Numbered from the stretch's first letter, positions 1-64,000 are shown. The stretch is 64,000 bases of DNA from Candidatus Poribacteria bacterium (GCA_965197475.1 CBDANF010000003.1:1952001-2016000), one strand, 5' to 3'. Program-made: numbers and translations. Notes: generated by a model not told the origin, from the letters alone.

Positions 1-2191
1 TGACATTGACATCATTAACCCTCATTGTACCTCCACCTGAACCAGAAATTGTGGAACTACTTCCATTATGTGTTAGTCTGTATCCTAACCGAAGTTCCTT
101 AACTTGATAACCGTTCTTATTCAACCAGTTTATTATTGCTTTTGCTTCCTCATTTTTTCCTGCGTATTTTATCGATTTTTGCGGAGTTAACAAACTTCTG
201 TCAAGGTCTTTTCCTATGTTATCAATTCTTGCTTTAGCAACGATTTTGTCCCAATCCCATAATAGTACTGTACCATCCTCACCCCCGCTATCGAGTATTT
301 TCCCGTCATGTGAAAACACAAGCGTTTCTACCGATTCTGTATGTCCGGATAGCATTCCCAAACTTTTACCTGTTTCTACATCCCATAACTTAATTGGAGT
401 GCTCCACATATCCATTCCAGACCCAATAAGAATGGTACCATCAGGTGAAAATACCAATTCATTTTTAAATCCATCTAAATTACCTGGGATTAAGGTAGGT
501 CCGTCTTCTGATTCTGTGTCTAATTTCCATAAGTGAATACCGTCCCTGCTTACCGTTGCAACCACAGAACTGTCGGGTGAAAATGCCAACGCACTTGTAC
601 CCTTGATATTGGATGGTGTGATATCACGCTGTGTAGAAATATCCCAAACTTGTGGGTTGCGATGTTCACTTATCGCAGCGAGTCTTTTTCCATCAGGTGA
701 GAACATCAACTTCCCCCTGAACATACGTTCTTTTGTGTTAAGTTGGAACAATTCAATTCCGGTATTCAGGTGCCACGCTCGAATTTCTTGGCGACTGCTT
801 CCAGCAAGCATGTTGTCCGGTGAGAATCCAACTGCTGAAGACCAGTTGGCAACTTCCTGCAAAGGAGGGGAAAGTTTTTCGCCTGTCATTATATTGAATA
901 ATTGAAGAGAGTTAGTACCTCCAGCTCTACTATGCATTCCGAATCCAACCGATTTAAACGCAATCATACCTTCGCTACCACAACACGCAAAAAACTTAGC
1001 ATTTGGTGATAACGCGACTGTCTCGGTGGCATCGCTATGTGCAGCAGAGAAGGTAGACAATTCCTGCCGAGTCTTGAGGCTCCATACATCTACAGTGCCA
1101 TTAAAGGCTGCACTCGCGAGGGTCCCACTTTCTGAAAATGCGACTGCTTTTACCCATTCTGTATGTCCAATGGTAAAAGTAGTAAATTCCTCTCCGTTCT
1201 CTGGATTCCAGAAACGGATTGTTCCATCTGCACTGCCACTGGCAAGACACATACCATAAAGAGGTGTTCCCAAAGGTGCAAAGGCTAAGGCATTGATGGT
1301 GTTTTTGTGTCCCATAAGAGTGGCACGTTCTTGTTTTGTGTCTAAATCCCAGAGTTTGATTACCTTACCAGCATCACCACTGGCAAAAGTATTTCCGTCC
1401 TCTGAGAATGCAACAGCGGTAACCCACGCTGCATGTCCTTTTAGCGTCCCAAGTTCGGCGTGGTTTTGGGTATCCCATAATTTCACAGTTTTGTCCTCAC
1501 TTCCGCTGGCAAATAGTTTTCTATCCGGTGAGAACGCTAACGCCAAAATAGCTGTGTCTCTGCCACGCGCATGCCCCTTGAGAGTTCCCAGATGGCTTTT
1601 CGTGGTTGTGTCCCATAGGTGAATTTCTCCGCCTCGGTCTGCCCGAGCAAGATTGTTGCCATCTTGAGAAAAAGCAATCTTATCGGATAAATTATCTATA
1701 TTGGACTCCGATAATTTTTCACCGGTGTCAGCATGCCAATAGGTCATTTCCTGACCTCTATTTATACTGATTAGTGTCCTGCCATAGAATACCAATGCAG
1801 ATAACACTGTGGGACCCCGAGTTAATGTAATCGTTGAGAGGTTGCTTTTAGTTTCTACGTCCCAAATTTGGATAATAGGGTTGTTAAATCCGCCGCTTGC
1901 GAGCATTTTTCCATCTGGCGAGAATGCAAGTGCGTTCACATGCCCTGTATGTCCAGTGAATAAAGCTGTCTCTTTTCCATTTGGTACGTCGTATAGCCAA
2001 ACTCCAACATCCGTACCAACAGCAAGGCGCGTGCCATCCGGTGAAAACTGCATAATATTGATCCCGCCTTTTCCGAGCCGTGCGATTGCACCTTCAGGTA
2101 AACCTACTTGTGTGTTATCTTGGGCAAAACTGGTTGAGAATATCGCTGCCGTAAATAGAATAGTTAGTAATAATGTGTGTCTATATTTCAT
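1..2191 (-). CDS. Signal-peptide WD40-repeat protein, partial (3' end runs off the window)
   Basis: Not in the ORF track because no stop falls in the window. Manual translation from ATG 2191: MKYRHTLLLTILFTAAIFSTSFAQDNTQVGLPEGAIARLGKGG, then repeated GH..V.ALAFSPDG..LASG...I.LWD units; the frame stays open to position 1. Confidence 0.9.
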   Translation of the reverse strand, partial: MKYRHTLLLTILFTAAIFSTSFAQDNTQVGLPEGAIARLGKGGINIMQFSPDGTRLAVGTDVGVWLYDVPNGKETALFTGHTGHVNALAFSPDGKMLASGGFNNPIIQIWDVETKSNLSTITLTRGPTVLSALVFYGRTLISINRGQEMTYWHADTGEKLSESNIDNLSDKIAFSQDGNNLARADRGGEIHLWDTTTKSHLGTLKGHARGRDTAILALAFSPDRKLFASGSEDKTVKLWDTQNHAELGTLKGHAAWVTAVAFSEDGNTFASGDAGKVIKLWDLDTKQERATLMGHKNTINALAFAPLGTPLYGMCLASGSADGTIRFWNPENGEEFTTFTIGHTEWVKAVAFSESGTLASAAFNGTVDVWSLKTRQELSTFSAAHSDATETVALSPNAKFFACCGSEGMIAFKSVGFGMHSRAGGTNSLQLFNIMTGEKLSPPLQEVANWSSAVGFSPDNMLAGSSRQEIRAWHLNTGIELFQLNTKERMFRGKLMFSPDGKRLAAISEHRNPQVWDISTQRDITPSNIKGTSALAFSPDSSVVATVSRDGIHLWKLDTESEDGPTLIPGNLDGFKNELVFSPDGTILIGSGMDMWSTPIKLWDVETGKSLGMLSGHTESVETLVFSHDGKILDSGGEDGTVLLWDWDKIVAKARIDNIGKDLDRSLLTPQKSIKYAGKNEEAKAIINWLNKNGYQVKELRLGYRLTHNGSSSTISGSGGGTMRVNDVNV

Positions 2192-2193
2192 TT

Positions 2194-4328
2194 TCAATTT
2201 CCTTTGTTTTCTTTTGCTTTGGAGATGATTTTTTCCCAGTCCCAGAGGAGAACGGTGCCATCTTGGCTACCACTCGCGAGTATCTTCCTATCGTGTGAAA
2301 ATACTAATGTTTCTATCGGTTGTGAATGTCCTAACAGGATTCCTAATTTACAACCTGAATCTACATCCCATAATTCAATTTCATCATCCCAAGCATCCGA
2401 TTTTGGATCAAGAAGGATTCTTCCATCGGGTGAGAAAAGTAACATGTTACCTCTCCAATCAAATTTTTTAGGACGAATTTCTGTACGTACCTGCATGCCT
2501 GTATGTGTCACACTGCACAAATCAATGCCTTTAATATGTTTGATAGCAAGCAGAGAACTATCAGGTGAAAATGCAATTCCCGTTACCCAATTGATGTCAG
2601 GCGGTGTAATTTTGTGTTGCGTGAAAACATCCCACACTTCTGGCTTAGAACCAGACCCAGACATAGCCAGGAACTTCCCATTAGGTGAAAACATCAATTT
2701 ACTTTCAAATGATGATAACGATTTAATGCGGAACATCTCAAGTCCAGAGTCAATGCTCCACAAACGTATACCTTGACGACGAGTACCGGCAGCAAGTATT
2801 TTTTTATCTGGTGAGAATGCAAGTGAATTCGGTTCCAGTGTAAGAGAGATAAGTTTGTCTCCTGTGGGTAGAAGCCATAGATGCGTTTCTTTATGTGGTT
2901 TTGAAGTCGCACGTGTGTTTCCACTAATTGAACGTACAATAGTATCAGCACCGTGGCTTGCAAAAAGCGTGGCATCCGCCGTGAAAGCAGATGCTTCAGT
3001 TTTATCGTGATGCGCGATCGATGGAATTGGTAGTTGTCGTCCAGTTTTTACATTCCACATTTGCACTGTACCATTAGATGCTGCACTGGCAAGCGTTGTA
3101 TTATCCGTAGTGAATGCCACCGCCTTAACTCCCGACGTATGTTCTGTGGTAAAAATAGATTGTTCTTGCCCAGTATGTGTGTTCCAGAAACGTATTGTAC
3201 CATCCCAACTCCCACTGGCGAGGATATCTTTGTCAACAGGTGAGAACGCTAAGGCTCTAATGCTGCTCTTATGTCCTGTAAGCATAGCCTTCTGTTCTCC
3301 TTTTTGAACATTCCACAAAAGTATTCGGTTAGCTGTTCCACCGCTTGCGAGTATTGTACTGTCGGGTGAAAAAGCCAATGCATCAACCTTTTCCGTATGT
3401 CCCTTAAGAACAGCACGTTCGGTGCTCGTAGTAGTATCCCATAATCGTACAGTATTGTCATCATGTCCTTGCAACAGTTTTCCTGTCCGGTGAAAATGCC
3501 ACTTGCAACAGTTTTCCTGTCCGGTGAAAATGTAAGTGCATTAACCCCTTTTTGAGGTATCCGCTTTTTCCACGACAGTAACGCGAATGGGGTTTTTGCT
3601 TTGAAAATAGCTAGTTGATACCCTGTGACTGCATCCCATAAGCGGATTTTGCCATTTTCTGGATCACCACTTATAAAGGTTTTATTATCATGGGTAAATG
3701 CTATTAGGTCGCGATAATGTTCGCCATAATAGCCATCTTCCAGTGGCTCATTATCAGCACTTCTACCCTTGTGCTTAGTTATAAGTTTACCGTCGGTAAC
3801 ATCCAAATGGTAAATACAGCTGAATTGGTTGGGAGTAATAAGGGTTTTACTATCCTTAGAAAATGTCATCGCTGGCACACCATCACTACTGCTATATAAA
3901 GGTATGTATAAAAGTTCATTACCAGTTTCGATTTCCCACAGACGTATAACTGAGTTTGATGATCCACCGCTTGCGAGTATGCGATTGTCAGGTGAAAACG
4001 CTAAGGAGTCCACTTGCGCGATTGTATGTACATTCCATTCTTCAAGTACTACCGATTCGATTTCATGATTGTTGACACGAGTTGGCTGCGCGGGGAACAA
4101 AGCCTTAGCGTTACGGGTATTCACATCGTATAACCACACCCCGATGCTCGTTCCAACTGCAAGATACTTGCCATCAGACGAAAACTGCATCACATTTATA
4201 CTGCCTTTTCCGAGGCGTGCAATTGCACCTTCTGGCAGACCGCCTTGTGTGTTATCTTGAGCGAAAATAGTTGAAATTGGAACAAGACTCAGAACTATAA
4301 TTGAGATATATGTATATATTCGGCTCAT
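2194..4328 (-). pseudogene. Signal-peptide WD40-repeat protein, frameshifted by an internal duplication
   Basis: ORFs 3249..4328 and 2194..3474 are two halves of one paralog of the 1..2191 gene (same AQDNTQxGLPEGAIARLGKG start and LLWDW end). The frame breaks at the duplication at 3468-3532. Confidence 0.85.
3468..3532. repeat. 31-bp direct duplication (period 34) inside the WD40 gene
   Basis: CTTGCAACAGTTTTCCTGTCCGGTGAAAATG at 3468-3498 and 3502-3532. Confidence 0.95.
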
Positions 4329-4506
4329 TTGTTTTTTCCATATTAGGGAGTAAGATATGCGTATTGAATAGGTAAATACGGTTAGAATTAGACAAAAAAC
4401 TTGAGAAAAAACAGCGTTTGTGAGATACTAATAGTATATACCAAATGTCTCAAAATTTTCCACCACAAAAATTTGAGACATTCAGAGTAAAAAATAGGAA
4501 AAATAT

Positions 4507-4806
4507 ATGGTTGAACATATTGTCTTACTTAAGTTGAAGTCGGATGTCACCTCAGCACAATTAGCTGCTTTACCTGATGCCTTATTGGAAATGGCTAATG
4601 AAATACCCGGTATTGAATCGATTACTGCTGGCACTAACAACAGTCCTGAAGGCAAAAGTCAAGGATATAGTTACGGCTTTATCGTTAGATTTACAGACGA
4701 AGCGGCGCGAGACGCGTATCTTCCGCATCCGTTTCACCGTAAAGTGGCGGGTGAACACATTCGTCCGCTCGTTGAGGATGTTCTTGTTTTTGATTATTCA
4801 GTTTAA
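4507..4806 (+). CDS. Dabb family (stress-responsive A/B barrel) protein
   Basis: MVEHIVLLKLK...IPGI...G.N.SPE...Y..HP.H...V.DY pattern, 99 aa, AGGA RBS. Confidence 0.9.
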   Translation: MVEHIVLLKLKSDVTSAQLAALPDALLEMANEIPGIESITAGTNNSPEGKSQGYSYGFIVRFTDEAARDAYLPHPFHRKVAGEHIRPLVEDVLVFDYSV

Positions 4807-4880
4807 TTAAAAACGATTCAGTGTTGTATAATTTGCAACTAAACTATAATAAATTCCATAAATCTTTTTGGAGGTAATAC

Positions 4881-6272
4881 ATGAGTTGGAACATTGTCGT
4901 TGTTGTTTCAGATACACTTCGGACAGCATATTTAAGCCCCTATGGTAACGATTGGGTACATACACCGAATTTGGCGCGGTTTGCCGATCAGGGTGTCCGA
5001 TTTACAAATGCACATCCTGAATGTTTGCCAACAATTCCGACACGCCGCACCTTACATACAGGTAGACGTGTTTATCCATTTAGTTCTTATAACCCTGTGC
5101 CATGGGATAATGTCTATACCCCCGGTTGGCAGCCGATGTCTTCGGATGAACCGGCAATCGCTGAATCACTTGTCCGAAATGGGTATCACACAGGCTTTTT
5201 CGCGGATGTGCCGCACTATTTTGTGCCGGGAATGAATTTCACACGCGGATTTCGTCAATGGCAGTTTGTCCGAGGACAAGCCGAAGATAGATACCGTGGT
5301 GGCGCGCACGCTGACCCAAGCCAAGTTGCACGATACCGTGGAAATACAGAGCGAGTCCGCTCTCATATCGTTAACGTTCAACCCGAACGTGCGGAGGAAA
5401 CCTGGCCCACCGCGAGATTGTTCCGATCCGCAATCGAATTTGTAGAACACAATCATAATAATACACCATTTTACCTATATGTTGATGGGTTCACGCCGCA
5501 CGAAACATGGGAAGCACCCATCCACTACTACGACCTTTACGGTAGCCGAGAAGATCGGGAACCCATCTGTCTGAACTTGCCCTACGGTTCACTAAATAAT
5601 GAGGAACTTGAAGCTCGCATTCCAAGCGTTAAAGCTAACTATGCTGGTTTGGTCACCCTTGTGGATACATGGTTTGGAAGATTGGTAGATACCATTGATC
5701 GACTCGGATTGCGCGACAACACGTTGATCGTTTTCCTCAGCGACCACGGCACAAACTTCGCAGAGAATCCTGATAAAGCGACTGGAAAACCAGCAAACTT
5801 CATGTACCCCGGCACGATGGATATTCCGCTGATAGTCAGGCATCCATCTGGTGTAAACGGAGGAACAACGTGTGATGAATTCGTCTATACGCTTGATGTG
5901 CCTGCAACTGTTATGGCAGCAAGTCAAGTTGAACCTACAGGTGAAATTCAAGGACAAAGTCTACTTCCCCTCGTTGAAGGCAAAAGTGGATTTACGTCAC
6001 GTGAATACCTGACTTGTCGCTATGTCAACTCTGTTTGGTATAAAGACGCGAAAAACTGGTATTTTTCAAGCGTTGATCTCAATAATGGAACACGTCTCTT
6101 TGATCTTGAGGCGGACCCGACATGTCAGAATAACATCTCGGGTCAAGGTGCCGAACGGATTGCACTTGCACATGAGCGGATTTTAGCTGATGCTGGCGGA
6201 CATTTACCACACTACTATAAACGTCAGGGCAGAACGGATGCGCTCGGCAGACCACAGTTCGCTGAGGAATAG
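4881..6272 (+). CDS. Sulfatase-like hydrolase (alkaline phosphatase superfamily)
   Basis: NIVVVVSDTLR, TPNL, PTIPTRRTLHTGR, FLSDHG, IPLIVRHP, LFDLEADP motifs; GGAGG RBS. Confidence 0.9.
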   Translation: MSWNIVVVVSDTLRTAYLSPYGNDWVHTPNLARFADQGVRFTNAHPECLPTIPTRRTLHTGRRVYPFSSYNPVPWDNVYTPGWQPMSSDEPAIAESLVRNGYHTGFFADVPHYFVPGMNFTRGFRQWQFVRGQAEDRYRGGAHADPSQVARYRGNTERVRSHIVNVQPERAEETWPTARLFRSAIEFVEHNHNNTPFYLYVDGFTPHETWEAPIHYYDLYGSREDREPICLNLPYGSLNNEELEARIPSVKANYAGLVTLVDTWFGRLVDTIDRLGLRDNTLIVFLSDHGTNFAENPDKATGKPANFMYPGTMDIPLIVRHPSGVNGGTTCDEFVYTLDVPATVMAASQVEPTGEIQGQSLLPLVEGKSGFTSREYLTCRYVNSVWYKDAKNWYFSSVDLNNGTRLFDLEADPTCQNNISGQGAERIALAHERILADAGGHLPHYYKRQGRTDALGRPQFAEE

Positions 6273-6421
6273 TCTTTTGGGCAGGGCTTCGGCTCCGCCC
6301 ACGCTATTTTCGTTTGTATCAGCGTTTACATACAAATCATCTATTCATTTGGCAGGCAAATTCAAACGATTGAAGTTTCCGTTTAAGATTTGTACAATTG
6401 CCTATAAAGGCTTTTGATGAT

Positions 6422-8266
6422 ATGAAATTTCACTATTCCCAACTTAGCCATCACCTATATATCCATCACGGGCATGTCAATACCGGCATTCTTCGCGATG
6501 GACACCGCGCTCTTCTCATTGATCCGAGTGGCACATCACTTCAAACAACACTTGCCAAACTGGGAATTACCAACATAGAGCAAATTCTATATACACACCA
6601 CCATCGAGACAATACAGCGGGATTCCCGATTCCAGAAAATGTCCGTATCGGCGTTCCAGAGGCTGAGGCGCAGTGGTTTACGGAGGTAGAACCCTTTTGG
6701 AACGATCCAAAATACCGATGGCATCTCTACAATTGCCACCCACACAATCTCATGCTTGTCAATTCTATCCATGTGACAGATACTTATACCGAAGGCGCGC
6801 AGATTGAGTGGGGACCGGCATCCATAAAAGTGCTTGAAACACATGGACATACCGATGGGAGTGTCACCTATCTCGTTGATGTTGACGAACAGCGTTTCGC
6901 TTTTTCGGGCGATCTCATTTATGACGAAGGTAAAATATGGGAGCTCTATAGTTTACAAAAAGGACAACAGACTACCGACTATCACGGATTTCTTGGCGCG
7001 CGAGATGAGCTAAAAGAAAGTCTTGAGAAGGTTCGCGAGTTATCGCCAACGGCACTTATTCCTACACACGGTGTTGTCATAAAAAATCCTGACGCTGCGA
7101 TTGACAAACTATTTGAGCGATTGACGTATTGTTATGATAAATATGTGCCAATCTCTGCCCTCCGCCACTATTTTCCGAAACTTTTTACCGAATTTGAAGG
7201 ACGCGCTGACCACATGCCTATCCGAGCAGGCAAGCCTCCACCTGATTTCTTGCGCCACTTTGGCACAACATGGTTGATTATATCCAAAACTAAAGAGGCT
7301 TTCGTGATGGATTGCGGTTCACCGAATGTGACAAAACAGATTCAGCAGCTGCAAGCAGACGGTGAAATTTCTGAGGTGACACAGTTCTGGGTGACCCATT
7401 ACCACGATGACCACGTTAATGCTATCCCCGAATTCCAGGACACCTTTCCGTGTGAAACGATAACCGATGCGATTGTTGCTAAAGTAATCACGAATCCAAA
7501 GGCTTTTCGACTCCCTTGTATTTCTCCTGCTGTTACACGAGTGGATCGCGCCACTCATGACGGCGACTCATGGCAGTGGAATGAATTCACGATGACCGCC
7601 TATCATTTTCCGGGACAAACCTATTATCACGGTGGATTGCTTGTTGAGGGACGCGGGACACGGATGTTTTTTGCTGGTGATTCCCTTACAATGGCTGGGA
7701 TTGACAACTACTGTTCAGGCAATCGGAATCTTCTTGGCAAAGATGTCGGTTACGAAAATTGCCTGCGGCGCATTCAACAACTTAAGCCAACCCATATTTT
7801 TAACTGCCATGTCGATCCAGCATTTGACTTTACCGATAAAGAGATCGCCTTTATGTTAGACACCCTTGCTGAACGGGAAAAATGTTATACCGATCTCTTT
7901 CCTTGGGATCACGCAAACTACGGCATGGATGATCAGTGGGTGCGATGTTATCCTTATGAACAGGAAGTTGCTCCTGGTGAAACGGCAGCGTTGCAGGTTG
8001 AGATAACAAACCATTCACTTAAGCCTTGCACGGCAATTGCACAACCTATTCTGCCTGAATCATGGAATGCTGAGATTTCCTCTGCGGAGACAATTATTCC
8101 ACCGAAAGCGGATGGACACATCCAGTTTTCTATTCCGATACCCAAAGTAAAATCCATCTCTGGCAGCAAATCTTCAGAACGGATTGTAATCCCTGTCAAC
8201 ATGACTTATGACGACAAACCATTGGGACAATTTCGTGAAGCGATCTTTGTTCTCACGAGAGGTTAA
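6422..8266 (+). CDS. Tandem two-domain metallo-beta-lactamase-fold hydrolase
   Basis: Two MBL modules (THHHRDN...GHT...FSGD...PTHG and THYHDDH...PGQT...FAGD...NCH) plus a C-terminal Ig-like tail. ATG 6422 preferred over TTG 6398. Confidence 0.85.
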   Translation: MKFHYSQLSHHLYIHHGHVNTGILRDGHRALLIDPSGTSLQTTLAKLGITNIEQILYTHHHRDNTAGFPIPENVRIGVPEAEAQWFTEVEPFWNDPKYRWHLYNCHPHNLMLVNSIHVTDTYTEGAQIEWGPASIKVLETHGHTDGSVTYLVDVDEQRFAFSGDLIYDEGKIWELYSLQKGQQTTDYHGFLGARDELKESLEKVRELSPTALIPTHGVVIKNPDAAIDKLFERLTYCYDKYVPISALRHYFPKLFTEFEGRADHMPIRAGKPPPDFLRHFGTTWLIISKTKEAFVMDCGSPNVTKQIQQLQADGEISEVTQFWVTHYHDDHVNAIPEFQDTFPCETITDAIVAKVITNPKAFRLPCISPAVTRVDRATHDGDSWQWNEFTMTAYHFPGQTYYHGGLLVEGRGTRMFFAGDSLTMAGIDNYCSGNRNLLGKDVGYENCLRRIQQLKPTHIFNCHVDPAFDFTDKEIAFMLDTLAEREKCYTDLFPWDHANYGMDDQWVRCYPYEQEVAPGETAALQVEITNHSLKPCTAIAQPILPESWNAEISSAETIIPPKADGHIQFSIPIPKVKSISGSKSSERIVIPVNMTYDDKPLGQFREAIFVLTRG

Positions 8267-8270
8267 AATT

Positions 8271-8690
8271 TTGCTAAACTTATCCCATTCAACAGTTGAC
8301 ATCGCTATAACGTGTAGCAACTTTGAGGAGTCGTTAGACTTCTACCACAACAAATTGGGTTTTGAGATCGTGTTGGACCTTGAGATTCCGGACGCATTAG
8401 CGCAAAATGTGGGACTTGCGCCAACAGGATTTCGACAAGTGCGCCTAAAGGCAGGCAATACGCTTATCAAGCTGATGGATATAGAATCGCCACCGCCGAC
8501 ACCAGCAAACAAATTCTCTGCAGGTGTTCGTTGGCTTACCTTTTTTGTAGTGGATATTCAGCAAACTATCGAAAACTTGAAACAGAACGGTGTGGAATTT
8601 CTTTCTGAACCCGTAAGCGCACCGGACGCTGCTGGCGTGGTGTGCGCAAAAGACCCTGACAGCATTCTAATTGAACTTGTGCAGATATGA
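8271..8690 (+). CDS. VOC/glyoxalase family protein
   Basis: IAITCSNFEESLDFY..KLGF and DPDSILIELVQ motifs; TTG start 8271 after GAGG. Confidence 0.85.
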   Translation: MLNLSHSTVDIAITCSNFEESLDFYHNKLGFEIVLDLEIPDALAQNVGLAPTGFRQVRLKAGNTLIKLMDIESPPPTPANKFSAGVRWLTFFVVDIQQTIENLKQNGVEFLSEPVSAPDAAGVVCAKDPDSILIELVQI

Positions 8691-8799
8691 TACTAAATTA
8701 CTTTAAATCATAGGGTAGGTCCCTGTGCCCGCCCATGTTCTACCTGCAAAAAAACTGTAAGAATCAGTCTAATTCGGTGGCGTAAAAAGGAATAGAATA

Positions 8800-9357
8800 A
8801 TGCGTAAGTTTAAACTCTTAACCCCATTTTTTATCGTTCTTGTCCTGATGATGAGCGGTACTAAACCGACAACCGAAGTGCCCAAACCGAAGGAAGTTGA
8901 ACTCCACGGTAAAATCGTCTGCTTAGCGGAAGAGATGCACACGCACTACAAAGTTGAACTCTCTGGAGAGCATGAACATCTATACGGAGTTAAGACCAAG
9001 GATGGTAAATACTACATCCCTCATCGCCGCCGATGATGACGTTTCTATTCCAAAGTTAAGACCAAGGATGGTAAATACTACACCCTACTGCGGACATCAT
9101 TATCTGAGGCACTTTTTGTTGATAAACGACTGCATGAGAAAGACTTGATTATCAAAGGTCGTGTCTTTCCAAAAACACAATTGCTGGAGGTTATCCGTAT
9201 TCGGTCAATCCGTGATGATGTTGTTCATGAACTCTATTACTACTGCGACACATGTTATATTCGCACAGTTGCGCCGGGAAATTGTGATTGTTGCCAGGCA
9301 CCGGTTGTGCTGATTGAGAAACCGCTCAATGTTGATTCCTTAATCCCGTCCCCTTAG
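8800..9357 (+). pseudogene. Secreted Cys-rich (CxxC/CxCC) hypothetical protein interrupted by an in-frame 66-nt insertion carrying two stops
   Basis: ORFs 8800..9036 and 9145..9357 share a frame. Removing one repeat plus spacer (66 nt) gives the continuous read VKTKDGKYY-TLLRTSLSEALFVDKRLHEKDLIIKGR...YYYCDTC...GNCDCCQ. Confidence 0.85.
8988..9082. repeat. 29-bp perfect direct repeat flanking a 37-bp unique insert (period 66)
   Basis: AGTTAAGACCAAGGATGGTAAATACTACA at 8988-9016 and 9054-9082; insert at 9017-9053. Confidence 0.95.
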
Positions 9358-9664
9358 GTGTGTAAATATTTTGTCACATAGGTTTAATTTATGAAGAATC
9401 CTCCGCCTTTAACTGTAGGACGGGTCTATCATTAAAAGGGATAGACCAATCTACGGAAACACGATCCTCCGCCTTTAACTGTAGGGCGGGGTCCCTGTGC
9501 CCCGCCATGTGTCAGGCAACGGGCGGGCACAGGGACCCGCCAAATCATGTAGAATCATGTAGAATCATGTAGAATGCCATACGCGCATTCTACCACGCGC
9601 ATTTGGCGTTGATTTGGCCCCACAATAAGAGATGGACAGTTTTTGTCAAAAACTTTACACACCC
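9356..9664. mobile_element. MITE with ISKra4-type ends carrying GTAG REP hairpins
   Basis: Ends AGGTGTGTAAATATTTTGTCA / TGTCAAAAACTTTACACACCC match the TIRs at 18028 and 21571. Flanks GTCCCCTT / GTCCCTTT match 7 of 8 (TSD). Internal REP pair at 9481-9541 and AATCATGTAG x3. Confidence 0.85.
9398..9490. repeat. 27-bp direct repeat (1 mismatch) flanking a 39-bp unique insert (period 66)
   Basis: ATCCTCCGCCTTTAACTGTAGG(A/G)CGGG at 9398-9424 and 9464-9490. Confidence 0.9.
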
Positions 9665-9679
9665 GTCCCTTTAATACAT

Positions 9680-9709
9680 TTGCATGTTGCCAAAAGGTTA
9701 TGTTATAAT
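9680..9709 (+). promoter_or_regulatory. Sigma70-type promoter with extended -10, upstream of the STAS gene
   Basis: TTGCAT-18-TATAAT with TGn before the -10. Confidence 0.55.
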
Positions 9710-10006
9710 TATTCTAAGTTTGTTGGATAGCATTTTGCATTGTGGCACTCTCTGCCACCCAGCACTATCCATGGCTGTTAAAGCGGGAAATACAGGTAAC
9801 AGGTGCAACCCTGAAAAATACTAAGTGCAGGAAAATTGTTCCTTGCTCTTAGGCAGTGGGTCGGCATCACGGATTGTATAGGACCGCATTAGTAGCAACT
9901 TAGGTTATAAAAGACGAGCCTTTTTGACATAATCAGTCAAAAGTAACAAAATTAAAATTTAAACAAAACACACACATAAACAGATAAATTAAAATAGGAG
10001 AAAATC

Positions 10007-10348
10007 ATGAAAACTCAGGTTCGAGAGAAAAATGGCATCACAATTTTGGAACCCAATGGAAAAATAATGGGGCACTCCGCATCAGAATTCAAGAAAACTA
10101 TCTCACCGCAGATAGAGGCTTCCAATAAACCACGTATCCTCATCAATCTTGAGGGTGTTGATAAGATGGACAGTTCAGGGCTCGGTGTCCTCATCGGCGC
10201 GTATGCCGCTGTAACACAGAAACAAGGTCGTATAGGGATCATCCATGTCGGAAAAAACATCAAAAATCTGATTGTTATTAGCCGACTTGTAAGGCTCTTT
10301 GAACATTTCGACACTGAGGAAGCTGCTCTCTCTGCATTGGCAGCTTGA
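10007..10348 (+). CDS. STAS-domain anti-sigma factor antagonist
   Basis: ILINLEGVDKMDSSGLGVL signature; AGGAG RBS. Confidence 0.92.
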   Translation: MKTQVREKNGITILEPNGKIMGHSASEFKKTISPQIEASNKPRILINLEGVDKMDSSGLGVLIGAYAAVTQKQGRIGIIHVGKNIKNLIVISRLVRLFEHFDTEEAALSALAA

Positions 10349-10755
10349 CAAACCCACCCCATATTTGGAGCGTCCATAGTTTTGCTATGTGACGCTCCAA
10401 ACTTTTTAGACTCAACAGATTTTTATTTGTATGTGTCGCTAACCCACACAATTATCCTACCTTTCCTCTCCTCCAAAAAACATATCTACTGTTTATCTCA
10501 TAAATCATTATACTTGTTCCTTCAGAGAATCCAACTTCACCGTAGGAGGCTCTGTAACTACCCGTTGTTTCCGTTCATCAGACATGGCGAGGCACAGTGC
10601 CCTCGCCCTACAATTGCTTTTAGAAATGTGACAAAAGATTTTGAATAATGTGATATAATGTTGTAGATAGTGAGTTTTGACTGTTATCAGGTTATCTGAA
10701 GTAGAAATGCTGACGAAAACTAAATTACATTGTTCGTTTTCACAGTAGGAATGTT

Positions 10756-11730
10756 ATGAGCATGTCTAAAAATCAAAAACTGAAAGTGCCGTTTGCCTAT
10801 GATGGTGAAAAAAGGTTATATGACCCGCAGACAGCAGAAAAGGGAAAACAGTATTTTTGCCCTGCCTGTAAAGATACTGTAATTCTCAGAAAAGGTGAGA
10901 TCAAGACTGCTCACTTTGCCCACAAGGTGAGTGAAACCTGCAATCAAGAAACAATCATCCATAAAATTGCTAAACAACTGATTTTTAATGCTATTTCTGA
11001 TTGGAAGTCTGGTAAAATTGATGTTCCTACATTGAGAAGAACGTGTAATATTTGTTGCAAATTCACGAATCAGTCTCTACCGGATAAAGTAGAGTCCGCG
11101 ATTTTGGAATATAGAATGCCTGATGGTTTCATTATAGATGTTGCTTTAATGGTTGAAAACGAACCTGCTGCCGCGATAGAAATTAAAGTTAGTCATGCTG
11201 TGGATGAAAATAAGGCAAGATTATTACCGATTCCATTTATAGAATTAGATGGTCAAGCTGTCATAGACAATCCTACAATTTTTCAGCCAGTTAGAGACTG
11301 TTTTAAGGAATTTACTTGCAAAAGATGCAAGCAATCTATGAAACAATATGATGTCAAAGTTAACGAAATTGCAAAACAAACTAATGTTGACCTGCCTGAC
11401 CGGTACTATCGATATGGATTTTGGGAATGCTGGAAGTGCAAACGCGAAATTATTTTATTTGCTTGGCCCAAAACTTCTGATTGGGACAAATCTGCACCGA
11501 AAGTAAAACCGATACCTCGAACGATTCAATATCGTTATTCTAAAACCGTTGCTGACAGGTATTGGGTTAACACATGTCCATACTGCAAATCTATCCAAGG
11601 TGATTGGTTTCTTTTTGCTTACCCTGGTCCATTTTTCGGGGTTCACTATAAAGAAGATTCGCAAGATGCGTATAATAAGGATATGCAAGATATTGTGGTT
11701 GGCTACGCAGAATACAAAAGTGAGTTATAG
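10756..11730 (+). CDS. CoiA-like Zn-ribbon / PD-(D/E)xK nuclease protein
   Basis: YFCPAC...HFAH...ET..H...K, then E....DVAL.....AIEIKVSH; additional CxxC pairs. Confidence 0.75.
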   Translation: MSMSKNQKLKVPFAYDGEKRLYDPQTAEKGKQYFCPACKDTVILRKGEIKTAHFAHKVSETCNQETIIHKIAKQLIFNAISDWKSGKIDVPTLRRTCNICCKFTNQSLPDKVESAILEYRMPDGFIIDVALMVENEPAAAIEIKVSHAVDENKARLLPIPFIELDGQAVIDNPTIFQPVRDCFKEFTCKRCKQSMKQYDVKVNEIAKQTNVDLPDRYYRYGFWECWKCKREIILFAWPKTSDWDKSAPKVKPIPRTIQYRYSKTVADRYWVNTCPYCKSIQGDWFLFAYPGPFFGVHYKEDSQDAYNKDMQDIVVGYAEYKSEL

Positions 11731-11826
11731 ACAGTTAAGTTTCTATTTTTACAAAAACATGATTCTCTGTTTTGAGAGGAGTTAATGAACGAACAAGAAT
11801 AGGAATGTTTGAAAGTCTACTATTAT

Positions 11827-11980
11827 AACCCAAGTTGCCACCTTTGTAGCATAATCTGTTAGATTGTGCCAGCGAGTGCGCAAACTGACAGTTTGCGCTA
11901 CAATATTTCGCGAATAATGAACTTTTTCGGTTAAAAACGGTGTCTGCATGTCTAAAATCTTGTCCGTAGCAACTTAGGTT
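11827..11980. mobile_element. MITE (TIR AACCCAAGTTGCCAC / GTAGCAACTTAGGTT) with a GTAG REP pair
   Basis: 5-bp TSD ATTAT at 11822-11826 and 11981-11985; internal TGTAGCATAATCTGTTAGATTGTGC and GCGCAAACTGACAGTTTGCGCTACA. Confidence 0.85.
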
Positions 11981-11986
11981 ATTATA

Positions 11987-12087
11987 TAGGACTTACGCAT
12001 TCCCCTCGCTTGCGGGGGGATAAAGGGGGGTAAAATCCTTGAAAGAACAAAATTCTAAATAGGGCACCCAAATTTGCGTAAGTCCTG
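11987..12087. mobile_element. MITE derived from the IS701-type element
   Basis: Ends (T)AGGACTTACGCA / TGCGTAAGTCCTG match the TIRs of 19039-20129; 5-bp TSD TTATA. Confidence 0.9.
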
Positions 12088-12088
12088 T

Positions 12089-12214
12089 TATAGTAAAGCT
12101 TACAATTACTTATACACCGCAACTTAACGAAAACGCCACGGTTTCCCCACTGAAAAGGGGGTCAGGAGGTTAACCTCCTTTATATGTGTCAACGTATTTT
12201 CAGATTTTACTATA
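12089..12214. mobile_element. MITE with TATAGTAAA / TTTACTATA ends (TA-flanked, IS630-like)
   Basis: Same ends at 49472-49566 and 52182-52274; internal CCCC...GGGG palindrome. Confidence 0.7.
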
Positions 12215-12215
12215 A

Positions 12216-12320
12216 TACCATTTTTAATTGACAAATTGTCATAACAGATTGTAGGTCGGGTTTCGCTATCGCTTCAACCGACCTACAAAATAATGTCCTG
12301 TTATCACATACGCAATGGTA
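12216..12320. mobile_element. MITE with TACCATT / AATGGTA ends carrying a GTAG REP hairpin
   Basis: Internal TGTAGGTCGGGTTTCGCTATCGCTTCAACCGACCTACA; ends resemble those of 25097-25186. Confidence 0.65.
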
Positions 12321-12381
12321 TAATAGTGCTCAAGAAGTGCAAATACAGCATGAGCAAATACCTGAATGATGCTTAGAATAG

Positions 12382-13599
12382 GTGATAATTATGAGGATTG
12401 AATGGGAAAACAATTGGGGTGAACCAATAGATGAATCTGAGACTTGGAAACTCCGAAATCACACTTTTGAACTTCTACGAAAATATGCTCGTGAACATTA
12501 CTCAATTTTGAAAAAAATCAAGGAGCGAGAATATGAGGTCGAAGGACTTGCTACAAGACACATAGCAAAAGAAGTGGACTTACCAGAAGGTAGTGGGCTA
12601 TATACGTTGGAACGTGTTCATAAGGAAATTTGTGAAGAACAAGGGTGCCATACCGAACGCGCAAAGATATTTCGTGCTGCGATGGCGTGGTCGGAAAAGC
12701 GTGACGAGATAGACAAACTTAAACAGAAAGCACAAGAGGTATTATATTATTATCAATATTCGGGGTTCTGTTATCCCTGGTATCACCTGAATATAGAAAT
12801 AGACCCGTGGGATTATAGAGAAGAGTATGAAGCAAGAACTTCATTAGAGCACACTATAAGAGATGTTATGACAGAACACAACGACGATTGGGATAAAAAC
12901 TATCAGTTCAGAGAGGATCTTGAGATTTTTTTAGGTGTCCTTGCATCACAGCGTTGCTGTATCAGAGGAGTTTTTGAAAGTTCTTTTCTTTGTATGAACA
13001 TCAATAGATACTTAGAAAATCCTTCGTGGCATTCTCCTGAAATAACTGATTTCCTTTTGGTAGATATTATTGATACAAATCTTATTGATTTGGAAAGAAC
13101 TTATCATTTTGGCTTATTTCCTGCCAATTTGGCAGAACAGATTCATAACTTTATTATTCCTCCACAATTCTCCACAAAATTAGAAGAGTCTAATAAACGT
13201 TATATCCGCAGAGGTTCGCTCGTTTTTGGGATATTATTCGCGATAATGTCAGTAGTAAGAAATTATATGACAGTTCAACATAAAAGCTGGTGGGTTTTTG
13301 ATAAAGTTGAAGGTCCTTGGCAACTTGAACTCATAAATGTTTTGATCGAAATGGGGCTATTTGGAACATGTTCAATCGTAATATGGAGTTTTCTAAAGTT
13401 GTACCTACCTCTAAAAAAGCGGGCTGCGTATAAGGGACTTGAAAAACTTGCTCGGAAATTTACTAAGATCCGTTTTGAGATTACCTCGGAGACTTATCAT
13501 GCAAAGAGATTAATTGAAAGACTGCAAAAGTTGGAAGAGCAAGATATAGTGATACATAGTTTAACTTACGCCTTATTAGAATTGCGTGCAAAACAATGA
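12382..13599 (+). CDS. Hypothetical protein with two C-terminal transmembrane helices
   Basis: 405-aa ORF, AT-rich; hydrophobic segments GSLVFGILFAIMSVV and LIEMGLFGTCSIVIWSFL; no family recognised. Confidence 0.7.
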   Translation: MIIMRIEWENNWGEPIDESETWKLRNHTFELLRKYAREHYSILKKIKEREYEVEGLATRHIAKEVDLPEGSGLYTLERVHKEICEEQGCHTERAKIFRAAMAWSEKRDEIDKLKQKAQEVLYYYQYSGFCYPWYHLNIEIDPWDYREEYEARTSLEHTIRDVMTEHNDDWDKNYQFREDLEIFLGVLASQRCCIRGVFESSFLCMNINRYLENPSWHSPEITDFLLVDIIDTNLIDLERTYHFGLFPANLAEQIHNFIIPPQFSTKLEESNKRYIRRGSLVFGILFAIMSVVRNYMTVQHKSWWVFDKVEGPWQLELINVLIEMGLFGTCSIVIWSFLKLYLPLKKRAAYKGLEKLARKFTKIRFEITSETYHAKRLIERLQKLEEQDIVIHSLTYALLELRAKQ

Positions 13600-13626
13600 A
13601 CCTACGAGAAGTCTAGAGGAGGAAGC

Positions 13627-14820
13627 ATGGAAAAACGCCCACAAATTGCTGCAATTGCGACAATATACCACAAATACTCACACGCGCAACACATCGTCGA
13701 TCGATTTTTGGAAGGATACGGGTGGAATAGTCGGCACCATTATCCACCGATGGACCTCGTCTCGCTATACGTTGAACAGGTCAAGGACAATGATCTCAGC
13801 CGTGACCGATTGGAACGTTTTCCCACAGTGAAGGGATATCCAACAATCGCGGAGGCACTCACCCGCGGCGGCGAGGAATTGACTGTTGATGGCGTTCTGC
13901 TTATCGGGGAACACGGTGAATATCCCTCTAACGAAAAGGGACAACGTCTCTATCCGCGTTATGAACACTTCAAGCAGATGGTTGAGGTTTTTGAGCGGAG
14001 CGGGCGTGGGGTGCCGATATTCAACGATAAACACCTCTCATGGAATTGGGAGTGGGCACGTGAAATGTACGACATCTCTCAAAACATGGACTTCGCGTTT
14101 ATGGCGGGGTCTTCACTGCCTGTTACGTGGCGCACGCCTTCAATTGACATGCCGCGCGGCATTCGTGTATCAGAAGCGGTGTGTGTTGCTTACGGTGGTG
14201 TGGATAGTTACGATTTCCACGCTTTAGAGACGTTGCAGTGTATGGTAGAACGACGCGAAGGCGGTGAAAGTGGAGTAAAATGGTTACAGACATACCGTGG
14301 CGATGCGTTTTGGCAAGCACATCATTCTGAACTTTGGTCGCGAGAACTCTTTGAATCTGCGCTCTGTCGGAGTCATACGCTTACACCATCACGCCAAGGG
14401 TTTAACAATCCGTTTCCCACGTTAGACGAGATGAAGGAGATTGTGAAAGACCCGATAGCGAATCAATATGAACATCACGATGGGCTTAAGTCTACCATGA
14501 TTCTGATGAACGGGTTGGTGCAGGATTTCAACTTTGCCGCGTATATCGGATCGGACAACGAAACTCTTTCAACGCAGATGTATCTTCCAATGCCACCCGC
14601 ACGGACAACATTGGCAAACTTCTTCTCGCCTTTGGTGAACAATATTGAGAAAATGTTTTTGACAGGTAAAGCGACCTATCCGGTTGAACGCACGTTATTG
14701 ACAACGGGGCTTGTTGCATCAGGTGTTGACAGCCTCTTTGCCGATGGTGCAAAACTGGATACACCGCATCTGGACATCGCCTATCAACCCACTGAAGACT
14801 CAACTTTCTGGAGGACATGA
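13627..14820 (+). CDS. Uncharacterised oxidoreductase-like protein (Gfo/Idh/MocA-like), paralog A
   Basis: SHAQH.VDRFL.GY, VDGVLLIGEHG.YP, P.FNDKHLS, MAGSSLPVTWR, YDFHALE motifs. Confidence 0.75.
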   Translation: MEKRPQIAAIATIYHKYSHAQHIVDRFLEGYGWNSRHHYPPMDLVSLYVEQVKDNDLSRDRLERFPTVKGYPTIAEALTRGGEELTVDGVLLIGEHGEYPSNEKGQRLYPRYEHFKQMVEVFERSGRGVPIFNDKHLSWNWEWAREMYDISQNMDFAFMAGSSLPVTWRTPSIDMPRGIRVSEAVCVAYGGVDSYDFHALETLQCMVERREGGESGVKWLQTYRGDAFWQAHHSELWSRELFESALCRSHTLTPSRQGFNNPFPTLDEMKEIVKDPIANQYEHHDGLKSTMILMNGLVQDFNFAAYIGSDNETLSTQMYLPMPPARTTLANFFSPLVNNIEKMFLTGKATYPVERTLLTTGLVASGVDSLFADGAKLDTPHLDIAYQPTEDSTFWRT

Positions 14821-14824
14821 GGTT

Positions 14825-16000
14825 ATGAAACGAATCGCTGTTATCACCACGATCTACCGTTATCTGTCGCATGCACAACACTTTGCTGATCGATTTCTCG
14901 TCGGTTATCCAAAAGAAGGAAGATGGCATCGCCCAGATATGAAAGTCGTTTCTCTCTATGTTGACCAGAAACCAGAGGGTGACCAGAGTGAGGACCGTGC
15001 CAGAGAATTCGGCTTTTCTGTATATCTTACCATTGCCGAAGCACTTCGATGTGGTGGCGATAAACTTGCTGTGGATGCAGTGCTTCTGATCGGTGAACAC
15101 GGAGATTATTCTATCAATGAAAAAAACCAAGTACTTTATCCACGGCATGAATTTTTTAAGGAATGCGTGAAGGTTTTTGAGGCAGATGGACGTGCCGTGC
15201 CAATCTTCAACGACAAACATCTCTCCTACAGTTTTGAGAAAGCGAAAGAGATGGTAGATGATGGACATCGCCTCGGTTTTGGGTTGCTTGCGGGGTCATC
15301 GCTACCTGTTACGTGGCGATTACCTGATGTCGAATTGCCGTTGGAGTGTGAGATAGAAGACGCGCTGATGGTAGGTGTTGGTGGTTCAGATCCGATGGAT
15401 TATCACGCTTTAGAGGCGATGCAATGTATGGTTGAACGCCGAAAAGGTGGCGAAACAGGTGTTGCTGCTGTGCAACTAATTGACGGTGAGGAAGTCTGGA
15501 AAGCCAGTGAAGAAGGGCGATGGTCTCTGGAATTGTTGGAGGCGGTACTCTCTCGAAGCGATACGCCGTGCGGTTTAACAGATGAAGACGGTAGAACGCA
15601 AGATATGATCGGTAATGGTGAACTCCAACGACTCGTTGAAAATCCATCTGCCTATTTCATAGAATATAATGACGGATTCAAAGCAACACTTTTGATGCTA
15701 AATGGCGCGGTGCGGGATTACTGCTTCGCAGCGAAACTTAAGAATGAACCGGTACCAGTATCTACACAGTTTTTCTTAACGCCAACACCGAACGTTACCT
15801 ATTCTGCATGTCTTATCGCCAAGATTGAGGAATTTTTTGAAACTGGCGTTGCGCCGTATCCTGCGGAACGAACCTTGTTGGTAAGTGGAACATTGGAGAG
15901 TTGTCTAACTTCTCGCCATCAAGGGCATATCCATTTGGAAACGCTACATCTTAATGTTGAATACCGTGCACCTGCGGAGTCGCAGCATGCAAGGCGTTAG
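14825..16000 (+). CDS. Uncharacterised oxidoreductase-like protein, paralog B
   Basis: Collinear with 13627..14820 and sharing its motifs; ATG 14825 after GAGG. Confidence 0.75.
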   Translation: MKRIAVITTIYRYLSHAQHFADRFLVGYPKEGRWHRPDMKVVSLYVDQKPEGDQSEDRAREFGFSVYLTIAEALRCGGDKLAVDAVLLIGEHGDYSINEKNQVLYPRHEFFKECVKVFEADGRAVPIFNDKHLSYSFEKAKEMVDDGHRLGFGLLAGSSLPVTWRLPDVELPLECEIEDALMVGVGGSDPMDYHALEAMQCMVERRKGGETGVAAVQLIDGEEVWKASEEGRWSLELLEAVLSRSDTPCGLTDEDGRTQDMIGNGELQRLVENPSAYFIEYNDGFKATLLMLNGAVRDYCFAAKLKNEPVPVSTQFFLTPTPNVTYSACLIAKIEEFFETGVAPYPAERTLLVSGTLESCLTSRHQGHIHLETLHLNVEYRAPAESQHARR

Positions 16001-16083
16001 TCAATCCTGCTGGTGCCGAATGCTAAACGTGCATTTTTATGATATACAAATAGCGATATTTACGATTTTAGGAGGAGAACTGA

Positions 16084-17055
16084 ATGAGTGAATCTGAAAG
16101 AAAATGGGATGGAACGATTACCCGATATCCTGACCCGGCGATTGAAGTCCTTGACCCTCGTTTTGGAAAATACAAAATCGGCAATTCTCTTGTTGAACGC
16201 TTGTGGACGGGGGCGAGGTGGTCTGAGGGACCGGTCTGGTTTGGGGATGGTGGATACCTCCTCTGGAGCGATATTCCAAACAATCGGATTCTAAAATGGG
16301 AAGAAGCCACAGACAAGGTGAGCGTATACCGCAAACCATCTAACTATAGTAACGGCCATACCAGAGATCGGCAAGGTAGACTCATCAGTTGCGAGCACGG
16401 CGCACGCCGCGTAACACGAACCGAATATGATGGGACGATTACCGTGCTAATGGACAACTTTGACGGGAAACGACTCAACGCACCAAACGATGTGGCTGTC
16501 CATCCCGATGGACATATCTGGTTTACCGATCCAGGATACGGAATTATGCTCAATTACGAAGGGCATATTGCGGAATTTGAATTGCCAACCTCTGTTTATC
16601 GACTTAATCCGGATACCGGAGATGCTACAGTTGTAACAGATGAACTTGAAAAACCGAACGGGATATGCTTTTCGCCTGATTATGAAAAATTGTATGTCGT
16701 AGATACCGGGGTTACGCATAAAGAGGGAACACCAAGATACATCTATGTCTTTGATGTCGTAAACGGTGAGCGGTTAGACAACAAGGAAGTATTCTGCGAT
16801 ATGGCACCTGGCATTGCTGATGGTATCAGGTGTGATATTGATGGTAATCTATGGGCAAGTGCAGGTTGGGTTGGCGATGGTTACGATGGTGTCCATATTT
16901 TCGCAGCAGACGGAACACTTATGGGTAAGATTCATCTTCCAGAAATTTGCGCGAACCTCTGTTTCGGCGGCGTGAAACGAAATAGACTGTTTATGACAGG
17001 CAGTCAATCTCTTTACTCAGTATATGTGGAAGCACAAGGACTGCCATTATTCTAA
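16084..17055 (+). CDS. SMP-30/gluconolactonase family protein
   Basis: WSEGPVW, LNAPND, WFTDP.YG, KPNGICFSPD, ADGIRCD.DGNLW motifs; AGGAGG RBS. Confidence 0.93.
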   Translation: MSESERKWDGTITRYPDPAIEVLDPRFGKYKIGNSLVERLWTGARWSEGPVWFGDGGYLLWSDIPNNRILKWEEATDKVSVYRKPSNYSNGHTRDRQGRLISCEHGARRVTRTEYDGTITVLMDNFDGKRLNAPNDVAVHPDGHIWFTDPGYGIMLNYEGHIAEFELPTSVYRLNPDTGDATVVTDELEKPNGICFSPDYEKLYVVDTGVTHKEGTPRYIYVFDVVNGERLDNKEVFCDMAPGIADGIRCDIDGNLWASAGWVGDGYDGVHIFAADGTLMGKIHLPEICANLCFGGVKRNRLFMTGSQSLYSVYVEAQGLPLF

Positions 17056-17079
17056 TAGACAGCAGGTTAGAAATGCAGA

Positions 17080-17547
17080 TTAACCCTGCGGCTCGCGATA
17101 AGAGAACGTTTGGATAACATCATTCATCAAAAGCCGTTGGGCAATAGTCTGAATTATTTCTGCATTCAAGGTGCCGCTGAGCCAGAACTTTTGTCCAGTG
17201 CGGACAACGTTGACACCCGTAATGCCTATGTCTTTAATGCCTTTGACTGTACTATCCCCGACTGCGTCTGTAACACCGGGTTTGAATTGTACTTCAATCG
17301 TCCAATCTTTAACGTTTTCGTTTTCAGTGTCAAAGGTGAAGATTTGTGTAATCGGATCCGTGAGGAGTTCTGTGCCAATCTGATTGATAGTTTTGACATC
17401 AAGGGTGCCTTCAATCCAATAAATAGTAGCAGTTCGCAAAGATTCAACACCGCTGATGCCTAAGTCAGCAATATCTTCAAGAATTCCTTGTCCAATAGTG
17501 TCAGGAATTTCAGGTTTATAGAAAACTTCAACTTTCCAGTTTTTCAT
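17080..17547 (-). CDS. purS: Phosphoribosylformylglycinamidine synthase subunit PurS, tandem double domain
   Basis: Two repeats of VEV..KP...D..G......I...G...V..VRT......G..........LL.(D/N)(P/D).Q. Confidence 0.8.
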   Translation of the reverse strand: MKNWKVEVFYKPEIPDTIGQGILEDIADLGISGVESLRTATIYWIEGTLDVKTINQIGTELLTDPITQIFTFDTENENVKDWTIEVQFKPGVTDAVGDSTVKGIKDIGITGVNVVRTGQKFWLSGTLNAEIIQTIAQRLLMNDVIQTFSYREPQG

Positions 17548-17702
17548 AGGCAGTTAAAATCGGTTTTTACGAATTCTCCTTTGAGAAAAATTATTATTAG
17601 TATACTAAATTAACTTGATTCCAATCTATCGGTGCATCGATTCTATTAACTCGTTTTGAGAGATTCCTATCTCATTTGTAACTTTGTCAATGTGCATAAA
17701 TG

Positions 17703-17936
17703 TCAGAGAAAAGTTTTATCATATTGATGCGGTGTAACGTCGCCTGCCACGATGCACAGCGTTGCTATATCTATTTCTGGAGCAGTAATTACCTGTTCAT
17801 TCTGGTTTATCTCAACATCAACAATGTTATTTTTATTTAGGATATTGATTATGCCGATAAGGTTATAATCCGGAATTTTCAGATCTTTTGATAAGGTAGA
17901 AACCTCTCTTTGGCTATGCATTAAGTCCCCTTGCAT
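17703..17936 (-). CDS. Short hypothetical protein, possibly a winged-HTH remnant
   Basis: 77-aa ORF behind a consensus promoter; EVSTLSKDLKIPDYNLIGIINILNKNNIVDVE has wHTH-like spacing; no RBS. Confidence 0.3.
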   Translation of the reverse strand: MQGDLMHSQREVSTLSKDLKIPDYNLIGIINILNKNNIVDVEINQNEQVITAPEIDIATLCIVAGDVTPHQYDKTFL

Positions 17937-17994
17937 AAAAGCAATCGATTGATATGTTGATGTCTGTTGATATCTGCTTTGCTACAATACGGGT

Positions 17995-18023
17995 ATTATA
18001 TCATTGACGCATCAGTATGTCAA
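17995..18023 (-). promoter_or_regulatory. Perfect consensus sigma70 promoter overlapped by a TTGAC-N10-GTCAA palindrome
   Basis: Minus strand reads TTGACA-TACTGATGCGTCAATGA(17)-TATAAT. Confidence 0.75.
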
Positions 18024-18044
18024 ATGCGGGTGTGTAAAGTTTTT

Positions 18045-19030
18045 CGCTCATGTCAAGAGTAAGTGCTTTTGACGAGTTTTGCTATAAAATCAACACTGAC
18101 AGCTTTTAGATTCATGACGAACTCACAGATTGCGACGTAACCGGCGAGGAACTTTTTATGAACGCCACGAAAGGGACGAAGGAAGTTTCGCAGCGTCGTC
18201 CAGGCACCTTCAATCGTCCTTGTATGGATCTCGTAAAGACCATCACCGTCTGCGTCTCTTGCCCACTCGCCATCCTTATGGAGAACAATCTCACGGGCGC
18301 GCTGAATACGGTTATAGCCACGCCAACCATCCGTATACACCGTTGAAGTCGGCAACGTCCACTGATGAACGTGTGTTGAAAGCGTCGCAGAATCGGTGTG
18401 CCGCACAACACGTAATCTCAGGAGACCGCTTTCGCGACCTTTCGTCCCAACAATAGGCGGACGATCATTGTCATAAGTCCCATGTCCCCTGCGTTTATTG
18501 CCACGCCGACGCGGCGGATCCGAAGCATCAACGTGCTTATCGCCTTTTTCACCGGCGTTTTGAAACATCTCATCTGTTTCGACTTCAGCATCAGGTAAAG
18601 CAGCTTCGGGTTGTATCTGCTCTGCCGAAGTTTGGAGTTTACGTCTTATAGAAAGAACGGTTTGACGACTTAGACCCAGTTCACACCCGAGTTGTGCACT
18701 TGAAACACCTTGACAGACACCGCGCAAAAGCAGAACGACCTGTGAGGGACGAAACTGCGTGCCAGCAAAGACCGTCCCGGTATAGAGGTTGTAGATGCTC
18801 TCACAGTGTTTGCAGCGATACACTTGTAGACCACTTGTTTCAGTCGGACGGAACTTGCGTGCCTCCGCCACGCTCGCTTGGCATTTTGGGCAACACAGCC
18901 CTTGAAGGTGGAAATGATCCAACACCCACGCTTGAGTTTTTTCTTCATCCAGGAGAGATTGTATTGGAAAGTCCATAGGTAACACGCTAACATAACTTTG
19001 AAAAAATAGCACTTACTTTTTACATGAGCC
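18045..19030 (-). mobile_element. IS1595-family insertion sequence
   Basis: TIRs CGCTCATGTCAAGAGTAAGTGCT / AGCACTTACTTTTTACATGAGCC; 8-bp TSD AAGTTTTT at 18037-18044 and 19031-19038. Confidence 0.93.
18053..19012 (-). CDS. IS1595-family transposase
   Basis: CPKC/CKHC Zn ribbon, EVETDE, VYTDGWRGY, HTRTIEGAW; the true start may be ATG 18976. Confidence 0.92.
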   Translation of the reverse strand: MLFFQSYVSVLPMDFPIQSLLDEEKTQAWVLDHFHLQGLCCPKCQASVAEARKFRPTETSGLQVYRCKHCESIYNLYTGTVFAGTQFRPSQVVLLLRGVCQGVSSAQLGCELGLSRQTVLSIRRKLQTSAEQIQPEAALPDAEVETDEMFQNAGEKGDKHVDASDPPRRRGNKRRGHGTYDNDRPPIVGTKGRESGLLRLRVVRHTDSATLSTHVHQWTLPTSTVYTDGWRGYNRIQRAREIVLHKDGEWARDADGDGLYEIHTRTIEGAWTTLRNFLRPFRGVHKKFLAGYVAICEFVMNLKAVSVDFIAKLVKSTYS

Positions 19031-19038
19031 AAGTTTTT

Positions 19039-20129
19039 CAGGACTTACGCAATAATCTACAATTATGTTATACTGTTCTATTATGACTACATTTACACTT
19101 TCTAAAAAGAAGCACCACTTATTTTCTGATTATTGTCAATTTTTGTTAGCGAGTTTCACTAATTTTACACAAACCTATTTTGCAAACCATACGGAGAAGT
19201 GGAGCCATGATCAACTCAATCGTTTCCTGAGAAACGAAAACATTCCTTCAAGCGAACTCTGGGAATCTGTCAAAGACGACATTGCGTTTGATAAAGATGG
19301 ATACCTTATCTTTGACGATGTTGTGCTGTCAAAAATATATTCAAAACTGATTGAAGCTGCCTACCCTCAATGGAGTGGTAGCGACAAAAAGGTCATTGAA
19401 GGCATCGGTATTGTCACGTGTGTCTATGTTAACCCAAAGACACACGAGTATTGGATCATTGATTACCGCATTTTTGACAAAGACCCTGATGGTAAATCCA
19501 AAATTGATCATTTACTTGATATGTTGCACGATGCTTACTTCAAGAAACAACTCTCGTTTCGGACAGTGCTAATGGATGCTTGGTATGTATCCATGAAAGT
19601 AATGAAAGCGATTGCGGCACTTTCCAAGGTCTACTATGCGCCCCTGAAACGAAACAGGCTTGTAAATGATACGGATGGTGTTGAACCGCACCAGCAAGTC
19701 CAAGATTTATCTTGGTCTCCATCAGAAACGACACAAGGCAAACGCGTGCATATCAAAAGGTTTCCAAAAGGGTATCAAGTGAAGTTGTTCCGGATTGTGT
19801 CTGATACAGGACGCACGGAATATATTGTGACAAACGATTTATCTCAATCGGATGCGAAAGCGACAAAACAACAGTGTCGGGTTCGCTGGAAGATTGAGCA
19901 ACTTCATCGTGAAATCAAACAATTAACCGGTATTGACAAATGTCAATGCCGCAAACTGCGTGCCCAACGAAACCATATTGCGTGTTGTTTCCAGGTCTGG
20001 GTCTGCTTGAAGCGTGCTGCCCGGAAAATCACTCAAACGATTTACGAACTCAAACAAAGTTTATTGGATGATTACGGACGACATCAACTCTCTAATCCTT
20101 CAATAATCTTCAAAACTGCGTAAGTCCTG
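19039..20129 (+). mobile_element. IS701-family insertion sequence
   Basis: Perfect 13-bp TIR CAGGACTTACGCA / TGCGTAAGTCCTG; GTTTTT on both flanks (19033-19038, 20130-20135). Confidence 0.9.
19065..20123 (+). CDS. IS701-family DDE transposase
   Basis: SHD..NRFL, LIFDD, VLMDAWY, YIVTND, RWKIEQLHREIKQ motifs. Confidence 0.92.
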   Translation: MLYCSIMTTFTLSKKKHHLFSDYCQFLLASFTNFTQTYFANHTEKWSHDQLNRFLRNENIPSSELWESVKDDIAFDKDGYLIFDDVVLSKIYSKLIEAAYPQWSGSDKKVIEGIGIVTCVYVNPKTHEYWIIDYRIFDKDPDGKSKIDHLLDMLHDAYFKKQLSFRTVLMDAWYVSMKVMKAIAALSKVYYAPLKRNRLVNDTDGVEPHQQVQDLSWSPSETTQGKRVHIKRFPKGYQVKLFRIVSDTGRTEYIVTNDLSQSDAKATKQQCRVRWKIEQLHREIKQLTGIDKCQCRKLRAQRNHIACCFQVWVCLKRAARKITQTIYELKQSLLDDYGRHQLSNPSIIFKTA

Positions 20130-20225
20130 GTTTTTGTACAGGTATGAATTGGAAAGATGTTACAAGTTTACCCAAAAATGGTATCCTATCCTAATAAATT
20201 ATGAACAAAATAGGAGAGGATACCG

Positions 20226-21545
20226 ATGTTTAGTATATCATTAGAGCGTTGTGAAGTCAAAGCGTTTGAAGGCGTATTTCAGAAGTTTGTAGAAGAATTC
20301 AACGATTTTGCGGGAGAGATGTTTTCCGATCCGTGTATACCGTTAGAAGAAGCGGAGTTTCGTGTATTTGAGGCATCTCGTTCGTGGTGTCAAAAGTTTT
20401 TAGAGATATTTATTTCTCAAAAAGCGAGTGAACAGTCTGGTGAACCTGTTGAATGTCCCGAACATCAGGAAGCGTGTCGTCCGTGGTGTAAAAGAGAGCG
20501 GCGTATTACGACCTTGTGTGGTGTTATCCGTGTAAAACGTTGGGTGTATCGTTGTCCTTGTGGTCATAATCATGTGCCGTTTGATACCAAACAGAAGTTG
20601 CGAGGTCAATGGACGCATCGTGTTGCTGAGGCGATGTGTCGTTTGGCGGCACTTCTTGACTTTAGAGAAGCGTCAGAAGAGTTATCTCGTCAGGGAATAG
20701 AAGTCCGCCACACGACACTTCATCAAAAAGTGTGTGAGTGGTCAGAAGATTTGAGCGTTTGTGAACAAGTGGAAACCCAAAAGCTTGTAGAAAATCAGCG
20801 ATGGTATGTGAGTTGTGATGGCTGTCGGACGAACTCACTGGATGGTTGGAAAGAAGTAAAAGTTGGTTGTATTTATAGGGATTATCCGCAACAAGGTTCT
20901 GGGGCGATACCGAGTGCCAGAACATCCAGTATCCGTTATGTTGCGTCTCGTCCTGATGTGGCACATTTTGGTAAAGAGTTGTTTGCGTTAGCGACAAACA
21001 GCGGTATCTATCAAGAAGCTATAGATACCCAGGAGATTGTGTTTATTGGCGATGGTGCTGCGTGGATATGGAACTTAGCCGATGAATACTTCCCCAATGC
21101 GGTTGAGATTGTGGATTACAGGCAGGCCAAATCTCATCTGTATGATGTTGCCAAACACGCATTTGGTGAGACTGAAATAGAAGCGATTGGTGCGTGGATA
21201 AAAGCGACGGAACCGCATCTTTTTGATGGCCACATCACAGAAGTGGTCGCACGCATCCGCACCTTAGGAGCACAGAACCCGGAAGTTTCGGATATTTTAG
21301 AAAGAGAAGCGAAGTATTTTGAAAAACACGCGAAGCGTATGCGGTATCAAGCGTTTAGAGAAAAAGGATATCAGATTGGCAGTGGTGTGATTGAGAGTGC
21401 CTGTAAACATGTTATCGGGCAAAGATGTAAACAGGCTTCTATGAGGCGGGAGAAACCGGGTATCAACGCTGTACTTGGGTGGCGATGTTTGTATAAGAAT
21501 AATGCTTGGGATAGTTATTGGTATCTAAACACAAAAGCCGCATAA
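20226..21545 (+). CDS. ISKra4/ISLre2-family transposase
   Basis: VSCDG, WKEVKVG, FIGDGAAWIWN, IGSGVIESACKHVI..R.K motifs. Confidence 0.9.
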   Translation: MFSISLERCEVKAFEGVFQKFVEEFNDFAGEMFSDPCIPLEEAEFRVFEASRSWCQKFLEIFISQKASEQSGEPVECPEHQEACRPWCKRERRITTLCGVIRVKRWVYRCPCGHNHVPFDTKQKLRGQWTHRVAEAMCRLAALLDFREASEELSRQGIEVRHTTLHQKVCEWSEDLSVCEQVETQKLVENQRWYVSCDGCRTNSLDGWKEVKVGCIYRDYPQQGSGAIPSARTSSIRYVASRPDVAHFGKELFALATNSGIYQEAIDTQEIVFIGDGAAWIWNLADEYFPNAVEIVDYRQAKSHLYDVAKHAFGETEIEAIGAWIKATEPHLFDGHITEVVARIRTLGAQNPEVSDILEREAKYFEKHAKRMRYQAFREKGYQIGSGVIESACKHVIGQRCKQASMRREKPGINAVLGWRCLYKNNAWDSYWYLNTKAA

Positions 21546-21571
21546 TCTTTGTACAAAAACTTTACACACCC

Positions 21572-21740
21572 CTGCCCGAAACCGAAACTCTCCTTGGACA
21601 AGATATTCAACTATATCCTCTATGTTTTACATACGGGTATTCAATGGAATCAACTCCGAACCCGGTGTCCTGAACTCCATTGGTCTAATATCTATAAATG
21701 GCATAATCGGTGGTCAAAAGATGGCTCGTATCAGAGCCAT
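21572..21740 (+). pseudogene. IS5-family transposase N-terminal fragment
   Basis: PKLSLDKIFNYILYVLHTGIQWNQL...WSNIYKWHNRWSKDG (DUF4096-like), cut at the ISKra4 right end and truncated at its 3' side. Confidence 0.8.
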
Positions 21741-21825
21741 TTTAATTTGGTTTTCGGCATGATATGTGGTATCATTTAAAGAGAAAATCATTTATCATTT
21801 CACGAGTCACTATAGGAGGTTTTTA

Positions 21826-22290
21826 ATGGCAGAAATAGGAAAAGCTGCTCCAGATTTCAATTTATCAGGATCTACAGATCAGGAAGATACAGATGTTGCG
21901 TTGGCTGATTTTGAAGGGAAAAAACTCGTAGTTTTGTTTTATCCACTCGATTTTTCACCTGTGTGTTCGGAGCAAGTTCCAGATTTTAATGAGAACTTAG
22001 ATGCTATCCGTGCAAAAGGTGCGGATGTCATCGCTATTAATCGCGACTCAACGTTTGCACACAAAGCATGGAGTGCGGCACTCGGTGGTATCGGTTTCCC
22101 GCTACTCTCAGATATGAATCTTGAAGTATCAAAACAATATGGAATGGCACTTGAAGAAGTCGGTATAACGACGCGCGGCGTTTTTATTATTGACGGAACA
22201 GGTAAAGTAGCCTTCAAACACGTTGAAGATGCACCACCAGACAATACACTGACAGCAGAACAGGTCTTAAGCGAACTTGACAAACTTTAA
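21826..22290 (+). CDS. Peroxiredoxin (AhpC/TSA redoxin, single Cys)
   Basis: APDF.L, FYPLDFSPVC, FPLLSD, RGVFIID; ATG 21826 after AGGAGG. Confidence 0.92.
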   Translation: MAEIGKAAPDFNLSGSTDQEDTDVALADFEGKKLVVLFYPLDFSPVCSEQVPDFNENLDAIRAKGADVIAINRDSTFAHKAWSAALGGIGFPLLSDMNLEVSKQYGMALEEVGITTRGVFIIDGTGKVAFKHVEDAPPDNTLTAEQVLSELDKL

Positions 22291-22498
22291 GCGACATTCT
22301 GACACCTAACGGTGGCGAAGGCGGGTAAGCAGATTGCCCGTCTTCTGTTATCTTATTTATGGTGTGTTATTCTTAGTAGAATGCTTTAGAAAACAGAAAT
22401 TCTCATGGGATCGGACACATAGCGAATCTTGTCATTATTAAGACATCATTGACAGTGCTTTTGCCAAAATATTATACACCGTTTTTGCATCTTTTATC

Positions 22499-22528
22499 TT
22501 GACAAACCCCTATCAGGTATAGTATAAT
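22499..22528 (+). promoter_or_regulatory. Sigma70 promoter of tRNA-Gly
   Basis: TTGACA-18-TATAAT, 12 nt before the tRNA. Confidence 0.75.
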
Positions 22529-22540
22529 TGTCTAAAGGGT

Positions 22541-22612
22541 GCGGGTGTAGCTCAGCGGTAGAGCATCAGCTTCCCAAGCTGAGGGTCGCGGGTTCAAGTC
22601 CCGTCACCCGCT
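22541..22612 (+). tRNA. tRNA-Gly(CCC)
   Basis: GCGGGTG/CACCCGC acceptor stem, TCAGC-TTCCCAA-GCTGA anticodon arm, GGTTCAAGTCC T arm; no encoded CCA. Confidence 0.97.
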
Positions 22613-22640
22613 TGAATGTGAATAAGATACCGAGGAAATC

Positions 22641-23804
22641 ATGGCGCAAAACAAACGATTGACCAAAGAGGAAATCCAAGAAGACAAATTTATTGAATTT
22701 GTTCTGAAATTTTACACTTTTCTGAAGGGTAATGTTAGAACTATCAGCATCACACTTGCAGTTATCACTGTCGGTGTGGTTGGCTATTTAGTTTACACAC
22801 AAAATCAGGAAAAAACACACGCAGAAGCTGCTGCGAACTTCTCTAAGGCTACCGAAACTTTTAAAGAAGCTGAAACCAGTTTTTTAGATGTTTCTGCACC
22901 CAGCGAAAGTGAAGATGACACTGACGATGAAGCGAACGCAGAAAAAACTACCTTTCCAGATGCTGAGGAGAAACTGCAGTTAATTATTGAGAAATACCCG
23001 AATACTGCCTTTGCTGACAAAGCACGATTTACTTATGCAAAAAGCCTCTATTATCAAGGCAAATATCCTGAAGCACGCACGGAATTTGAAAAAGTTATTA
23101 AAACGCATAAGCCTGAAAATGAGATTTACGCGTTGTATGCACAGAAGGCAATAGGCAATTGCTACGAACAGGAGGGAGACTACGCAAAAGCGATTGAGAC
23201 TTATGAGACGAGGGAATTTCAATTTCCTAAGACATCTCAAATTTCCCCCGAAATTCGTCAGTTTGTTATCACCAATGCCAAGTACAATCAAGCACTTTGT
23301 CATGAAAAATTGAATGCTGTGGAAGATGCGAAGGCAGCTTACCAAGAGATTATTGACGAGTTTCAGAAAACGCTTGATTTCGGAATTGAGCAGAGAAGCC
23401 AGGATCTGATTGAAGATGCAAGAGAAGTACTTGTAGTTATTGATGAACCCCTTGAACTCACAAAAGCTGAGCAGTTGGAAAAGGAAGAGCTTTACTATGA
23501 AGCACTCATAGCATATACAGATGCAATTCGCACTTATAAAGTGAAAAAAGATATCGGTGGCGGATTGTTACCGGATGTGCGAAAACGTATCCGTAGTTTT
23601 GAAGATGTTGCCACTACGATCATCGGCAACGTACAATCAGCCCGCAAGTCTCAAAAATCTGGATACCAAAGTTCGGCACTGAATAGTTATGACCAGGTTG
23701 TGGGCTTTGATAAATTCGGATTAAGCCGTGATCTCTATGAGAATGCTCTTCTCAACTACGAACGTCTCTCAATTGCTGTAAAAAAGGAGTCAAATGAAAA
23801 ATAA
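22641..23804 (+). CDS. Membrane-anchored TPR protein (YfgM-like N-terminus)
   Basis: LTKEEIQEDKF N-terminus, one TM helix, then TPR helices (KYPNT, GKYPEA, GDYAKA). Confidence 0.8.
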   Translation: MAQNKRLTKEEIQEDKFIEFVLKFYTFLKGNVRTISITLAVITVGVVGYLVYTQNQEKTHAEAAANFSKATETFKEAETSFLDVSAPSESEDDTDDEANAEKTTFPDAEEKLQLIIEKYPNTAFADKARFTYAKSLYYQGKYPEARTEFEKVIKTHKPENEIYALYAQKAIGNCYEQEGDYAKAIETYETREFQFPKTSQISPEIRQFVITNAKYNQALCHEKLNAVEDAKAAYQEIIDEFQKTLDFGIEQRSQDLIEDAREVLVVIDEPLELTKAEQLEKEELYYEALIAYTDAIRTYKVKKDIGGGLLPDVRKRIRSFEDVATTIIGNVQSARKSQKSGYQSSALNSYDQVVGFDKFGLSRDLYENALLNYERLSIAVKKESNEK

Positions 23805-24810
23805 AAACAGTTTCTTTTTTATTAGTACCGCTGAAACCGTAAGCCTGTTAGGTTTTGGACTAATTTTTGTGCTTCTCTGTCTACCTTTCATCGTACATGC
23901 TGAGCTTACAGGACGTATCGCTTATTCTGTCAGAGGTTTCAATGAACAACTTGGAAGATTTGATTACAACCTGCACACGACTGCTTTCACTCCAAACGGA
24001 GATTTTAAGACGACACCTTTGAACCAACCCGGACTATACGCAGTATGGGGACCAGAAGATGACATGCTCTACTTTGTCCAGCGTGTGGACACTGACTCAC
24101 ACATCTTTTCTATTGATGTAAATAGACCCGGGAAAAAGACGCAGCTTACGGAGATTGGTGGTACTTATCGGTTCCTTGCCGTTTCGCCAAATGGAAAGAA
24201 ACTTGCTTTTAACGGATATACAAAAGATCAGCTACAAACAGAAAACCAAATTTGGGTAATGGATCTTGATACAGGCGAAATGGAGGTAATGACAGCAATA
24301 CCGCATCCCGGAAGAAACTTCTTTTTTGAAGGAATCTCTTGGGGACCTACCAGCAAAAAACTGGTGTTTTCACTTGAAAGACCAGGTGGCCTGCACCAAC
24401 TCTTTCTCTTGAATATTGAAACGAAAGAGATAGAAGTATTAACTAATGTCAATAATGATTTTTATCCTGTGTGGTCACCTGATGGGCAGAAGATTCTGTT
24501 CCGAAGATGGGACAGAGAATTTGACACAATGTATACAATTGATGTTGAAACAAGAGCAATAACACCACTTTTTGACATGGATAAAAATGCTGGCAGGTGG
24601 ACAGACTGGTCATTCGATTCACAATCAATTCTCTACTCTTTCTGGGGATCGTTTTATCTGTACGAATTTGGTGCTGGAAGGGCAGAAAAATTGTTTGAAG
24701 TGGACGGTGGCATTTTTGGAATTTCTTGGTGGGAACATGAAGTGCTGCCTGTTGAACCTAAACAGAAATTAACTACAACTTGGGGAGATGTCAAACGCAC
24801 TTTGAGATAA
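23794..24810 (+). CDS. TolB-like beta-propeller protein with C-terminal VEPxxKLTTTWGxxK motif
   Basis: Hydrophobic signal ending VHA; SPNGKKLAF and PVWSPDGQKILF PD40-type repeats; tail VLPVEPKQKLTTTWGDVKRTLR. Confidence 0.85.
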   Translation: MKNKNSFFFISTAETVSLLGFGLIFVLLCLPFIVHAELTGRIAYSVRGFNEQLGRFDYNLHTTAFTPNGDFKTTPLNQPGLYAVWGPEDDMLYFVQRVDTDSHIFSIDVNRPGKKTQLTEIGGTYRFLAVSPNGKKLAFNGYTKDQLQTENQIWVMDLDTGEMEVMTAIPHPGRNFFFEGISWGPTSKKLVFSLERPGGLHQLFLLNIETKEIEVLTNVNNDFYPVWSPDGQKILFRRWDREFDTMYTIDVETRAITPLFDMDKNAGRWTDWSFDSQSILYSFWGSFYLYEFGAGRAEKLFEVDGGIFGISWWEHEVLPVEPKQKLTTTWGDVKRTLR

Positions 24811-24850
24811 GAGTTTTATGGGTGCCTCTGGCACCAAGAATCTTTATATT

Positions 24851-24990
24851 AACGTGAGTTCGATAATAAGATCCAAATGTAGATGTAGGTTGGGTAGAGC
24901 GCAGCGAAACCCAACAACTCAACCGTTGGGTGTGAAATAGTTGGGTTTCACGTTGTTCTACCAACCTACGGTATTTGTCAAACTCACGTT
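24851..24990. mobile_element. MITE (TIR AACGTGAGTT) carrying an inverted GTAG REP pair
   Basis: 5-bp TSD ATATT; internal GTAGGTTGGGTAGAGCGCAGCGAAACCCAAC ... GTTGGGTTTCACGTTGTTCTACCAACCTAC. Confidence 0.9.
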
Positions 24991-25096
24991 ATATTATCCT
25001 TTCTATTCTTAATTCATCTCAAATACATTTGACAGAGCTCTCCACATATCGTAGCGAGAGGTTCTTATACCTCGCAGCTTTTTCTTTATGAGATAA

Positions 25097-25186
25097 TACC
25101 AAATTAACGGGATTTGTCCTATTTTCCGGACGGTAGGTGCGGTTTCCTAACCGCACACTCTTGATTGGAATGAAGTTAATTTGGTA
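25097..25186. mobile_element. MITE (TIR TACCAAATTAAC) with a GTAG REP hairpin
   Basis: Perfect 12-bp TIR; internal GTAGGTGCGGTTTCCTAACCGCAC. Confidence 0.8.
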
Positions 25187-25235
25187 TAACTTCTAAATAA
25201 GACTTGTCATCACAAGAAAAAAGAAGGTCAGAGCA

Positions 25236-27698
25236 ATGCTGCCTAACGTGGAAAAAGCCTTAGAATACGATAAACTCAAACTCCTTATAAAAAATTATAC
25301 CACTTCAGGGTTGGGAAATGCTCGGGTGGACAAGCTTGCACCGTCGGATTCACCGGATACCGTCCATAACCTATTGAAGTTATGTTCCGAGGTGAAAACC
25401 TTTCACCAATGGTCCGGCGGGATATCGTTAGATGGATTAATGGATATCAGTGATATACTTCGGCATGCTTCCAAAACAGGTGCTATCTTAGAACCGCAGG
25501 AGTTCCTAAATATTGCAAAGGTAGCACGAATTCCATCTGTGATAAAAAAGAAATTCAGGAATCAGGATCGTAATGAGGTTCCTCGATTGCGATCTATTAT
25601 AGACGCGCTGCCTATTTTTGACGAACTCATTGAATCTATTGCCTCCTGCATCAGTTATGAAGGAACTGTACTTGACCAGGCAAGCCCTGAATTACGTTCT
25701 ATTCGACGCAAACTTCTAAGAATTCGTGAAAATATTCTTGAAAAATTGGAAGCGATCCTCCGTTCTCCTGATCACCAAAAATCAATTCAGGAATCAGTTA
25801 TTACCTCTCGAAACAACCGTTATGTAATTCCTATCAGGCAAGATGCCAAGCCGTTTTTCAGTGGTGTTGTTCAAGGTCAGTCCACCAGCGGTGCAACATA
25901 TTTTATGGAACCGTTGGCAATAGTTGAAATGAACAACGATCTTCATGAAACCGTTGAAGCCGAACAACGTGAGATTCGTAGAATTCTCTTGGATTTAACG
26001 GACCAACTTCGTGAACGGCTTACCGATTTTGAACTTGCACTTGACATACTTGCAGAACTTGACTTTTTAAACGCAAAAGCCCGATTTAGTCTGGCACTAA
26101 ATGCTGTCGAACCAAAATTAAATGTGAACGGCGTTGTTAATCTCTTAGAAGCACGACATCCTCTACTTGAATTCCAAACGCTCGCAAATATCCAATCTAA
26201 AAAACAGAAAAAAACAGAACTTGACAATACAGCAGATTCTTCAGAGCATAATCCGAAACATAAACCCCCTATAAAAGTTGTTCCCACAAATGTCCGCGTT
26301 GGAAAAGACTTTAAAACACTTGTTATCACCGGTCCGAATACAGGAGGCAAAACAGTTGTCCTCAAAACAGTAGGATTATTGTGTATGATGGCACAATCTG
26401 GCTTGCATATTCCGGCAGCACACGGTAGCGAACTTCCCATTTTTCATCACATTTTTGCCGATATCGGTGACGATCAGAACATTGAACAGAATCTCAGCAC
26501 TTTTTCCTCACATATAACGAAAATTGCAGAGATGCTGAAGTCAATTGAAGATTCTGCATCAACACACGCGTTAGTATTATTGGATGAAGTTGGTGCGGGG
26601 ACTGATCCGACCGAAGGAACTGCACTCGGTATGGCAATCTTAACCTGGCTAAGCGAACGAAATGTCAGCACGATTGTTACAACACATTATAGTGCACTTA
26701 AGGCTTATACCCACACGCAGAACAACATGGAAAACGCTTCAATGGAATTTGATTGGAGCACGTTACGACCAACATATCGACTGAAGATAGGTGTTCCCGG
26801 CAGTAGTAACGCAATCAAAATTGCCGAACAACTCGGTCTCCCAGAACGTATTCTCACTGACGCAGAAAATAACTTAGGCAGTAATAACATCGCTGTAGAA
26901 GACCTGCTAATCCAATTGCAGCAAACACAACATAAATTGGATACAGAACGTGAACAACTTCATGAGAAGATTCGCCTCACAGAAATAGAATATCAAAAAC
27001 ATAAAGTACTTATTGAAACATTTGAGGTTGAACAGAAAACACTTCAACAAAACGCAGAAAAAGAGGCGTTGGAAATCGTTTCCGATGCGCGCCGAACGGT
27101 AGATAACGTCGTCGCTGATATACGTCAAGATCAAGCCTCAAAAGCCAGTATTCGCGAAGCATTCTCAAAAATCGAAACCGCTAAAAAACAACTGAAGCCT
27201 GCCCCACCCAAAAAACGACAGAAAAAACCCAAACCCAACGTCAATATTGGCGACAAAGCCCGAATTATACAGTTAAATCGATTCGGAGAGGTCACTGCAA
27301 TTAATAAGCAGAGCAATACCCCTTTGCAGATACGTGTTGGTAGCATGCAAATGCAGCTATCCTACAACGATATTGACTCGGTTTTGCCGAAAAAAGAGTC
27401 TCAACATCTCACTGGATCTGTGCTGGACATTCAATACAACAAAGCAAATTCTGTTAAAGATGAACTCTCTATTCACGGCATGCTTGTTAAAGAAGGGTTA
27501 GACATCACTGATAAATATCTGGATGATGCGTACCTTGCAGGATTATTAACCGTTAGGATACTTCATGGGAAAGGGACTGGTGCTCTACGTAGTGCAGTTC
27601 GCAAGGCATTGGATGTGAATCCACTCGTCGTTGATTATCAATACGCTCCACATAGTGAAGGTGGAGAGGGTGTAACAGTCGTTAAATTCAAAGAATAA
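25236..27698 (+). CDS. mutS2: Endonuclease MutS2
   Basis: ARHPLL, ITGPNTGGKT, ADIGDDQNIEQNLSTFSSH, LLDEVGAGTDP, C-terminal Smr domain (ILHGKGTGALR). Confidence 0.97.
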   Translation: MLPNVEKALEYDKLKLLIKNYTTSGLGNARVDKLAPSDSPDTVHNLLKLCSEVKTFHQWSGGISLDGLMDISDILRHASKTGAILEPQEFLNIAKVARIPSVIKKKFRNQDRNEVPRLRSIIDALPIFDELIESIASCISYEGTVLDQASPELRSIRRKLLRIRENILEKLEAILRSPDHQKSIQESVITSRNNRYVIPIRQDAKPFFSGVVQGQSTSGATYFMEPLAIVEMNNDLHETVEAEQREIRRILLDLTDQLRERLTDFELALDILAELDFLNAKARFSLALNAVEPKLNVNGVVNLLEARHPLLEFQTLANIQSKKQKKTELDNTADSSEHNPKHKPPIKVVPTNVRVGKDFKTLVITGPNTGGKTVVLKTVGLLCMMAQSGLHIPAAHGSELPIFHHIFADIGDDQNIEQNLSTFSSHITKIAEMLKSIEDSASTHALVLLDEVGAGTDPTEGTALGMAILTWLSERNVSTIVTTHYSALKAYTHTQNNMENASMEFDWSTLRPTYRLKIGVPGSSNAIKIAEQLGLPERILTDAENNLGSNNIAVEDLLIQLQQTQHKLDTEREQLHEKIRLTEIEYQKHKVLIETFEVEQKTLQQNAEKEALEIVSDARRTVDNVVADIRQDQASKASIREAFSKIETAKKQLKPAPPKKRQKKPKPNVNIGDKARIIQLNRFGEVTAINKQSNTPLQIRVGSMQMQLSYNDIDSVLPKKESQHLTGSVLDIQYNKANSVKDELSIHGMLVKEGLDITDKYLDDAYLAGLLTVRILHGKGTGALRSAVRKALDVNPLVVDYQYAPHSEGGEGVTVVKFKE

Positions 27699-27749
27699 GG
27701 TCGCAGTTTTCCCACTGGAATGATGGACATACTAATTTAGAGGCACGTC

Positions 27750-29618
27750 ATGGCAACAAAAAACTATATTCCCCCTGAAACTATTGAGGAAATTCGGAGT
27801 CGGAACAATATAGTGGATGTCATCTCAGAATGTGGTGTCCCTCTTAAACAAGTCGGACCGAACTACAAAGCACTATGTCCTTTTCATCAAGAAAAGACAC
27901 CCTCTTTTTCGGTGTCACCAGAAATGCAGGTATTCAAATGTTTTGGGTGCGAAACAGGCGGTAATGTCTTCGGTTTCCTGCAAAAACATGAAGGGAAAAC
28001 CTTCATAGAAGCAGTTGAATGGCTTGCAGATCGAGCGAATATTCCGTTGCCAACACGAGACCCACAATCCAGCGCACGTCAAAAACTCATCAACGACTTA
28101 AGTGAACTTAACAAGTTTGCCGTGAAATACTACCATGAGTTACTTCGCACTGGACAACACAGTCTTCAAGCACGTGAATATCTCAAAAACCGCGGTGTAC
28201 TTTCACAAACCGTACATCATTTCCAACTCGGTTATGCAAAACCGCAACGGCGTGATTTGGTAAAAGCAGCAACACATGAGGGGTGGACAGTTCAGCAATT
28301 GGTTGACGCTGGGTTGATTAAGAACGAAGATCAAGGTCCTCAGGATCGTTTTTGGAATAGAATTTTGTTCCCTATTCATAATGAGCGAGGCGTACCTGTC
28401 GGTTTTGGAGGACGCTCACTATCTGATGAACATCAACCGAAATACCTAAATTCACCCGGAACAGTCCTATATAATAAAAGCAAAATCCTTTTCAATCTTG
28501 ACAAAGCGAGACAATCTATATCCAGAAAACAGTCGGCGATTCTTGTAGAAGGGTATATGGATGTACTGATGCTGAATCAACACGGTATTGAAAACGTCAT
28601 TGCTTCATCAGGAACATCTCTAAGCGTAGAACACGCGGCACTGTTGAAGCGGTATACGCCCGAAGTCGTCATCGTTTTTGATGGTGATGCCTCTGGATTG
28701 CAAGCTGCGCAACGTGGGTTGCATAGGCTCATCGGTGAAGAGATACGTGTGCGTATAGCCTTAATGCCGAAAGGTGATGATCCGGATTCGTTTGTTAAGC
28801 AGAACGGTGCCGATGCTTTTAACGACCTAATTGGCAAAGCGATAAACCTTGTTGAATTTCAAATTCAATCTGCAATTCAAGGAAACAACATCCGACACCC
28901 CGAAGTCAAGACTCAAGTCGTTAAAGATATTAGCGCGATCCTTGTAAATATCAAAAACCGTGTTGAACGGACAGAATATGTAAAATACACCGTGCGAGAA
29001 CTTGAGGTAGACGAAGGATTACTTTGGCGTGAATTGCAAGATTTAGGGTTAAAAGAATCCCCCGCTCGCGCTAATGCGGCAAGCCGAAAAACAACCTCAA
29101 AAAAGTTGTCGGCACGCGAACAAATCGAACTGCAATTCGTCCAATCTTTAATCCAAGATCCAGAACATATTTCCACCATTAAAACGCAGTTTGATTGTCA
29201 AGATATTACCGATCCGGACCTCGCAAAAATCGCACAAATGCTCTGGGATGCAACCGAAAACGATGAAGCCATTGATATTCACCACATTCTCAATACTTGT
29301 CCAGATGAAACTCTCAAAAGCATTATCTCAAACGCACTAATCAGTAAAAAGAACATTCCCAACTATCATGTGAGGATAAAGGGGTGTCTCAATAAACTAA
29401 AAAGCTATATGATACAAGACCTTGAACAATCTGTCCGTTCGAACGCTTTTGCAGAAGGGAACGATGATCTTGAAAAGCTTAAGGAACTCGTAGAGCTATC
29501 AAATGAAAGGCGCGCTGTTGTTCAAAAAAATCGTATCAAACAAGCACAAAATTCACAGCAGTCTGACGAGGAAATAAAAGCCTTAGAAAGTACTAACAAC
29601 ATTAAAAAGGAGAACTAA
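27750..29618 (+). CDS. dnaG: DNA primase
   Basis: CPFHQEKTPSF/FKCFGC Zn finger, GFGGR, PKYLNSP, VEGYMD, FDGDASG, DPD TOPRIM motifs. Confidence 0.98.
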   Translation: MATKNYIPPETIEEIRSRNNIVDVISECGVPLKQVGPNYKALCPFHQEKTPSFSVSPEMQVFKCFGCETGGNVFGFLQKHEGKTFIEAVEWLADRANIPLPTRDPQSSARQKLINDLSELNKFAVKYYHELLRTGQHSLQAREYLKNRGVLSQTVHHFQLGYAKPQRRDLVKAATHEGWTVQQLVDAGLIKNEDQGPQDRFWNRILFPIHNERGVPVGFGGRSLSDEHQPKYLNSPGTVLYNKSKILFNLDKARQSISRKQSAILVEGYMDVLMLNQHGIENVIASSGTSLSVEHAALLKRYTPEVVIVFDGDASGLQAAQRGLHRLIGEEIRVRIALMPKGDDPDSFVKQNGADAFNDLIGKAINLVEFQIQSAIQGNNIRHPEVKTQVVKDISAILVNIKNRVERTEYVKYTVRELEVDEGLLWRELQDLGLKESPARANAASRKTTSKKLSAREQIELQFVQSLIQDPEHISTIKTQFDCQDITDPDLAKIAQMLWDATENDEAIDIHHILNTCPDETLKSIISNALISKKNIPNYHVRIKGCLNKLKSYMIQDLEQSVRSNAFAEGNDDLEKLKELVELSNERRAVVQKNRIKQAQNSQQSDEEIKALESTNNIKKEN

Positions 29619-29621
29619 CCG

Positions 29622-31229
29622 GTGGATTTAGGAAATACACACCCGCTTGATTTTAATGAATCTGAAAACACGGATCAGGTCGAATTTGATGATTTATCCG
29701 AATTTTCTCCAGGCGAGATCAGCGAACGCGAGGATCCGATTAAAGTCTATCTACGCGACATAGGGAAAATTCCGTTGATTGATAAAGAAAAAGAGATCGA
29801 ATTATCTCAACAAATTGAGATGGGACTACGCCAAGAACAAGAAGCAACATTCGCTACGCGACTCGCAGCAGCAGAGGTGCGAAAACTTCTATACAAAATC
29901 ATTATCGCTAAAAAACGAGCCTCTGATATTATTGATATGCAGGTTTCCAGTAACTCAACCCAAGATAAGGAGCGAAAACTGCGCGGAAAAGTAGAAAAGA
30001 TGATGGGGATCATCGAAAAGTTAGAATTGGAATATCTTGTTGCTGCCAAGGAAGCTGCTAAGAACAATTCGTTTGTGGAATTTGAAAATGTTCGAAGCCA
30101 CGCCACTTTTGTCAAAAACTTGGAGCGACTGAAGATTGACCGAGAAGAAATTAGCAAAATCTCAGGACAGGTCATAGAGGTTGAACGTAATATCAGTGAA
30201 CGAGAACAAGAAATCGCACGACTCCAAAAACAACATAATATCCCATCAGAATGGTTAGACGGAAGACTCAACTCCAAAACGCATAATTTCAAAACGGATG
30301 TTGTAAAAGAGGCATATATCATCATTGTCCGCTATCAACGCGAAATTCAACAATATATCAACACTATCGGTATCTCACGCGACGCGCTCCAAGCTATTAG
30401 CAAACAAATTCGTATCGGTGAAGCCAATGCTGAAGATGCCAAAAATGCAATTGTTGCAGCAAACCTCAGGTTAGTCGTTAGTATTGCCAAGAAATATAGG
30501 CAGCAAGCCCCCGGTCTTGAATTTCGTGATCTAATTCAGGAGGGTAACATCGGTTTAATGAGAGCTGTTGAGAAGTTTGATTATCAACGCGGCTACAAGT
30601 TTAGCACTTACGCCACTTGGTGGATAAAACAGGGCATCAGCCGTGCTATTGCAGACCAAGGACGCACTATTCGCATTCCAGTGCACATGCATGAGCGAAT
30701 TAACAAAATGAGGCGGACTGAACGCTCACTACTCCAAGAATTGGGACGGCGACCTACACCAGAGGAGGTCGCTGAAGATATGGGAATTCCACCAGAAAAA
30801 GTCAGGGAAGTTTTGAGAATTGTGCCAGAAACCGTATCATTAGAAACGCCAATCGGGGACGAAGACGATGACAGTCAGTTGGGCGATTTCATTGAAGATG
30901 CGACTGTCCTATCGCCAGCCACAGAAGCTGAGCTTAGCATTCTCAAAGAACGTATCCAAGAAGCTCTTACCGATCTGTCTGAACGTGAACGGGAGGTAAT
31001 TATCCTCCGATTCGGTATTGAGGACGATCCTGTGAACCCATTGTTGTCTGAAACAACTCGCAAACGGATTGCTATGCTTTGCATTACAACCGGTTATCCA
31101 AAGACGCTTGAAGAGGTCGGTGTCGTTTTTGATGTCACCCGTGAGCGTATCCGCCAAATTGAGGCGAAAGCCCTCCGCAAGCTCCGCCATCCTATCCGAA
31201 GCCATCGCCTGCGCGGCTTCATCGAATAA
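29622..31229 (+). CDS. rpoD: Primary sigma factor RpoD
   Basis: [53 protein letters not shown]...[10 protein letters not shown]; follows dnaG; GTG start after AGGAG. Confidence 0.97.
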
Positions 31230-31276
31230 TCGCAATTATCATTTCAAAATACCAACTACCAGAATTGCATTAAAAC

Positions 31277-31305
31277 TTGATCTTTAATTAGAAACAAGGT
31301 ATAAT
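31277..31305 (+). promoter_or_regulatory. Sigma70 promoter of the tRNA pair
   Basis: TTGATC-17-TATAAT. Confidence 0.7.
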
Positions 31306-31318
31306 TAAAAAACAGTAA

Positions 31319-31391
31319 GGGTCCATAGCTCAGTGGTTAGAGCCGCCGGCTCATAACCGGCTGGTCCTAGGTTCGAGTCCTAGTGGGCCCA
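31319..31391 (+). tRNA. tRNA with CAT anticodon, most likely Ile2 (lysidine)
   Basis: Cloverleaf with GGGTCCA/TGGGCCC acceptor stem and anticodon loop CTCATAA. The G1-C72 pair excludes initiator tRNA; acceptor sequence and position after rpoD favour Ile2. Confidence 0.9.
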
Positions 31392-31402
31392 TCTCCTCAC
31401 AT

Positions 31403-31475
31403 GGGGCGTTAGCTCAGGGGTACGAGCACTACCTTCACACGGTAGAAGTCACTGGTTCAAATCCAGTACGCCCCA
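31403..31475 (+). tRNA. tRNA-Val(CAC)
   Basis: GGGGCGT/ACGCCCC acceptor stem, CTACC-TTCACAC-GGTAG anticodon arm, GGTTCAAATCC T arm. Confidence 0.96.
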
Positions 31476-31777
31476 TTGGTTAAGCGAAAGTGCCCCACCT
31501 ACCGAACAAAGATGTTTCGGATTAAATTCTGACAAATTGTGTAAATCCTAAAATCTACCTTTTTGGAGGAATAAAAAGTGCATTATCCAACCCTATTATC
31601 TGTTATTCCCTTTTGCAAACATAACCTTGTCATAACGTTTGATGTTTTCGCTTTGCAAAAAAGCTAAACTTTTTCTGGTGAAACGTATATATTAAGTATA
31701 ATAGGTGATCACTATGTTATTTTATAGTTGAAACGATTTGATTTTCTCGCAATTCCACCTTTGAAGGGAGTCAACTG

Positions 31778-32416
31778 ATGATGCTTCAACGCGGTCCACA
31801 TAACTCAGGTAAGTGTCCGTTCCATATTGTTCCCGAAGCCCCGCTCTCTGCTAAGGCATCAATATATCATTGTGTTGATTGTGTTATAGCAAACAACGCG
31901 CGGTTGGAAAGTCGCAGGGAAGACTTCCATCAAATTGCCATGTTAACGGTTCTGGAAGCAATGTCAAAGTATGATCCGAACCATCAAAGCGGTGCCAGTT
32001 TAACTACGTTTGTCAAGTCCAGCGTGTGTAAACGGCTCTGGGCGGTGCGGGGGAAGGAACTAAAATATCTTTCATTTCCACATGACGAACAACTCATGGA
32101 TGATGAGAACTATAAACAAAATCCGTTAGTTGCTGGTTTAAATGCCGAAGCGTGTACGCATGAAACAGTGGAAGATGAAGTGATTCGGCAGCTTGAGGTG
32201 GAACAATTCTGTGAACATTTACCGCAATTTTTGGCAAAACTCACCGAGCAACAACGCCGTGTACTCGAAATGAAGTTTTTCGAAGAACGCAGCGGTGTTG
32301 AGATAGCCAAATATCTCGGCATCTCTAAAGGTAGAGTTAGCCAAATTCTGAAGACCGCTTTGGAAAAGGTGAAAAAGGCGTATCTCCTTGCACTGGAAAC
32401 AGGTTTTAACATTTAG
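31778..32416 (+). CDS. Alternative sigma70-family factor (regions 2 and 4 only)
   Basis: REDFHQIAMLTVLEAMSKYDP..GASLTTF (region 2) and LTEQQRRVLEMKFFEERSGVEIAKYLGISKGRVSQI (region 4). Confidence 0.88.
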   Translation: MMLQRGPHNSGKCPFHIVPEAPLSAKASIYHCVDCVIANNARLESRREDFHQIAMLTVLEAMSKYDPNHQSGASLTTFVKSSVCKRLWAVRGKELKYLSFPHDEQLMDDENYKQNPLVAGLNAEACTHETVEDEVIRQLEVEQFCEHLPQFLAKLTEQQRRVLEMKFFEERSGVEIAKYLGISKGRVSQILKTALEKVKKAYLLALETGFNI

Positions 32417-32591
32417 TACAGAGGTGTTGAAACGACTGAAGACAATTCCAGATAAAGAAAGGTAAATACGTTGAGATTATTGCCTTAGTAATAATATTCG
32501 GTGATATTCCACCGACATTAAAGTCAACGTTCCCGACGTTGACTTTATGAAAGACCGGCACCCGTGTGGGTGCCAAAAGGAGATGACGAAA

Positions 32592-34151
32592 ATGTTGAAC
32601 AAGACAACTTTGATTGCAGCTGCAATAGTTTCCCTATGTTTGCTCAGTTTTATCGGTTATAGTGATGCGTTTGAAATTAGTCAATTCATACCTCAGTCAG
32701 GTTCATATAAAGAGACCCTCATTGACATGGAATGTGGGAGCCACAACATTTATATAGAAACAGATACACCATTTAATACAGTCACTGTTTCTGTTACTGA
32801 TGCCTCTGGGAACTTTATCTGTTCACAAACTGAAAACGGAGATACGACAGAACAAATAAGTACTCTCATCTACATACCTTACAGCTACTTTTCAGACGCA
32901 AGCACCAGTGGTGTTAATTATACGATTTCAGTAGTAACATGGGGCTGGGACGGTGATGATGTATTACGTAAGGATACCGACTCCTACACGATCAAAGTCT
33001 ATGAACCTATCACTATTGAATATGTTGGATACGGTTCTGGTAGTTCAGAGAATATGATTGCTGGTGAAACTCACTACGGTTATGCGCAATTTGGCGAACC
33101 TTTCTTATTCGTCGATTGGTATGTAAGAGGTCCAGGCGAAACTGGACTTGGAACACTCGTGAATACAGACTGTGGTGATGGAACTTCAGCCATTTCTTAT
33201 TTTTCCCATGCGTTTGCCAGCGGCAGTACAACGGGTGAAGAGTACGAGATTACGGCTTATGCTTGGCCAGCCAGCAGTGAGGATTTCTCATCCGACCTCG
33301 GTGGATTTAATTGGGATTCCTACACCGTGACGGTATGGACTCCGCCTGAAGAAGTCATCACTACGCCAGACGAGCTCACAATTACAGACGACATCAAAAT
33401 TGGCGATTCTTATGCGTTTACTGTTGATGCCACATCCTCAAGTAGTAACTATGTTATTGATGAAATAGAGGTGTTTGTAGATGGAGTTTCTATAGCATCA
33501 CAAAGTTTCTCTGGGATAGGCAGTGCTTCACTAAATGTTACTGGTTCTCTTTCAACAGCTGCGGGCTCAAGTACGACTGTTACTGCAAGTATTAAAGGAG
33601 CCATATTGAAGGGCGGTATTCGGTTTGGAGCACTCTTTATATTCGATAGGATATGGACTGGGATTTTAAGGGGTACCGTTTGGGGTTATTGCCAATGTGC
33701 TGACGATGGTGATGAATTGGATAACAAGAGGTCAGTTGCATACACCTGCACAGTTGAGTCTGAATCGGGATCACAGGATGAACAACAAACTGATTACCGC
33801 GATAATTCTACGTCGGTTAAATGGACAGTTAGTACTGTGACACTTACAGATGAAGGAACAGATTGGACAACAGTTCATGGCAAATATTCCTTTCCGAATG
33901 ACGTGCCTTTTGGATTTGATGTCACGTTATGGCTCAAGTCTGATGATCTTCACGATCATGGTCAGTGCGGTCAAGCGACGCAGAAGCTAGTTTGTAAGTA
34001 TCAAGAGGATACGAACATTGGTAAGATAGGCAGGACTATCCTGAGATGGATTCCCCGGGACTGGGATAGGTTTCAGCATAACTTTAATGAATCACCCGTA
34101 ACCACATACGATCCCTGTGACGACCCTTATCCTGTTGAATTTGACGATTAA
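32592..34151 (+). CDS. Secreted acidic protein with about 3 Ig-like domains and a C-terminal carboxypeptidase-regulatory-like domain
   Basis: Signal peptide MLNKTTLIAAAIVSLCLLSFIGYSDA after AAGGAG; repeats STSGVNYTISV...DSYTIKVYEP and STTGEEYEITA...DSYTVTVWTP; C-terminal IWTGILRGTVWG...GKYSFPNDVPFG. Confidence 0.8.
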   Translation: MLNKTTLIAAAIVSLCLLSFIGYSDAFEISQFIPQSGSYKETLIDMECGSHNIYIETDTPFNTVTVSVTDASGNFICSQTENGDTTEQISTLIYIPYSYFSDASTSGVNYTISVVTWGWDGDDVLRKDTDSYTIKVYEPITIEYVGYGSGSSENMIAGETHYGYAQFGEPFLFVDWYVRGPGETGLGTLVNTDCGDGTSAISYFSHAFASGSTTGEEYEITAYAWPASSEDFSSDLGGFNWDSYTVTVWTPPEEVITTPDELTITDDIKIGDSYAFTVDATSSSSNYVIDEIEVFVDGVSIASQSFSGIGSASLNVTGSLSTAAGSSTTVTASIKGAILKGGIRFGALFIFDRIWTGILRGTVWGYCQCADDGDELDNKRSVAYTCTVESESGSQDEQQTDYRDNSTSVKWTVSTVTLTDEGTDWTTVHGKYSFPNDVPFGFDVTLWLKSDDLHDHGQCGQATQKLVCKYQEDTNIGKIGRTILRWIPRDWDRFQHNFNESPVTTYDPCDDPYPVEFDD

Positions 34152-34165
34152 GACTTCCGCGTATT

Positions 34166-34214
34166 TATATTAACAAGTTATAGGCACCACTTGGCACCTA
34201 TAACTTGTTAATAT
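34166..34214 (+). terminator. Long perfect stem-loop after the secreted-protein gene
   Basis: TATATTAACAAGTTATAGG-loop-CCTATAACTTGTTAATAT. Confidence 0.6.
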
Positions 34215-34333
34215 AACGTGAGTTCGGTATAAGCAATTTTTAGGAATTGGTGCGGTTAGAAACCGCACCTACCGAGGCTATCAGGTAGAATTCGAAGTAT
34301 TAAGAACTTCATATCTTACACCGAACGTACGTT
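34215..34333. mobile_element. MITE (TIR AACGTGAGTTCGG) with a REP hairpin
   Basis: 5-bp TSD AATAT; same family as 24851-24990; internal GGTGCGGTTAGAAACCGCACCTAC. Confidence 0.85.
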
Positions 34334-34356
34334 AATATAAACTTAAGGAACACACA

Positions 34357-34875
34357 ATGCGCAAACACGTTCATCCAATTTTCAACAATCGAACGGTTCC
34401 TATATTTATAATCTTACTGGCAATATTGGTTTTTATTGCTATTAATATGGCTGCAGAGCCCATCCTTTTGATATGGCATAATCTGTTTCGCGGAACGGTT
34501 TATGGTAAACTCATTGATGTCATTGACATTCCGGCTGGTGCAAGGCGAGTCAGTTACGCGAACAGTTCAGCTTTTCACGCTATTCCTGATCCTGTTGGAA
34601 GTGTAAAAGTTTCCTGGTATGCTATCGGTAGAACTAGACCAAAAAATTTCCTCGTTTTTACAAGTTCTACAGGCAATTACAACTTTATTCGCGAAGTACC
34701 GGTAGGGCAAACGCTAATCGTCAGAAGAACATTGAAGAATGGGGAGATCATCGAAAAGTATGTCCGTATTAAGAATACCAAATCGTTCCTTGGACTCCCT
34801 ATAGACAATGGAAGTCCGACCCAGCTTAATTTTACGAAAACCACTAAAATATCGATTGCGAATTCTAACCGTTAA
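34357..34875 (+). CDS. Membrane-anchored carboxypeptidase-regulatory/transthyretin-like beta-sandwich protein
   Basis: MRKHVHPIFNNR, TM helix, WHNLFRGTVYGKL...FTSSTGNYNFIREVPVG...FLGLP. Confidence 0.75.
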   Translation: MRKHVHPIFNNRTVPIFIILLAILVFIAINMAAEPILLIWHNLFRGTVYGKLIDVIDIPAGARRVSYANSSAFHAIPDPVGSVKVSWYAIGRTRPKNFLVFTSSTGNYNFIREVPVGQTLIVRRTLKNGEIIEKYVRIKNTKSFLGLPIDNGSPTQLNFTKTTKISIANSNR

Positions 34876-34910
34876 CACTTTACAATTCTACTTTTTACAA
34901 GGAGGTCACA

Positions 34911-36104
34911 ATGCGTTATCTATTCAGGTTTATTCTTTGCTGTGTTGTGTTTTCTGTTTACATGCTTACACCTATTGACGCAATAAAACTGAAAGATTTT
35001 AAATACTTAGGACTCATTCACCCGAATGTTTTTTCACCGGATGGCAATCGTCAAATTCTGATTGTGGAAAACAGATATCCTGGTGGATCCGTATTTTCAC
35101 TTAGGATTTGGACGATGGGTAAGAAGGGAACGCAACGTTTTGGTATTCATTCCCTCACCCCTGTCTATAAAGAGGTGGTCGCGGTTCCTGGTGGAAATAA
35201 TATTGGTTTTGTGGAGTTTGATACAACCCGCGGTTATAGTGTTCATATCCTTATGCCGGATACACTGGAGGCACAGCGGGATCTCGCTTACGAAAACAGC
35301 AGCCCTATAGAGCAGCTCCAATTTTCCAAAGATGGACAGTACTACTGTTTCTTTCTATCCTTCAAACCACACCCGTTTCAGTCGTTGGAGCAAAAGATGA
35401 GTAAAAAAGTTTCTTTAGTACTCCAACCTCCAGGGTGGATGATCTACAAAAAAGATGGGGATTTTACTCCGAATAAGGATGGCGGCCTCATTTTCTCTAA
35501 GCAAGAAAAAGAAGCGTTTACAGAGTGGGCACCGATTGAAAAACCGAAAGTGATTCCGAAGCTTTTCACACAACCGATGCCTAAAATTACCTTGGAAACG
35601 CAGGTGCAATGGTCCCCAGATTCGAAATATATCTATGTTTTAGATGACACAGGTATCTGGCGAGTAAAACCAATTCCTACCTATTTTCCAATGTGGACGA
35701 AGGTGGTAAACGCGAAAAGGGTGCTTCGATTTCGTCTCTCACAGACAGGAAACAAGTTATTGTATGAAATAACTCCAGATTTGAAAGCTCAATCTGATGT
35801 GGAAATAAGAAAGGACCCGCATGGATTGGAAAACGAAATTTGGTTGGTATCCCTCGACCCGATCAACGTTGAAAAAGCGTTACCTACAAAAGCCGAGGCA
35901 ATAGCAGCGAGAGGTCCCGTATGGCAACTTGATGTAACCACAGAACTGTCTCCCCGAAAAATTGCAAAAGGATGGGGCGCCTCCTTTAATCCTTATGGTA
36001 AGTCAGTAAATTATGCTGACCTTGAAGGTGGGAAGATATTAAACCTTGAAACAATGAAATCTGGGCTTGTTGAGTGGACAGCGAGAAAGACTTTGAGGTT
36101 TTAA
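34911..36104 (+). CDS. Secreted TolB/WD40-like beta-propeller protein
   Basis: Signal peptide ending IDA; FSPDG, FSKDG, WSPDSKY, LSQTGNKLLY, FNPYG blades; AGGAGG RBS. Confidence 0.75.
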   Translation: MRYLFRFILCCVVFSVYMLTPIDAIKLKDFKYLGLIHPNVFSPDGNRQILIVENRYPGGSVFSLRIWTMGKKGTQRFGIHSLTPVYKEVVAVPGGNNIGFVEFDTTRGYSVHILMPDTLEAQRDLAYENSSPIEQLQFSKDGQYYCFFLSFKPHPFQSLEQKMSKKVSLVLQPPGWMIYKKDGDFTPNKDGGLIFSKQEKEAFTEWAPIEKPKVIPKLFTQPMPKITLETQVQWSPDSKYIYVLDDTGIWRVKPIPTYFPMWTKVVNAKRVLRFRLSQTGNKLLYEITPDLKAQSDVEIRKDPHGLENEIWLVSLDPINVEKALPTKAEAIAARGPVWQLDVTTELSPRKIAKGWGASFNPYGKSVNYADLEGGKILNLETMKSGLVEWTARKTLRF

Positions 36105-36145
36105 GTAACTTCATTAGATACCCTTCGATTTTCGTACACAAGTAT

Positions 36146-36183
36146 AGCAAGTAGAGAAAACCATCCGGTTTCCTCTACTTGCT
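36146..36183 (+). terminator. Stem-loop after the propeller gene
   Basis: AGCAAGTAGAG...CTCTACTTGCT inverted repeat. Confidence 0.55.
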
Positions 36184-36206
36184 GTCACGTCTAAAGGAGA
36201 CACAAA

Positions 36207-36395
36207 ATGCCAAAGCATAAACCAGTTCATCCAATCTTAAACAACCGGTGGAATCCTGTGATTGAATTCGTAAGTGATATTCTACTTTATATATTTTTGG
36301 TGTAGTTGGGATAGTGTGTGGTGTTAGTTAGGATTGTGTGCCACAGGCTTTTTGAGGAAGGAATTTGCCACAAGATCGCCATCGAAAAGCAGAGC
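36207..36395 (+). pseudogene. Decayed paralog of 34357..34875
   Basis: AAGGAG RBS; MPKHKPVHPILNNRWNPVIEFVSDILLYIFLV then stop at 36305; a degenerate RIVCHRLFEEGICHKIAIEK follows, matching ENVWRGFFEGTIYGKVVMEK. Confidence 0.7.
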
Positions 36396-36473
36396 CATTT
36401 GAAGGGGTTACAAAGATCACAAGAGTAATTCGTGACAATTGAATGTCTCTCTCATACCTAAAGGAGATACGCA

Positions 36474-36934
36474 ATGCCAAAGCATAAAACAGTTCATCCA
36501 ATCTTAAACAATCGGTGGCTACCCGTATTGGGATTCATAGCTTGGATATTGTTTTCAATCCTTAGCGGGATAGCTGAAAATGTATGGCGCGGGTTTTTCG
36601 AAGGGACAATTTACGGCAAAGTTGTTATGGAGAAAGGTGATACCGCTCCGCAACATGTTGAAATATTGAGATTTCGTGGAGTGCTGGTTCTGTAACAAAG
36701 CAGTGTACGCCAGTTTTTACGAATTCCAAAGGTGAGTACCGCTTTGATCGTGATGTACCGGTTGGGTATCACCTTAACATGACCGCAAAATATGGAAAAT
36801 ACCGCAAGATCAGAATAAATGTGGGTGAAATTGAGGGTGTAAAATGGTTTCTTGGATTGCCTGTCTCGTCGGGCATACCGAAGCGGGTTGATTTTACGAT
36901 ACCCGATATACCGCCTCCGATTGTTGACAATTAA
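36474..36934 (+). pseudogene. Frameshifted paralog of 34357..34875
   Basis: The 73-aa ORF continues in another frame after about 36660: NIEISWSAGS...VFTNSKGEYRFDRDVPVG...WFLGLPVSSGIPKRVDFT, stop at 36932-36934. Confidence 0.85.
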
Positions 36935-36940
36935 TAGACA

Positions 36941-39900
36941 TTATTGAAATTCACCTCTCACCGTCAGCGCACTTGCAATGGAGAGGAAATCCCTACCCTC
37001 TTCAACCCTATCGTGGTTGTAGCTAAGTCCCAAATGTAGATTCGCCGTTAGATGGTCACTGAGTTTGTAACCTGCGCGTAACGTTGTCTCGTAACGCTCA
37101 GAACGTTCCTCCTTATTGGCACCGTAGTTTTCCCTACGTATTGCCAAAGAGAAGGTATTGGTCAGGTCAAGGTCGTGCTTAAGTGGAATTCTGCCAAAAA
37201 ATGGCACGCGGATACCGCCTTCGGTCCGGTAGCGATAGTCAATACTAAAATTGGGTGTGATGATGAGCGCGTTACTCTCAATTCCGCTGCGCAGATGGTC
37301 ACGGAGGGTCGTACGAATCCCTAATGAAGTTCTGGTTTCTTCACTCCATTTGTGGATCCAACTTAGAGACGGCGTATGTGCGGCACTGTCGCTAAGGGTT
37401 ACTTCAAGGTTCGCACTCTGCCGTATCGTAAAACTATACCGTAGTTGGAAACTGGATGCTTGTTGTGGATTGATCTTGACATCCGCTTCGTAGGTCTCCG
37501 CGTGTGATGTAAAAGTGCTACCATAACTTTTCCGAAAACTATCGGCTGTGCTGAGATTAGTTCCGAAAGAGAGCGATTTCCACGGACTTACGGAAGTCCG
37601 TACTGTGTAGCGGTTGCTTTTCCGTGAATTCGTCCGTTCATTTGCTTCTGGATCAAGCCTCCAAATCTCTATCAAAGATTGCCCGGACACAAGTTGGCGA
37701 AAGGATTCGGTAGCGGTGAAATTGGCATTGGTGTTAATCGTAAATGAATTGATTATTCGATGAAATAGTCCTTCTTGTGCAGTAGCAGGCGTATTCTTTT
37801 GTGCTGTATCCATCTCGACTTTATCGCGGTTAATCCAATCGGTTTGCTCCTCAGCTAACTTTTGGATTTGGGTTTCGTCAATACCATTTTCCCGCAACTG
37901 TTCAAGTTGCTGTTCTGCCAGTGGCTTTTTTCCCAATTTTTGAATTGTTGCATCCTCACTCTCTTTTATCTCTTCGGTTTCCGGTTTTTCTTTAGGCAAA
38001 AGCCATCCGAACCATTTTTGAATGCGTAGATTCAAACCGAGACTGATGTTTCCGTTGAGTGAAGCGTCTTTCTGTGAAGTGAACCAGTTTTCTCGAAAGC
38101 TCATACGACTTGTCACCGTGGGACGAAGACCAAGAAGATCGCGATTAAGGCGGGGGGTGAGTGAAAGTCGGTGCTCTCGTGCGGCAATAGAAAAATCAGA
38201 CAGCGTATCTTCACTGGCATCCTCTTCTACAGAAGAATCAGGGGTAGAGACCCCTCCTACAGTAAACGAAGAACGATATCGATTTTGATCACGTCTTTCA
38301 AGCGTTCGCCGCACATCGTAACTCGGGCTGAGACTGAATACGTTTATTGGACTGATGTTAAGCGTAATGGAACCGCTGTCTGTTTTTTCATCCCGATTTC
38401 TACCGTAACCATAACTGTAGTAGGAAGCTGATGATCCAGTTGTATCCGTTGCAGTTTCAGGCTTTGCGAGGATATCCTCATGCCGATACTGCACATTGAA
38501 CCCAAGTTTTGAACCGATATTGTACCGAAAAGTTCCCGTATATAGATGACTAATCTGTGTTCCTTGCCGCTCGTTCCAAAAATCCTGATAATTGTAGGCG
38601 AATCCAAGGTTGGGGAGGGGATTGCGTCTGAATTGCACTGAGACATCTCGGTTGTGAGTCTCACTCTTTCCACTTTGAAAAGAGCTGTAGCTGCCTCGTA
38701 GTGCCTCAGTTTCAGATTCCTGTTCCTTGATGGAATATCGGATTGGCAGCCAGGAAAAGAGTGTGACATCCGCATCAATATTGTAATCGTTGTTGGTTGT
38801 ACTATATCCTCTGGATGACAGACGTTGTCGCCCGATTTCACCTGCACCACTCTCAAAATCTTTGTCTTGGCTTGCGTAGCCACCGCGAAGCTCAATGATG
38901 CTACCCAGCGAAACGGACATGTTACCCCGGCGTGCCCATCCAGAGCGGATAAGTGGATCCCCAAGGTGGATTTCGTTAACCCAAACCTCACCACTAATTT
39001 CGCGCTCAGTGTCGTTTCGGATACCGAGCAATATACCACCGATATTTTTGATAGATAGCTGCGTTCTGCTTACCCCAGTTTCTGTGCCTCTGACAGTAAA
39101 ACCATCCGGATGTCCGTCAGGTGCATTTTGTGTGGGAGATGGTTGTGATTGCTGATTTGGTGTATCTATATCCTCAGTCTGATCTTCAATCCGATCCGGA
39201 TATTCATTCAAACTGTGGTCGCGTAGGTCAATTTCAATCAGTTTCCATCCTTCAAAGTTAATCAGTACGGTGTATTCATAATAGTCTGTTAGATTTTCAA
39301 AGATATTGACATCTTCTTCCTGTTGAGGTTGGTTGAGGAAGGAATCAGAACTATAAAAGGAACTTCGGTAGCCCGTGCGCACACTGGGTGCAAGTTGTAG
39401 GACAAAGGTGGTATAACTTCTATCACCGTACAACCAAAATCGAAGTGTGTCGTGTTTGCTAAAGTCCTGACCTTCGCTCTGCGTAAAACCTCTTAGCTGC
39501 TTGGAGGTGATGCCGTGGGATCCAGGGTAGAGATAGTATTCCAGGCTAAGCGTCTGCTCGCGTTGTTGCTGTGTTTGAAAACCGAGAGACGTCGCTGTGA
39601 ACGGATGTAGTTTTCTAAAAAGTTCATCGTCTTCGATTTCTAAATACGCGCTCTGATAGTCGTCATAACTGAAGTTATCCTTTGTGCCGACGATGAACTT
39701 TTCGATCGTATCTTCAACAACTTTTTGATCGGAAAGTCCGGTGGTTGTTTCTGTGAAGGATTGTGTGACGAGTCCCTGTTCCCATCTATTCCCAACAATT
39801 TCGATAGATGCCCATTGGAATGTGCCCTTGACGTTGCCAGGACGGTTCTTCATAAGCCAGAGGCGGAAATGTTGTACAAATACAAGGCTGGGAACACGCG

Positions 39901-42900
39901 ATCCTTCCGGTAAAAATTCAGAGAGCGGAATGCTAAGGAACGTCCATCCATTACTGTTTTTACTTTTAACCCATTCGTTGGGAATTTCATTGAGGGGAAC
40001 AGCAATCTGAAAATATGCATCAACGCTATCAAGCACGCCGTCGCCATTTAAATCCTCGCTATCCAAAATTTGATTGTCTGCACCAAGAGACTCTGGCTGA
40101 AATGCACCGTCATAACGCCAACCAACGTCTTCCCCAGTGTCCAGCTCACCGTTACCACGATATCGAAGTGCATCCGGCAGATTTTCAAGGTCAAGGTCAA
40201 GTGCGTCAACAATGTTGTCTCCGTTCGTATCCTCTAACGTCTGTGGAAGGTCTTCACTGTCAAGCCGTCCATCAGCATCTGTATCTTCATTTACGGCACC
40301 GACGTTGAGATAGAGCGTCACATCGTCGTCACCCTGTACGCGCATCCACATTTCAATAAAACCGCGTTCAGAATAGTCAACGCCAGATTTTGATATGCCG
40401 TTTGAGAAACCTCCCCACTCTTCAACGACATCTGTAAAATCATATCCAATTTCCATAATCAACCGTTCCTCGGTCGAGAGCGAAAGTGGCTGAATTGACG
40501 ATGCAGGTACATCTCGGTTTCGCATATAGTTGCCAACGGCTTCCGATTCTTCCCTATCTTTCAAAGCAACCTTAAAAAGTGCTCTATTCTCCTGCGTCGG
40601 TAACACAGTATAATTGTGTGTAGGTGAATCTGTCTGTTCCGATTCTGGGATGTATGGCACGCTACTCGGTTTCCAGTTGTATTTAATAGTTGGTATTGTT
40701 GTTGTTTCCTTCACGCCCTCCATGCTATCAATCAGTGCCACGCCGATGCTGTTCGGATTGTTGTGTGAATAAGCCGACTCCCCGCTAAAGTCAATGGAGA
40801 GCGGGAAATTTTGGACATTCACAAGAGGCAGCGGGTTTAGCAGCCATGCTATATTGAAAGATCTACCGAAACTTGTGTTGATATTAAACGCTTGCAATCG
40901 GTTGGGAACGCTGTTTACATCCGGTATCTCAGCAGGTTTCTGCCCTGTAGTTAAGATATAGCCTGTTGAGATGGTAAACCCTTTTTGGAAAATCGGATTG
41001 AAATAATTCATGCCGGTTCCATAACCCCCCAAATAACTGGGTCCGATTCTCGAACGGCCGCCAAAACTTCCGAAACTGCTATATCCGCCGCTAAAGTCAC
41101 TGCCACCGAAACCGGTTCTACCTAATCCTCTGTTAGCACGCGAACCAGTAAGCGGAAAATTCTCAGAAAACGGGTCTTTGCCAAGATTGTTATTATCCAA
41201 ACCTATCTGTGTTGTTGGCATTCCTCCCAAACGATTGAACCTGTCCTCAAGATTCTGTTCTTTCACCGATTTGGGTTTCGGTTTATGTGTATATTCTACC
41301 CAAATACCTGCAACTGCTTGTTGTGAACCGCCACCGAACGGCGTTTTTTCAAATTCCACTACGATCTCGTCAAATTCATCAAGTTTTTTGAAAAATCGGA
41401 TTGTTCCGACTTCGTAAATCATCATGTAATCTGTGTCTCGCGTGAGGAGTTTTCCGTTTAAACGCACGGTTTCGCTGTCTGGAATAACAAATAATCCGAC
41501 ATTATAAGTTTCGGATTGATAGGAATAATCAGCAACAATTGTGTAAATCTGGTCAGATCTACGGATGGACTCAAGATAAATGGCTTCGTTGTTCAGTGAC
41601 TCTTGATATCGGTAGTATGGATGGTTCGGATCGTTAATTTGAAAGGGATGTAAATTTGGGAAACGTAACAATCCTCTATCGTAGTCAATGAATTCAGGAT
41701 CAACGATGCCATCCGCGTTTTGGTCTAATCCGAAAATTTCGATGTATGGCACAAGACCTGTGTCAGTCTGAAATGTCTCACTTTCTCCCTGTCGGATAAT
41801 TGTCAACTGAAAATCGCGAGGATTGATGTTTCTGTTGCCAAGGAAGTAAACGTTATCTGAAACTGTCCCGCGAAACCCCTTCGTTTTTAATACAACATAG
41901 CCAACCTCTTCACCCTTTTCATCAATAGAACTGTCTCCATTTTCATCTGCAAAGACGTTTCCTGGTTTTCCGACACTTCCACCGCCATTTCCCAGATATT
42001 CATAAGCAACAACGATAGTATAACTGGAGGCAATAGCGGATAAGAACTCAATCTCACCGGTTTGATAGTCAATGTTGTAGTCCTGTCCGGGAAACTGTGG
42101 GTTGAAGTAGCCTTGACTCGTCCGTTTGCCACCTTGGTTATTGCCGACGACGCTATCATCAATATAGATTTCCACACTACCCTGTTTGATTGGAAGATAT
42201 GCGTCGTGCAGTAAACCATCCTCGCCTTGATGTATTAAATAGTATCTATTTTTTACGTAATTCGCATCTGCGATCTGATTGCCGCGTGGCCCATATCCGT
42301 AGCTTGACCTCCGAGACTGTCCACGGAACGTACGCACTTCACGGACACCCTTACTTCTCGATCCGAAAGCGGTTACACGGGTGTTTTTATATTCAAATAC
42401 ACCTTCAAGTCCAAAAAGATTGCGGTTGATATTCAAGAATCGAGTGTTCGGCAGACTAAGCATGATGTCACCGAATGAGATAGTTTTGATGAAACTTTCA
42501 GGTTTGCCTTCATACCAAATTTTAATCTTCTGTTCTTTTGCACCACCAAGTCCGTATCCACCGTAGCTACTTGAACCGCCATACCCGCCACCGTAGGTAT
42601 CACCGGCATTATAATCCACTGCGATATGTGTCCGTTCACCTACACGACCGTGCAATCCAATCTTTTGCTGTTGTCTGATATTGATACTTGTAGCACGTGG
42701 AATACCACTCCTGCCGTAGCTACTGTACCCACTCCCATAACCTGACTCGAAACTGTCATATCCGCCGCCAAACCCGCTACTGTAGCCAAAATCTTCATAA
42801 CCGTACGAGGAGCTAAGACCGAGATCAAGTCCAGAACCGTACTCTCCATAGCTACCGTAACCATAGCCTCCATAGCGGTTCAAATCACCTTCGCCGAAAT

Positions 42901-43363
42901 AATGTGTCTTATTAACTTCAATTGTCACCGACTGGTAACCTGTTATCTGTAGGTTTGAATCCATAGGGAGATCAATCCCTTTGGTATCAGTTTTTCGACG
43001 GGATTTCCAATCGTAGAGTTCGGAGAGATCACCGAGATCGGGTGGATATTTCCAACGACGTAGCGTTTCTAAGTACGGCATCAGTACCTGACGGCGCAAG
43101 GATATATCAGAATCTGTATCTTCAGTTATTGATGGATCGTCTGATGTTTTAGTTTCAGATTCACGCTCGGTCCACGTATCTTTTTTCGGCTTATTGCTAA
43201 ACGGATTCTCACCCGGGGGCGGAGAGGTAGGCTCCTGTTGGGCGGGTGGAGTAGCTTCGTCTTTGTTCGCAGGTAAGGCAGGTTTTGCAAAAACAAGAAA
43301 ACAGAGTGCGACGGTAATCAACAAACTATATGCGGACTTTGGGTTCAAAAGAATATGCTCCAT
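36941..43363 (-). CDS. sprA: SprA/Sov-like giant outer-membrane beta-barrel (type IX secretion translocon homolog)
   Basis: Signal peptide. Motifs in SprA order: QQQKIGLHGRVGERTHIAVDY, IKIWYEG...IKTISFGDIMLSLP...LFGL, YIEIFGLD, GLLRFPNLHPF, PDSETVRLNGKLL.RDTDY...YEVG, WGG......DYSERGFIEMW, LYLNVGAVNED, SGEVWVNEIHL. Amphipathic beta-strand C-terminus ending VRGEFQ. Confidence 0.85.
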   Translation of the reverse strand: MEHILLNPKSAYSLLITVALCFLVFAKPALPANKDEATPPAQQEPTSPPPGENPFSNKPKKDTWTERESETKTSDDPSITEDTDSDISLRRQVLMPYLETLRRWKYPPDLGDLSELYDWKSRRKTDTKGIDLPMDSNLQITGYQSVTIEVNKTHYFGEGDLNRYGGYGYGSYGEYGSGLDLGLSSSYGYEDFGYSSGFGGGYDSFESGYGSGYSSYGRSGIPRATSINIRQQQKIGLHGRVGERTHIAVDYNAGDTYGGGYGGSSSYGGYGLGGAKEQKIKIWYEGKPESFIKTISFGDIMLSLPNTRFLNINRNLFGLEGVFEYKNTRVTAFGSRSKGVREVRTFRGQSRRSSYGYGPRGNQIADANYVKNRYYLIHQGEDGLLHDAYLPIKQGSVEIYIDDSVVGNNQGGKRTSQGYFNPQFPGQDYNIDYQTGEIEFLSAIASSYTIVVAYEYLGNGGGSVGKPGNVFADENGDSSIDEKGEEVGYVVLKTKGFRGTVSDNVYFLGNRNINPRDFQLTIIRQGESETFQTDTGLVPYIEIFGLDQNADGIVDPEFIDYDRGLLRFPNLHPFQINDPNHPYYRYQESLNNEAIYLESIRRSDQIYTIVADYSYQSETYNVGLFVIPDSETVRLNGKLLTRDTDYMMIYEVGTIRFFKKLDEFDEIVVEFEKTPFGGGSQQAVAGIWVEYTHKPKPKSVKEQNLEDRFNRLGGMPTTQIGLDNNNLGKDPFSENFPLTGSRANRGLGRTGFGGSDFSGGYSSFGSFGGRSRIGPSYLGGYGTGMNYFNPIFQKGFTISTGYILTTGQKPAEIPDVNSVPNRLQAFNINTSFGRSFNIAWLLNPLPLVNVQNFPLSIDFSGESAYSHNNPNSIGVALIDSMEGVKETTTIPTIKYNWKPSSVPYIPESEQTDSPTHNYTVLPTQENRALFKVALKDREESEAVGNYMRNRDVPASSIQPLSLSTEERLIMEIGYDFTDVVEEWGGFSNGISKSGVDYSERGFIEMWMRVQGDDDVTLYLNVGAVNEDTDADGRLDSEDLPQTLEDTNGDNIVDALDLDLENLPDALRYRGNGELDTGEDVGWRYDGAFQPESLGADNQILDSEDLNGDGVLDSVDAYFQIAVPLNEIPNEWVKSKNSNGWTFLSIPLSEFLPEGSRVPSLVFVQHFRLWLMKNRPGNVKGTFQWASIEIVGNRWEQGLVTQSFTETTTGLSDQKVVEDTIEKFIVGTKDNFSYDDYQSAYLEIEDDELFRKLHPFTATSLGFQTQQQREQTLSLEYYLYPGSHGITSKQLRGFTQSEGQDFSKHDTLRFWLYGDRSYTTFVLQLAPSVRTGYRSSFYSSDSFLNQPQQEEDVNIFENLTDYYEYTVLINFEGWKLIEIDLRDHSLNEYPDRIEDQTEDIDTPNQQSQPSPTQNAPDGHPDGFTVRGTETGVSRTQLSIKNIGGILLGIRNDTEREISGEVWVNEIHLGDPLIRSGWARRGNMSVSLGSIIELRGGYASQDKDFESGAGEIGRQRLSSRGYSTTNNDYNIDADVTLFSWLPIRYSIKEQESETEALRGSYSSFQSGKSETHNRDVSVQFRRNPLPNLGFAYNYQDFWNERQGTQISHLYTGTFRYNIGSKLGFNVQYRHEDILAKPETATDTTGSSASYYSYGYGRNRDEKTDSGSITLNISPINVFSLSPSYDVRRTLERRDQNRYRSSFTVGGVSTPDSSVEEDASEDTLSDFSIAAREHRLSLTPRLNRDLLGLRPTVTSRMSFRENWFTSQKDASLNGNISLGLNLRIQKWFGWLLPKEKPETEEIKESEDATIQKLGKKPLAEQQLEQLRENGIDETQIQKLAEEQTDWINRDKVEMDTAQKNTPATAQEGLFHRIINSFTINTNANFTATESFRQLVSGQSLIEIWRLDPEANERTNSRKSNRYTVRTSVSPWKSLSFGTNLSTADSFRKSYGSTFTSHAETYEADVKINPQQASSFQLRYSFTIRQSANLEVTLSDSAAHTPSLSWIHKWSEETRTSLGIRTTLRDHLRSGIESNALIITPNFSIDYRYRTEGGIRVPFFGRIPLKHDLDLTNTFSLAIRRENYGANKEERSERYETTLRAGYKLSDHLTANLHLGLSYNHDRVEEGRDFLSIASALTVRGEFQ

Positions 43364-43424
43364 TGTGGGGTGTTTTATAAAGTATTGTAACGGAAAAGCA
43401 AAGCGTGGGTTTACGTTAAGATAG

Positions 43425-43583
43425 AGGCATGTAAATATTTTGTCATCTGAATCGCGGATTAGACGGATTACACAGATTTCGCGGATTTTAAGGTTGGCAT
43501 TGTGTTGGGCGAATTGATAAGATTGTTAGGTTTGCTTACGCTCAATCCAACCTGCAGTCCTATTGATAAAATTTTACATATCC
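43425..43583. mobile_element. Degenerate ISKra4-type MITE with nonamer repeats and a REP-like hairpin
   Basis: AGGCATGTAAATATTTTGTCA / TGATAAAATTTTACATATCC; flanks TAAGATAG / GAAAATAG match 6 of 8; internal (C/A)CGGATT repeats. Confidence 0.7.
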
Positions 43584-43599
43584 GAAAATAGAAAATTAT

Positions 43600-43628
43600 T
43601 TGACATCCCATAGAAAACCTGTTATAAT
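43600..43628 (+). promoter_or_regulatory. Consensus sigma70 promoter of argF-thrC
   Basis: TTGACA-17-TATAAT with extended TG. Confidence 0.8.
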
Positions 43629-43693
43629 TATTCTTTCTTTTTTGCTGGAAGTCTCAGTTAAAATCGGCGAATATGACCACTGGGGAGGCAATT

Positions 43694-44632
43694 ATGCACC
43701 TAATTACACTGAAAGACTGGTCAGGACCAGAGATACTTGAAACTGTAGAAGACTGCCTTAAGATCAAAAATCATCCTGAAAAATATAGACATGCTGCTGG
43801 GGGACAGAGTCTTGCGTTGCTATTCCAAAAAACCTCTACTCGTACACGATGTGCGGGAGAAATCGGCATCGTGCAGCTCGGTGGACACGCGCACTATTTA
43901 GACTGGCGAACGACTAACTTCGGCTTAGCCGACCTCAGTGACGAAATTCGTGTTCTGTCTGCGTATGTTGATGTGATTTTAGCACGTTTCCTGAAACATG
44001 CTGATATCTGTGATGCATCCGCAGCTGCATCTGTTCCTATAATTAACGGATGTTGCGACAGATACCATCCAACCCAAGCTCTTGGCGACCTCATGACAAT
44101 ACAGGAACACTTCGGTAGGTTAGAAGGTGTTAAGGTATGTTTTATCGGTGTTCACAACAATGTCTGTAATTCGCTGATTGCTGCAGGGATGAAGGTTGGG
44201 TTAGAAGTAACCGTCATTGCACCTGAGGTAAACCCTGCTGCTGTTGATGAGGAACTATGGACTGAAGCGGAACAGAAAGGTTGCTACAAAACGGTTTCAA
44301 CAGATTCGATTGGCAGTGCAGTGGCACTGCAGGAAGTCATAGGGCAAAATGATGTTGTCTATACCGATACGTGGATAGATATGGAATTCTTCACGGATCC
44401 AGATTTTGCGGAAGAGCGGGAACACCGTATGAAAAAGATGATGCCGTATCAGTTGAACCCTGCACTTCTTGAGGGACTTGATTGTCGGATAATGCACTGT
44501 CTGCCTGCCCATCGCGGCTATGAAATTGCGGGTGAACTCCTTGACGATCCGCGCACAATTATTTTTGAACAATCCGAAAATCGTCTCCATAGCATGAAAG
44601 CTATCCTTCTTAGATTGCTTAAGCGTTCGTAA
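43694..44632 (+). CDS. argF: Ornithine carbamoyltransferase
   Basis: KTSTRTR, HPTQ, VYTDTWIDM, MHCLPAHRG, QSENRLH; ATG 43694 after GGAGG. Confidence 0.93.
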   Translation: MHLITLKDWSGPEILETVEDCLKIKNHPEKYRHAAGGQSLALLFQKTSTRTRCAGEIGIVQLGGHAHYLDWRTTNFGLADLSDEIRVLSAYVDVILARFLKHADICDASAAASVPIINGCCDRYHPTQALGDLMTIQEHFGRLEGVKVCFIGVHNNVCNSLIAAGMKVGLEVTVIAPEVNPAAVDEELWTEAEQKGCYKTVSTDSIGSAVALQEVIGQNDVVYTDTWIDMEFFTDPDFAEEREHRMKKMMPYQLNPALLEGLDCRIMHCLPAHRGYEIAGELLDDPRTIIFEQSENRLHSMKAILLRLLKRS

Positions 44633-44666
44633 ACACTACGAGTTTTCCCTGTTGTCTATATTAAAC

Positions 44667-45818
44667 ATGCAAAACTATCTACAACATCTTGAATGCAGCA
44701 ATTGTAACGAAACATATCCACATGAAAAAGCACAAAACGTCTGTCATTCGTGTGGGAAACCGTTGTTTGCACGCTATGCGCTTGAGCAATTGGCTGATAC
44801 ATGGAAGCCTAACCATCTTCTTTCAAGGCCTCCTTCCCTATGGCGATACAAGGAACTTCTACCTATATGTGATGAAGCGGACATTGTCTCCCTTGGAGAG
44901 ACAATGACCCCGCTTATCCATGCCAAAAAACTTGGTGCCCAACTCGGATTGCCAGAACTCTGGATAAAGGACGAATCTCGTTTGCCTACGGGTAGTTTCA
45001 AGGCACGTGGTTTAGCGATGGCGGTATCAAAAGCGAAAACTCTCGGCATAAAAAAATTAGCTATTCCGTCAGCAGGAAACGCAGCGACGGCTTTGTCTAT
45101 ATACGCTGCGTGTGCTGGAATCCCCTGCCATATCTTTATGCCAAAGGATACGCCCGCATTTAATCGTGAAACATGTCGGCTTGCGGGTGCTAACGTTACA
45201 CTGATTGACGGGTTAATCACAGATGCCGGTAAAATTGTCGCTGATCGGAAAAGGGATGAAGGATGGTTTGATGTTTCAACCCTCAAGGAGCCCTACCGTG
45301 TAGAAGGCAAAAAGACAATGGGCTTTGAGCTCACAGAGCAGTTAGGTTGGAAACTGCCAGATGTAATAATCTATCCCACCGGTGGTGGTACAGGTATAGT
45401 GGGAATGTGGAAAGGTTTTGCTGAATTAGAGGCAATCGGGTGGATAGGAAAGAAAAGACCTCGGTTTATCGCGGTTCAAGCAGCGGGATGTGCACCGATT
45501 GTTAAGGCGTGGGAAGAAGGTAAACCGGCTGCTCAACCTTGGGAAAATGCCCAAACCTTTGCTAGTGGGTTGCGGGTACCGCAAGCCATCGGAGATTTTC
45601 TTATTTTAGAGGCAATTCGTGAGAGTGAGGGTGCTGCGATTGCTGTAACAGATAATGCTATCAGTAAGGCAATGCAGCTATTGCCAACAACTGAAGGCAT
45701 TTTGACGTGTCCTGAAGGTGCCGCGACAGCCGCTGCACTCAAAGAACTGATCGTGAATGGAACGATTACGTCTTCCGATCAGGTTGTGCTGTTTAATACC
45801 GGAGGCTATCAGGCGTAG
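44667..45818 (+). CDS. thrC: Threonine synthase (PLP fold II)
   Basis: N-terminal CxxC/CxxC, SLGE.MTPL, PTGSFKARG, SAGNA, EPYRVEGKKT, PTGGGTG, FNTG. Confidence 0.85.
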   Translation: MQNYLQHLECSNCNETYPHEKAQNVCHSCGKPLFARYALEQLADTWKPNHLLSRPPSLWRYKELLPICDEADIVSLGETMTPLIHAKKLGAQLGLPELWIKDESRLPTGSFKARGLAMAVSKAKTLGIKKLAIPSAGNAATALSIYAACAGIPCHIFMPKDTPAFNRETCRLAGANVTLIDGLITDAGKIVADRKRDEGWFDVSTLKEPYRVEGKKTMGFELTEQLGWKLPDVIIYPTGGGTGIVGMWKGFAELEAIGWIGKKRPRFIAVQAAGCAPIVKAWEEGKPAAQPWENAQTFASGLRVPQAIGDFLILEAIRESEGAAIAVTDNAISKAMQLLPTTEGILTCPEGAATAAALKELIVNGTITSSDQVVLFNTGGYQA

Positions 45819-45888
45819 AACAAACTTGAATTTCGATTGTTGTTTCCGTGAGCACGCCTTGTGAGCACACCCACGGAAAATTATCATT

Positions 45889-46659
45889 TTATCTATCGTT
45901 TTCTAAGTAATCGTATCTCCGCTTCTGCTTCTCAGCAGGATTCTCACCTTCCACTGGTTCTTTTTGTGGAGGCGGGTTTCTCCGTAAGGCACGGGGACCG
46001 ACTTTATAACTGCGAACATTTAAAATCGGATAGACCCCATCAAACCCAACGATCTCCCCTTGTATTTCAACCTCATCATTGTTATTATTTACAACATCGT
46101 TGCGCATCTGATCAAATTCTGGGGATGCGCTGAAAACAAATTTCTGGTCATCGCTTCCAGTTTTGATTGCATGATGGATCTCAGAGGTATGAGGTCTCCA
46201 ACGTGCCCAGATGGGAATATCGCGAATAGAGCCGCGTGTGAAGCCAGGGTATGCAAACATTGTGCCTTGAACCGTCGCTTCAGTTTTTAGCAGGCGTACC
46301 TGCCCGAGCCCATGCCGTCCACGGTAGCGCGAATCCTTCAACTGTCGCGTAATGTCATAGACATCAAATGTGTGTGTATTGCTGTACTTTGAAATGCCTC
46401 GTCTCGGAATTATTTCCACAACGGTTGTGAAATGTCTTTTTCTGCCATTTTTGTCAACTGGTGTATGGAAGGTTATATCTTTTGCGTCTGCCCACGGTGC
46501 CAACAACCTACGAATTTTGATGGCGTCCGCATTGCTTACATAGTCAGAAATTTCTATCTTCAAGGTTTTCACTTCTGCTACACTTATTGTACTAATGCCG
46601 CCGATCAGAAATAGTAAAAGTGCCACACAGAAGATATAGGTGAAATATGCGCGTTTCAT
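45889..46659 (-). CDS. Secreted hypothetical protein
   Basis: Start MKRAYFTYIFCVALLLFLIGG after GAGGA; N-domain has a ferredoxin/HMA-like pattern without Cys; no family recognised. Confidence 0.7.
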   Translation of the reverse strand: MKRAYFTYIFCVALLLFLIGGISTISVAEVKTLKIEISDYVSNADAIKIRRLLAPWADAKDITFHTPVDKNGRKRHFTTVVEIIPRRGISKYSNTHTFDVYDITRQLKDSRYRGRHGLGQVRLLKTEATVQGTMFAYPGFTRGSIRDIPIWARWRPHTSEIHHAIKTGSDDQKFVFSASPEFDQMRNDVVNNNNDEVEIQGEIVGFDGVYPILNVRSYKVGPRALRRNPPPQKEPVEGENPAEKQKRRYDYLENDR

Positions 46660-46965
46660 AATGCGTTCCTCGCTTGAATTCTGAATTCTACATCCGTTGA
46701 CTCTATCAATATCTTTGCCAAAAACGTTGAATAGATAGGATAAGTCTCTTAAAGTTAGGTGGACCAAGCAATTTTTTAAGATGACACGCTCCTATTTATG
46801 ATATTATACCACTGTTTACTGTTTTAATCAAACACTTATTCAGAAAAATCGAGAATTAATTGCAGTTCATACCTTGATTTTTTTCAACGCTCTCTGTATA
46901 ATTGAAATAGGTAAAAAAGAGGTTGTTCCAAATTATTGCTATTTTTTCTTGGAAGCGGTACCAAA

Positions 46966-47541
46966 ATGCCAAAAGATGATGACCAATCCATCTACGTCGT
47001 CGGTCTATGCGGCAGCCTGCGGCAAGGTAGTACCACGCATGCAGCACTAACGATCGCCCTCACAGGTGCAAAAGATGCCGGTGCGGCAGTGGAATTACTG
47101 GATCTGAGTAAATACCAACTCATTTTCCATGGCGCAGTTGCAGACGAATCTGAATATCCACCCGATGTTTTCAGACTCAAGGAAAAAGTTAAGCGTGCAC
47201 ACGGCATACTTCTTGGAACTCCAGAATATCATGGCAGTTTTAGCGGTGTCCTCAAAAATGCCTTAGATCTGATGGGGTTTGAGGAATTTGAAAACAAGGT
47301 CGTAGGACTAATCGGTGTTTCAGGTGGCAGAATGGGTGCTGGAAACGCGTTGTCAATGTTGAGAATAGTAGGCACCACATTACGCGCATGGGTTATTCCG
47401 AACGACGTTTCAATCCCGCGCGCTTCTGAAGCTTTTGATGAAAACGGAAACATACACGACCCAAAATTAACAGCCCGTCTCAAAGCGGTTGGACACCAAG
47501 TCACCCAATTCGCTGCCCTCTGGAATTCAGGGAAGATATAG
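46966..47541 (+). CDS. NADPH-dependent FMN reductase
   Basis: GSLRQGS, TPEYHGSFSGVLKNALD, SGGRMG. Confidence 0.93.
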   Translation: MPKDDDQSIYVVGLCGSLRQGSTTHAALTIALTGAKDAGAAVELLDLSKYQLIFHGAVADESEYPPDVFRLKEKVKRAHGILLGTPEYHGSFSGVLKNALDLMGFEEFENKVVGLIGVSGGRMGAGNALSMLRIVGTTLRAWVIPNDVSIPRASEAFDENGNIHDPKLTARLKAVGHQVTQFAALWNSGKI

Positions 47542-47550
47542 AAACATAAT

Positions 47551-48213
47551 ATGAGTAATATACACAATTGGAATGAATGGATCGGAACAGATGAAGCGGG
47601 AAAAGGGGACTACTTCGGACCACTCGTCGTCGTCGGTGTTTATGTAAATGATGAATGTCGCAATGATTTTTTAGCAAAAGGGATTACTGATGGAAAAAAA
47701 GTATCAAATTCACGCATCCGAAAACTTGCGGATTGGATGTGGAAACACTACGAACAACATATCGTTGTTAAGCAAAAGATGCCAGAGGATTACAATTTGC
47801 TTTACAATACACTCAGAAATCGAGGGCAAAATCTGAATACGATGCTTGCCCACTTGCATGTTGAAGTCATTCAAACACTTGCAGATCGCACAGGGGCAAA
47901 CCATGCACTTGTTGATCAGTTTGCTATAAACGATATTATCATCCCAAAATTGATGCAAAGCGATATAAACGGAAAACTGGAAACCAAGGCAGAAAGAGAC
48001 ATAGCGGTCGCAGCTGCATCCATAATTGCACGCGATGCTTTCCTGACTGGTATAGAGACTTTATCCCGAAAATACGAGTTGCGATTGCCGAGGGGGGCTT
48101 ATCGGGTTGCAGAAGCAGGAAAAGAATTTATCAAATTGCACGGTGCTAACGCATTAGGGAATGTAGCAAAACTACATTTCCGCACAACAGAGACTGTCCT
48201 CGCCCCAAATTAA
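47551..48213 (+). CDS. rnhC: Ribonuclease HIII-like protein (catalytic domain only)
   Basis: IGTDEAGKGDYFGPLVV, YN.LY....NLN.MLA..H, VDQF, VAAASIIAR, LPRGA, AKLHF.T. Confidence 0.8.
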   Translation: MSNIHNWNEWIGTDEAGKGDYFGPLVVVGVYVNDECRNDFLAKGITDGKKVSNSRIRKLADWMWKHYEQHIVVKQKMPEDYNLLYNTLRNRGQNLNTMLAHLHVEVIQTLADRTGANHALVDQFAINDIIIPKLMQSDINGKLETKAERDIAVAAASIIARDAFLTGIETLSRKYELRLPRGAYRVAEAGKEFIKLHGANALGNVAKLHFRTTETVLAPN

Positions 48214-48285
48214 TCGAACCAATACACGGTTGCCAACGTCTATTCCTACAATCGGTTTTCATCTAAGCGTAAAGGACTCATAGCA

Positions 48286-49479
48286 ATGTATCAGACCGAA
48301 AAGTTACTTATCATTCATTATGCCGAAGTTGCACTCAAAGGGAAAAATAGAGTATTTTTTGAAAAGAAACTTACACGAAACATTAAACTTTCCTTGCGTG
48401 GCACAGGTTATGCAGAAGTAAAAAGACTTCATGATAGAATTGTTGTACATCTGAAGCAAGATACAAATATTGCCGAAATTGAGAAACGTCTGCATCAAGT
48501 AATGGGTATCGCACATTTTGAGGTCGTTTACCGCACTAAAAAAGACATTGATGCTATAAAGGCGACTGCACTGAAACTGATTGAAGGAAAACCTTTTGAG
48601 ACACTTAAAGTTGAAACAAAACGATCAGACAAAACCTTTCCGTTAACTTCGCCTGAGATTAGCGGCGAGGTAGGGGGATATTTGATCCAAAAGACCGGCG
48701 CGCGCGCAGAAATGCGCAACCCTGATCTGCGGTTATGGATACAGATATCGCACAACGACACATACATCTATACAAATAAACTTCAAGGAATAGGTGGACT
48801 ACCGGTTGGTGTTAGCGGTAAAGTGCTTGTCATGCTCTCTGGCGGGATTGATTCCCCTGTTGCCGCGTGGCAAATGATCAAGCGCGGTGCGAAAGCCGTT
48901 TTTATTCACTTCTACAGTTATCCTTATACCGACAAAGCGTCTTTAGAAAAGGTGATGGAATTAACCAGCATTTTGGCAGAATCAAACTATCGCAGCATGG
49001 TTTATCTGGTGCCATTTGCTGAACTCCAACAAACTATCGTTACAGAAACTCCCGCACCGTTTCGGGTTTTGCTGTATCGGCGGATGATGACACGTATCGC
49101 GCAACGTGTTGCGACCCTTGTTGATGCAGAGGCAATCGTGACAGGTGAAAGTCTTGCGCAGGTTGCATCACAAACGCTTACGAACCTTCGAGCAATTGAA
49201 GCGATTGCTGAAATGCCGATTCTCCGCCCCCTTATCGGTTATGATAAGGTTGAAATTATCGCAAAAGCTGAACAGATAGGCACTTTTGAAGTGTCTACAC
49301 TTCCACATCAGGACTGTTGCTCTCTCTTTGTACCGAAGCACCCTGCAACGCGCGCATCACTTGAAGATTTAGACAGAGCAGAAAAAGGTTTAGATATTTC
49401 AGCACTTGTTGAAGCAGCGATGAATGGGATTGAAAAACAGGTTATCACTTTTTCTTATGAAAATAGTGTCTTATTGTGA
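48286..49479 (+). CDS. thiI: tRNA 4-thiouridine synthase ThiI
   Basis: YAEVALKGKNR, THUMP domain, GGLPVG, LSGGIDSPVA, TGESLAQVASQT, DCC; no rhodanese domain. Confidence 0.96.
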   Translation: MYQTEKLLIIHYAEVALKGKNRVFFEKKLTRNIKLSLRGTGYAEVKRLHDRIVVHLKQDTNIAEIEKRLHQVMGIAHFEVVYRTKKDIDAIKATALKLIEGKPFETLKVETKRSDKTFPLTSPEISGEVGGYLIQKTGARAEMRNPDLRLWIQISHNDTYIYTNKLQGIGGLPVGVSGKVLVMLSGGIDSPVAAWQMIKRGAKAVFIHFYSYPYTDKASLEKVMELTSILAESNYRSMVYLVPFAELQQTIVTETPAPFRVLLYRRMMTRIAQRVATLVDAEAIVTGESLAQVASQTLTNLRAIEAIAEMPILRPLIGYDKVEIIAKAEQIGTFEVSTLPHQDCCSLFVPKHPATRASLEDLDRAEKGLDISALVEAAMNGIEKQVITFSYENSVLL

Positions 49480-49566
49480 AATCCGAAAATATGTGAATAC
49501 CTTCTTGGTAGGCACGCTTTGTAAGCGCGCTATCAGTGGTCTCTTGATAATTATAAGTTTTACTAT
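49472..49566. mobile_element. TATAGTAAA-family MITE with a GTAG REP, supplying the thiI stop codon
   Basis: TATTGTGAAATCCGAAAAT ... TAAGTTTTACTATA; internal GTAGGCACGCTTTGTAAGCGCGC; similar to 52182-52274. Confidence 0.75.
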
Positions 49567-49573
49567 AAAAGAA

Positions 49574-50569
49574 ATGGAAAAGATTTTACTCATTCGCCTC
49601 AGTTCACTCGGAGATATTGTATTGACAACCCCTGCAATCCGAGCTGTCCGCGCCCATTTTCCCGATGCTTATATAGCGATGTTAGTCGCGAAACAATCGG
49701 CGGATGTACTGCGGCAAAACCCACACCTTAATGAGATTATTCAATTCAATCGGTCAGCTAAAGACAAAGATACAGGAGAAATGCTGCGGATTATCCGTAT
49801 CTTACGCCAACGGAAATTCGCACTAACGTTTGACTTTCAACGTAAGTTTCGCACTGAGCTCCTAATGTACCTCAGCGGCGCATCCGAACGTGTTGGTAAA
49901 GGTAGGCTTTGTACTATCCGTGTTCCTGAACAGAGCAACAAACATGCAACTGAACGCTATTTCGAGCTTTTACATGCTGCCGGAATTTCTGCTGAAAACC
50001 GTCAATTGGAGATATTTCTTTCTAAAACTGAACGGGCAGATGCCTGTTACGCTTTTGAAGAAGCGGGTATAAGTGAAATACAGTTAAAAATAGGTCTATT
50101 TCCAGGCGCAGGCTGGAAATTGCGGGAATGGATGCCGGAACGTTTCGCTGCTATCGGAGATAAGCTTGTTCAACACTTCAACGCGCAGGTCATCATTTTT
50201 GGAGGACCAAAAGAGGTTGAGCTTGTACATACAGTTAGCAGCCTGATGAATGAACCTGCAATTCCGTTTGCTGGCACATTTCAGGTGCGCCAATTAGCAG
50301 CATGCATTGAAAAGTGTGCCCTTTTTCTAACAAATGACACCGGGCCGATGCACATTGCATCTGCAGTGGGCACACCCACCGTGGCACTGTTCGGTCCCGG
50401 CAACCACATCCGATTTCAACCTCTCGGTGATTTACATACAATCATACGCCACGATGTCCCGTGCAGTCCGTGTAAACAGTTTACGGATAAGTGTAAAGAT
50501 AATATCTGTATGAAACAGATCACAGTTGATGAAGTATGGGATTCTATCTGTAAAAAGATTAACAAGTAA
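49574..50569 (+). CDS. GT9 LPS heptosyltransferase (WaaF-like)
   Basis: KILLIRLSSLGDIVLTTP, TNDTGPMHIA.AVG.PTVALFGP, CSPC....C....CM. Confidence 0.92.
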   Translation: MEKILLIRLSSLGDIVLTTPAIRAVRAHFPDAYIAMLVAKQSADVLRQNPHLNEIIQFNRSAKDKDTGEMLRIIRILRQRKFALTFDFQRKFRTELLMYLSGASERVGKGRLCTIRVPEQSNKHATERYFELLHAAGISAENRQLEIFLSKTERADACYAFEEAGISEIQLKIGLFPGAGWKLREWMPERFAAIGDKLVQHFNAQVIIFGGPKEVELVHTVSSLMNEPAIPFAGTFQVRQLAACIEKCALFLTNDTGPMHIASAVGTPTVALFGPGNHIRFQPLGDLHTIIRHDVPCSPCKQFTDKCKDNICMKQITVDEVWDSICKKINK

Positions 50570-50638
50570 TTTGATACTGTTTTACGTCAGTTGGATATAA
50601 GAATAGGGATATTTATAGTAAAATTTGTAATTATCACA

Positions 50639-52120
50639 CTACGGAACACGGTGAATATAGATATCATAATTCATGCTGCGGGCATCACTCCATACCACAA
50701 TTGCACTTCCAACACCCGATGAAACTGCTCTCGGTGTGATCTGTTCTTTTTCTGCAGCACAGACCGGCACACCGTTCTCCTCCCAAAGTGGAACACCGTC
50801 AGCATCAATCCGCTGGGCGTAAATGGCATCCTCAGTTGTATTTCCAAAATCTTCCCGATAGTCAAGCCAATAGGCTATTGCACCGCCAGCACCATCAGAA
50901 ACAAGCATAGGGACTTGCTGAAACCCACCCGCAGTGCAGACTGGCATACCTTTTGCATTCCATAGCACTTTACCATCTGTGTTGACACGTTGAGCATAGA
51001 TGTCAGGGAAGATGTCTCGCTCGTCCCACCATATAACGATGAACCCACCTTTGCCATCGCTGATGCAGTATGGTTGTTGTTGATTGACGGGGAGTTCACA
51101 AATCGGAATGCCGTCCTTTTGCCATAAGGTTGTGCCGTCTGCGGTCAGATGCTGTGCATAAAGTTGGGCACTTGTGGGAAAATTTGGGTCGTTTCGATAG
51201 TCCGGCCAAACACAGAATGCCCCACCATTTCCATCAGTGACGATAGTAGGTGCACCTTGGTTACCGGGTGCCGCACATATAGGGATAGGTGAATCCCACA
51301 CTGTGTTTCCCTTACTATTAATCCGTTGGGCAAAGATGTTCCAGTCAGGTGTACTGATATCCCACCATACGAGGATCACACCGCCTTTACCATCACTTAT
51401 TATGGCGGGATCGTATTGGTCGCCTTCCCCGCTAAACACCGCAATTCCGTTCTGTTTCCAAATAGGTTTTCCTCCAGCGGATATCTTCTGGGCATAAATA
51501 TCTTGGTTGCCAGCTCGCCAATCCTCCCAAACAACAATCACACCCCCGTTTCCGTCTGCGATAGCTGTAAAATCGTCTTGTAAAGTCTTATCCTTACAAA
51601 CTTCAACGCCATCAGGATTCCACAGTTTTTCACCGTTAGCGTTAATGCGTTGCGCGTAGCTGTCCTGAGACTGAGAGTCGTGCCGCGTATCCCCCCAAAC
51701 GATAATTGCACCACCTATAAGGTCAGAAACAATAACAGGCGCGCTTTGCGCAGCTGCGTGATCGCAAACAGAGATGCCATCAGATTCCCATACTATATCT
51801 CCGTTGCTGCTAACACGCTGCGCAAAAATGTCGTAGTTGCCGTTTCGGGCATCGCGCCAAGCGACGATAACACCATCCTCTCCATCGGTTGTTAACACAG
51901 GGAAATGTTGCGTATTATCGGCTGTACATACTGGCAGATTTTCCATTGGTTTCCATTCTGTTTGGGCAGTGGAAAGACTAATGGTGAGAAGCAGAAAGAT
52001 TAATAGGTAGGAGCGTGTAAATCCGCGCAGGGAAGTATGCAGCGGTAACTCTGAGAAAAAGCTTTTTAAAATGTGTCGTGATATAGGGTTCCGCAGCATG
52101 AACATCATGATTCTACTCAA
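50639..52120 (-). CDS. Secreted eight-repeat (about 54 aa) putative beta-propeller protein
   Basis: Eight copies of VC....Q..P...SDG.GG.I..W.D.R....DIYAQR....G...W; hydrophobic signal LLIFLLLTISLSTA; exact start uncertain. Confidence 0.85.
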   Translation of the reverse strand: MSRIMMFMLRNPISRHILKSFFSELPLHTSLRGFTRSYLLIFLLLTISLSTAQTEWKPMENLPVCTADNTQHFPVLTTDGEDGVIVAWRDARNGNYDIFAQRVSSNGDIVWESDGISVCDHAAAQSAPVIVSDLIGGAIIVWGDTRHDSQSQDSYAQRINANGEKLWNPDGVEVCKDKTLQDDFTAIADGNGGVIVVWEDWRAGNQDIYAQKISAGGKPIWKQNGIAVFSGEGDQYDPAIISDGKGGVILVWWDISTPDWNIFAQRINSKGNTVWDSPIPICAAPGNQGAPTIVTDGNGGAFCVWPDYRNDPNFPTSAQLYAQHLTADGTTLWQKDGIPICELPVNQQQPYCISDGKGGFIVIWWDERDIFPDIYAQRVNTDGKVLWNAKGMPVCTAGGFQQVPMLVSDGAGGAIAYWLDYREDFGNTTEDAIYAQRIDADGVPLWEENGVPVCAAEKEQITPRAVSSGVGSAIVVWSDARSMNYDIYIHRVP

Positions 52121-52181
52121 TAGGCACTATTTTCTTAGTGGTTCACAGCGGGAAGTTGGAAACCGTAGAAAGAACATAATT

Positions 52182-52274
52182 TATAGTAAACCCAATAATA
52201 TGTTGACATCTCCATGTAGGCGCGCTTTGTAAGCGCGCTGTCAAAAGTGTTCACGTAATTATAAGTTTACTATA
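52182..52274. mobile_element. TATAGTAAA-family MITE with a GTAG REP
   Basis: TATAGTAAAC / GTTTACTATA ends; internal GTAGGCGCGCTTTGTAAGCGCGC. Confidence 0.8.
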
Positions 52275-52327
52275 AGAGACAGTCTCTTGTGCCGAAAGCC
52301 GATAGCCGTATGCTGAAAGCCCAGCGA

Positions 52328-53905
52328 TTACATCAGCAATTCTTCCCCTATTGGGAAAAATTGGTCTGCCATCGCTTGTAAATCCATTGACGTGTTGTGT
52401 TCAAATGCGACTACCTCTATCCGTTTATGTTGATGTTTTATGAGTTCAGCCAACGGACAAAAATCCCCGTCACCGCTTGCTAAGATAACAACATCTAACG
52501 TTCCGAGCATAGACACCACGTCTACGGCGATTCCAACATCCCAATCCCCTTTTGCTGAACCGTCGCCTCGTAAACGTAAATCTTTGCTACGAATTGTGTA
52601 ACCGTTATGCTCTAATAGAGAGATAAAATTAGACTGTTTAATTTCTGGAATCTGAACGATATAGGCATACGCGGACATGAGTTGTCGTGGACCAACGATC
52701 AAGTCAAGGAGTTTGATGTAATCTACTCGGCGTTCAAACCGATCTTTTGCAGCGTAGAACATATTTTGGACATCAACGAAGACACCGACACGCGGTTGTG
52801 TTGTCACTTGATCAATGTATTCTGATATATCCAAACGAGGTCCGTCTAAATGGTTGACTGTCTGTCGAATTTGATTTAGAGCACTTCGGGAGATTTCAGA
52901 CGATTTTTCTATAACATTGAAATGGTTTAGTAGGTTGGTTTTAAGTTGTTCTAAAGCTTGATATTCCTTGTAAATGGCTTCTTCAACTAACGTGAGTTCA
53001 ACCGTGAAGGTCTCCTTCGCTATTTTGATTTGTGAAAGTTCGCTGAGTTGATCAGTAATTTCCTTGTTTGCTGCTAACAACTGCTGGTATTCGCCTTCTA
53101 ATTTCATGAGGGAGGCATTGGCTTCCGCATATTGCGTCGCTTTTTCGTGGAGACTTTCATTTTCCTGTTGTAGAAAAACTATCTGTTTCTCGCTTTCCTG
53201 ATAGACACCTTCTTTTGCTTTCAATGCCTCATTTTCTTTAATTAGGAATTGGCAGTGTTGTTCCAATCGTTCATTCTTTTTCTCAAGTGTTGTGTACTGC
53301 GCTTTTAAATTAACTAAACTCTGTTCAAGATGCTCAACTTTATTCACTTGATCGTTAATTTGATCGTGGTCACCTTCTATATCGTTGACATATTTTACAT
53401 GAGTTGCTTCAATTTCAGAGGATGATTCCTGCGGGGAAGAATTTTCAGATTTGATATTCAACTGCGCAATTTCCACTTGAGGCGGTTTATAGGTTTCATA
53501 CGCGGTAGTTAAGAGATGATGTCCGTGAGCATTTACGGCCTCACGCGGATCTGCTAAGAGTGCCCATACGACTTCGCCAAATTCGCCAGATTCAATTAGG
53601 GAACCTGGCGATTTAAAAAATGTATGGATTTCATCAACAACCATGTATCCCACTCGTGAAATTGCCCGTTCCGCTTTTTGTGAGAGATGTTGCGTAACCC
53701 TTTCATCTATGTGAGATTGCCTGAAAAAAGCGTTTGTTAACCCGTTTAACAGCTCCTGTTTTGAAGACGAGTATAATTTGTCTGGGTCCATGACAAGGTT
53801 TGTGTGCGTCAGTAGTTGGAAAATCTCTCTCTCGTTTAAAAGTATTGTAAGAAACCATGTGAGTTGATCACGGTGTATCTTTAATTTTAGATTAGGTTTT
53901 GTCAT
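52328..53905 (-). CDS. Coiled-coil protein with a C-terminal NYN (LabA/DUF88, PIN-like) domain
   Basis: VFVDVQNMFY, KGDWDVGIAVD, LASGDGDF, TSMDL...ADQF; long heptad region upstream. Confidence 0.9.
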   Translation of the reverse strand: MTKPNLKLKIHRDQLTWFLTILLNEREIFQLLTHTNLVMDPDKLYSSSKQELLNGLTNAFFRQSHIDERVTQHLSQKAERAISRVGYMVVDEIHTFFKSPGSLIESGEFGEVVWALLADPREAVNAHGHHLLTTAYETYKPPQVEIAQLNIKSENSSPQESSSEIEATHVKYVNDIEGDHDQINDQVNKVEHLEQSLVNLKAQYTTLEKKNERLEQHCQFLIKENEALKAKEGVYQESEKQIVFLQQENESLHEKATQYAEANASLMKLEGEYQQLLAANKEITDQLSELSQIKIAKETFTVELTLVEEAIYKEYQALEQLKTNLLNHFNVIEKSSEISRSALNQIRQTVNHLDGPRLDISEYIDQVTTQPRVGVFVDVQNMFYAAKDRFERRVDYIKLLDLIVGPRQLMSAYAYIVQIPEIKQSNFISLLEHNGYTIRSKDLRLRGDGSAKGDWDVGIAVDVVSMLGTLDVVILASGDGDFCPLAELIKHQHKRIEVVAFEHNTSMDLQAMADQFFPIGEELLM

Positions 53906-54088
53906 GAGAGCCTCCGAAGATATTTAGTTCACACGAGTATATAAAACACGGAATCTTGTTTCCGTTTGTGAATTATATTTTGGAAAACTTTATATATTAA
54001 ATCAAAGGGTAATTCCAATACCTCCTAATATGGATTATAATTAACAGATTGCGCCGACATGTATTATCGGGGCGGGTAAGCAAGGAAG

Positions 54089-55459
54089 TCAAATTTTAAT
54101 TATTTTGTTGGATCCGTCAAGGATGGTGCGGGTTGCATTGCGTGTGTCAACAACGACAGCAGCATGTTTAACGATCAAATTGTAGTCAATATTGCTGTGG
54201 TCAGTAAGAATTAAAACACAATCAACACGCTCTATTATAGTGGATGTTAGCGTTTGTGAGTAGTAGGCTTCCCCCTTCCTAAGAGCAATTTGTGAAACGT
54301 ACGGGTCATGATATAAAATTTGTGCACCTTTGTCAAGCATTAATCTGATTATTTCAAGTGCAGGGGATTCCCGGGTGTCTCCAATGTCTTTTTTGTAGGC
54401 GACACCTAAAATTAGTACGTTTGAACCGTTGAGGGGTTTCCGCTGTATATTTAGCGCGTGAATAACTTTGTCAAGTACATATTTGGGCATGCTGCTGTTA
54501 ATTTCACTGGCGAGTTCAATAAATCGCGCATGGTATTCGTAAGTACGCGCTTTCCAAGAGAGATAATGTGGATCAATCGGAATGCAATGTCCTCCAAGAC
54601 CAGGACCCGGATAGAAAGGCATAAATCCAAAGGGTTTGGTTGCCGCAGCATCAACAATTTCCCAAATATCTAAGTCCATCCGATCACAGATAAGCGCAAC
54701 TTCATTGATTAACCCTATATTGACACTCCGAAATGTATTCTCTAATAATTTTACCATTTCCGCTATTCGGGGAGAGGAAACGGTGTGCGTCTTATTGATA
54801 AATTGTTCGTAAAAGATTTTGGCGACTTGGGTGCATTTTGACGTAACACCGCCAACTATTTTCGGGGTGTTCGTCATAAAATAGGTACTATTGCCAGGTT
54901 CAATTCGTTCGGGTGAAAAAGCGAGATAGAAATCACGACCAACTTCTAATGATTCAGTGGAGCCGGAATTTAAACTCGGTGGGTTAGCGTTGTAATCATC
55001 CTCAGAAAGAGTTTCGCTGAAATTGGATTGGAGCATTGGTAGCACGATTTCTTCGGTTGTACCGGGATAGGTAGTACTTTCGAGAATTATCAATTGTTCG
55101 GTATGCAAATGTTGTGCAATTTGCTGAACTGCTGCGATGATGAACTGCATATCTGGCGTTCTGTTTTCACTCAAAGGAGTTGGAACGCAGATGTTGACAG
55201 TATCCAATTCACTAAGAATACTATAATCCTCTGTGACCTGAATTTGTCCCGACTTAATTAGGGGACCGAGAACAGCATCAGGAACATCTGGCACATCAGA
55301 GATGCCGCGTTTCAAGCGATCAATTTTTTCTGGGCAAATATCAATCCCAGTAACTCTGAATCCAGCGTTTGCAATAGCAACCATAAGTGGTAATCCGACA
55401 TACCCAAGACCGATAACGCCAGCATGTGCTGTACAGGATTCTATCTTTTTTAATATCAT
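54089..55459 (-). CDS. Nucleotide-sugar (UDP-GlcNAc/ManNAc-type) dehydrogenase
   Basis: GLGYVGLP, ICVPTP, ESTTYPGTT, FSPERIEPG, KLLENTFR.VNI, GPGLGGHCIPIDP, YKKDIGDTRESP. Confidence 0.95.
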   Translation of the reverse strand: MILKKIESCTAHAGVIGLGYVGLPLMVAIANAGFRVTGIDICPEKIDRLKRGISDVPDVPDAVLGPLIKSGQIQVTEDYSILSELDTVNICVPTPLSENRTPDMQFIIAAVQQIAQHLHTEQLIILESTTYPGTTEEIVLPMLQSNFSETLSEDDYNANPPSLNSGSTESLEVGRDFYLAFSPERIEPGNSTYFMTNTPKIVGGVTSKCTQVAKIFYEQFINKTHTVSSPRIAEMVKLLENTFRSVNIGLINEVALICDRMDLDIWEIVDAAATKPFGFMPFYPGPGLGGHCIPIDPHYLSWKARTYEYHARFIELASEINSSMPKYVLDKVIHALNIQRKPLNGSNVLILGVAYKKDIGDTRESPALEIIRLMLDKGAQILYHDPYVSQIALRKGEAYYSQTLTSTIIERVDCVLILTDHSNIDYNLIVKHAAVVVDTRNATRTILDGSNKIIKI

Positions 55460-55501
55460 AATCTCAAATTTTATTTTAAACGTATAACAACGCGAAATTA
55501 A

Positions 55502-56062
55502 CTAATGAGTTATCCAACGCATGGCAGTAAAGAGGTTTGTAAAGATTTTGTCTGGTTTATATGTTTTCGTTGTTGAGTCGGAACTGATATAGCGGTTATA
55601 GGAATCTTGACCGTGTCCTGTTAAAACAAGTATCGGTGATGCACCGGCACTTTGGGCAGCTTGAATATCTGTGATTGAATCTCCAATGAAAAATGTTTGT
55701 GACACATCAAAATTGTGTTCGCGTGCGGCTCGTAGTAACATTCCAGGTTGTGGTTTTCGACATTCACAACCATCATCAGGATGGTGTGGACAGTAGTAAA
55801 TTTTATCAATATGTCCACCCGCATCTTGAATTTCATTTAGCATCTTATGATGGATTTCTGTTAGTTGTTGTTCAGTGAAAATGCCTCTACCAATTCCTGC
55901 TTGATTGGTTGCTACAAAAATACGATACCCGTTTTGAGTCAGGTCTCGAATCGCTTCCAAGGCATTAGGGAGAAAGGTAAAATCTATCCAGTTGCAGACG
56001 TAGCCTCTGTCAGGTGGATTTCTGTTTATAACGCCATCCCGGTCAAGTATGACGGTTTTCAT
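55502..56062 (-). CDS. gmhB: D-glycero-D-manno-heptose 1,7-bisphosphate phosphatase
   Basis: LDRDGVIN, TNQAGI, CPHHPDDGCECRKP.PGML, IGDSITD. Confidence 0.95.
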   Translation of the reverse strand: MKTVILDRDGVINRNPPDRGYVCNWIDFTFLPNALEAIRDLTQNGYRIFVATNQAGIGRGIFTEQQLTEIHHKMLNEIQDAGGHIDKIYYCPHHPDDGCECRKPQPGMLLRAAREHNFDVSQTFFIGDSITDIQAAQSAGASPILVLTGHGQDSYNRYISSDSTTKTYKPDKIFTNLFTAMRWITH

Positions 56063-56129
56063 ACCGTTTCTCCGATGCGAGTATCCGGTTAGATTTAGAA
56101 ATCAGAGAGATTGACACTATAAGTTACGT

Positions 56130-57179
56130 TTACGGCAATGCCTCAATAGCCTGATGTAGTTCTTCTGGTGCGACAGTTGCACACCCCATTTTCCCGACCA
56201 CAATGCCGCCAGCGAGGCTTGACAGGTGGGCAGCACGGTGGTAATCAGCTTGTGCCGCAAGCGCAAGCGTGAAAACGGCAGCTACGGTATCTCCCGCACC
56301 AGTTACATCCGTCACTTCCTTTGAGTAAGATGGTAGGTGCTCTACTTGTAGGATACCTTCGGAATCGCGCTGAAATAGAGACATTCCTTCAGCCTCGCGC
56401 GTGATTAACAACGACCTAAGCGATAATTGATCTAATATCTTTTCACCAACTGAAATTAGGTGTGATATATCAGTAATTTCTTCCTGTACAGCCGCGCCAG
56501 CTTCTTTATGATTTGGGGTAAGTGCGGTTACGCCCTCATAATGCCAAAAATTATTGCGCTTTGGATCAACGATAATCGGTATACCATAGGGTTCAGCATG
56601 CGTCGCGACGGCTTTTATCAATTCAGCACTAACAACACCCTTGTCGTAGTCCGAGAAAATGACAGCATCGCTCTCTGCTATCTGAGAGATGACAGCACCC
56701 ATTAGATGTTCCCTTATCATTGCACTGATTTCCTGTTTAGACTCCCTATCAATCCGAAGGAGATGATGTCCTTGCTGTGGAAATAGGTGTTCAGGATTGT
56801 TGATGCTTGGCTGTAACGAATCTGTCGTAGCAGCACTCACGATCACTCGTGTTTTTTTGCTCGTTGGACGTTGTACATCCATACAAATATCAGCAGTGCC
56901 GATACCCATCGGATTTAGCATTTGTACCAATTTTTCGCCATCCCTATCTTTCCCAATAACACCGACTAATTCTGCATTACCTCCCAAACTGGCAATATTT
57001 TGAGCGACGTTCGCAGCTCCCCCACAACCGGTTCTTTCAGTTGTCATTTCAAACACTGGAACCGGAGCCTCAGGCGAAATTCGGTTCACATCACCCCAGA
57101 TGTATTCATCCACGATGATATCTCCGATTATCATCACCTTCTTACTTTGAAATTGTGCAAAAATAGTTTTTAAGTTCAC
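56130..57179 (-). CDS. rfaE1: D-glycero-D-manno-heptose-7-phosphate kinase (RfaE domain I)
   Basis: GD.IVDEYIWG...RISPEAPVPV, GGAANVA, SDYDKG, VDPK, TPN..EA, DVTGAGDTV. Confidence 0.93.
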   Translation of the reverse strand: MNLKTIFAQFQSKKVMIIGDIIVDEYIWGDVNRISPEAPVPVFEMTTERTGCGGAANVAQNIASLGGNAELVGVIGKDRDGEKLVQMLNPMGIGTADICMDVQRPTSKKTRVIVSAATTDSLQPSINNPEHLFPQQGHHLLRIDRESKQEISAMIREHLMGAVISQIAESDAVIFSDYDKGVVSAELIKAVATHAEPYGIPIIVDPKRNNFWHYEGVTALTPNHKEAGAAVQEEITDISHLISVGEKILDQLSLRSLLITREAEGMSLFQRDSEGILQVEHLPSYSKEVTDVTGAGDTVAAVFTLALAAQADYHRAAHLSSLAGGIVVGKMGCATVAPEELHQAIEALP

Positions 57180-57627
57180 AGGATTATATTATCATAACTC
57201 CGTAGGTTAAAGCAACAAACATTCTTACCTGCATATTTGTTTAAGATTTTCTGGTTTAATTGAAGAAAATTAAAATAATTTACAACAAAAAGATGAACAA
57301 AGGTGACGAAATGTAAATACTTCATAAGAAAAGGCTCTATAGACGCATTTCAGTAAGAACTGAGAATGAATTGGAATGTAAATCAAAGGTAGAACGCCGT
57401 AGTCATTCTACTATTTCACTTGTATTTTTGCCATATTCCTGCTAAAATACTTTAGGAATCATTTCGAAAAAATGTAAACCTATCACACTGACAGGACGGG
57501 CAGGCATGAAGGTTTGCAAGAGAAATTCAAGATTTAATGAAGAATATATGTCTGAAAAACACCAAACGATAAGTTTATATCTAAGGTGGACTCCAAAAAA
57601 GCAATTGAAAAGGTTAAATTAGAATAG

Positions 57628-58809
57628 ATGCACACATTTTTACGCTTACATTTTTTATGCCTTCTTCTGATAATTTTGGGACTACTGAGTTTCTCACTAT
57701 CAGTTTTCGCAGAAGAAGCCTCTGACGAGAACATCGCTACCAAAAGCCCACAGTACCCAGAAACATCTACTTATAAATTACAAATTGGCGACAGTATTGT
57801 TGTTACGGTTGAGGGGTATCCTGAATATACCAAAGACCGCTCCCCTATTCCGATTCAACCGGATGGATTTATCTCCTATCCGCTTATTGGACTTATCAAG
57901 GCAATAGGTTTGACAGTTCCAGAACTTGAGGCGCAGATGCAGCAGGTTTTTTCCAAAAAACTTCCAAGTGTACGAGTGTTTGTTACCCTGATGCAACCGA
58001 GACGGAACATTTTGGTGTTTGGAGCAGTTGAACGCAGACCAAGAGGAAACATGCATGTTTTTGAAACTGGACAGGTGTATCTGATGCATGCTTTGGCAGC
58101 GGCTGGTGTCAACAACGAACTTGCGGATCTCACACAAATTGCTATATGGCGCGACGGTAAGGTTTTTAAAACGGTTAATTTTCAAGAACATATTGAATCA
58201 GGAGACTTAGATATCCCTTTGAAGGATTACGATATCGTCATTGTCCCATCTATTTATGCACAACGGCGGATTCGGATAATTGGGGCTGTGACAACTCCGG
58301 GCTATTATTCGATAACGAATCTACAAATCCCGGTAACCCAAGCATTGAAACTCGCTGGCGGTGCCAAATCAGAATTTGCAGACTTAAAAAAATCTGAGAT
58401 CATTAACGATATTGGAAATACACCTGTGGATCTCACTTCTGAAAACATAGCCGTTGTGTTGTTGCATGGAGAGACTTTATATATTCCGCTTGCAGATACC
58501 AAAATCAGTGTTGTTGGTGCAGTTGAAAAGCCAGATCAATACATAATTACTGAGCCGATCCTTCTAAGAGATGCTGTTGCAATGGCTGGCGGGTTAGATG
58601 AGGCAAAAGCGAACCCAAAAAAGTGTATTCTCACACGAGCGGATGGGACACAAGAAGAAATTAACTTCATTTTGGCACAATCAGAGGTTTATCTCCAACC
58701 GAACGACCAACTCCGAATTTTAGAACGAACACGTATAGATTGGCGAGTGCTGAGTTTCGCTGCTTCACTGATCAACTTGGTCGTTAGCGTTTGGCTCAGA
58801 TATGGATAG
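57628..58809 (+). CDS. Polysaccharide export protein with SLBB domains (Wza-like)
   Basis: YKLQIGD, PDGFISYPLIG.IKA.GLT, repeated GAV..PG/PD...AL..AGG SLBB units, C-terminal amphipathic helix. Confidence 0.9.
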   Translation: MHTFLRLHFLCLLLIILGLLSFSLSVFAEEASDENIATKSPQYPETSTYKLQIGDSIVVTVEGYPEYTKDRSPIPIQPDGFISYPLIGLIKAIGLTVPELEAQMQQVFSKKLPSVRVFVTLMQPRRNILVFGAVERRPRGNMHVFETGQVYLMHALAAAGVNNELADLTQIAIWRDGKVFKTVNFQEHIESGDLDIPLKDYDIVIVPSIYAQRRIRIIGAVTTPGYYSITNLQIPVTQALKLAGGAKSEFADLKKSEIINDIGNTPVDLTSENIAVVLLHGETLYIPLADTKISVVGAVEKPDQYIITEPILLRDAVAMAGGLDEAKANPKKCILTRADGTQEEINFILAQSEVYLQPNDQLRILERTRIDWRVLSFAASLINLVVSVWLRYG

Positions 58810-58868
58810 AAGAGAACAGCAATCAACGGAAAGATCAATGTTCTCTCTTTCATTCTTTTAAATATTTA

Positions 58869-58957
58869 TACCAAATTAACTTGATCCCACTCGGTAGGTA
58901 CGGTTTCTAACCGCACCTAATACCAAGAAAAATGAGATAAATCAAGTTAATTTGAGA
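58869..58957. mobile_element. TACCAAATTAAC-family MITE with a GTAG REP, between wza and wzc
   Basis: CAAATTAACTTGAT / ATCAAGTTAATTTG inverted repeat; internal GTAGGTACGGTTTCTAACCGCACC. Confidence 0.75.
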
Positions 58958-58971
58958 TTATATGGAATTAG

Positions 58972-61368
58972 ATGAGTATATGGAACAGGATGAGGAAAAT
59001 GCCAGAAACTACCGATAGAAAACTTGAAGAAATTACTGAAATCCGACTATTAGATTATTTTTGGATACTTTTCCGGAATAAATGGAGTGTCCTTTTAATA
59101 TTTTTTCTTTGCGTGTTGGCTGCATTTCTCATTACTGACACCACGCCAAAGGTTTATCAATCCGAAACGACCCTTCGTATACTTGACGGTCAACCACCTA
59201 CTTCGTTAATATCAGGGCTCCCATTATCAGGAATCCTTAAGGGGACATCGTTAGGGACGTACGTTACCCTACTACAATCACGAGACTTAATTATCGCGCC
59301 AACAGTCCAACAACTCATAGATGAAGGACTGTTAGAACCAAGACCTATTCACAGAGGTAAAACTGTGGTGGAGTTGGCAAATCTTCTGAACATTGAATTA
59401 GATTCGTCCGTTACCGAGCAAGGTGAACTCTCTGATACAGAGTGGAGAGACTATTTCATTAAGACACTTATTGATGAGAAATTGAAGGTTGAAGAGTCCC
59501 AGGATGGGAACATGATTTCCCTCACGGTGAAGCAGCAGAAACCAGAAGACGCGCAGCTTTTGTGTAACAGAATTGCGACTACACTTGTGGAAACAATTGA
59601 AGCGGAAAAAGAGCAAGATATGAAATGGTGGGAAAAACCGCTTCCGCAGACAATGCTCAATGAAGCAATACAGAAACTGAAAACATCTGAAAAGGAACTC
59701 TTTGATTTTCAGAAAGATAATTCTGAACTAACCTTAAATGCTGAGAGTGGCACACAAGCACAACTCGTTTTAGCCCTACAGTTAAGTGAAAACGAATTAG
59801 CAAGTCAACTGATTGGGGCTGAATTGAAACATGATTCTTATAAAGAAGACTTGAAGGACGTTGAAGAGGAACTAATCTCTGAAACAGTCGCGAGAAATCC
59901 TTCATATTCGAAACTGCAAGATAACTTGAACGAATATGAAATTGAAAAAAAAGCACTTATTGGAAAATACGGAGATGTAACACATCCTGAAATTACCTCT
60001 TTGAATGAAAAAATAAATGAGACGAAAGAGCGCCTTCAAGGCGAGGAAAAAGAGATAAAAAGTACAACTTCCTCTTATAACCCCTTATACCAAGTTCTTG
60101 CACAAAAGGTTAATGAAACTGAAGCGGCAATTATTAGTCTTAAGAAGCAAAAGGCGGAGGTATCCGCTGAAATTGATAAACGTATCAAGGAGGTCGGTGG
60201 ATGGTCAGAGAAACATCTCGACTTGTTTCGGTACAAGCGGAATGTCGAAATATACAGCGCGCAGGTTATTACTTTAGAGGCGAAAATACGGGAGTCACAA
60301 ATTGTCGCAGAAGCACGTACTGATAGTATCAAGGTGTTAGATCAAGCGCGTCTATCTGAAGAGCCTATAAAACCACGGATGAAGATCAATCTTGTTTTAG
60401 GGGCGATGCTTGGTGGTTTGCTCGGACTTACATTTGCTGTTGTCAAAAATTATTTCAAAGACACTTATTTGCGATTAGAAGACTCTGTTCGTCAATTGGA
60501 TTCGTTGGCAGAACCTCCCAGTTTCCTTGGCGTAATTCCATCCATAAAAAAACGGAGTGCATACCAGATTCCACTCATAGTTAATGACGCACCTAATTCC
60601 AGAGCAGCGGAAGCATTTAGAGTACTTGTAGCGAAACTACCATTTCTCAACCTCGGTAGCGAGTTGAAAACTGTTCTCGTCACGAGTTCTACGCGCGGAG
60701 AAGGTAAAAGTACTATTTCTTCTAATCTTGCAGCTGCGTTCGCACAAAAAGGTAGCAAGGTCCTGCTAATTGATGCTGATATGCGCAGACCTTCTCAACA
60801 CACAATTTTTCCACCAGGGCAGTTACTTCAGATTACAGCACAAGATGAAATAGATATAGGCGATAGTGATACATCTGAGACGCATGAGGTTACCCACAGT
60901 GACCCACGTAAACCGGGGTTGAGCGAGGTATTAATTACCATAAACTCAGAAAATAGTTATGATGTTCTACAGTCAACAGTCAGGCAGACCGGTATCCCTA
61001 ATTTACATTTTATGCCGGGTGGAACTGTTCCGCCAAATCCAATTGAATTATTGAATTCAGACATGATGACGCAATGGCTTGAAGTGGCAAAATCAGAGTA
61101 CGATGTAATAGTGATTGATTCTCCACCCGTGCGTGCTGTAGCGGATCCAGTTATTTTGGCAACTGTCGTTGATGCTGTCGTTTATGTGTTTGACATAACG
61201 AAAACCAAACGTTTTGATGTGTTGACAGGGATCAGACATCTTAAGGATGTCTTACCGGAGAAGTGTATCGGGGTGGTGTGTAACATGATAAATCCGAAAC
61301 ACGCCAAATCTTATGGATACTATAATAGACATGCTGGTTATTATGAACTAACAGATGAGAGGAGTTAA
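58972..61368 (+). CDS. Polysaccharide co-polymerase / tyrosine autokinase (Wzc-like)
   Basis: Two TMs with a coiled coil, EAFR, GEGKST, LIDADMRRP, PPNP.ELL, VIDSPP, Tyr-rich tail YGYYNRHAGYY. Confidence 0.93.
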   Translation: MSIWNRMRKMPETTDRKLEEITEIRLLDYFWILFRNKWSVLLIFFLCVLAAFLITDTTPKVYQSETTLRILDGQPPTSLISGLPLSGILKGTSLGTYVTLLQSRDLIIAPTVQQLIDEGLLEPRPIHRGKTVVELANLLNIELDSSVTEQGELSDTEWRDYFIKTLIDEKLKVEESQDGNMISLTVKQQKPEDAQLLCNRIATTLVETIEAEKEQDMKWWEKPLPQTMLNEAIQKLKTSEKELFDFQKDNSELTLNAESGTQAQLVLALQLSENELASQLIGAELKHDSYKEDLKDVEEELISETVARNPSYSKLQDNLNEYEIEKKALIGKYGDVTHPEITSLNEKINETKERLQGEEKEIKSTTSSYNPLYQVLAQKVNETEAAIISLKKQKAEVSAEIDKRIKEVGGWSEKHLDLFRYKRNVEIYSAQVITLEAKIRESQIVAEARTDSIKVLDQARLSEEPIKPRMKINLVLGAMLGGLLGLTFAVVKNYFKDTYLRLEDSVRQLDSLAEPPSFLGVIPSIKKRSAYQIPLIVNDAPNSRAAEAFRVLVAKLPFLNLGSELKTVLVTSSTRGEGKSTISSNLAAAFAQKGSKVLLIDADMRRPSQHTIFPPGQLLQITAQDEIDIGDSDTSETHEVTHSDPRKPGLSEVLITINSENSYDVLQSTVRQTGIPNLHFMPGGTVPPNPIELLNSDMMTQWLEVAKSEYDVIVIDSPPVRAVADPVILATVVDAVVYVFDITKTKRFDVLTGIRHLKDVLPEKCIGVVCNMINPKHAKSYGYYNRHAGYYELTDERS

Positions 61369-61388
61369 GAGTTTCCCTTATAAATCGT

Positions 61389-62231
61389 TTAGGATTCCAT
61401 CTTTCCTAAAGCTGCGGGGGGACGCGATCTACCGACAAGTCCGGCAAGCACAATCATAGTTAAAATATATGGAAAACTTTTTATCAACTGATCCGGTATT
61501 TTCCATTGGTTAGCAAGCTCTAAAGAACCTGCGAATCCGAAGAGAAGACATGCAGCAACCCCATAGAGCGGACGCCAATTACCGAATATGACTGCTGCTA
61601 ACGCTACATACCCTCTCCCTCCTATTATACCTTTGGTGAAGATATGGACATCGGATGTTAAAAAGCAACCACCAATTCCTGCAAGGATGCCGCTCAAGAT
61701 TACACCGAGATACTGCCACTTAGCGCGACTTAAGCTGAGCGTTTTGAGTGCCTCAGTTGATTCACCCGCAGCACGCAACCGCAACCCCCAAGGTGTTTTG
61801 AAAAGCGCAATATGGCTTGTCAACATCAATATAGGCACGAGGCACACAAGAATACTGTAGGAACCGATAATTGGCAGCTGCAACTCTGGTAACCCCGGTA
61901 CCCTTTCAGAGGTTGGCACGAGATACTCTATGATACCCAACGCCAGAATGTTAATCGCAATACCCGTGACAATTTGCTCAGCATGAAAAGTAATTGTGGC
62001 AACAGCATGCAACAATGCTAATGCAATCCCAAAACCGACACCAACAGATAATCCAACCCATGCTGAACCTGATGCCTGTGCACCGACTACATAACCGTAC
62101 GCTCCAATCAGCATCAAACCTTCCAAAGCGATATTAATAATACCTGAACGTTCGGAATAAATTCCACCGAGCGCAGCAAAACCTAACGGTGTTGTCATTC
62201 GTAATGTGCTTGGAATCAGTTCAAAAATCAT
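61389..62231 (-). CDS. ABC transporter permease (nucleoside/BMP-type)
   Basis: SERSGIINIALEG, GLRLRAAGE, GRGYVALAAVIFGNW, PYILT, PAALG. Confidence 0.93.
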   Translation of the reverse strand: MIFELIPSTLRMTTPLGFAALGGIYSERSGIINIALEGLMLIGAYGYVVGAQASGSAWVGLSVGVGFGIALALLHAVATITFHAEQIVTGIAINILALGIIEYLVPTSERVPGLPELQLPIIGSYSILVCLVPILMLTSHIALFKTPWGLRLRAAGESTEALKTLSLSRAKWQYLGVILSGILAGIGGCFLTSDVHIFTKGIIGGRGYVALAAVIFGNWRPLYGVAACLLFGFAGSLELANQWKIPDQLIKSFPYILTMIVLAGLVGRSRPPAALGKMES

Positions 62232-63325
62232 CCGTTATTTCTCTTTGAAAGACCTTCCATACAGACTAACCCGATAATCAATAATCCTTGACCAGCGAGA
62301 AATAAACCGCGCGGTACTTCTAAGGTAAGTTCAATATCCAAGGCAACTTTATTAAGTAAACCGAACAACAACGCAGCTGCAAAAACGCCAAATGGGTGAT
62401 TTCTTCCTAAAAGTGCAACAGCAATTCCAGTGAAACCCCAGCCAGATGAGAAACTATCTAAAAACCTATAATGATATCCCATAACGTCTGCGACACCTGC
62501 CAGTCCTGCAATTGCGCCACTAAGTGCCATTACCCACACAGTTACCACGCGAGGATTTATGCCGCCGTATGCTGCAACTTCTGGCGCGTTCCCAACTAAA
62601 CGGAGTTCATATCCCCACCGAGTATGCTTTAAAAAGATATAACAGATTACGACACAAAGACACGCTATCAGAAAACTGGCATCCAAAAGATTGCTCTGCG
62701 GAAGGAAAGGTAAAACACCAGCTAAACGGGGAAGTCGTGCTGCCTCATGAATCTGAGATGTTTGTGGAATCATCTGTCCGGGTTCACGGTAAACAGATGT
62801 GACAAGGAAATTCGTTAGGGCAAACGCAATGAAGTTCATCATAATTGTGTTAATAACTTCATGCGCGCCGAATTTCGCTTTTAGAAAGCCAGGTACTGCG
62901 CCCCAAGTAGCACCCCCAATTAGTGCAGCTGCTATGCAAAAGGGTATTAACAAAATTGAAGGTAGGTTCAGATGTATACCTACCCACGTAGCAGCAAAGG
63001 CAGCAACATAGAGTTGCCCTTCGCAACCGATATTAAACAATCCGCCCTTATATCCAATAGCGACAGCAAGACCGGTGAAAATTAGCGGTGTTGAATTAAA
63101 TAACACACTGCCGACTTCGTCAACACTGGAGAACCCACTGATTAAAATTGTCGTATAAAATTCCTTGGGGTTCTGCCCTCTCAAGATCAGCACAATCCCG
63201 CATAAAAGAAAAAATCCGCAGATAGCAAGTAGCTGCGGCAAACAGTTACCAAGCAATTGTCGAATCTGAAAAACTGTGTTATTGAACAGCTTATTAATGG
63301 ATTGGTGGATATTCAAAATTTTCAC
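62228..63325 (-). CDS. ABC transporter permease (nucleoside/BMP-type)
   Basis: TPLIFTGLAV, GLFNIGCEGQ, EVINTIMMNF, GFTGIAVALLGRNHP; exact start uncertain. Confidence 0.93.
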   Translation of the reverse strand: MKILNIHQSINKLFNNTVFQIRQLLGNCLPQLLAICGFFLLCGIVLILRGQNPKEFYTTILISGFSSVDEVGSVLFNSTPLIFTGLAVAIGYKGGLFNIGCEGQLYVAAFAATWVGIHLNLPSILLIPFCIAAALIGGATWGAVPGFLKAKFGAHEVINTIMMNFIAFALTNFLVTSVYREPGQMIPQTSQIHEAARLPRLAGVLPFLPQSNLLDASFLIACLCVVICYIFLKHTRWGYELRLVGNAPEVAAYGGINPRVVTVWVMALSGAIAGLAGVADVMGYHYRFLDSFSSGWGFTGIAVALLGRNHPFGVFAAALLFGLLNKVALDIELTLEVPRGLFLAGQGLLIIGLVCMEGLSKRNNG

Positions 63326-63706
63326 AGAAATGTGAAATCTAAGTCACAAAAAATTGACAGTTAATCTCAAACGTGATATTATGTATTAGGTATAAACGCT
63401 GATAAGACTTACATCGTTTTCTATTTATCAAGCTACAACTTGTGTCAGTATAGCACAGATTAGGTATTAAAACAATTTGTTTTAATACCTACCAATTTCA
63501 AATTTTGGTAGGAGTGAACGGGTTGCTTTTTATCAAGACATTTACTACGCACCAGAATAGCCAGTTCTTCTTTCGAATGCTTGACACACATAGTGCACAT
63601 CCGACAAGTCTGTGAAAGGCGTTTTTGACCCCATATTTAAGATTGATTCATCCCTCTATTTACTCATACTACAAAACCTTCATAAAATCAAGACGCAAGG
63701 CAAAAT

Positions 63707-64000
63707 ATGATGAAAAACGTGCAACTATCTAACGCTAAGATTGACACAAAAAACTTTCCCGCAGCTTTGGGGGGAACGCCTGTATTTGAAATATCAGAAG
63801 AGGCACCATTTCCGAAACTGGATCAATGGCAGCAAATCACCGAAGCAGAAGCACAGGTTGCTTACGAAATGACGCTACGGAACGAACTGTCTGGCAGGTC
63901 TCCCACTGTTCAGGAATTTGAGCGAGTATGGCGCAACAGACACCAGACTCAATTCACCATGAGTCTGAGCAACGGAACTGCTGCAATACATAGTGCAATG
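63707..64000 (+). CDS. DegT/DnrJ/EryC1/StrS aminotransferase, partial
   Basis: Manual translation MMKNVQ...AALGGTPV...VQEFERVW...SNGTAAIHSAM, open to the window end. Confidence 0.85.
   Translation, partial: MMKNVQLSNAKIDTKNFPAALGGTPVFEISEEAPFPKLDQWQQITEAEAQVAYEMTLRNELSGRSPTVQEFERVWRNRHQTQFTMSLSNGTAAIHSAM

Follow-up and report, generated by a model that had tools for sequence, protein, structure and literature searches.

The closest described counterparts of the gene analyzed here are SprA of Flavobacterium johnsoniae (structures 6H3I, 6H3J, 8GL6 and 8GL8) and Sov of Porphyromonas gingivalis, giants of the outer membrane with more than 2000 amino acids and a signal peptide. According to the Flavobacterium model, release of the carrier-substrate complex requires the motor, and transport needs energy input (PMC10994853). 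It has been stated in print that type 9 secretion occurs only in Bacteroidota and the FCB group; this restriction does not hold, since the Poribacteria homologues described below lie outside that range. A 2014 paper noticed the sorting tails in Poribacteria but, not finding genes for the machinery, did not settle the pathway. The SprA-like gene and its partners fill this gap in the machinery.

The window, that is, the whole stretch of 64,000 nucleotides analyzed, originates from a sponge-associated member of Poribacteria, and the named homologues of the protein are also from Candidatus Poribacteria, which the NCBI taxonomy places under Bacteria incertae sedis, outside the FCB group. The gene starts with ATG and encodes 2140 amino acids in one open frame, and by sequence comparison its product is a true but very divergent homologue of SprA/Sov, with the following features.

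36941..43363, minus strand: sprA/sov-like gene, predicted outer-membrane translocon (open reading frame, TIGR04189, hhalign, 61 of 61 Poribacteria genomes)
43268..43363, minus strand: signal-peptide-like N-terminus, residues 1-32 (sequence read directly)
42668..42916, minus strand: first Gly/Ser/Tyr-rich low-complexity segment, residues 150-232, Poribacteria-specific (G+S+Y fraction)
42230..42694, minus strand: match to TIGR04189 positions 128-257 (E 1.1e-7, 30.1 bits)
41288..42097, minus strand: match to TIGR04189 positions 375-672 (E 1.6e-11, 41.7 bits)
40994..41137, minus strand: second Gly/Ser/Tyr-rich segment, residues 743-790, inserted in comparison with FCB-group SprAs (length, composition)
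40571..40846, minus strand: match to TIGR04189 positions 722-815 (E 3.5e-6, 24 bits)
40250..40432, minus strand: match to TIGR04189 positions 895-960 (E 1.6e-4, 18.5 bits)
40019..40306, minus strand: acidic Asp/Asn-rich loop cluster, residues 1020-1115, with DTDADG, DTNGDN and DLNGDG (motif counts against shuffles, alignments)
38729..40081, minus strand: match to TIGR04189 positions 1082-1503, the strongest piece, including the weak SprA_N match (E 1.1e-18, 65.8 bits)
within 38729..40081, minus strand: weak match to Pfam SprA_N (PF14349), residues 1438-1541 (23 bits)
36944..39166, minus strand: C-terminal third, residues 1400-2140, about 28 long antiparallel strands predicted, barrel-wall portion (AlphaFold2, Foldseek, VIA-align)

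The match to TIGR04189 was significant (E 4e-46) at 157 bits, below the equivalog cut-off of 200 bits, and was split into five collinear pieces that share one open frame; the 14 control genomes gave no match to this model. The SprA_N match (E 4.4e-5) also stayed below its cut-off of 27 bits, and many homologues of the same clade bear a precomputed PF14349 label. By hhalign, a profile made from Poribacteria sequences only was aligned with FCB-group SprAs over 1580 columns, covering residues 232-2071, with a probability of 100 and an E-value of 1.7e-109, and a mixed profile of Poribacteria and FCB-group sequences matched F. johnsoniae SprA (6h3i_A) at E 5.1e-140. Unlike for SprA/Sov, a direct match in PDB was not obtained: neither phmmer with the protein nor the Poribacteria-only profile gave any SprA match, even at E 10. 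Along most of its length, the protein is thus placed by profile comparison as collinear, nearly full-length homologue of the established SprA proteins. The initial annotation, made from the sequence alone, had proposed an SprA-like translocon with SprA-type motifs in collinear order in a probable Poribacteria genome, and it is borne out for the protein by TIGR04189, hhalign and Foldseek (see below); the genome is indeed from Poribacteria.

The N-terminus, as read directly, begins with positive charges, continues with a hydrophobic stretch at around residues 13-25 and then AKPALPA, and is signal-peptide-like. Two Gly/Ser/Tyr-rich segments distinguish the Poribacteria copies from the 59 FCB-group SprAs compared: the median G+S+Y fraction of the first is 0.60 in 13 Poribacteria copies versus 0.19 in the matching columns of the others, and the second, opposite which the hhalign template is gapped, has a median length of 50 versus 13 amino acids and a G+S+Y fraction of 0.70 versus 0.31. 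The positions of the acidic loops are invariant or nearly so in two SprA alignments, and since they are conserved across the SprA family, the loop cluster is a family trait common to this protein and SprA/Sov; from its motifs, the cluster may bind calcium. Among the details read earlier from the sequence, the length of 2140 amino acids agreed with the open frame and a signal peptide is compatible with the N-terminal sequence, but "several" DxDxDG loops was an overstatement, because the strict motif occurs once (residue 1027), while the relaxed patterns [DN]x[DN]x[DN]G (residues 547, 1027 and 1104) and [DN]x[DN]G[DN] (residues 473, 1045 and 1104) occur three times each, above the means of 0.04 to 0.37 in shuffled sequences. 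The C-terminus, reading ...VRGEFQ, is beta-signal-like, as had been noted, with respect to Phe at -2, but lacks a terminal aromatic residue in this copy; Phe is penultimate in nine and last in one of the 13 Poribacteria copies.

The fold was predicted for the C-terminal third, the part without TIGR04189 coverage, by AlphaFold2 with an alignment of 69 sequences (pLDDT 75.4, pTM 0.66), the closed 36-strand barrel being beyond the scope of this model. Upon Foldseek search the top matches were SprA chains, 8gl8_A with E 2.7e-10 and then 8gl6_A, 6h3j_A and 6h3i_A, at low TM-scores of 0.34-0.37. VIA-align superimposed model positions 74-741 on residues 1516-2400 of 6h3i_A in collinear order (517 residues, Z 16.7, rmsd 11.4), the Z-score not separating SprA from other large barrels (all Z 14-17), of which OprC and MtrB scored equally high. 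In this predicted model, SprA is the best match for the fold of the C-terminal third; the structural comparison suggested by the initial annotation points to SprA by Foldseek and ends in a tie with other large barrels by VIA-align.

The gene is located on a contig of 4.17 Mb among mutS2, dnaG, rpoD, a pyrB/argF-type carbamoyltransferase gene and rnhB, and its GC content (0.436-0.459) is unremarkable against that across the window (0.384-0.475). These housekeeping neighbors and this composition speak against a foreign gene, either transferred recently from the FCB group or introduced by assembly contamination, for which the estimated contamination of 6.97% could be cited (the assembly is 92.7% complete). 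With the sprA-like gene present in all 61 sampled Poribacteria genomes, representing 13 genera, and with a monophyletic Poribacteria clade far from the FCB-group sequences, a foreign origin is hardly credible. Pfam scans of the 41 other open reading frames of the window, four of which were rescanned at a laxer threshold, identified no porK/L/M/N, porV or gld gene, and 12 other Poribacteria show no conservation of the gene's neighborhood. An isolated position of sprA and sov is also usual in Bacteroidota. The description "stand-alone" fits the position of the gene only; probable partners are encoded elsewhere in the genome.

Wherever the contig is intact, the Poribacteria copies form a single open reading frame of 2010-2340 amino acids. 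The gene was contained in no RNA run. A tree was constructed from 13 Poribacteria and 59 FCB-group SprAs, a set without Bacteroidia sequences, in which all 13 Poribacteria copies fell into one clade (support 1.0) on a stem 1.97 substitutions per site long, the mean patristic distance being 4.27 between the groups versus 2.13 among the FCB-group sequences. The phylogeny across phyla that had been called for at the outset thus gave a separate, long-stemmed Poribacteria clade, far from all 59 FCB-group sequences. The nearest relatives outside Poribacteria are FCB-group SprA homologues (labelled KSB1, Calditrichota, Zixibacteria, Marinimicrobia, Latescibacterota and Gemmatimonadota), which are alignable over the full length at 22-28% identity; in the one other phylum scored, all 41 of 41 genomes have an SprA above the TIGR04189 cut-off (200-570 bits), whereas the Poribacteria copies stay under it. 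The sprA-like gene belongs to the core of Poribacteria, is inherited vertically and has a long-branched clade of its own.

The same genome encodes predicted type 9 cargo with a type A sorting domain at the extreme C-terminus. A total of 57 matches to the tail model TIGR04183 were identified, 53 of them above the cut-off, and among 54 tails mapped to open reading frames, 49 ended within five residues of the stop codon and 44 belonged to proteins with a hydrophobic N-terminus. The tails are highly alike, with a mean column identity of 68% in 19 sequences, and the 19 tailed proteins scanned for domains carried mostly WD40, LRR, cohesin/dockerin, LDL-receptor B and cadherin domains, besides one sulfatase.

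As to partner proteins, the genome encodes two PorV/PorQ-family barrels, three PorU-like sortases and one PorP/SprF-like barrel. The first PorV/PorQ-family barrel, of 323 amino acids, scored 204 bits with NF033709 (cut-off 90) and 51.2 bits with PF19572 (cut-off 27), and its profile matched only PorV in PDB (6h3i_F, E 2.4e-24). Unlike PorV, PorQ and PorV2 themselves, it stays under each equivalog cut-off (92.5 against 250, 129 against 220 and 107 against 325 bits, respectively), and these profile scores assign it as a carrier barrel of the type 9 system at the family level only. The second paralogue, of 359 amino acids, scored 88.4 bits, just under the family cut-off of 90. Across the 61 Poribacteria genomes, 60 gave a PorV match. 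When the PorV-like barrel was modelled in complex with a cargo tail, the score was 0.76, versus 0.00 for the best control; 116 of the 157 solved complexes and two of the 215 mismatched pairs attain this level. Because PorV-tail complexes are already solved, this pass may reflect likeness only; contacts agreed between runs by at least 97%, with a partner pLDDT of at least 88. Each of the three PorU-like C25 paralogues bears a C-terminal tail, and their scores of 374, 412 and 371 bits stay under the cut-off of 420; all 61 Poribacteria genomes contain PorU-like genes. Matches to the NCBIfam models of a "putative type IX sorting system" were obtained with the PorU-like and PorV-like proteins as well, far below the cut-offs (PorU2, NF052324, 160-218 against 450 bits; PorV2, NF052325, 100-107 against 325 bits); a literature search found no paper describing these models.

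Taken together, it is very likely that SprA/Sov of Poribacteria forms the giant pore by which type 9 secretion crosses the outer membrane, a core component inherited vertically. By analogy with the Flavobacterium system, proteins that carry a signal peptide at the N-terminus and a type A tail of about 90 residues would enter the periplasm, where a PorV/PorQ-family carrier seated in the SprA pore would bind the tail and the cargo would cross the barrel; PorU-like C25 peptidases would then remove the tail, possibly attaching the cargo to the cell surface. The cargo set of this genome would be about 50 large proteins, and the pore probably exports the many tailed, eukaryote-like surface proteins of Poribacteria. 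The initial annotation had envisaged a variant system for the secreted repeat proteins of this lineage, with different partners and a different signal: tailed repeat and adhesion proteins are indeed the probable cargo, but the partners are PorV/PorQ-family, PorU-like and PorP/SprF-like proteins and the tails are canonical TIGR04183 tails.

The long stem, the lineage-specific Gly/Ser/Tyr-rich inserts and the unconserved gene neighborhood could also be explained if a barrel derived from SprA had been reused for another job, such as polymer uptake or export, with the tailed proteins leaving by another route. This is very unlikely, given that homology spans almost the full length, that the 61 genomes share SprA (in 61), PorV (in 60) and PorU-like genes (in 61), and that 53 tails above cut-off are encoded here; no other route is known to recognise TIGR04183 tails.

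For the motor and ring components, the searches covered genomes of which none is known to hold GldL/M/N and none gave a match to these above cut-off; they thus include no positive control, and non-detection does not equal absence in the following counts: TIGRFAMs of GldL, GldM and GldN had no match in this genome, GldL and GldN had none at E ≤ 0.01 in 21 Poribacteria genomes, and GldM_1st was above cut-off in none of the 21 and matched weakly in five. The weak GldM_1st match inspected was a coiled-coil protein. Matches to GldK were FGE-sulfatase domains of a generic kind, the highest score being 117 bits with the cut-off at 350, and no K-L-M-N-like operon was found beside the 18 mappable FGE-domain genes (20 match sites checked); the best GldK-like candidate resembles PorK (87 bits) less than true FGEs (121 bits). 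A sequence-free scan for adjacent gene pairs with two and one transmembrane segments gave six candidates, none convincing as gldL-gldM. GldM_1st was likewise undetected in 10 of 10 FCB-group genomes with SprA, and the same blank was obtained in two other phyla with SprA (0/41, with SprA above cut-off in 41/41, and 0/31). The whole-genome search for partners that had been suggested initially was thus successful for PorV-family and PorU-like proteins and left PorK/L/M/N undetected.

With neither the motor (PorL/M) nor the ring (PorK/N) detected, how transport is energised can be read in two ways. One tentative reading, with somewhat less than an even chance, is that only the outer-membrane part is present (SprA, PorV/PorQ carriers, PorU-like sortases and PorP-like barrel), that PorL/M and PorK/N are truly missing, and that release of cargo from the carrier is driven otherwise. 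The blanks here and in SprA-bearing genomes elsewhere, the FGE nature of the GldK matches and the unconvincing gene pairs agree with this, as does the Caldithrix genome paper, which reports no Bacteroidetes-type gliding machinery. Against it stand the energy input needed in Flavobacterium (PMC10994853), the incompleteness of the genome and the low power of detection: SprA scores 0.07 bits per model position here, and GldL and GldN at such divergence would score less than 20 bits. It is also possible, with almost the same likelihood, that the system is complete and a new phylum has type 9 secretion of the canonical form, with PorL/M/K/N too divergent for HMMs trained on Bacteroidota. The same energy need argues for some motor, and the detected parts themselves are near or far below such cut-offs (SprA 157/200, PorU 371-412/420, PorV 92.5/250 bits), so that smaller proteins could easily be missed; the lack of GldL and GldN matches in 21 genomes, of a gldL-gldM-like pair by membrane architecture and of a K-L-M-N-like operon speaks against completeness.

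PorZ, a component of the attachment complex, was matched by the tail part alone (model positions 665-757), in three proteins. The PorP/SprF-like barrel, a 330-amino-acid open frame, scored 26.3 bits with PF11751, above the cut-off of 22.3, and its gene is located directly upstream of a gene for a tailed protein.

The open reading frame at 36941..43363 (minus strand) is the single very long one of the window. Its start codon is ATG and its product is 2140 aa long, and its GC content (0.436-0.459) matches that of the remainder of the window, which lies within a 4.17-Mb contig of an assembly of 5.7 Mb in three contigs (92.7% complete, 6.97% contamination). The N-terminus is signal-peptide-like by sequence inspection. 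The SprA-type motifs in collinear order, as reported in the initial annotation, were recovered with TIGR04189 (E 4e-46, 157 bits) as five stretches in one frame and in model order, at model positions 128-257, 375-672, 722-815, 895-960, and 1082-1503, and the same model matched none of 14 control genomes. The match to Pfam SprA_N was weak (23 bits vs the cut-off of 27). Two finer features claimed for the protein stood in part: only one of the "several" DxDxDG loops has the strict form, while two relaxed patterns of acidic loops each matched three times, where shuffled sequences gave means of 0.04 to 0.37, at positions conserved across the SprA family; and the beta-signal-like C-terminus, VRGEFQ, carries its aromatic residue at the penultimate, not the last, position.

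The identity as SprA was examined at the levels of sequence and structure. Neither phmmer search of the protein against solved structures (PDB), which found nothing, nor a profile from 22 Poribacteria homologues, which gave no SprA even at E 10, made the connection. Upon addition of 10 more distant homologues, the profile detected SprA of F. johnsoniae (6h3i_A) with E 5.1e-140 over chain residues 63-1903, and alignment by hhalign of the Poribacteria-only sequences with the distant homologues gave a probability of 100 (E 1.7e-109, 1580 columns, residues 232-2071); the two clades are linked by the mixed profile and hhalign only, not by the direct PDB searches. The distant homologues are encoded on public contigs labelled KSB1, Calditrichota, Zixibacteria, Marinimicrobia, Latescibacterota, and Gemmatimonadota, all of which belong with the relatives of Bacteroidota (FCB group), and one protein in the homologue search carries the NCBI name "T9SS outer membrane translocon Sov/SprA". 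Because the TIGR04189 pieces end at model position 1503 of 2319, residues 1400-2140 were chosen for folding. The resulting model (69-sequence alignment; pLDDT 75.4, pTM 0.66) consists of about 28 long antiparallel strands, and Foldseek placed SprA at the top (8gl8_A, E 2.7e-10; 8gl6_A, 2.4e-9; 6h3j_A and 6h3i_A, about 4e-8), with MtrB ranked among the SprA chains and with low TM-scores (0.34-0.37). By VIA-align, SprA and other large barrels all scored Z 14-17 and were not separable; the longest alignment was with SprA (517 residues, Z 16.7, rmsd 11.4), model residues 74-741 being laid collinearly onto chain residues 1516-2400. As judged from sequence, the link to SprA is firm, and the proposed SprA-type translocon is upheld outside the recognized range of the system.

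The homologue database search returned 117 proteins from 7997 scored candidates, including 101 close relatives with 37-85% identity. All four of the close relatives with an organism name belong to "Candidatus Poribacteria", and their annotation is either hypothetical protein or LysM-domain protein. In the NCBI taxonomy, Poribacteria is a phylum under Bacteria incertae sedis, not in the FCB group (Bacteroidota and relatives). The SprA-like gene was present in all 61 Poribacteria genomes, which represent 13 genera and eight families. A tree was built by FastTree (LG+gamma) from 72 full-length sequences (13 Poribacteria, 59 FCB group; 1817 columns), a sample without Bacteroidia sequences and without sequences under 1900 aa. 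The 13 Poribacteria copies all fell into one clade with support 1.0 and a stem of 1.97 substitutions per site, and the mean patristic distance was 0.99 inside this clade, 2.13 for the remaining sequences, and 4.27 from one group to the other. This pattern fits old vertical inheritance, and the distribution and the tree together contradict a source of the gene in recent transfer or contamination. The Poribacteria copies also share two low-complexity segments rich in Gly, Ser, and Tyr, at residues 150-232 and 743-790, present in 13 of 13 copies and in none of the 59 FCB-group SprAs; measured over 40-aa windows, the peak G+S+Y fraction reaches 0.68 or more in every Poribacteria copy, and does not exceed 0.55 in any FCB-group sequence. 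On the window, these segments are located as follows.

42668-42916, minus strand, Gly/Ser/Tyr-rich segment of SprA
40994-41137, minus strand, Gly/Ser/Tyr-rich segment of SprA

The export signal was proposed in the initial annotation to be different from that of Bacteroidota. This proposal has to be given up, as the type A C-terminal sorting domain (TIGR04183; hereafter, the tail) was found at 57 places in the source genome, 53 of them above the cut-off. Of the tail matches, 54 were mapped to an open reading frame of at least 60 aa; 49 of these end no more than five residues from the stop, and a strongly hydrophobic N-terminus is present in 44 of the 54 proteins. Alignment of 19 tails gave a mean column identity of 68%, with the motifs NYPNPFNPETWIPY and RKMLIRK. 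With TIGR04131, the model of the type B tail, a single weak match was obtained on the genome (21.1 bits, below the cut-off of 35). Domains of the cargo were scanned in 19 of the 54 proteins with a tail, drawn from the 41 tail matches with the highest scores, with exclusion of a 144-aa fragment and three open reading frames longer than 3400 aa. Within these 19 proteins, WD40 repeats were found in five and LRR in five (one protein with both), cohesin in five, dockerin in eight, and LDL-receptor class B repeats in two; cadherin/Big_9, FG-GAP, and LVIVD were each found in one protein, and one protein is a sulfatase. At C2:21001-25083 of the source genome (G000; locus L137, 21001-23052), two adjacent sulfatase-type genes encode a twin-arginine-like N-terminus (RRDFLSTSLK) together with a type A tail. 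Type 9 cargo is commonly considered Sec-dependent, and a combination of Tat and the T9SS tail would thus be unusual.

The suggestion of different partners likewise failed, because recognizable relatives of PorV, PorU, and PorP are encoded in the same genome. A 323-aa barrel scored 51.2 bits with Pfam PorV (cut-off 27) and 204 with the PorV/PorQ family model (cut-off 90), and is assigned at the level of this family, not to PorV, PorQ, or PorV2 individually; its profile matched PorV (6h3i_F, E 2.4e-24) as the sole PDB entry. A second barrel of the PorV family, 359 aa in length, scored 88.4 against the family cut-off of 90 and 100 bits with the PorV2 model. PorV was detected in 60 of the 61 Poribacteria genomes. 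Three PorU-like proteins of 1744-2186 aa gave 374, 412, and 371 bits against the PorU cut-off of 420, each with a tail of its own, and PorU-like genes were present in 61 of 61 Poribacteria genomes with one to three strong matches per genome. In several other Poribacteria, including the genomes G003, G102, G086, G092, G079, and G110, a PorU-like gene is located 8-40 kb from sprA on the same contig (about 8 kb in G003 and G102), and the three of the source genome are far from sprA. PorP/SprF gave one match above the cut-off (26.3 vs 22.3), the gene lying directly upstream of that for a tailed protein, and the PorZ model matched in tail regions only.

The complex of the PorV-like barrel with a cargo tail was modelled with a score of 0.76, as compared with 0.00 for the best control. 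In the calibration, 116 of 157 solved complexes and two of 215 mismatched pairs attained this mark, counts that are approximate here owing to the use of own alignments, and the runs agreed in at least 97% of contacts with a partner pLDDT of at least 88. Since PorV-tail complexes have already been solved, the model indicates likeness and is not proof of binding. Homology of the components, their co-occurrence, and a modelled contact between tail and carrier are thus in hand, and the SprA-type protein is predicted to work with the canonical tail signal and recognizable PorV, PorU, and PorP relatives. Altogether, the initial annotation was correct in its observation and in recognizing a SprA-type translocon, but not in calling for a new signal and new partners. 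Near the carrier genes, an FGE-sulfatase lipoprotein gene is located directly upstream of that for the 359-aa barrel (G000:C3:3009426-3011410, locus L138), and a gene with PAPS-reductase and Sp-DndD domains and a SMODS/SLATT_4 pair resembling CBASS-type defence genes are located within 1-6 kb of the PorV-like gene (L031:11164-16135, corresponding to G000:C3:3545164-3550135).

For the motor and ring components (PorL/M and PorK/N, or GldL/M/K/N), the TIGRFAM models of GldL, GldM, and GldN gave no match on the source genome. Among 21 Poribacteria genomes, none had GldM_1st above the cut-off and none matched GldL or GldN; weak GldM_1st matches occurred in five of the 21, and the one inspected was a glutamate-rich coiled-coil protein. 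The GldK model gave 41 matches on the source genome, all of which are FGE-sulfatase domains. Of 20 such sites checked as candidates for PorK, 18 were mapped to a gene and none had a K-L-M-N-like neighbourhood, and the best of the candidates, an FGE lipoprotein whose gene adjoins that of the second PorV-like barrel, resembles true FGEs more closely than PorK. FGE-domain proteins form a large expansion in this genome, with tandem clusters, for instance at C2:1403025-1407024 and C3:1121012-1124233. A sequence-free scan for adjacent genes with two and one transmembrane segments, as in gldL-gldM, gave six candidates, none convincing.

Searches for GldM were extended to other genomes, none of which is known to hold it: TIGR03517 gave no match on eight genomes, PF12081 matched none of 10 SprA-bearing FCB-group genomes, and when further genomes were drawn across the phyla of two FCB-group genomes, none of 41 and none of 31 matched. 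The first drawn phylum had SprA above the cut-off in all of its 41 genomes at 200-570 bits only, and is therefore not Bacteroidia-like. As no searched genome is known to contain PorK/L/M/N, the blank is not proof of absence. SprA of the source genome scores 0.07 bits per model position, and GldL and GldN, if equally divergent, would escape detection. GldM was equally undetected in the SprA-bearing FCB-group genomes, and the blank therefore extends beyond Poribacteria, which leaves two readings: a motor that outside Bacteroidota is in general too divergent, or a widespread core with no motor.

In Flavobacterium, according to one report (PMC10994853), the substrate is bound by the carrier within the SprA pore, and energy is required at the step in which the carrier-substrate complex is released. 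By analogy, the tailed proteins of Poribacteria would cross the inner membrane, be captured in the SprA pore by a barrel of the PorV/PorQ family, pass outward, and be processed by the PorU-like peptidases; transport, processing, and anchoring are thus predicted from the components present. We tentatively suggest, with more doubt than confidence, that the sponge-associated Poribacteria carry a motor-less outer-membrane core composed of SprA, PorV/PorQ carriers, and PorU-like sortases, which descended vertically from before the gain of PorKLMN by Bacteroidota, and which serves as a surface route for their eukaryote-like WD40, LRR, cohesin/dockerin, and cadherin proteins, energized otherwise than by the known rotary motor. 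If the motor is truly absent, the outer-membrane core would predate the complete machine of Bacteroidota and have a wider distribution.

In Kamke et al. 2014 (PMC3909097), TIGR04183 Por tails are described on many poribacterial eukaryote-like proteins, above all those with WD40, the structural genes of the system are stated not to have been found, and the secretion pathway "remains to be revealed". Type 9 systems were placed in Bacteroidetes only by Abby et al. 2016 (PMC4793230), and a 2024 paper (PMC11285876) allows for other FCB phyla and gives T9SS genes as absent elsewhere. In the literature outside subscription journals, no report of type 9 machinery in Poribacteria was found; two other sponge-microbiome papers and one on Flavobacteriaceae name Poribacteria a single time each, in the sponge papers with no link to type 9 secretion, and literature on partial or minimal type 9 systems yielded nothing relevant. 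The structural genes of Poribacteria were overlooked because they score below the curated cut-offs. The SprA-like gene and its predicted partners correspond to the structural genes missing in 2014, and fill a gap stated in print. The range of the type 9 translocon is extended to a phylum outside the FCB group, and the proteins thought to mediate the contact between sponge and symbiont are tied to a specific, testable export route.

Within the window, no other type 9 gene was found, in agreement with the initial annotation, which noted no porK/L/M/N, porV, or gld genes there. No RNA run was listed as containing the SprA-like gene. The neighbours of the SprA-like gene include mutS2, dnaG, rpoD, rnhB, thiI, and the gene for a carbamoyltransferase, in addition to others and open reading frames of unknown function. 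Comparison of eight of these neighbours with the flanks of sprA in 12 other Poribacteria gave no blastp match (E < 1e-5). Two runs of open reading frames are without Pfam family, at 12382-16000 (405, 397, and 429 aa) and 32547-36104 (534, 172, and 397 aa); the latter run, also without NCBIfam family, is convergent with sprA and was not found beside sprA in the 12 other Poribacteria. Two transposase genes in divergent orientation are located at 18053-20123, with the domains DDE_Tnp_IS1595 (IS1595-like) and DDE_Tnp_1, respectively. At 2-4328 (minus strand), three consecutive, partly overlapping open reading frames with WD40 repeats (732 aa, running off the window; 426 aa; 359 aa) could represent one split large eukaryote-like repeat gene or a tandem family. 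A Wza-like gene (Poly_export, SLBB) and a Wzc-like gene (Wzz, GNVR, P-loop) at 57628-61368 form a polysaccharide export pair.
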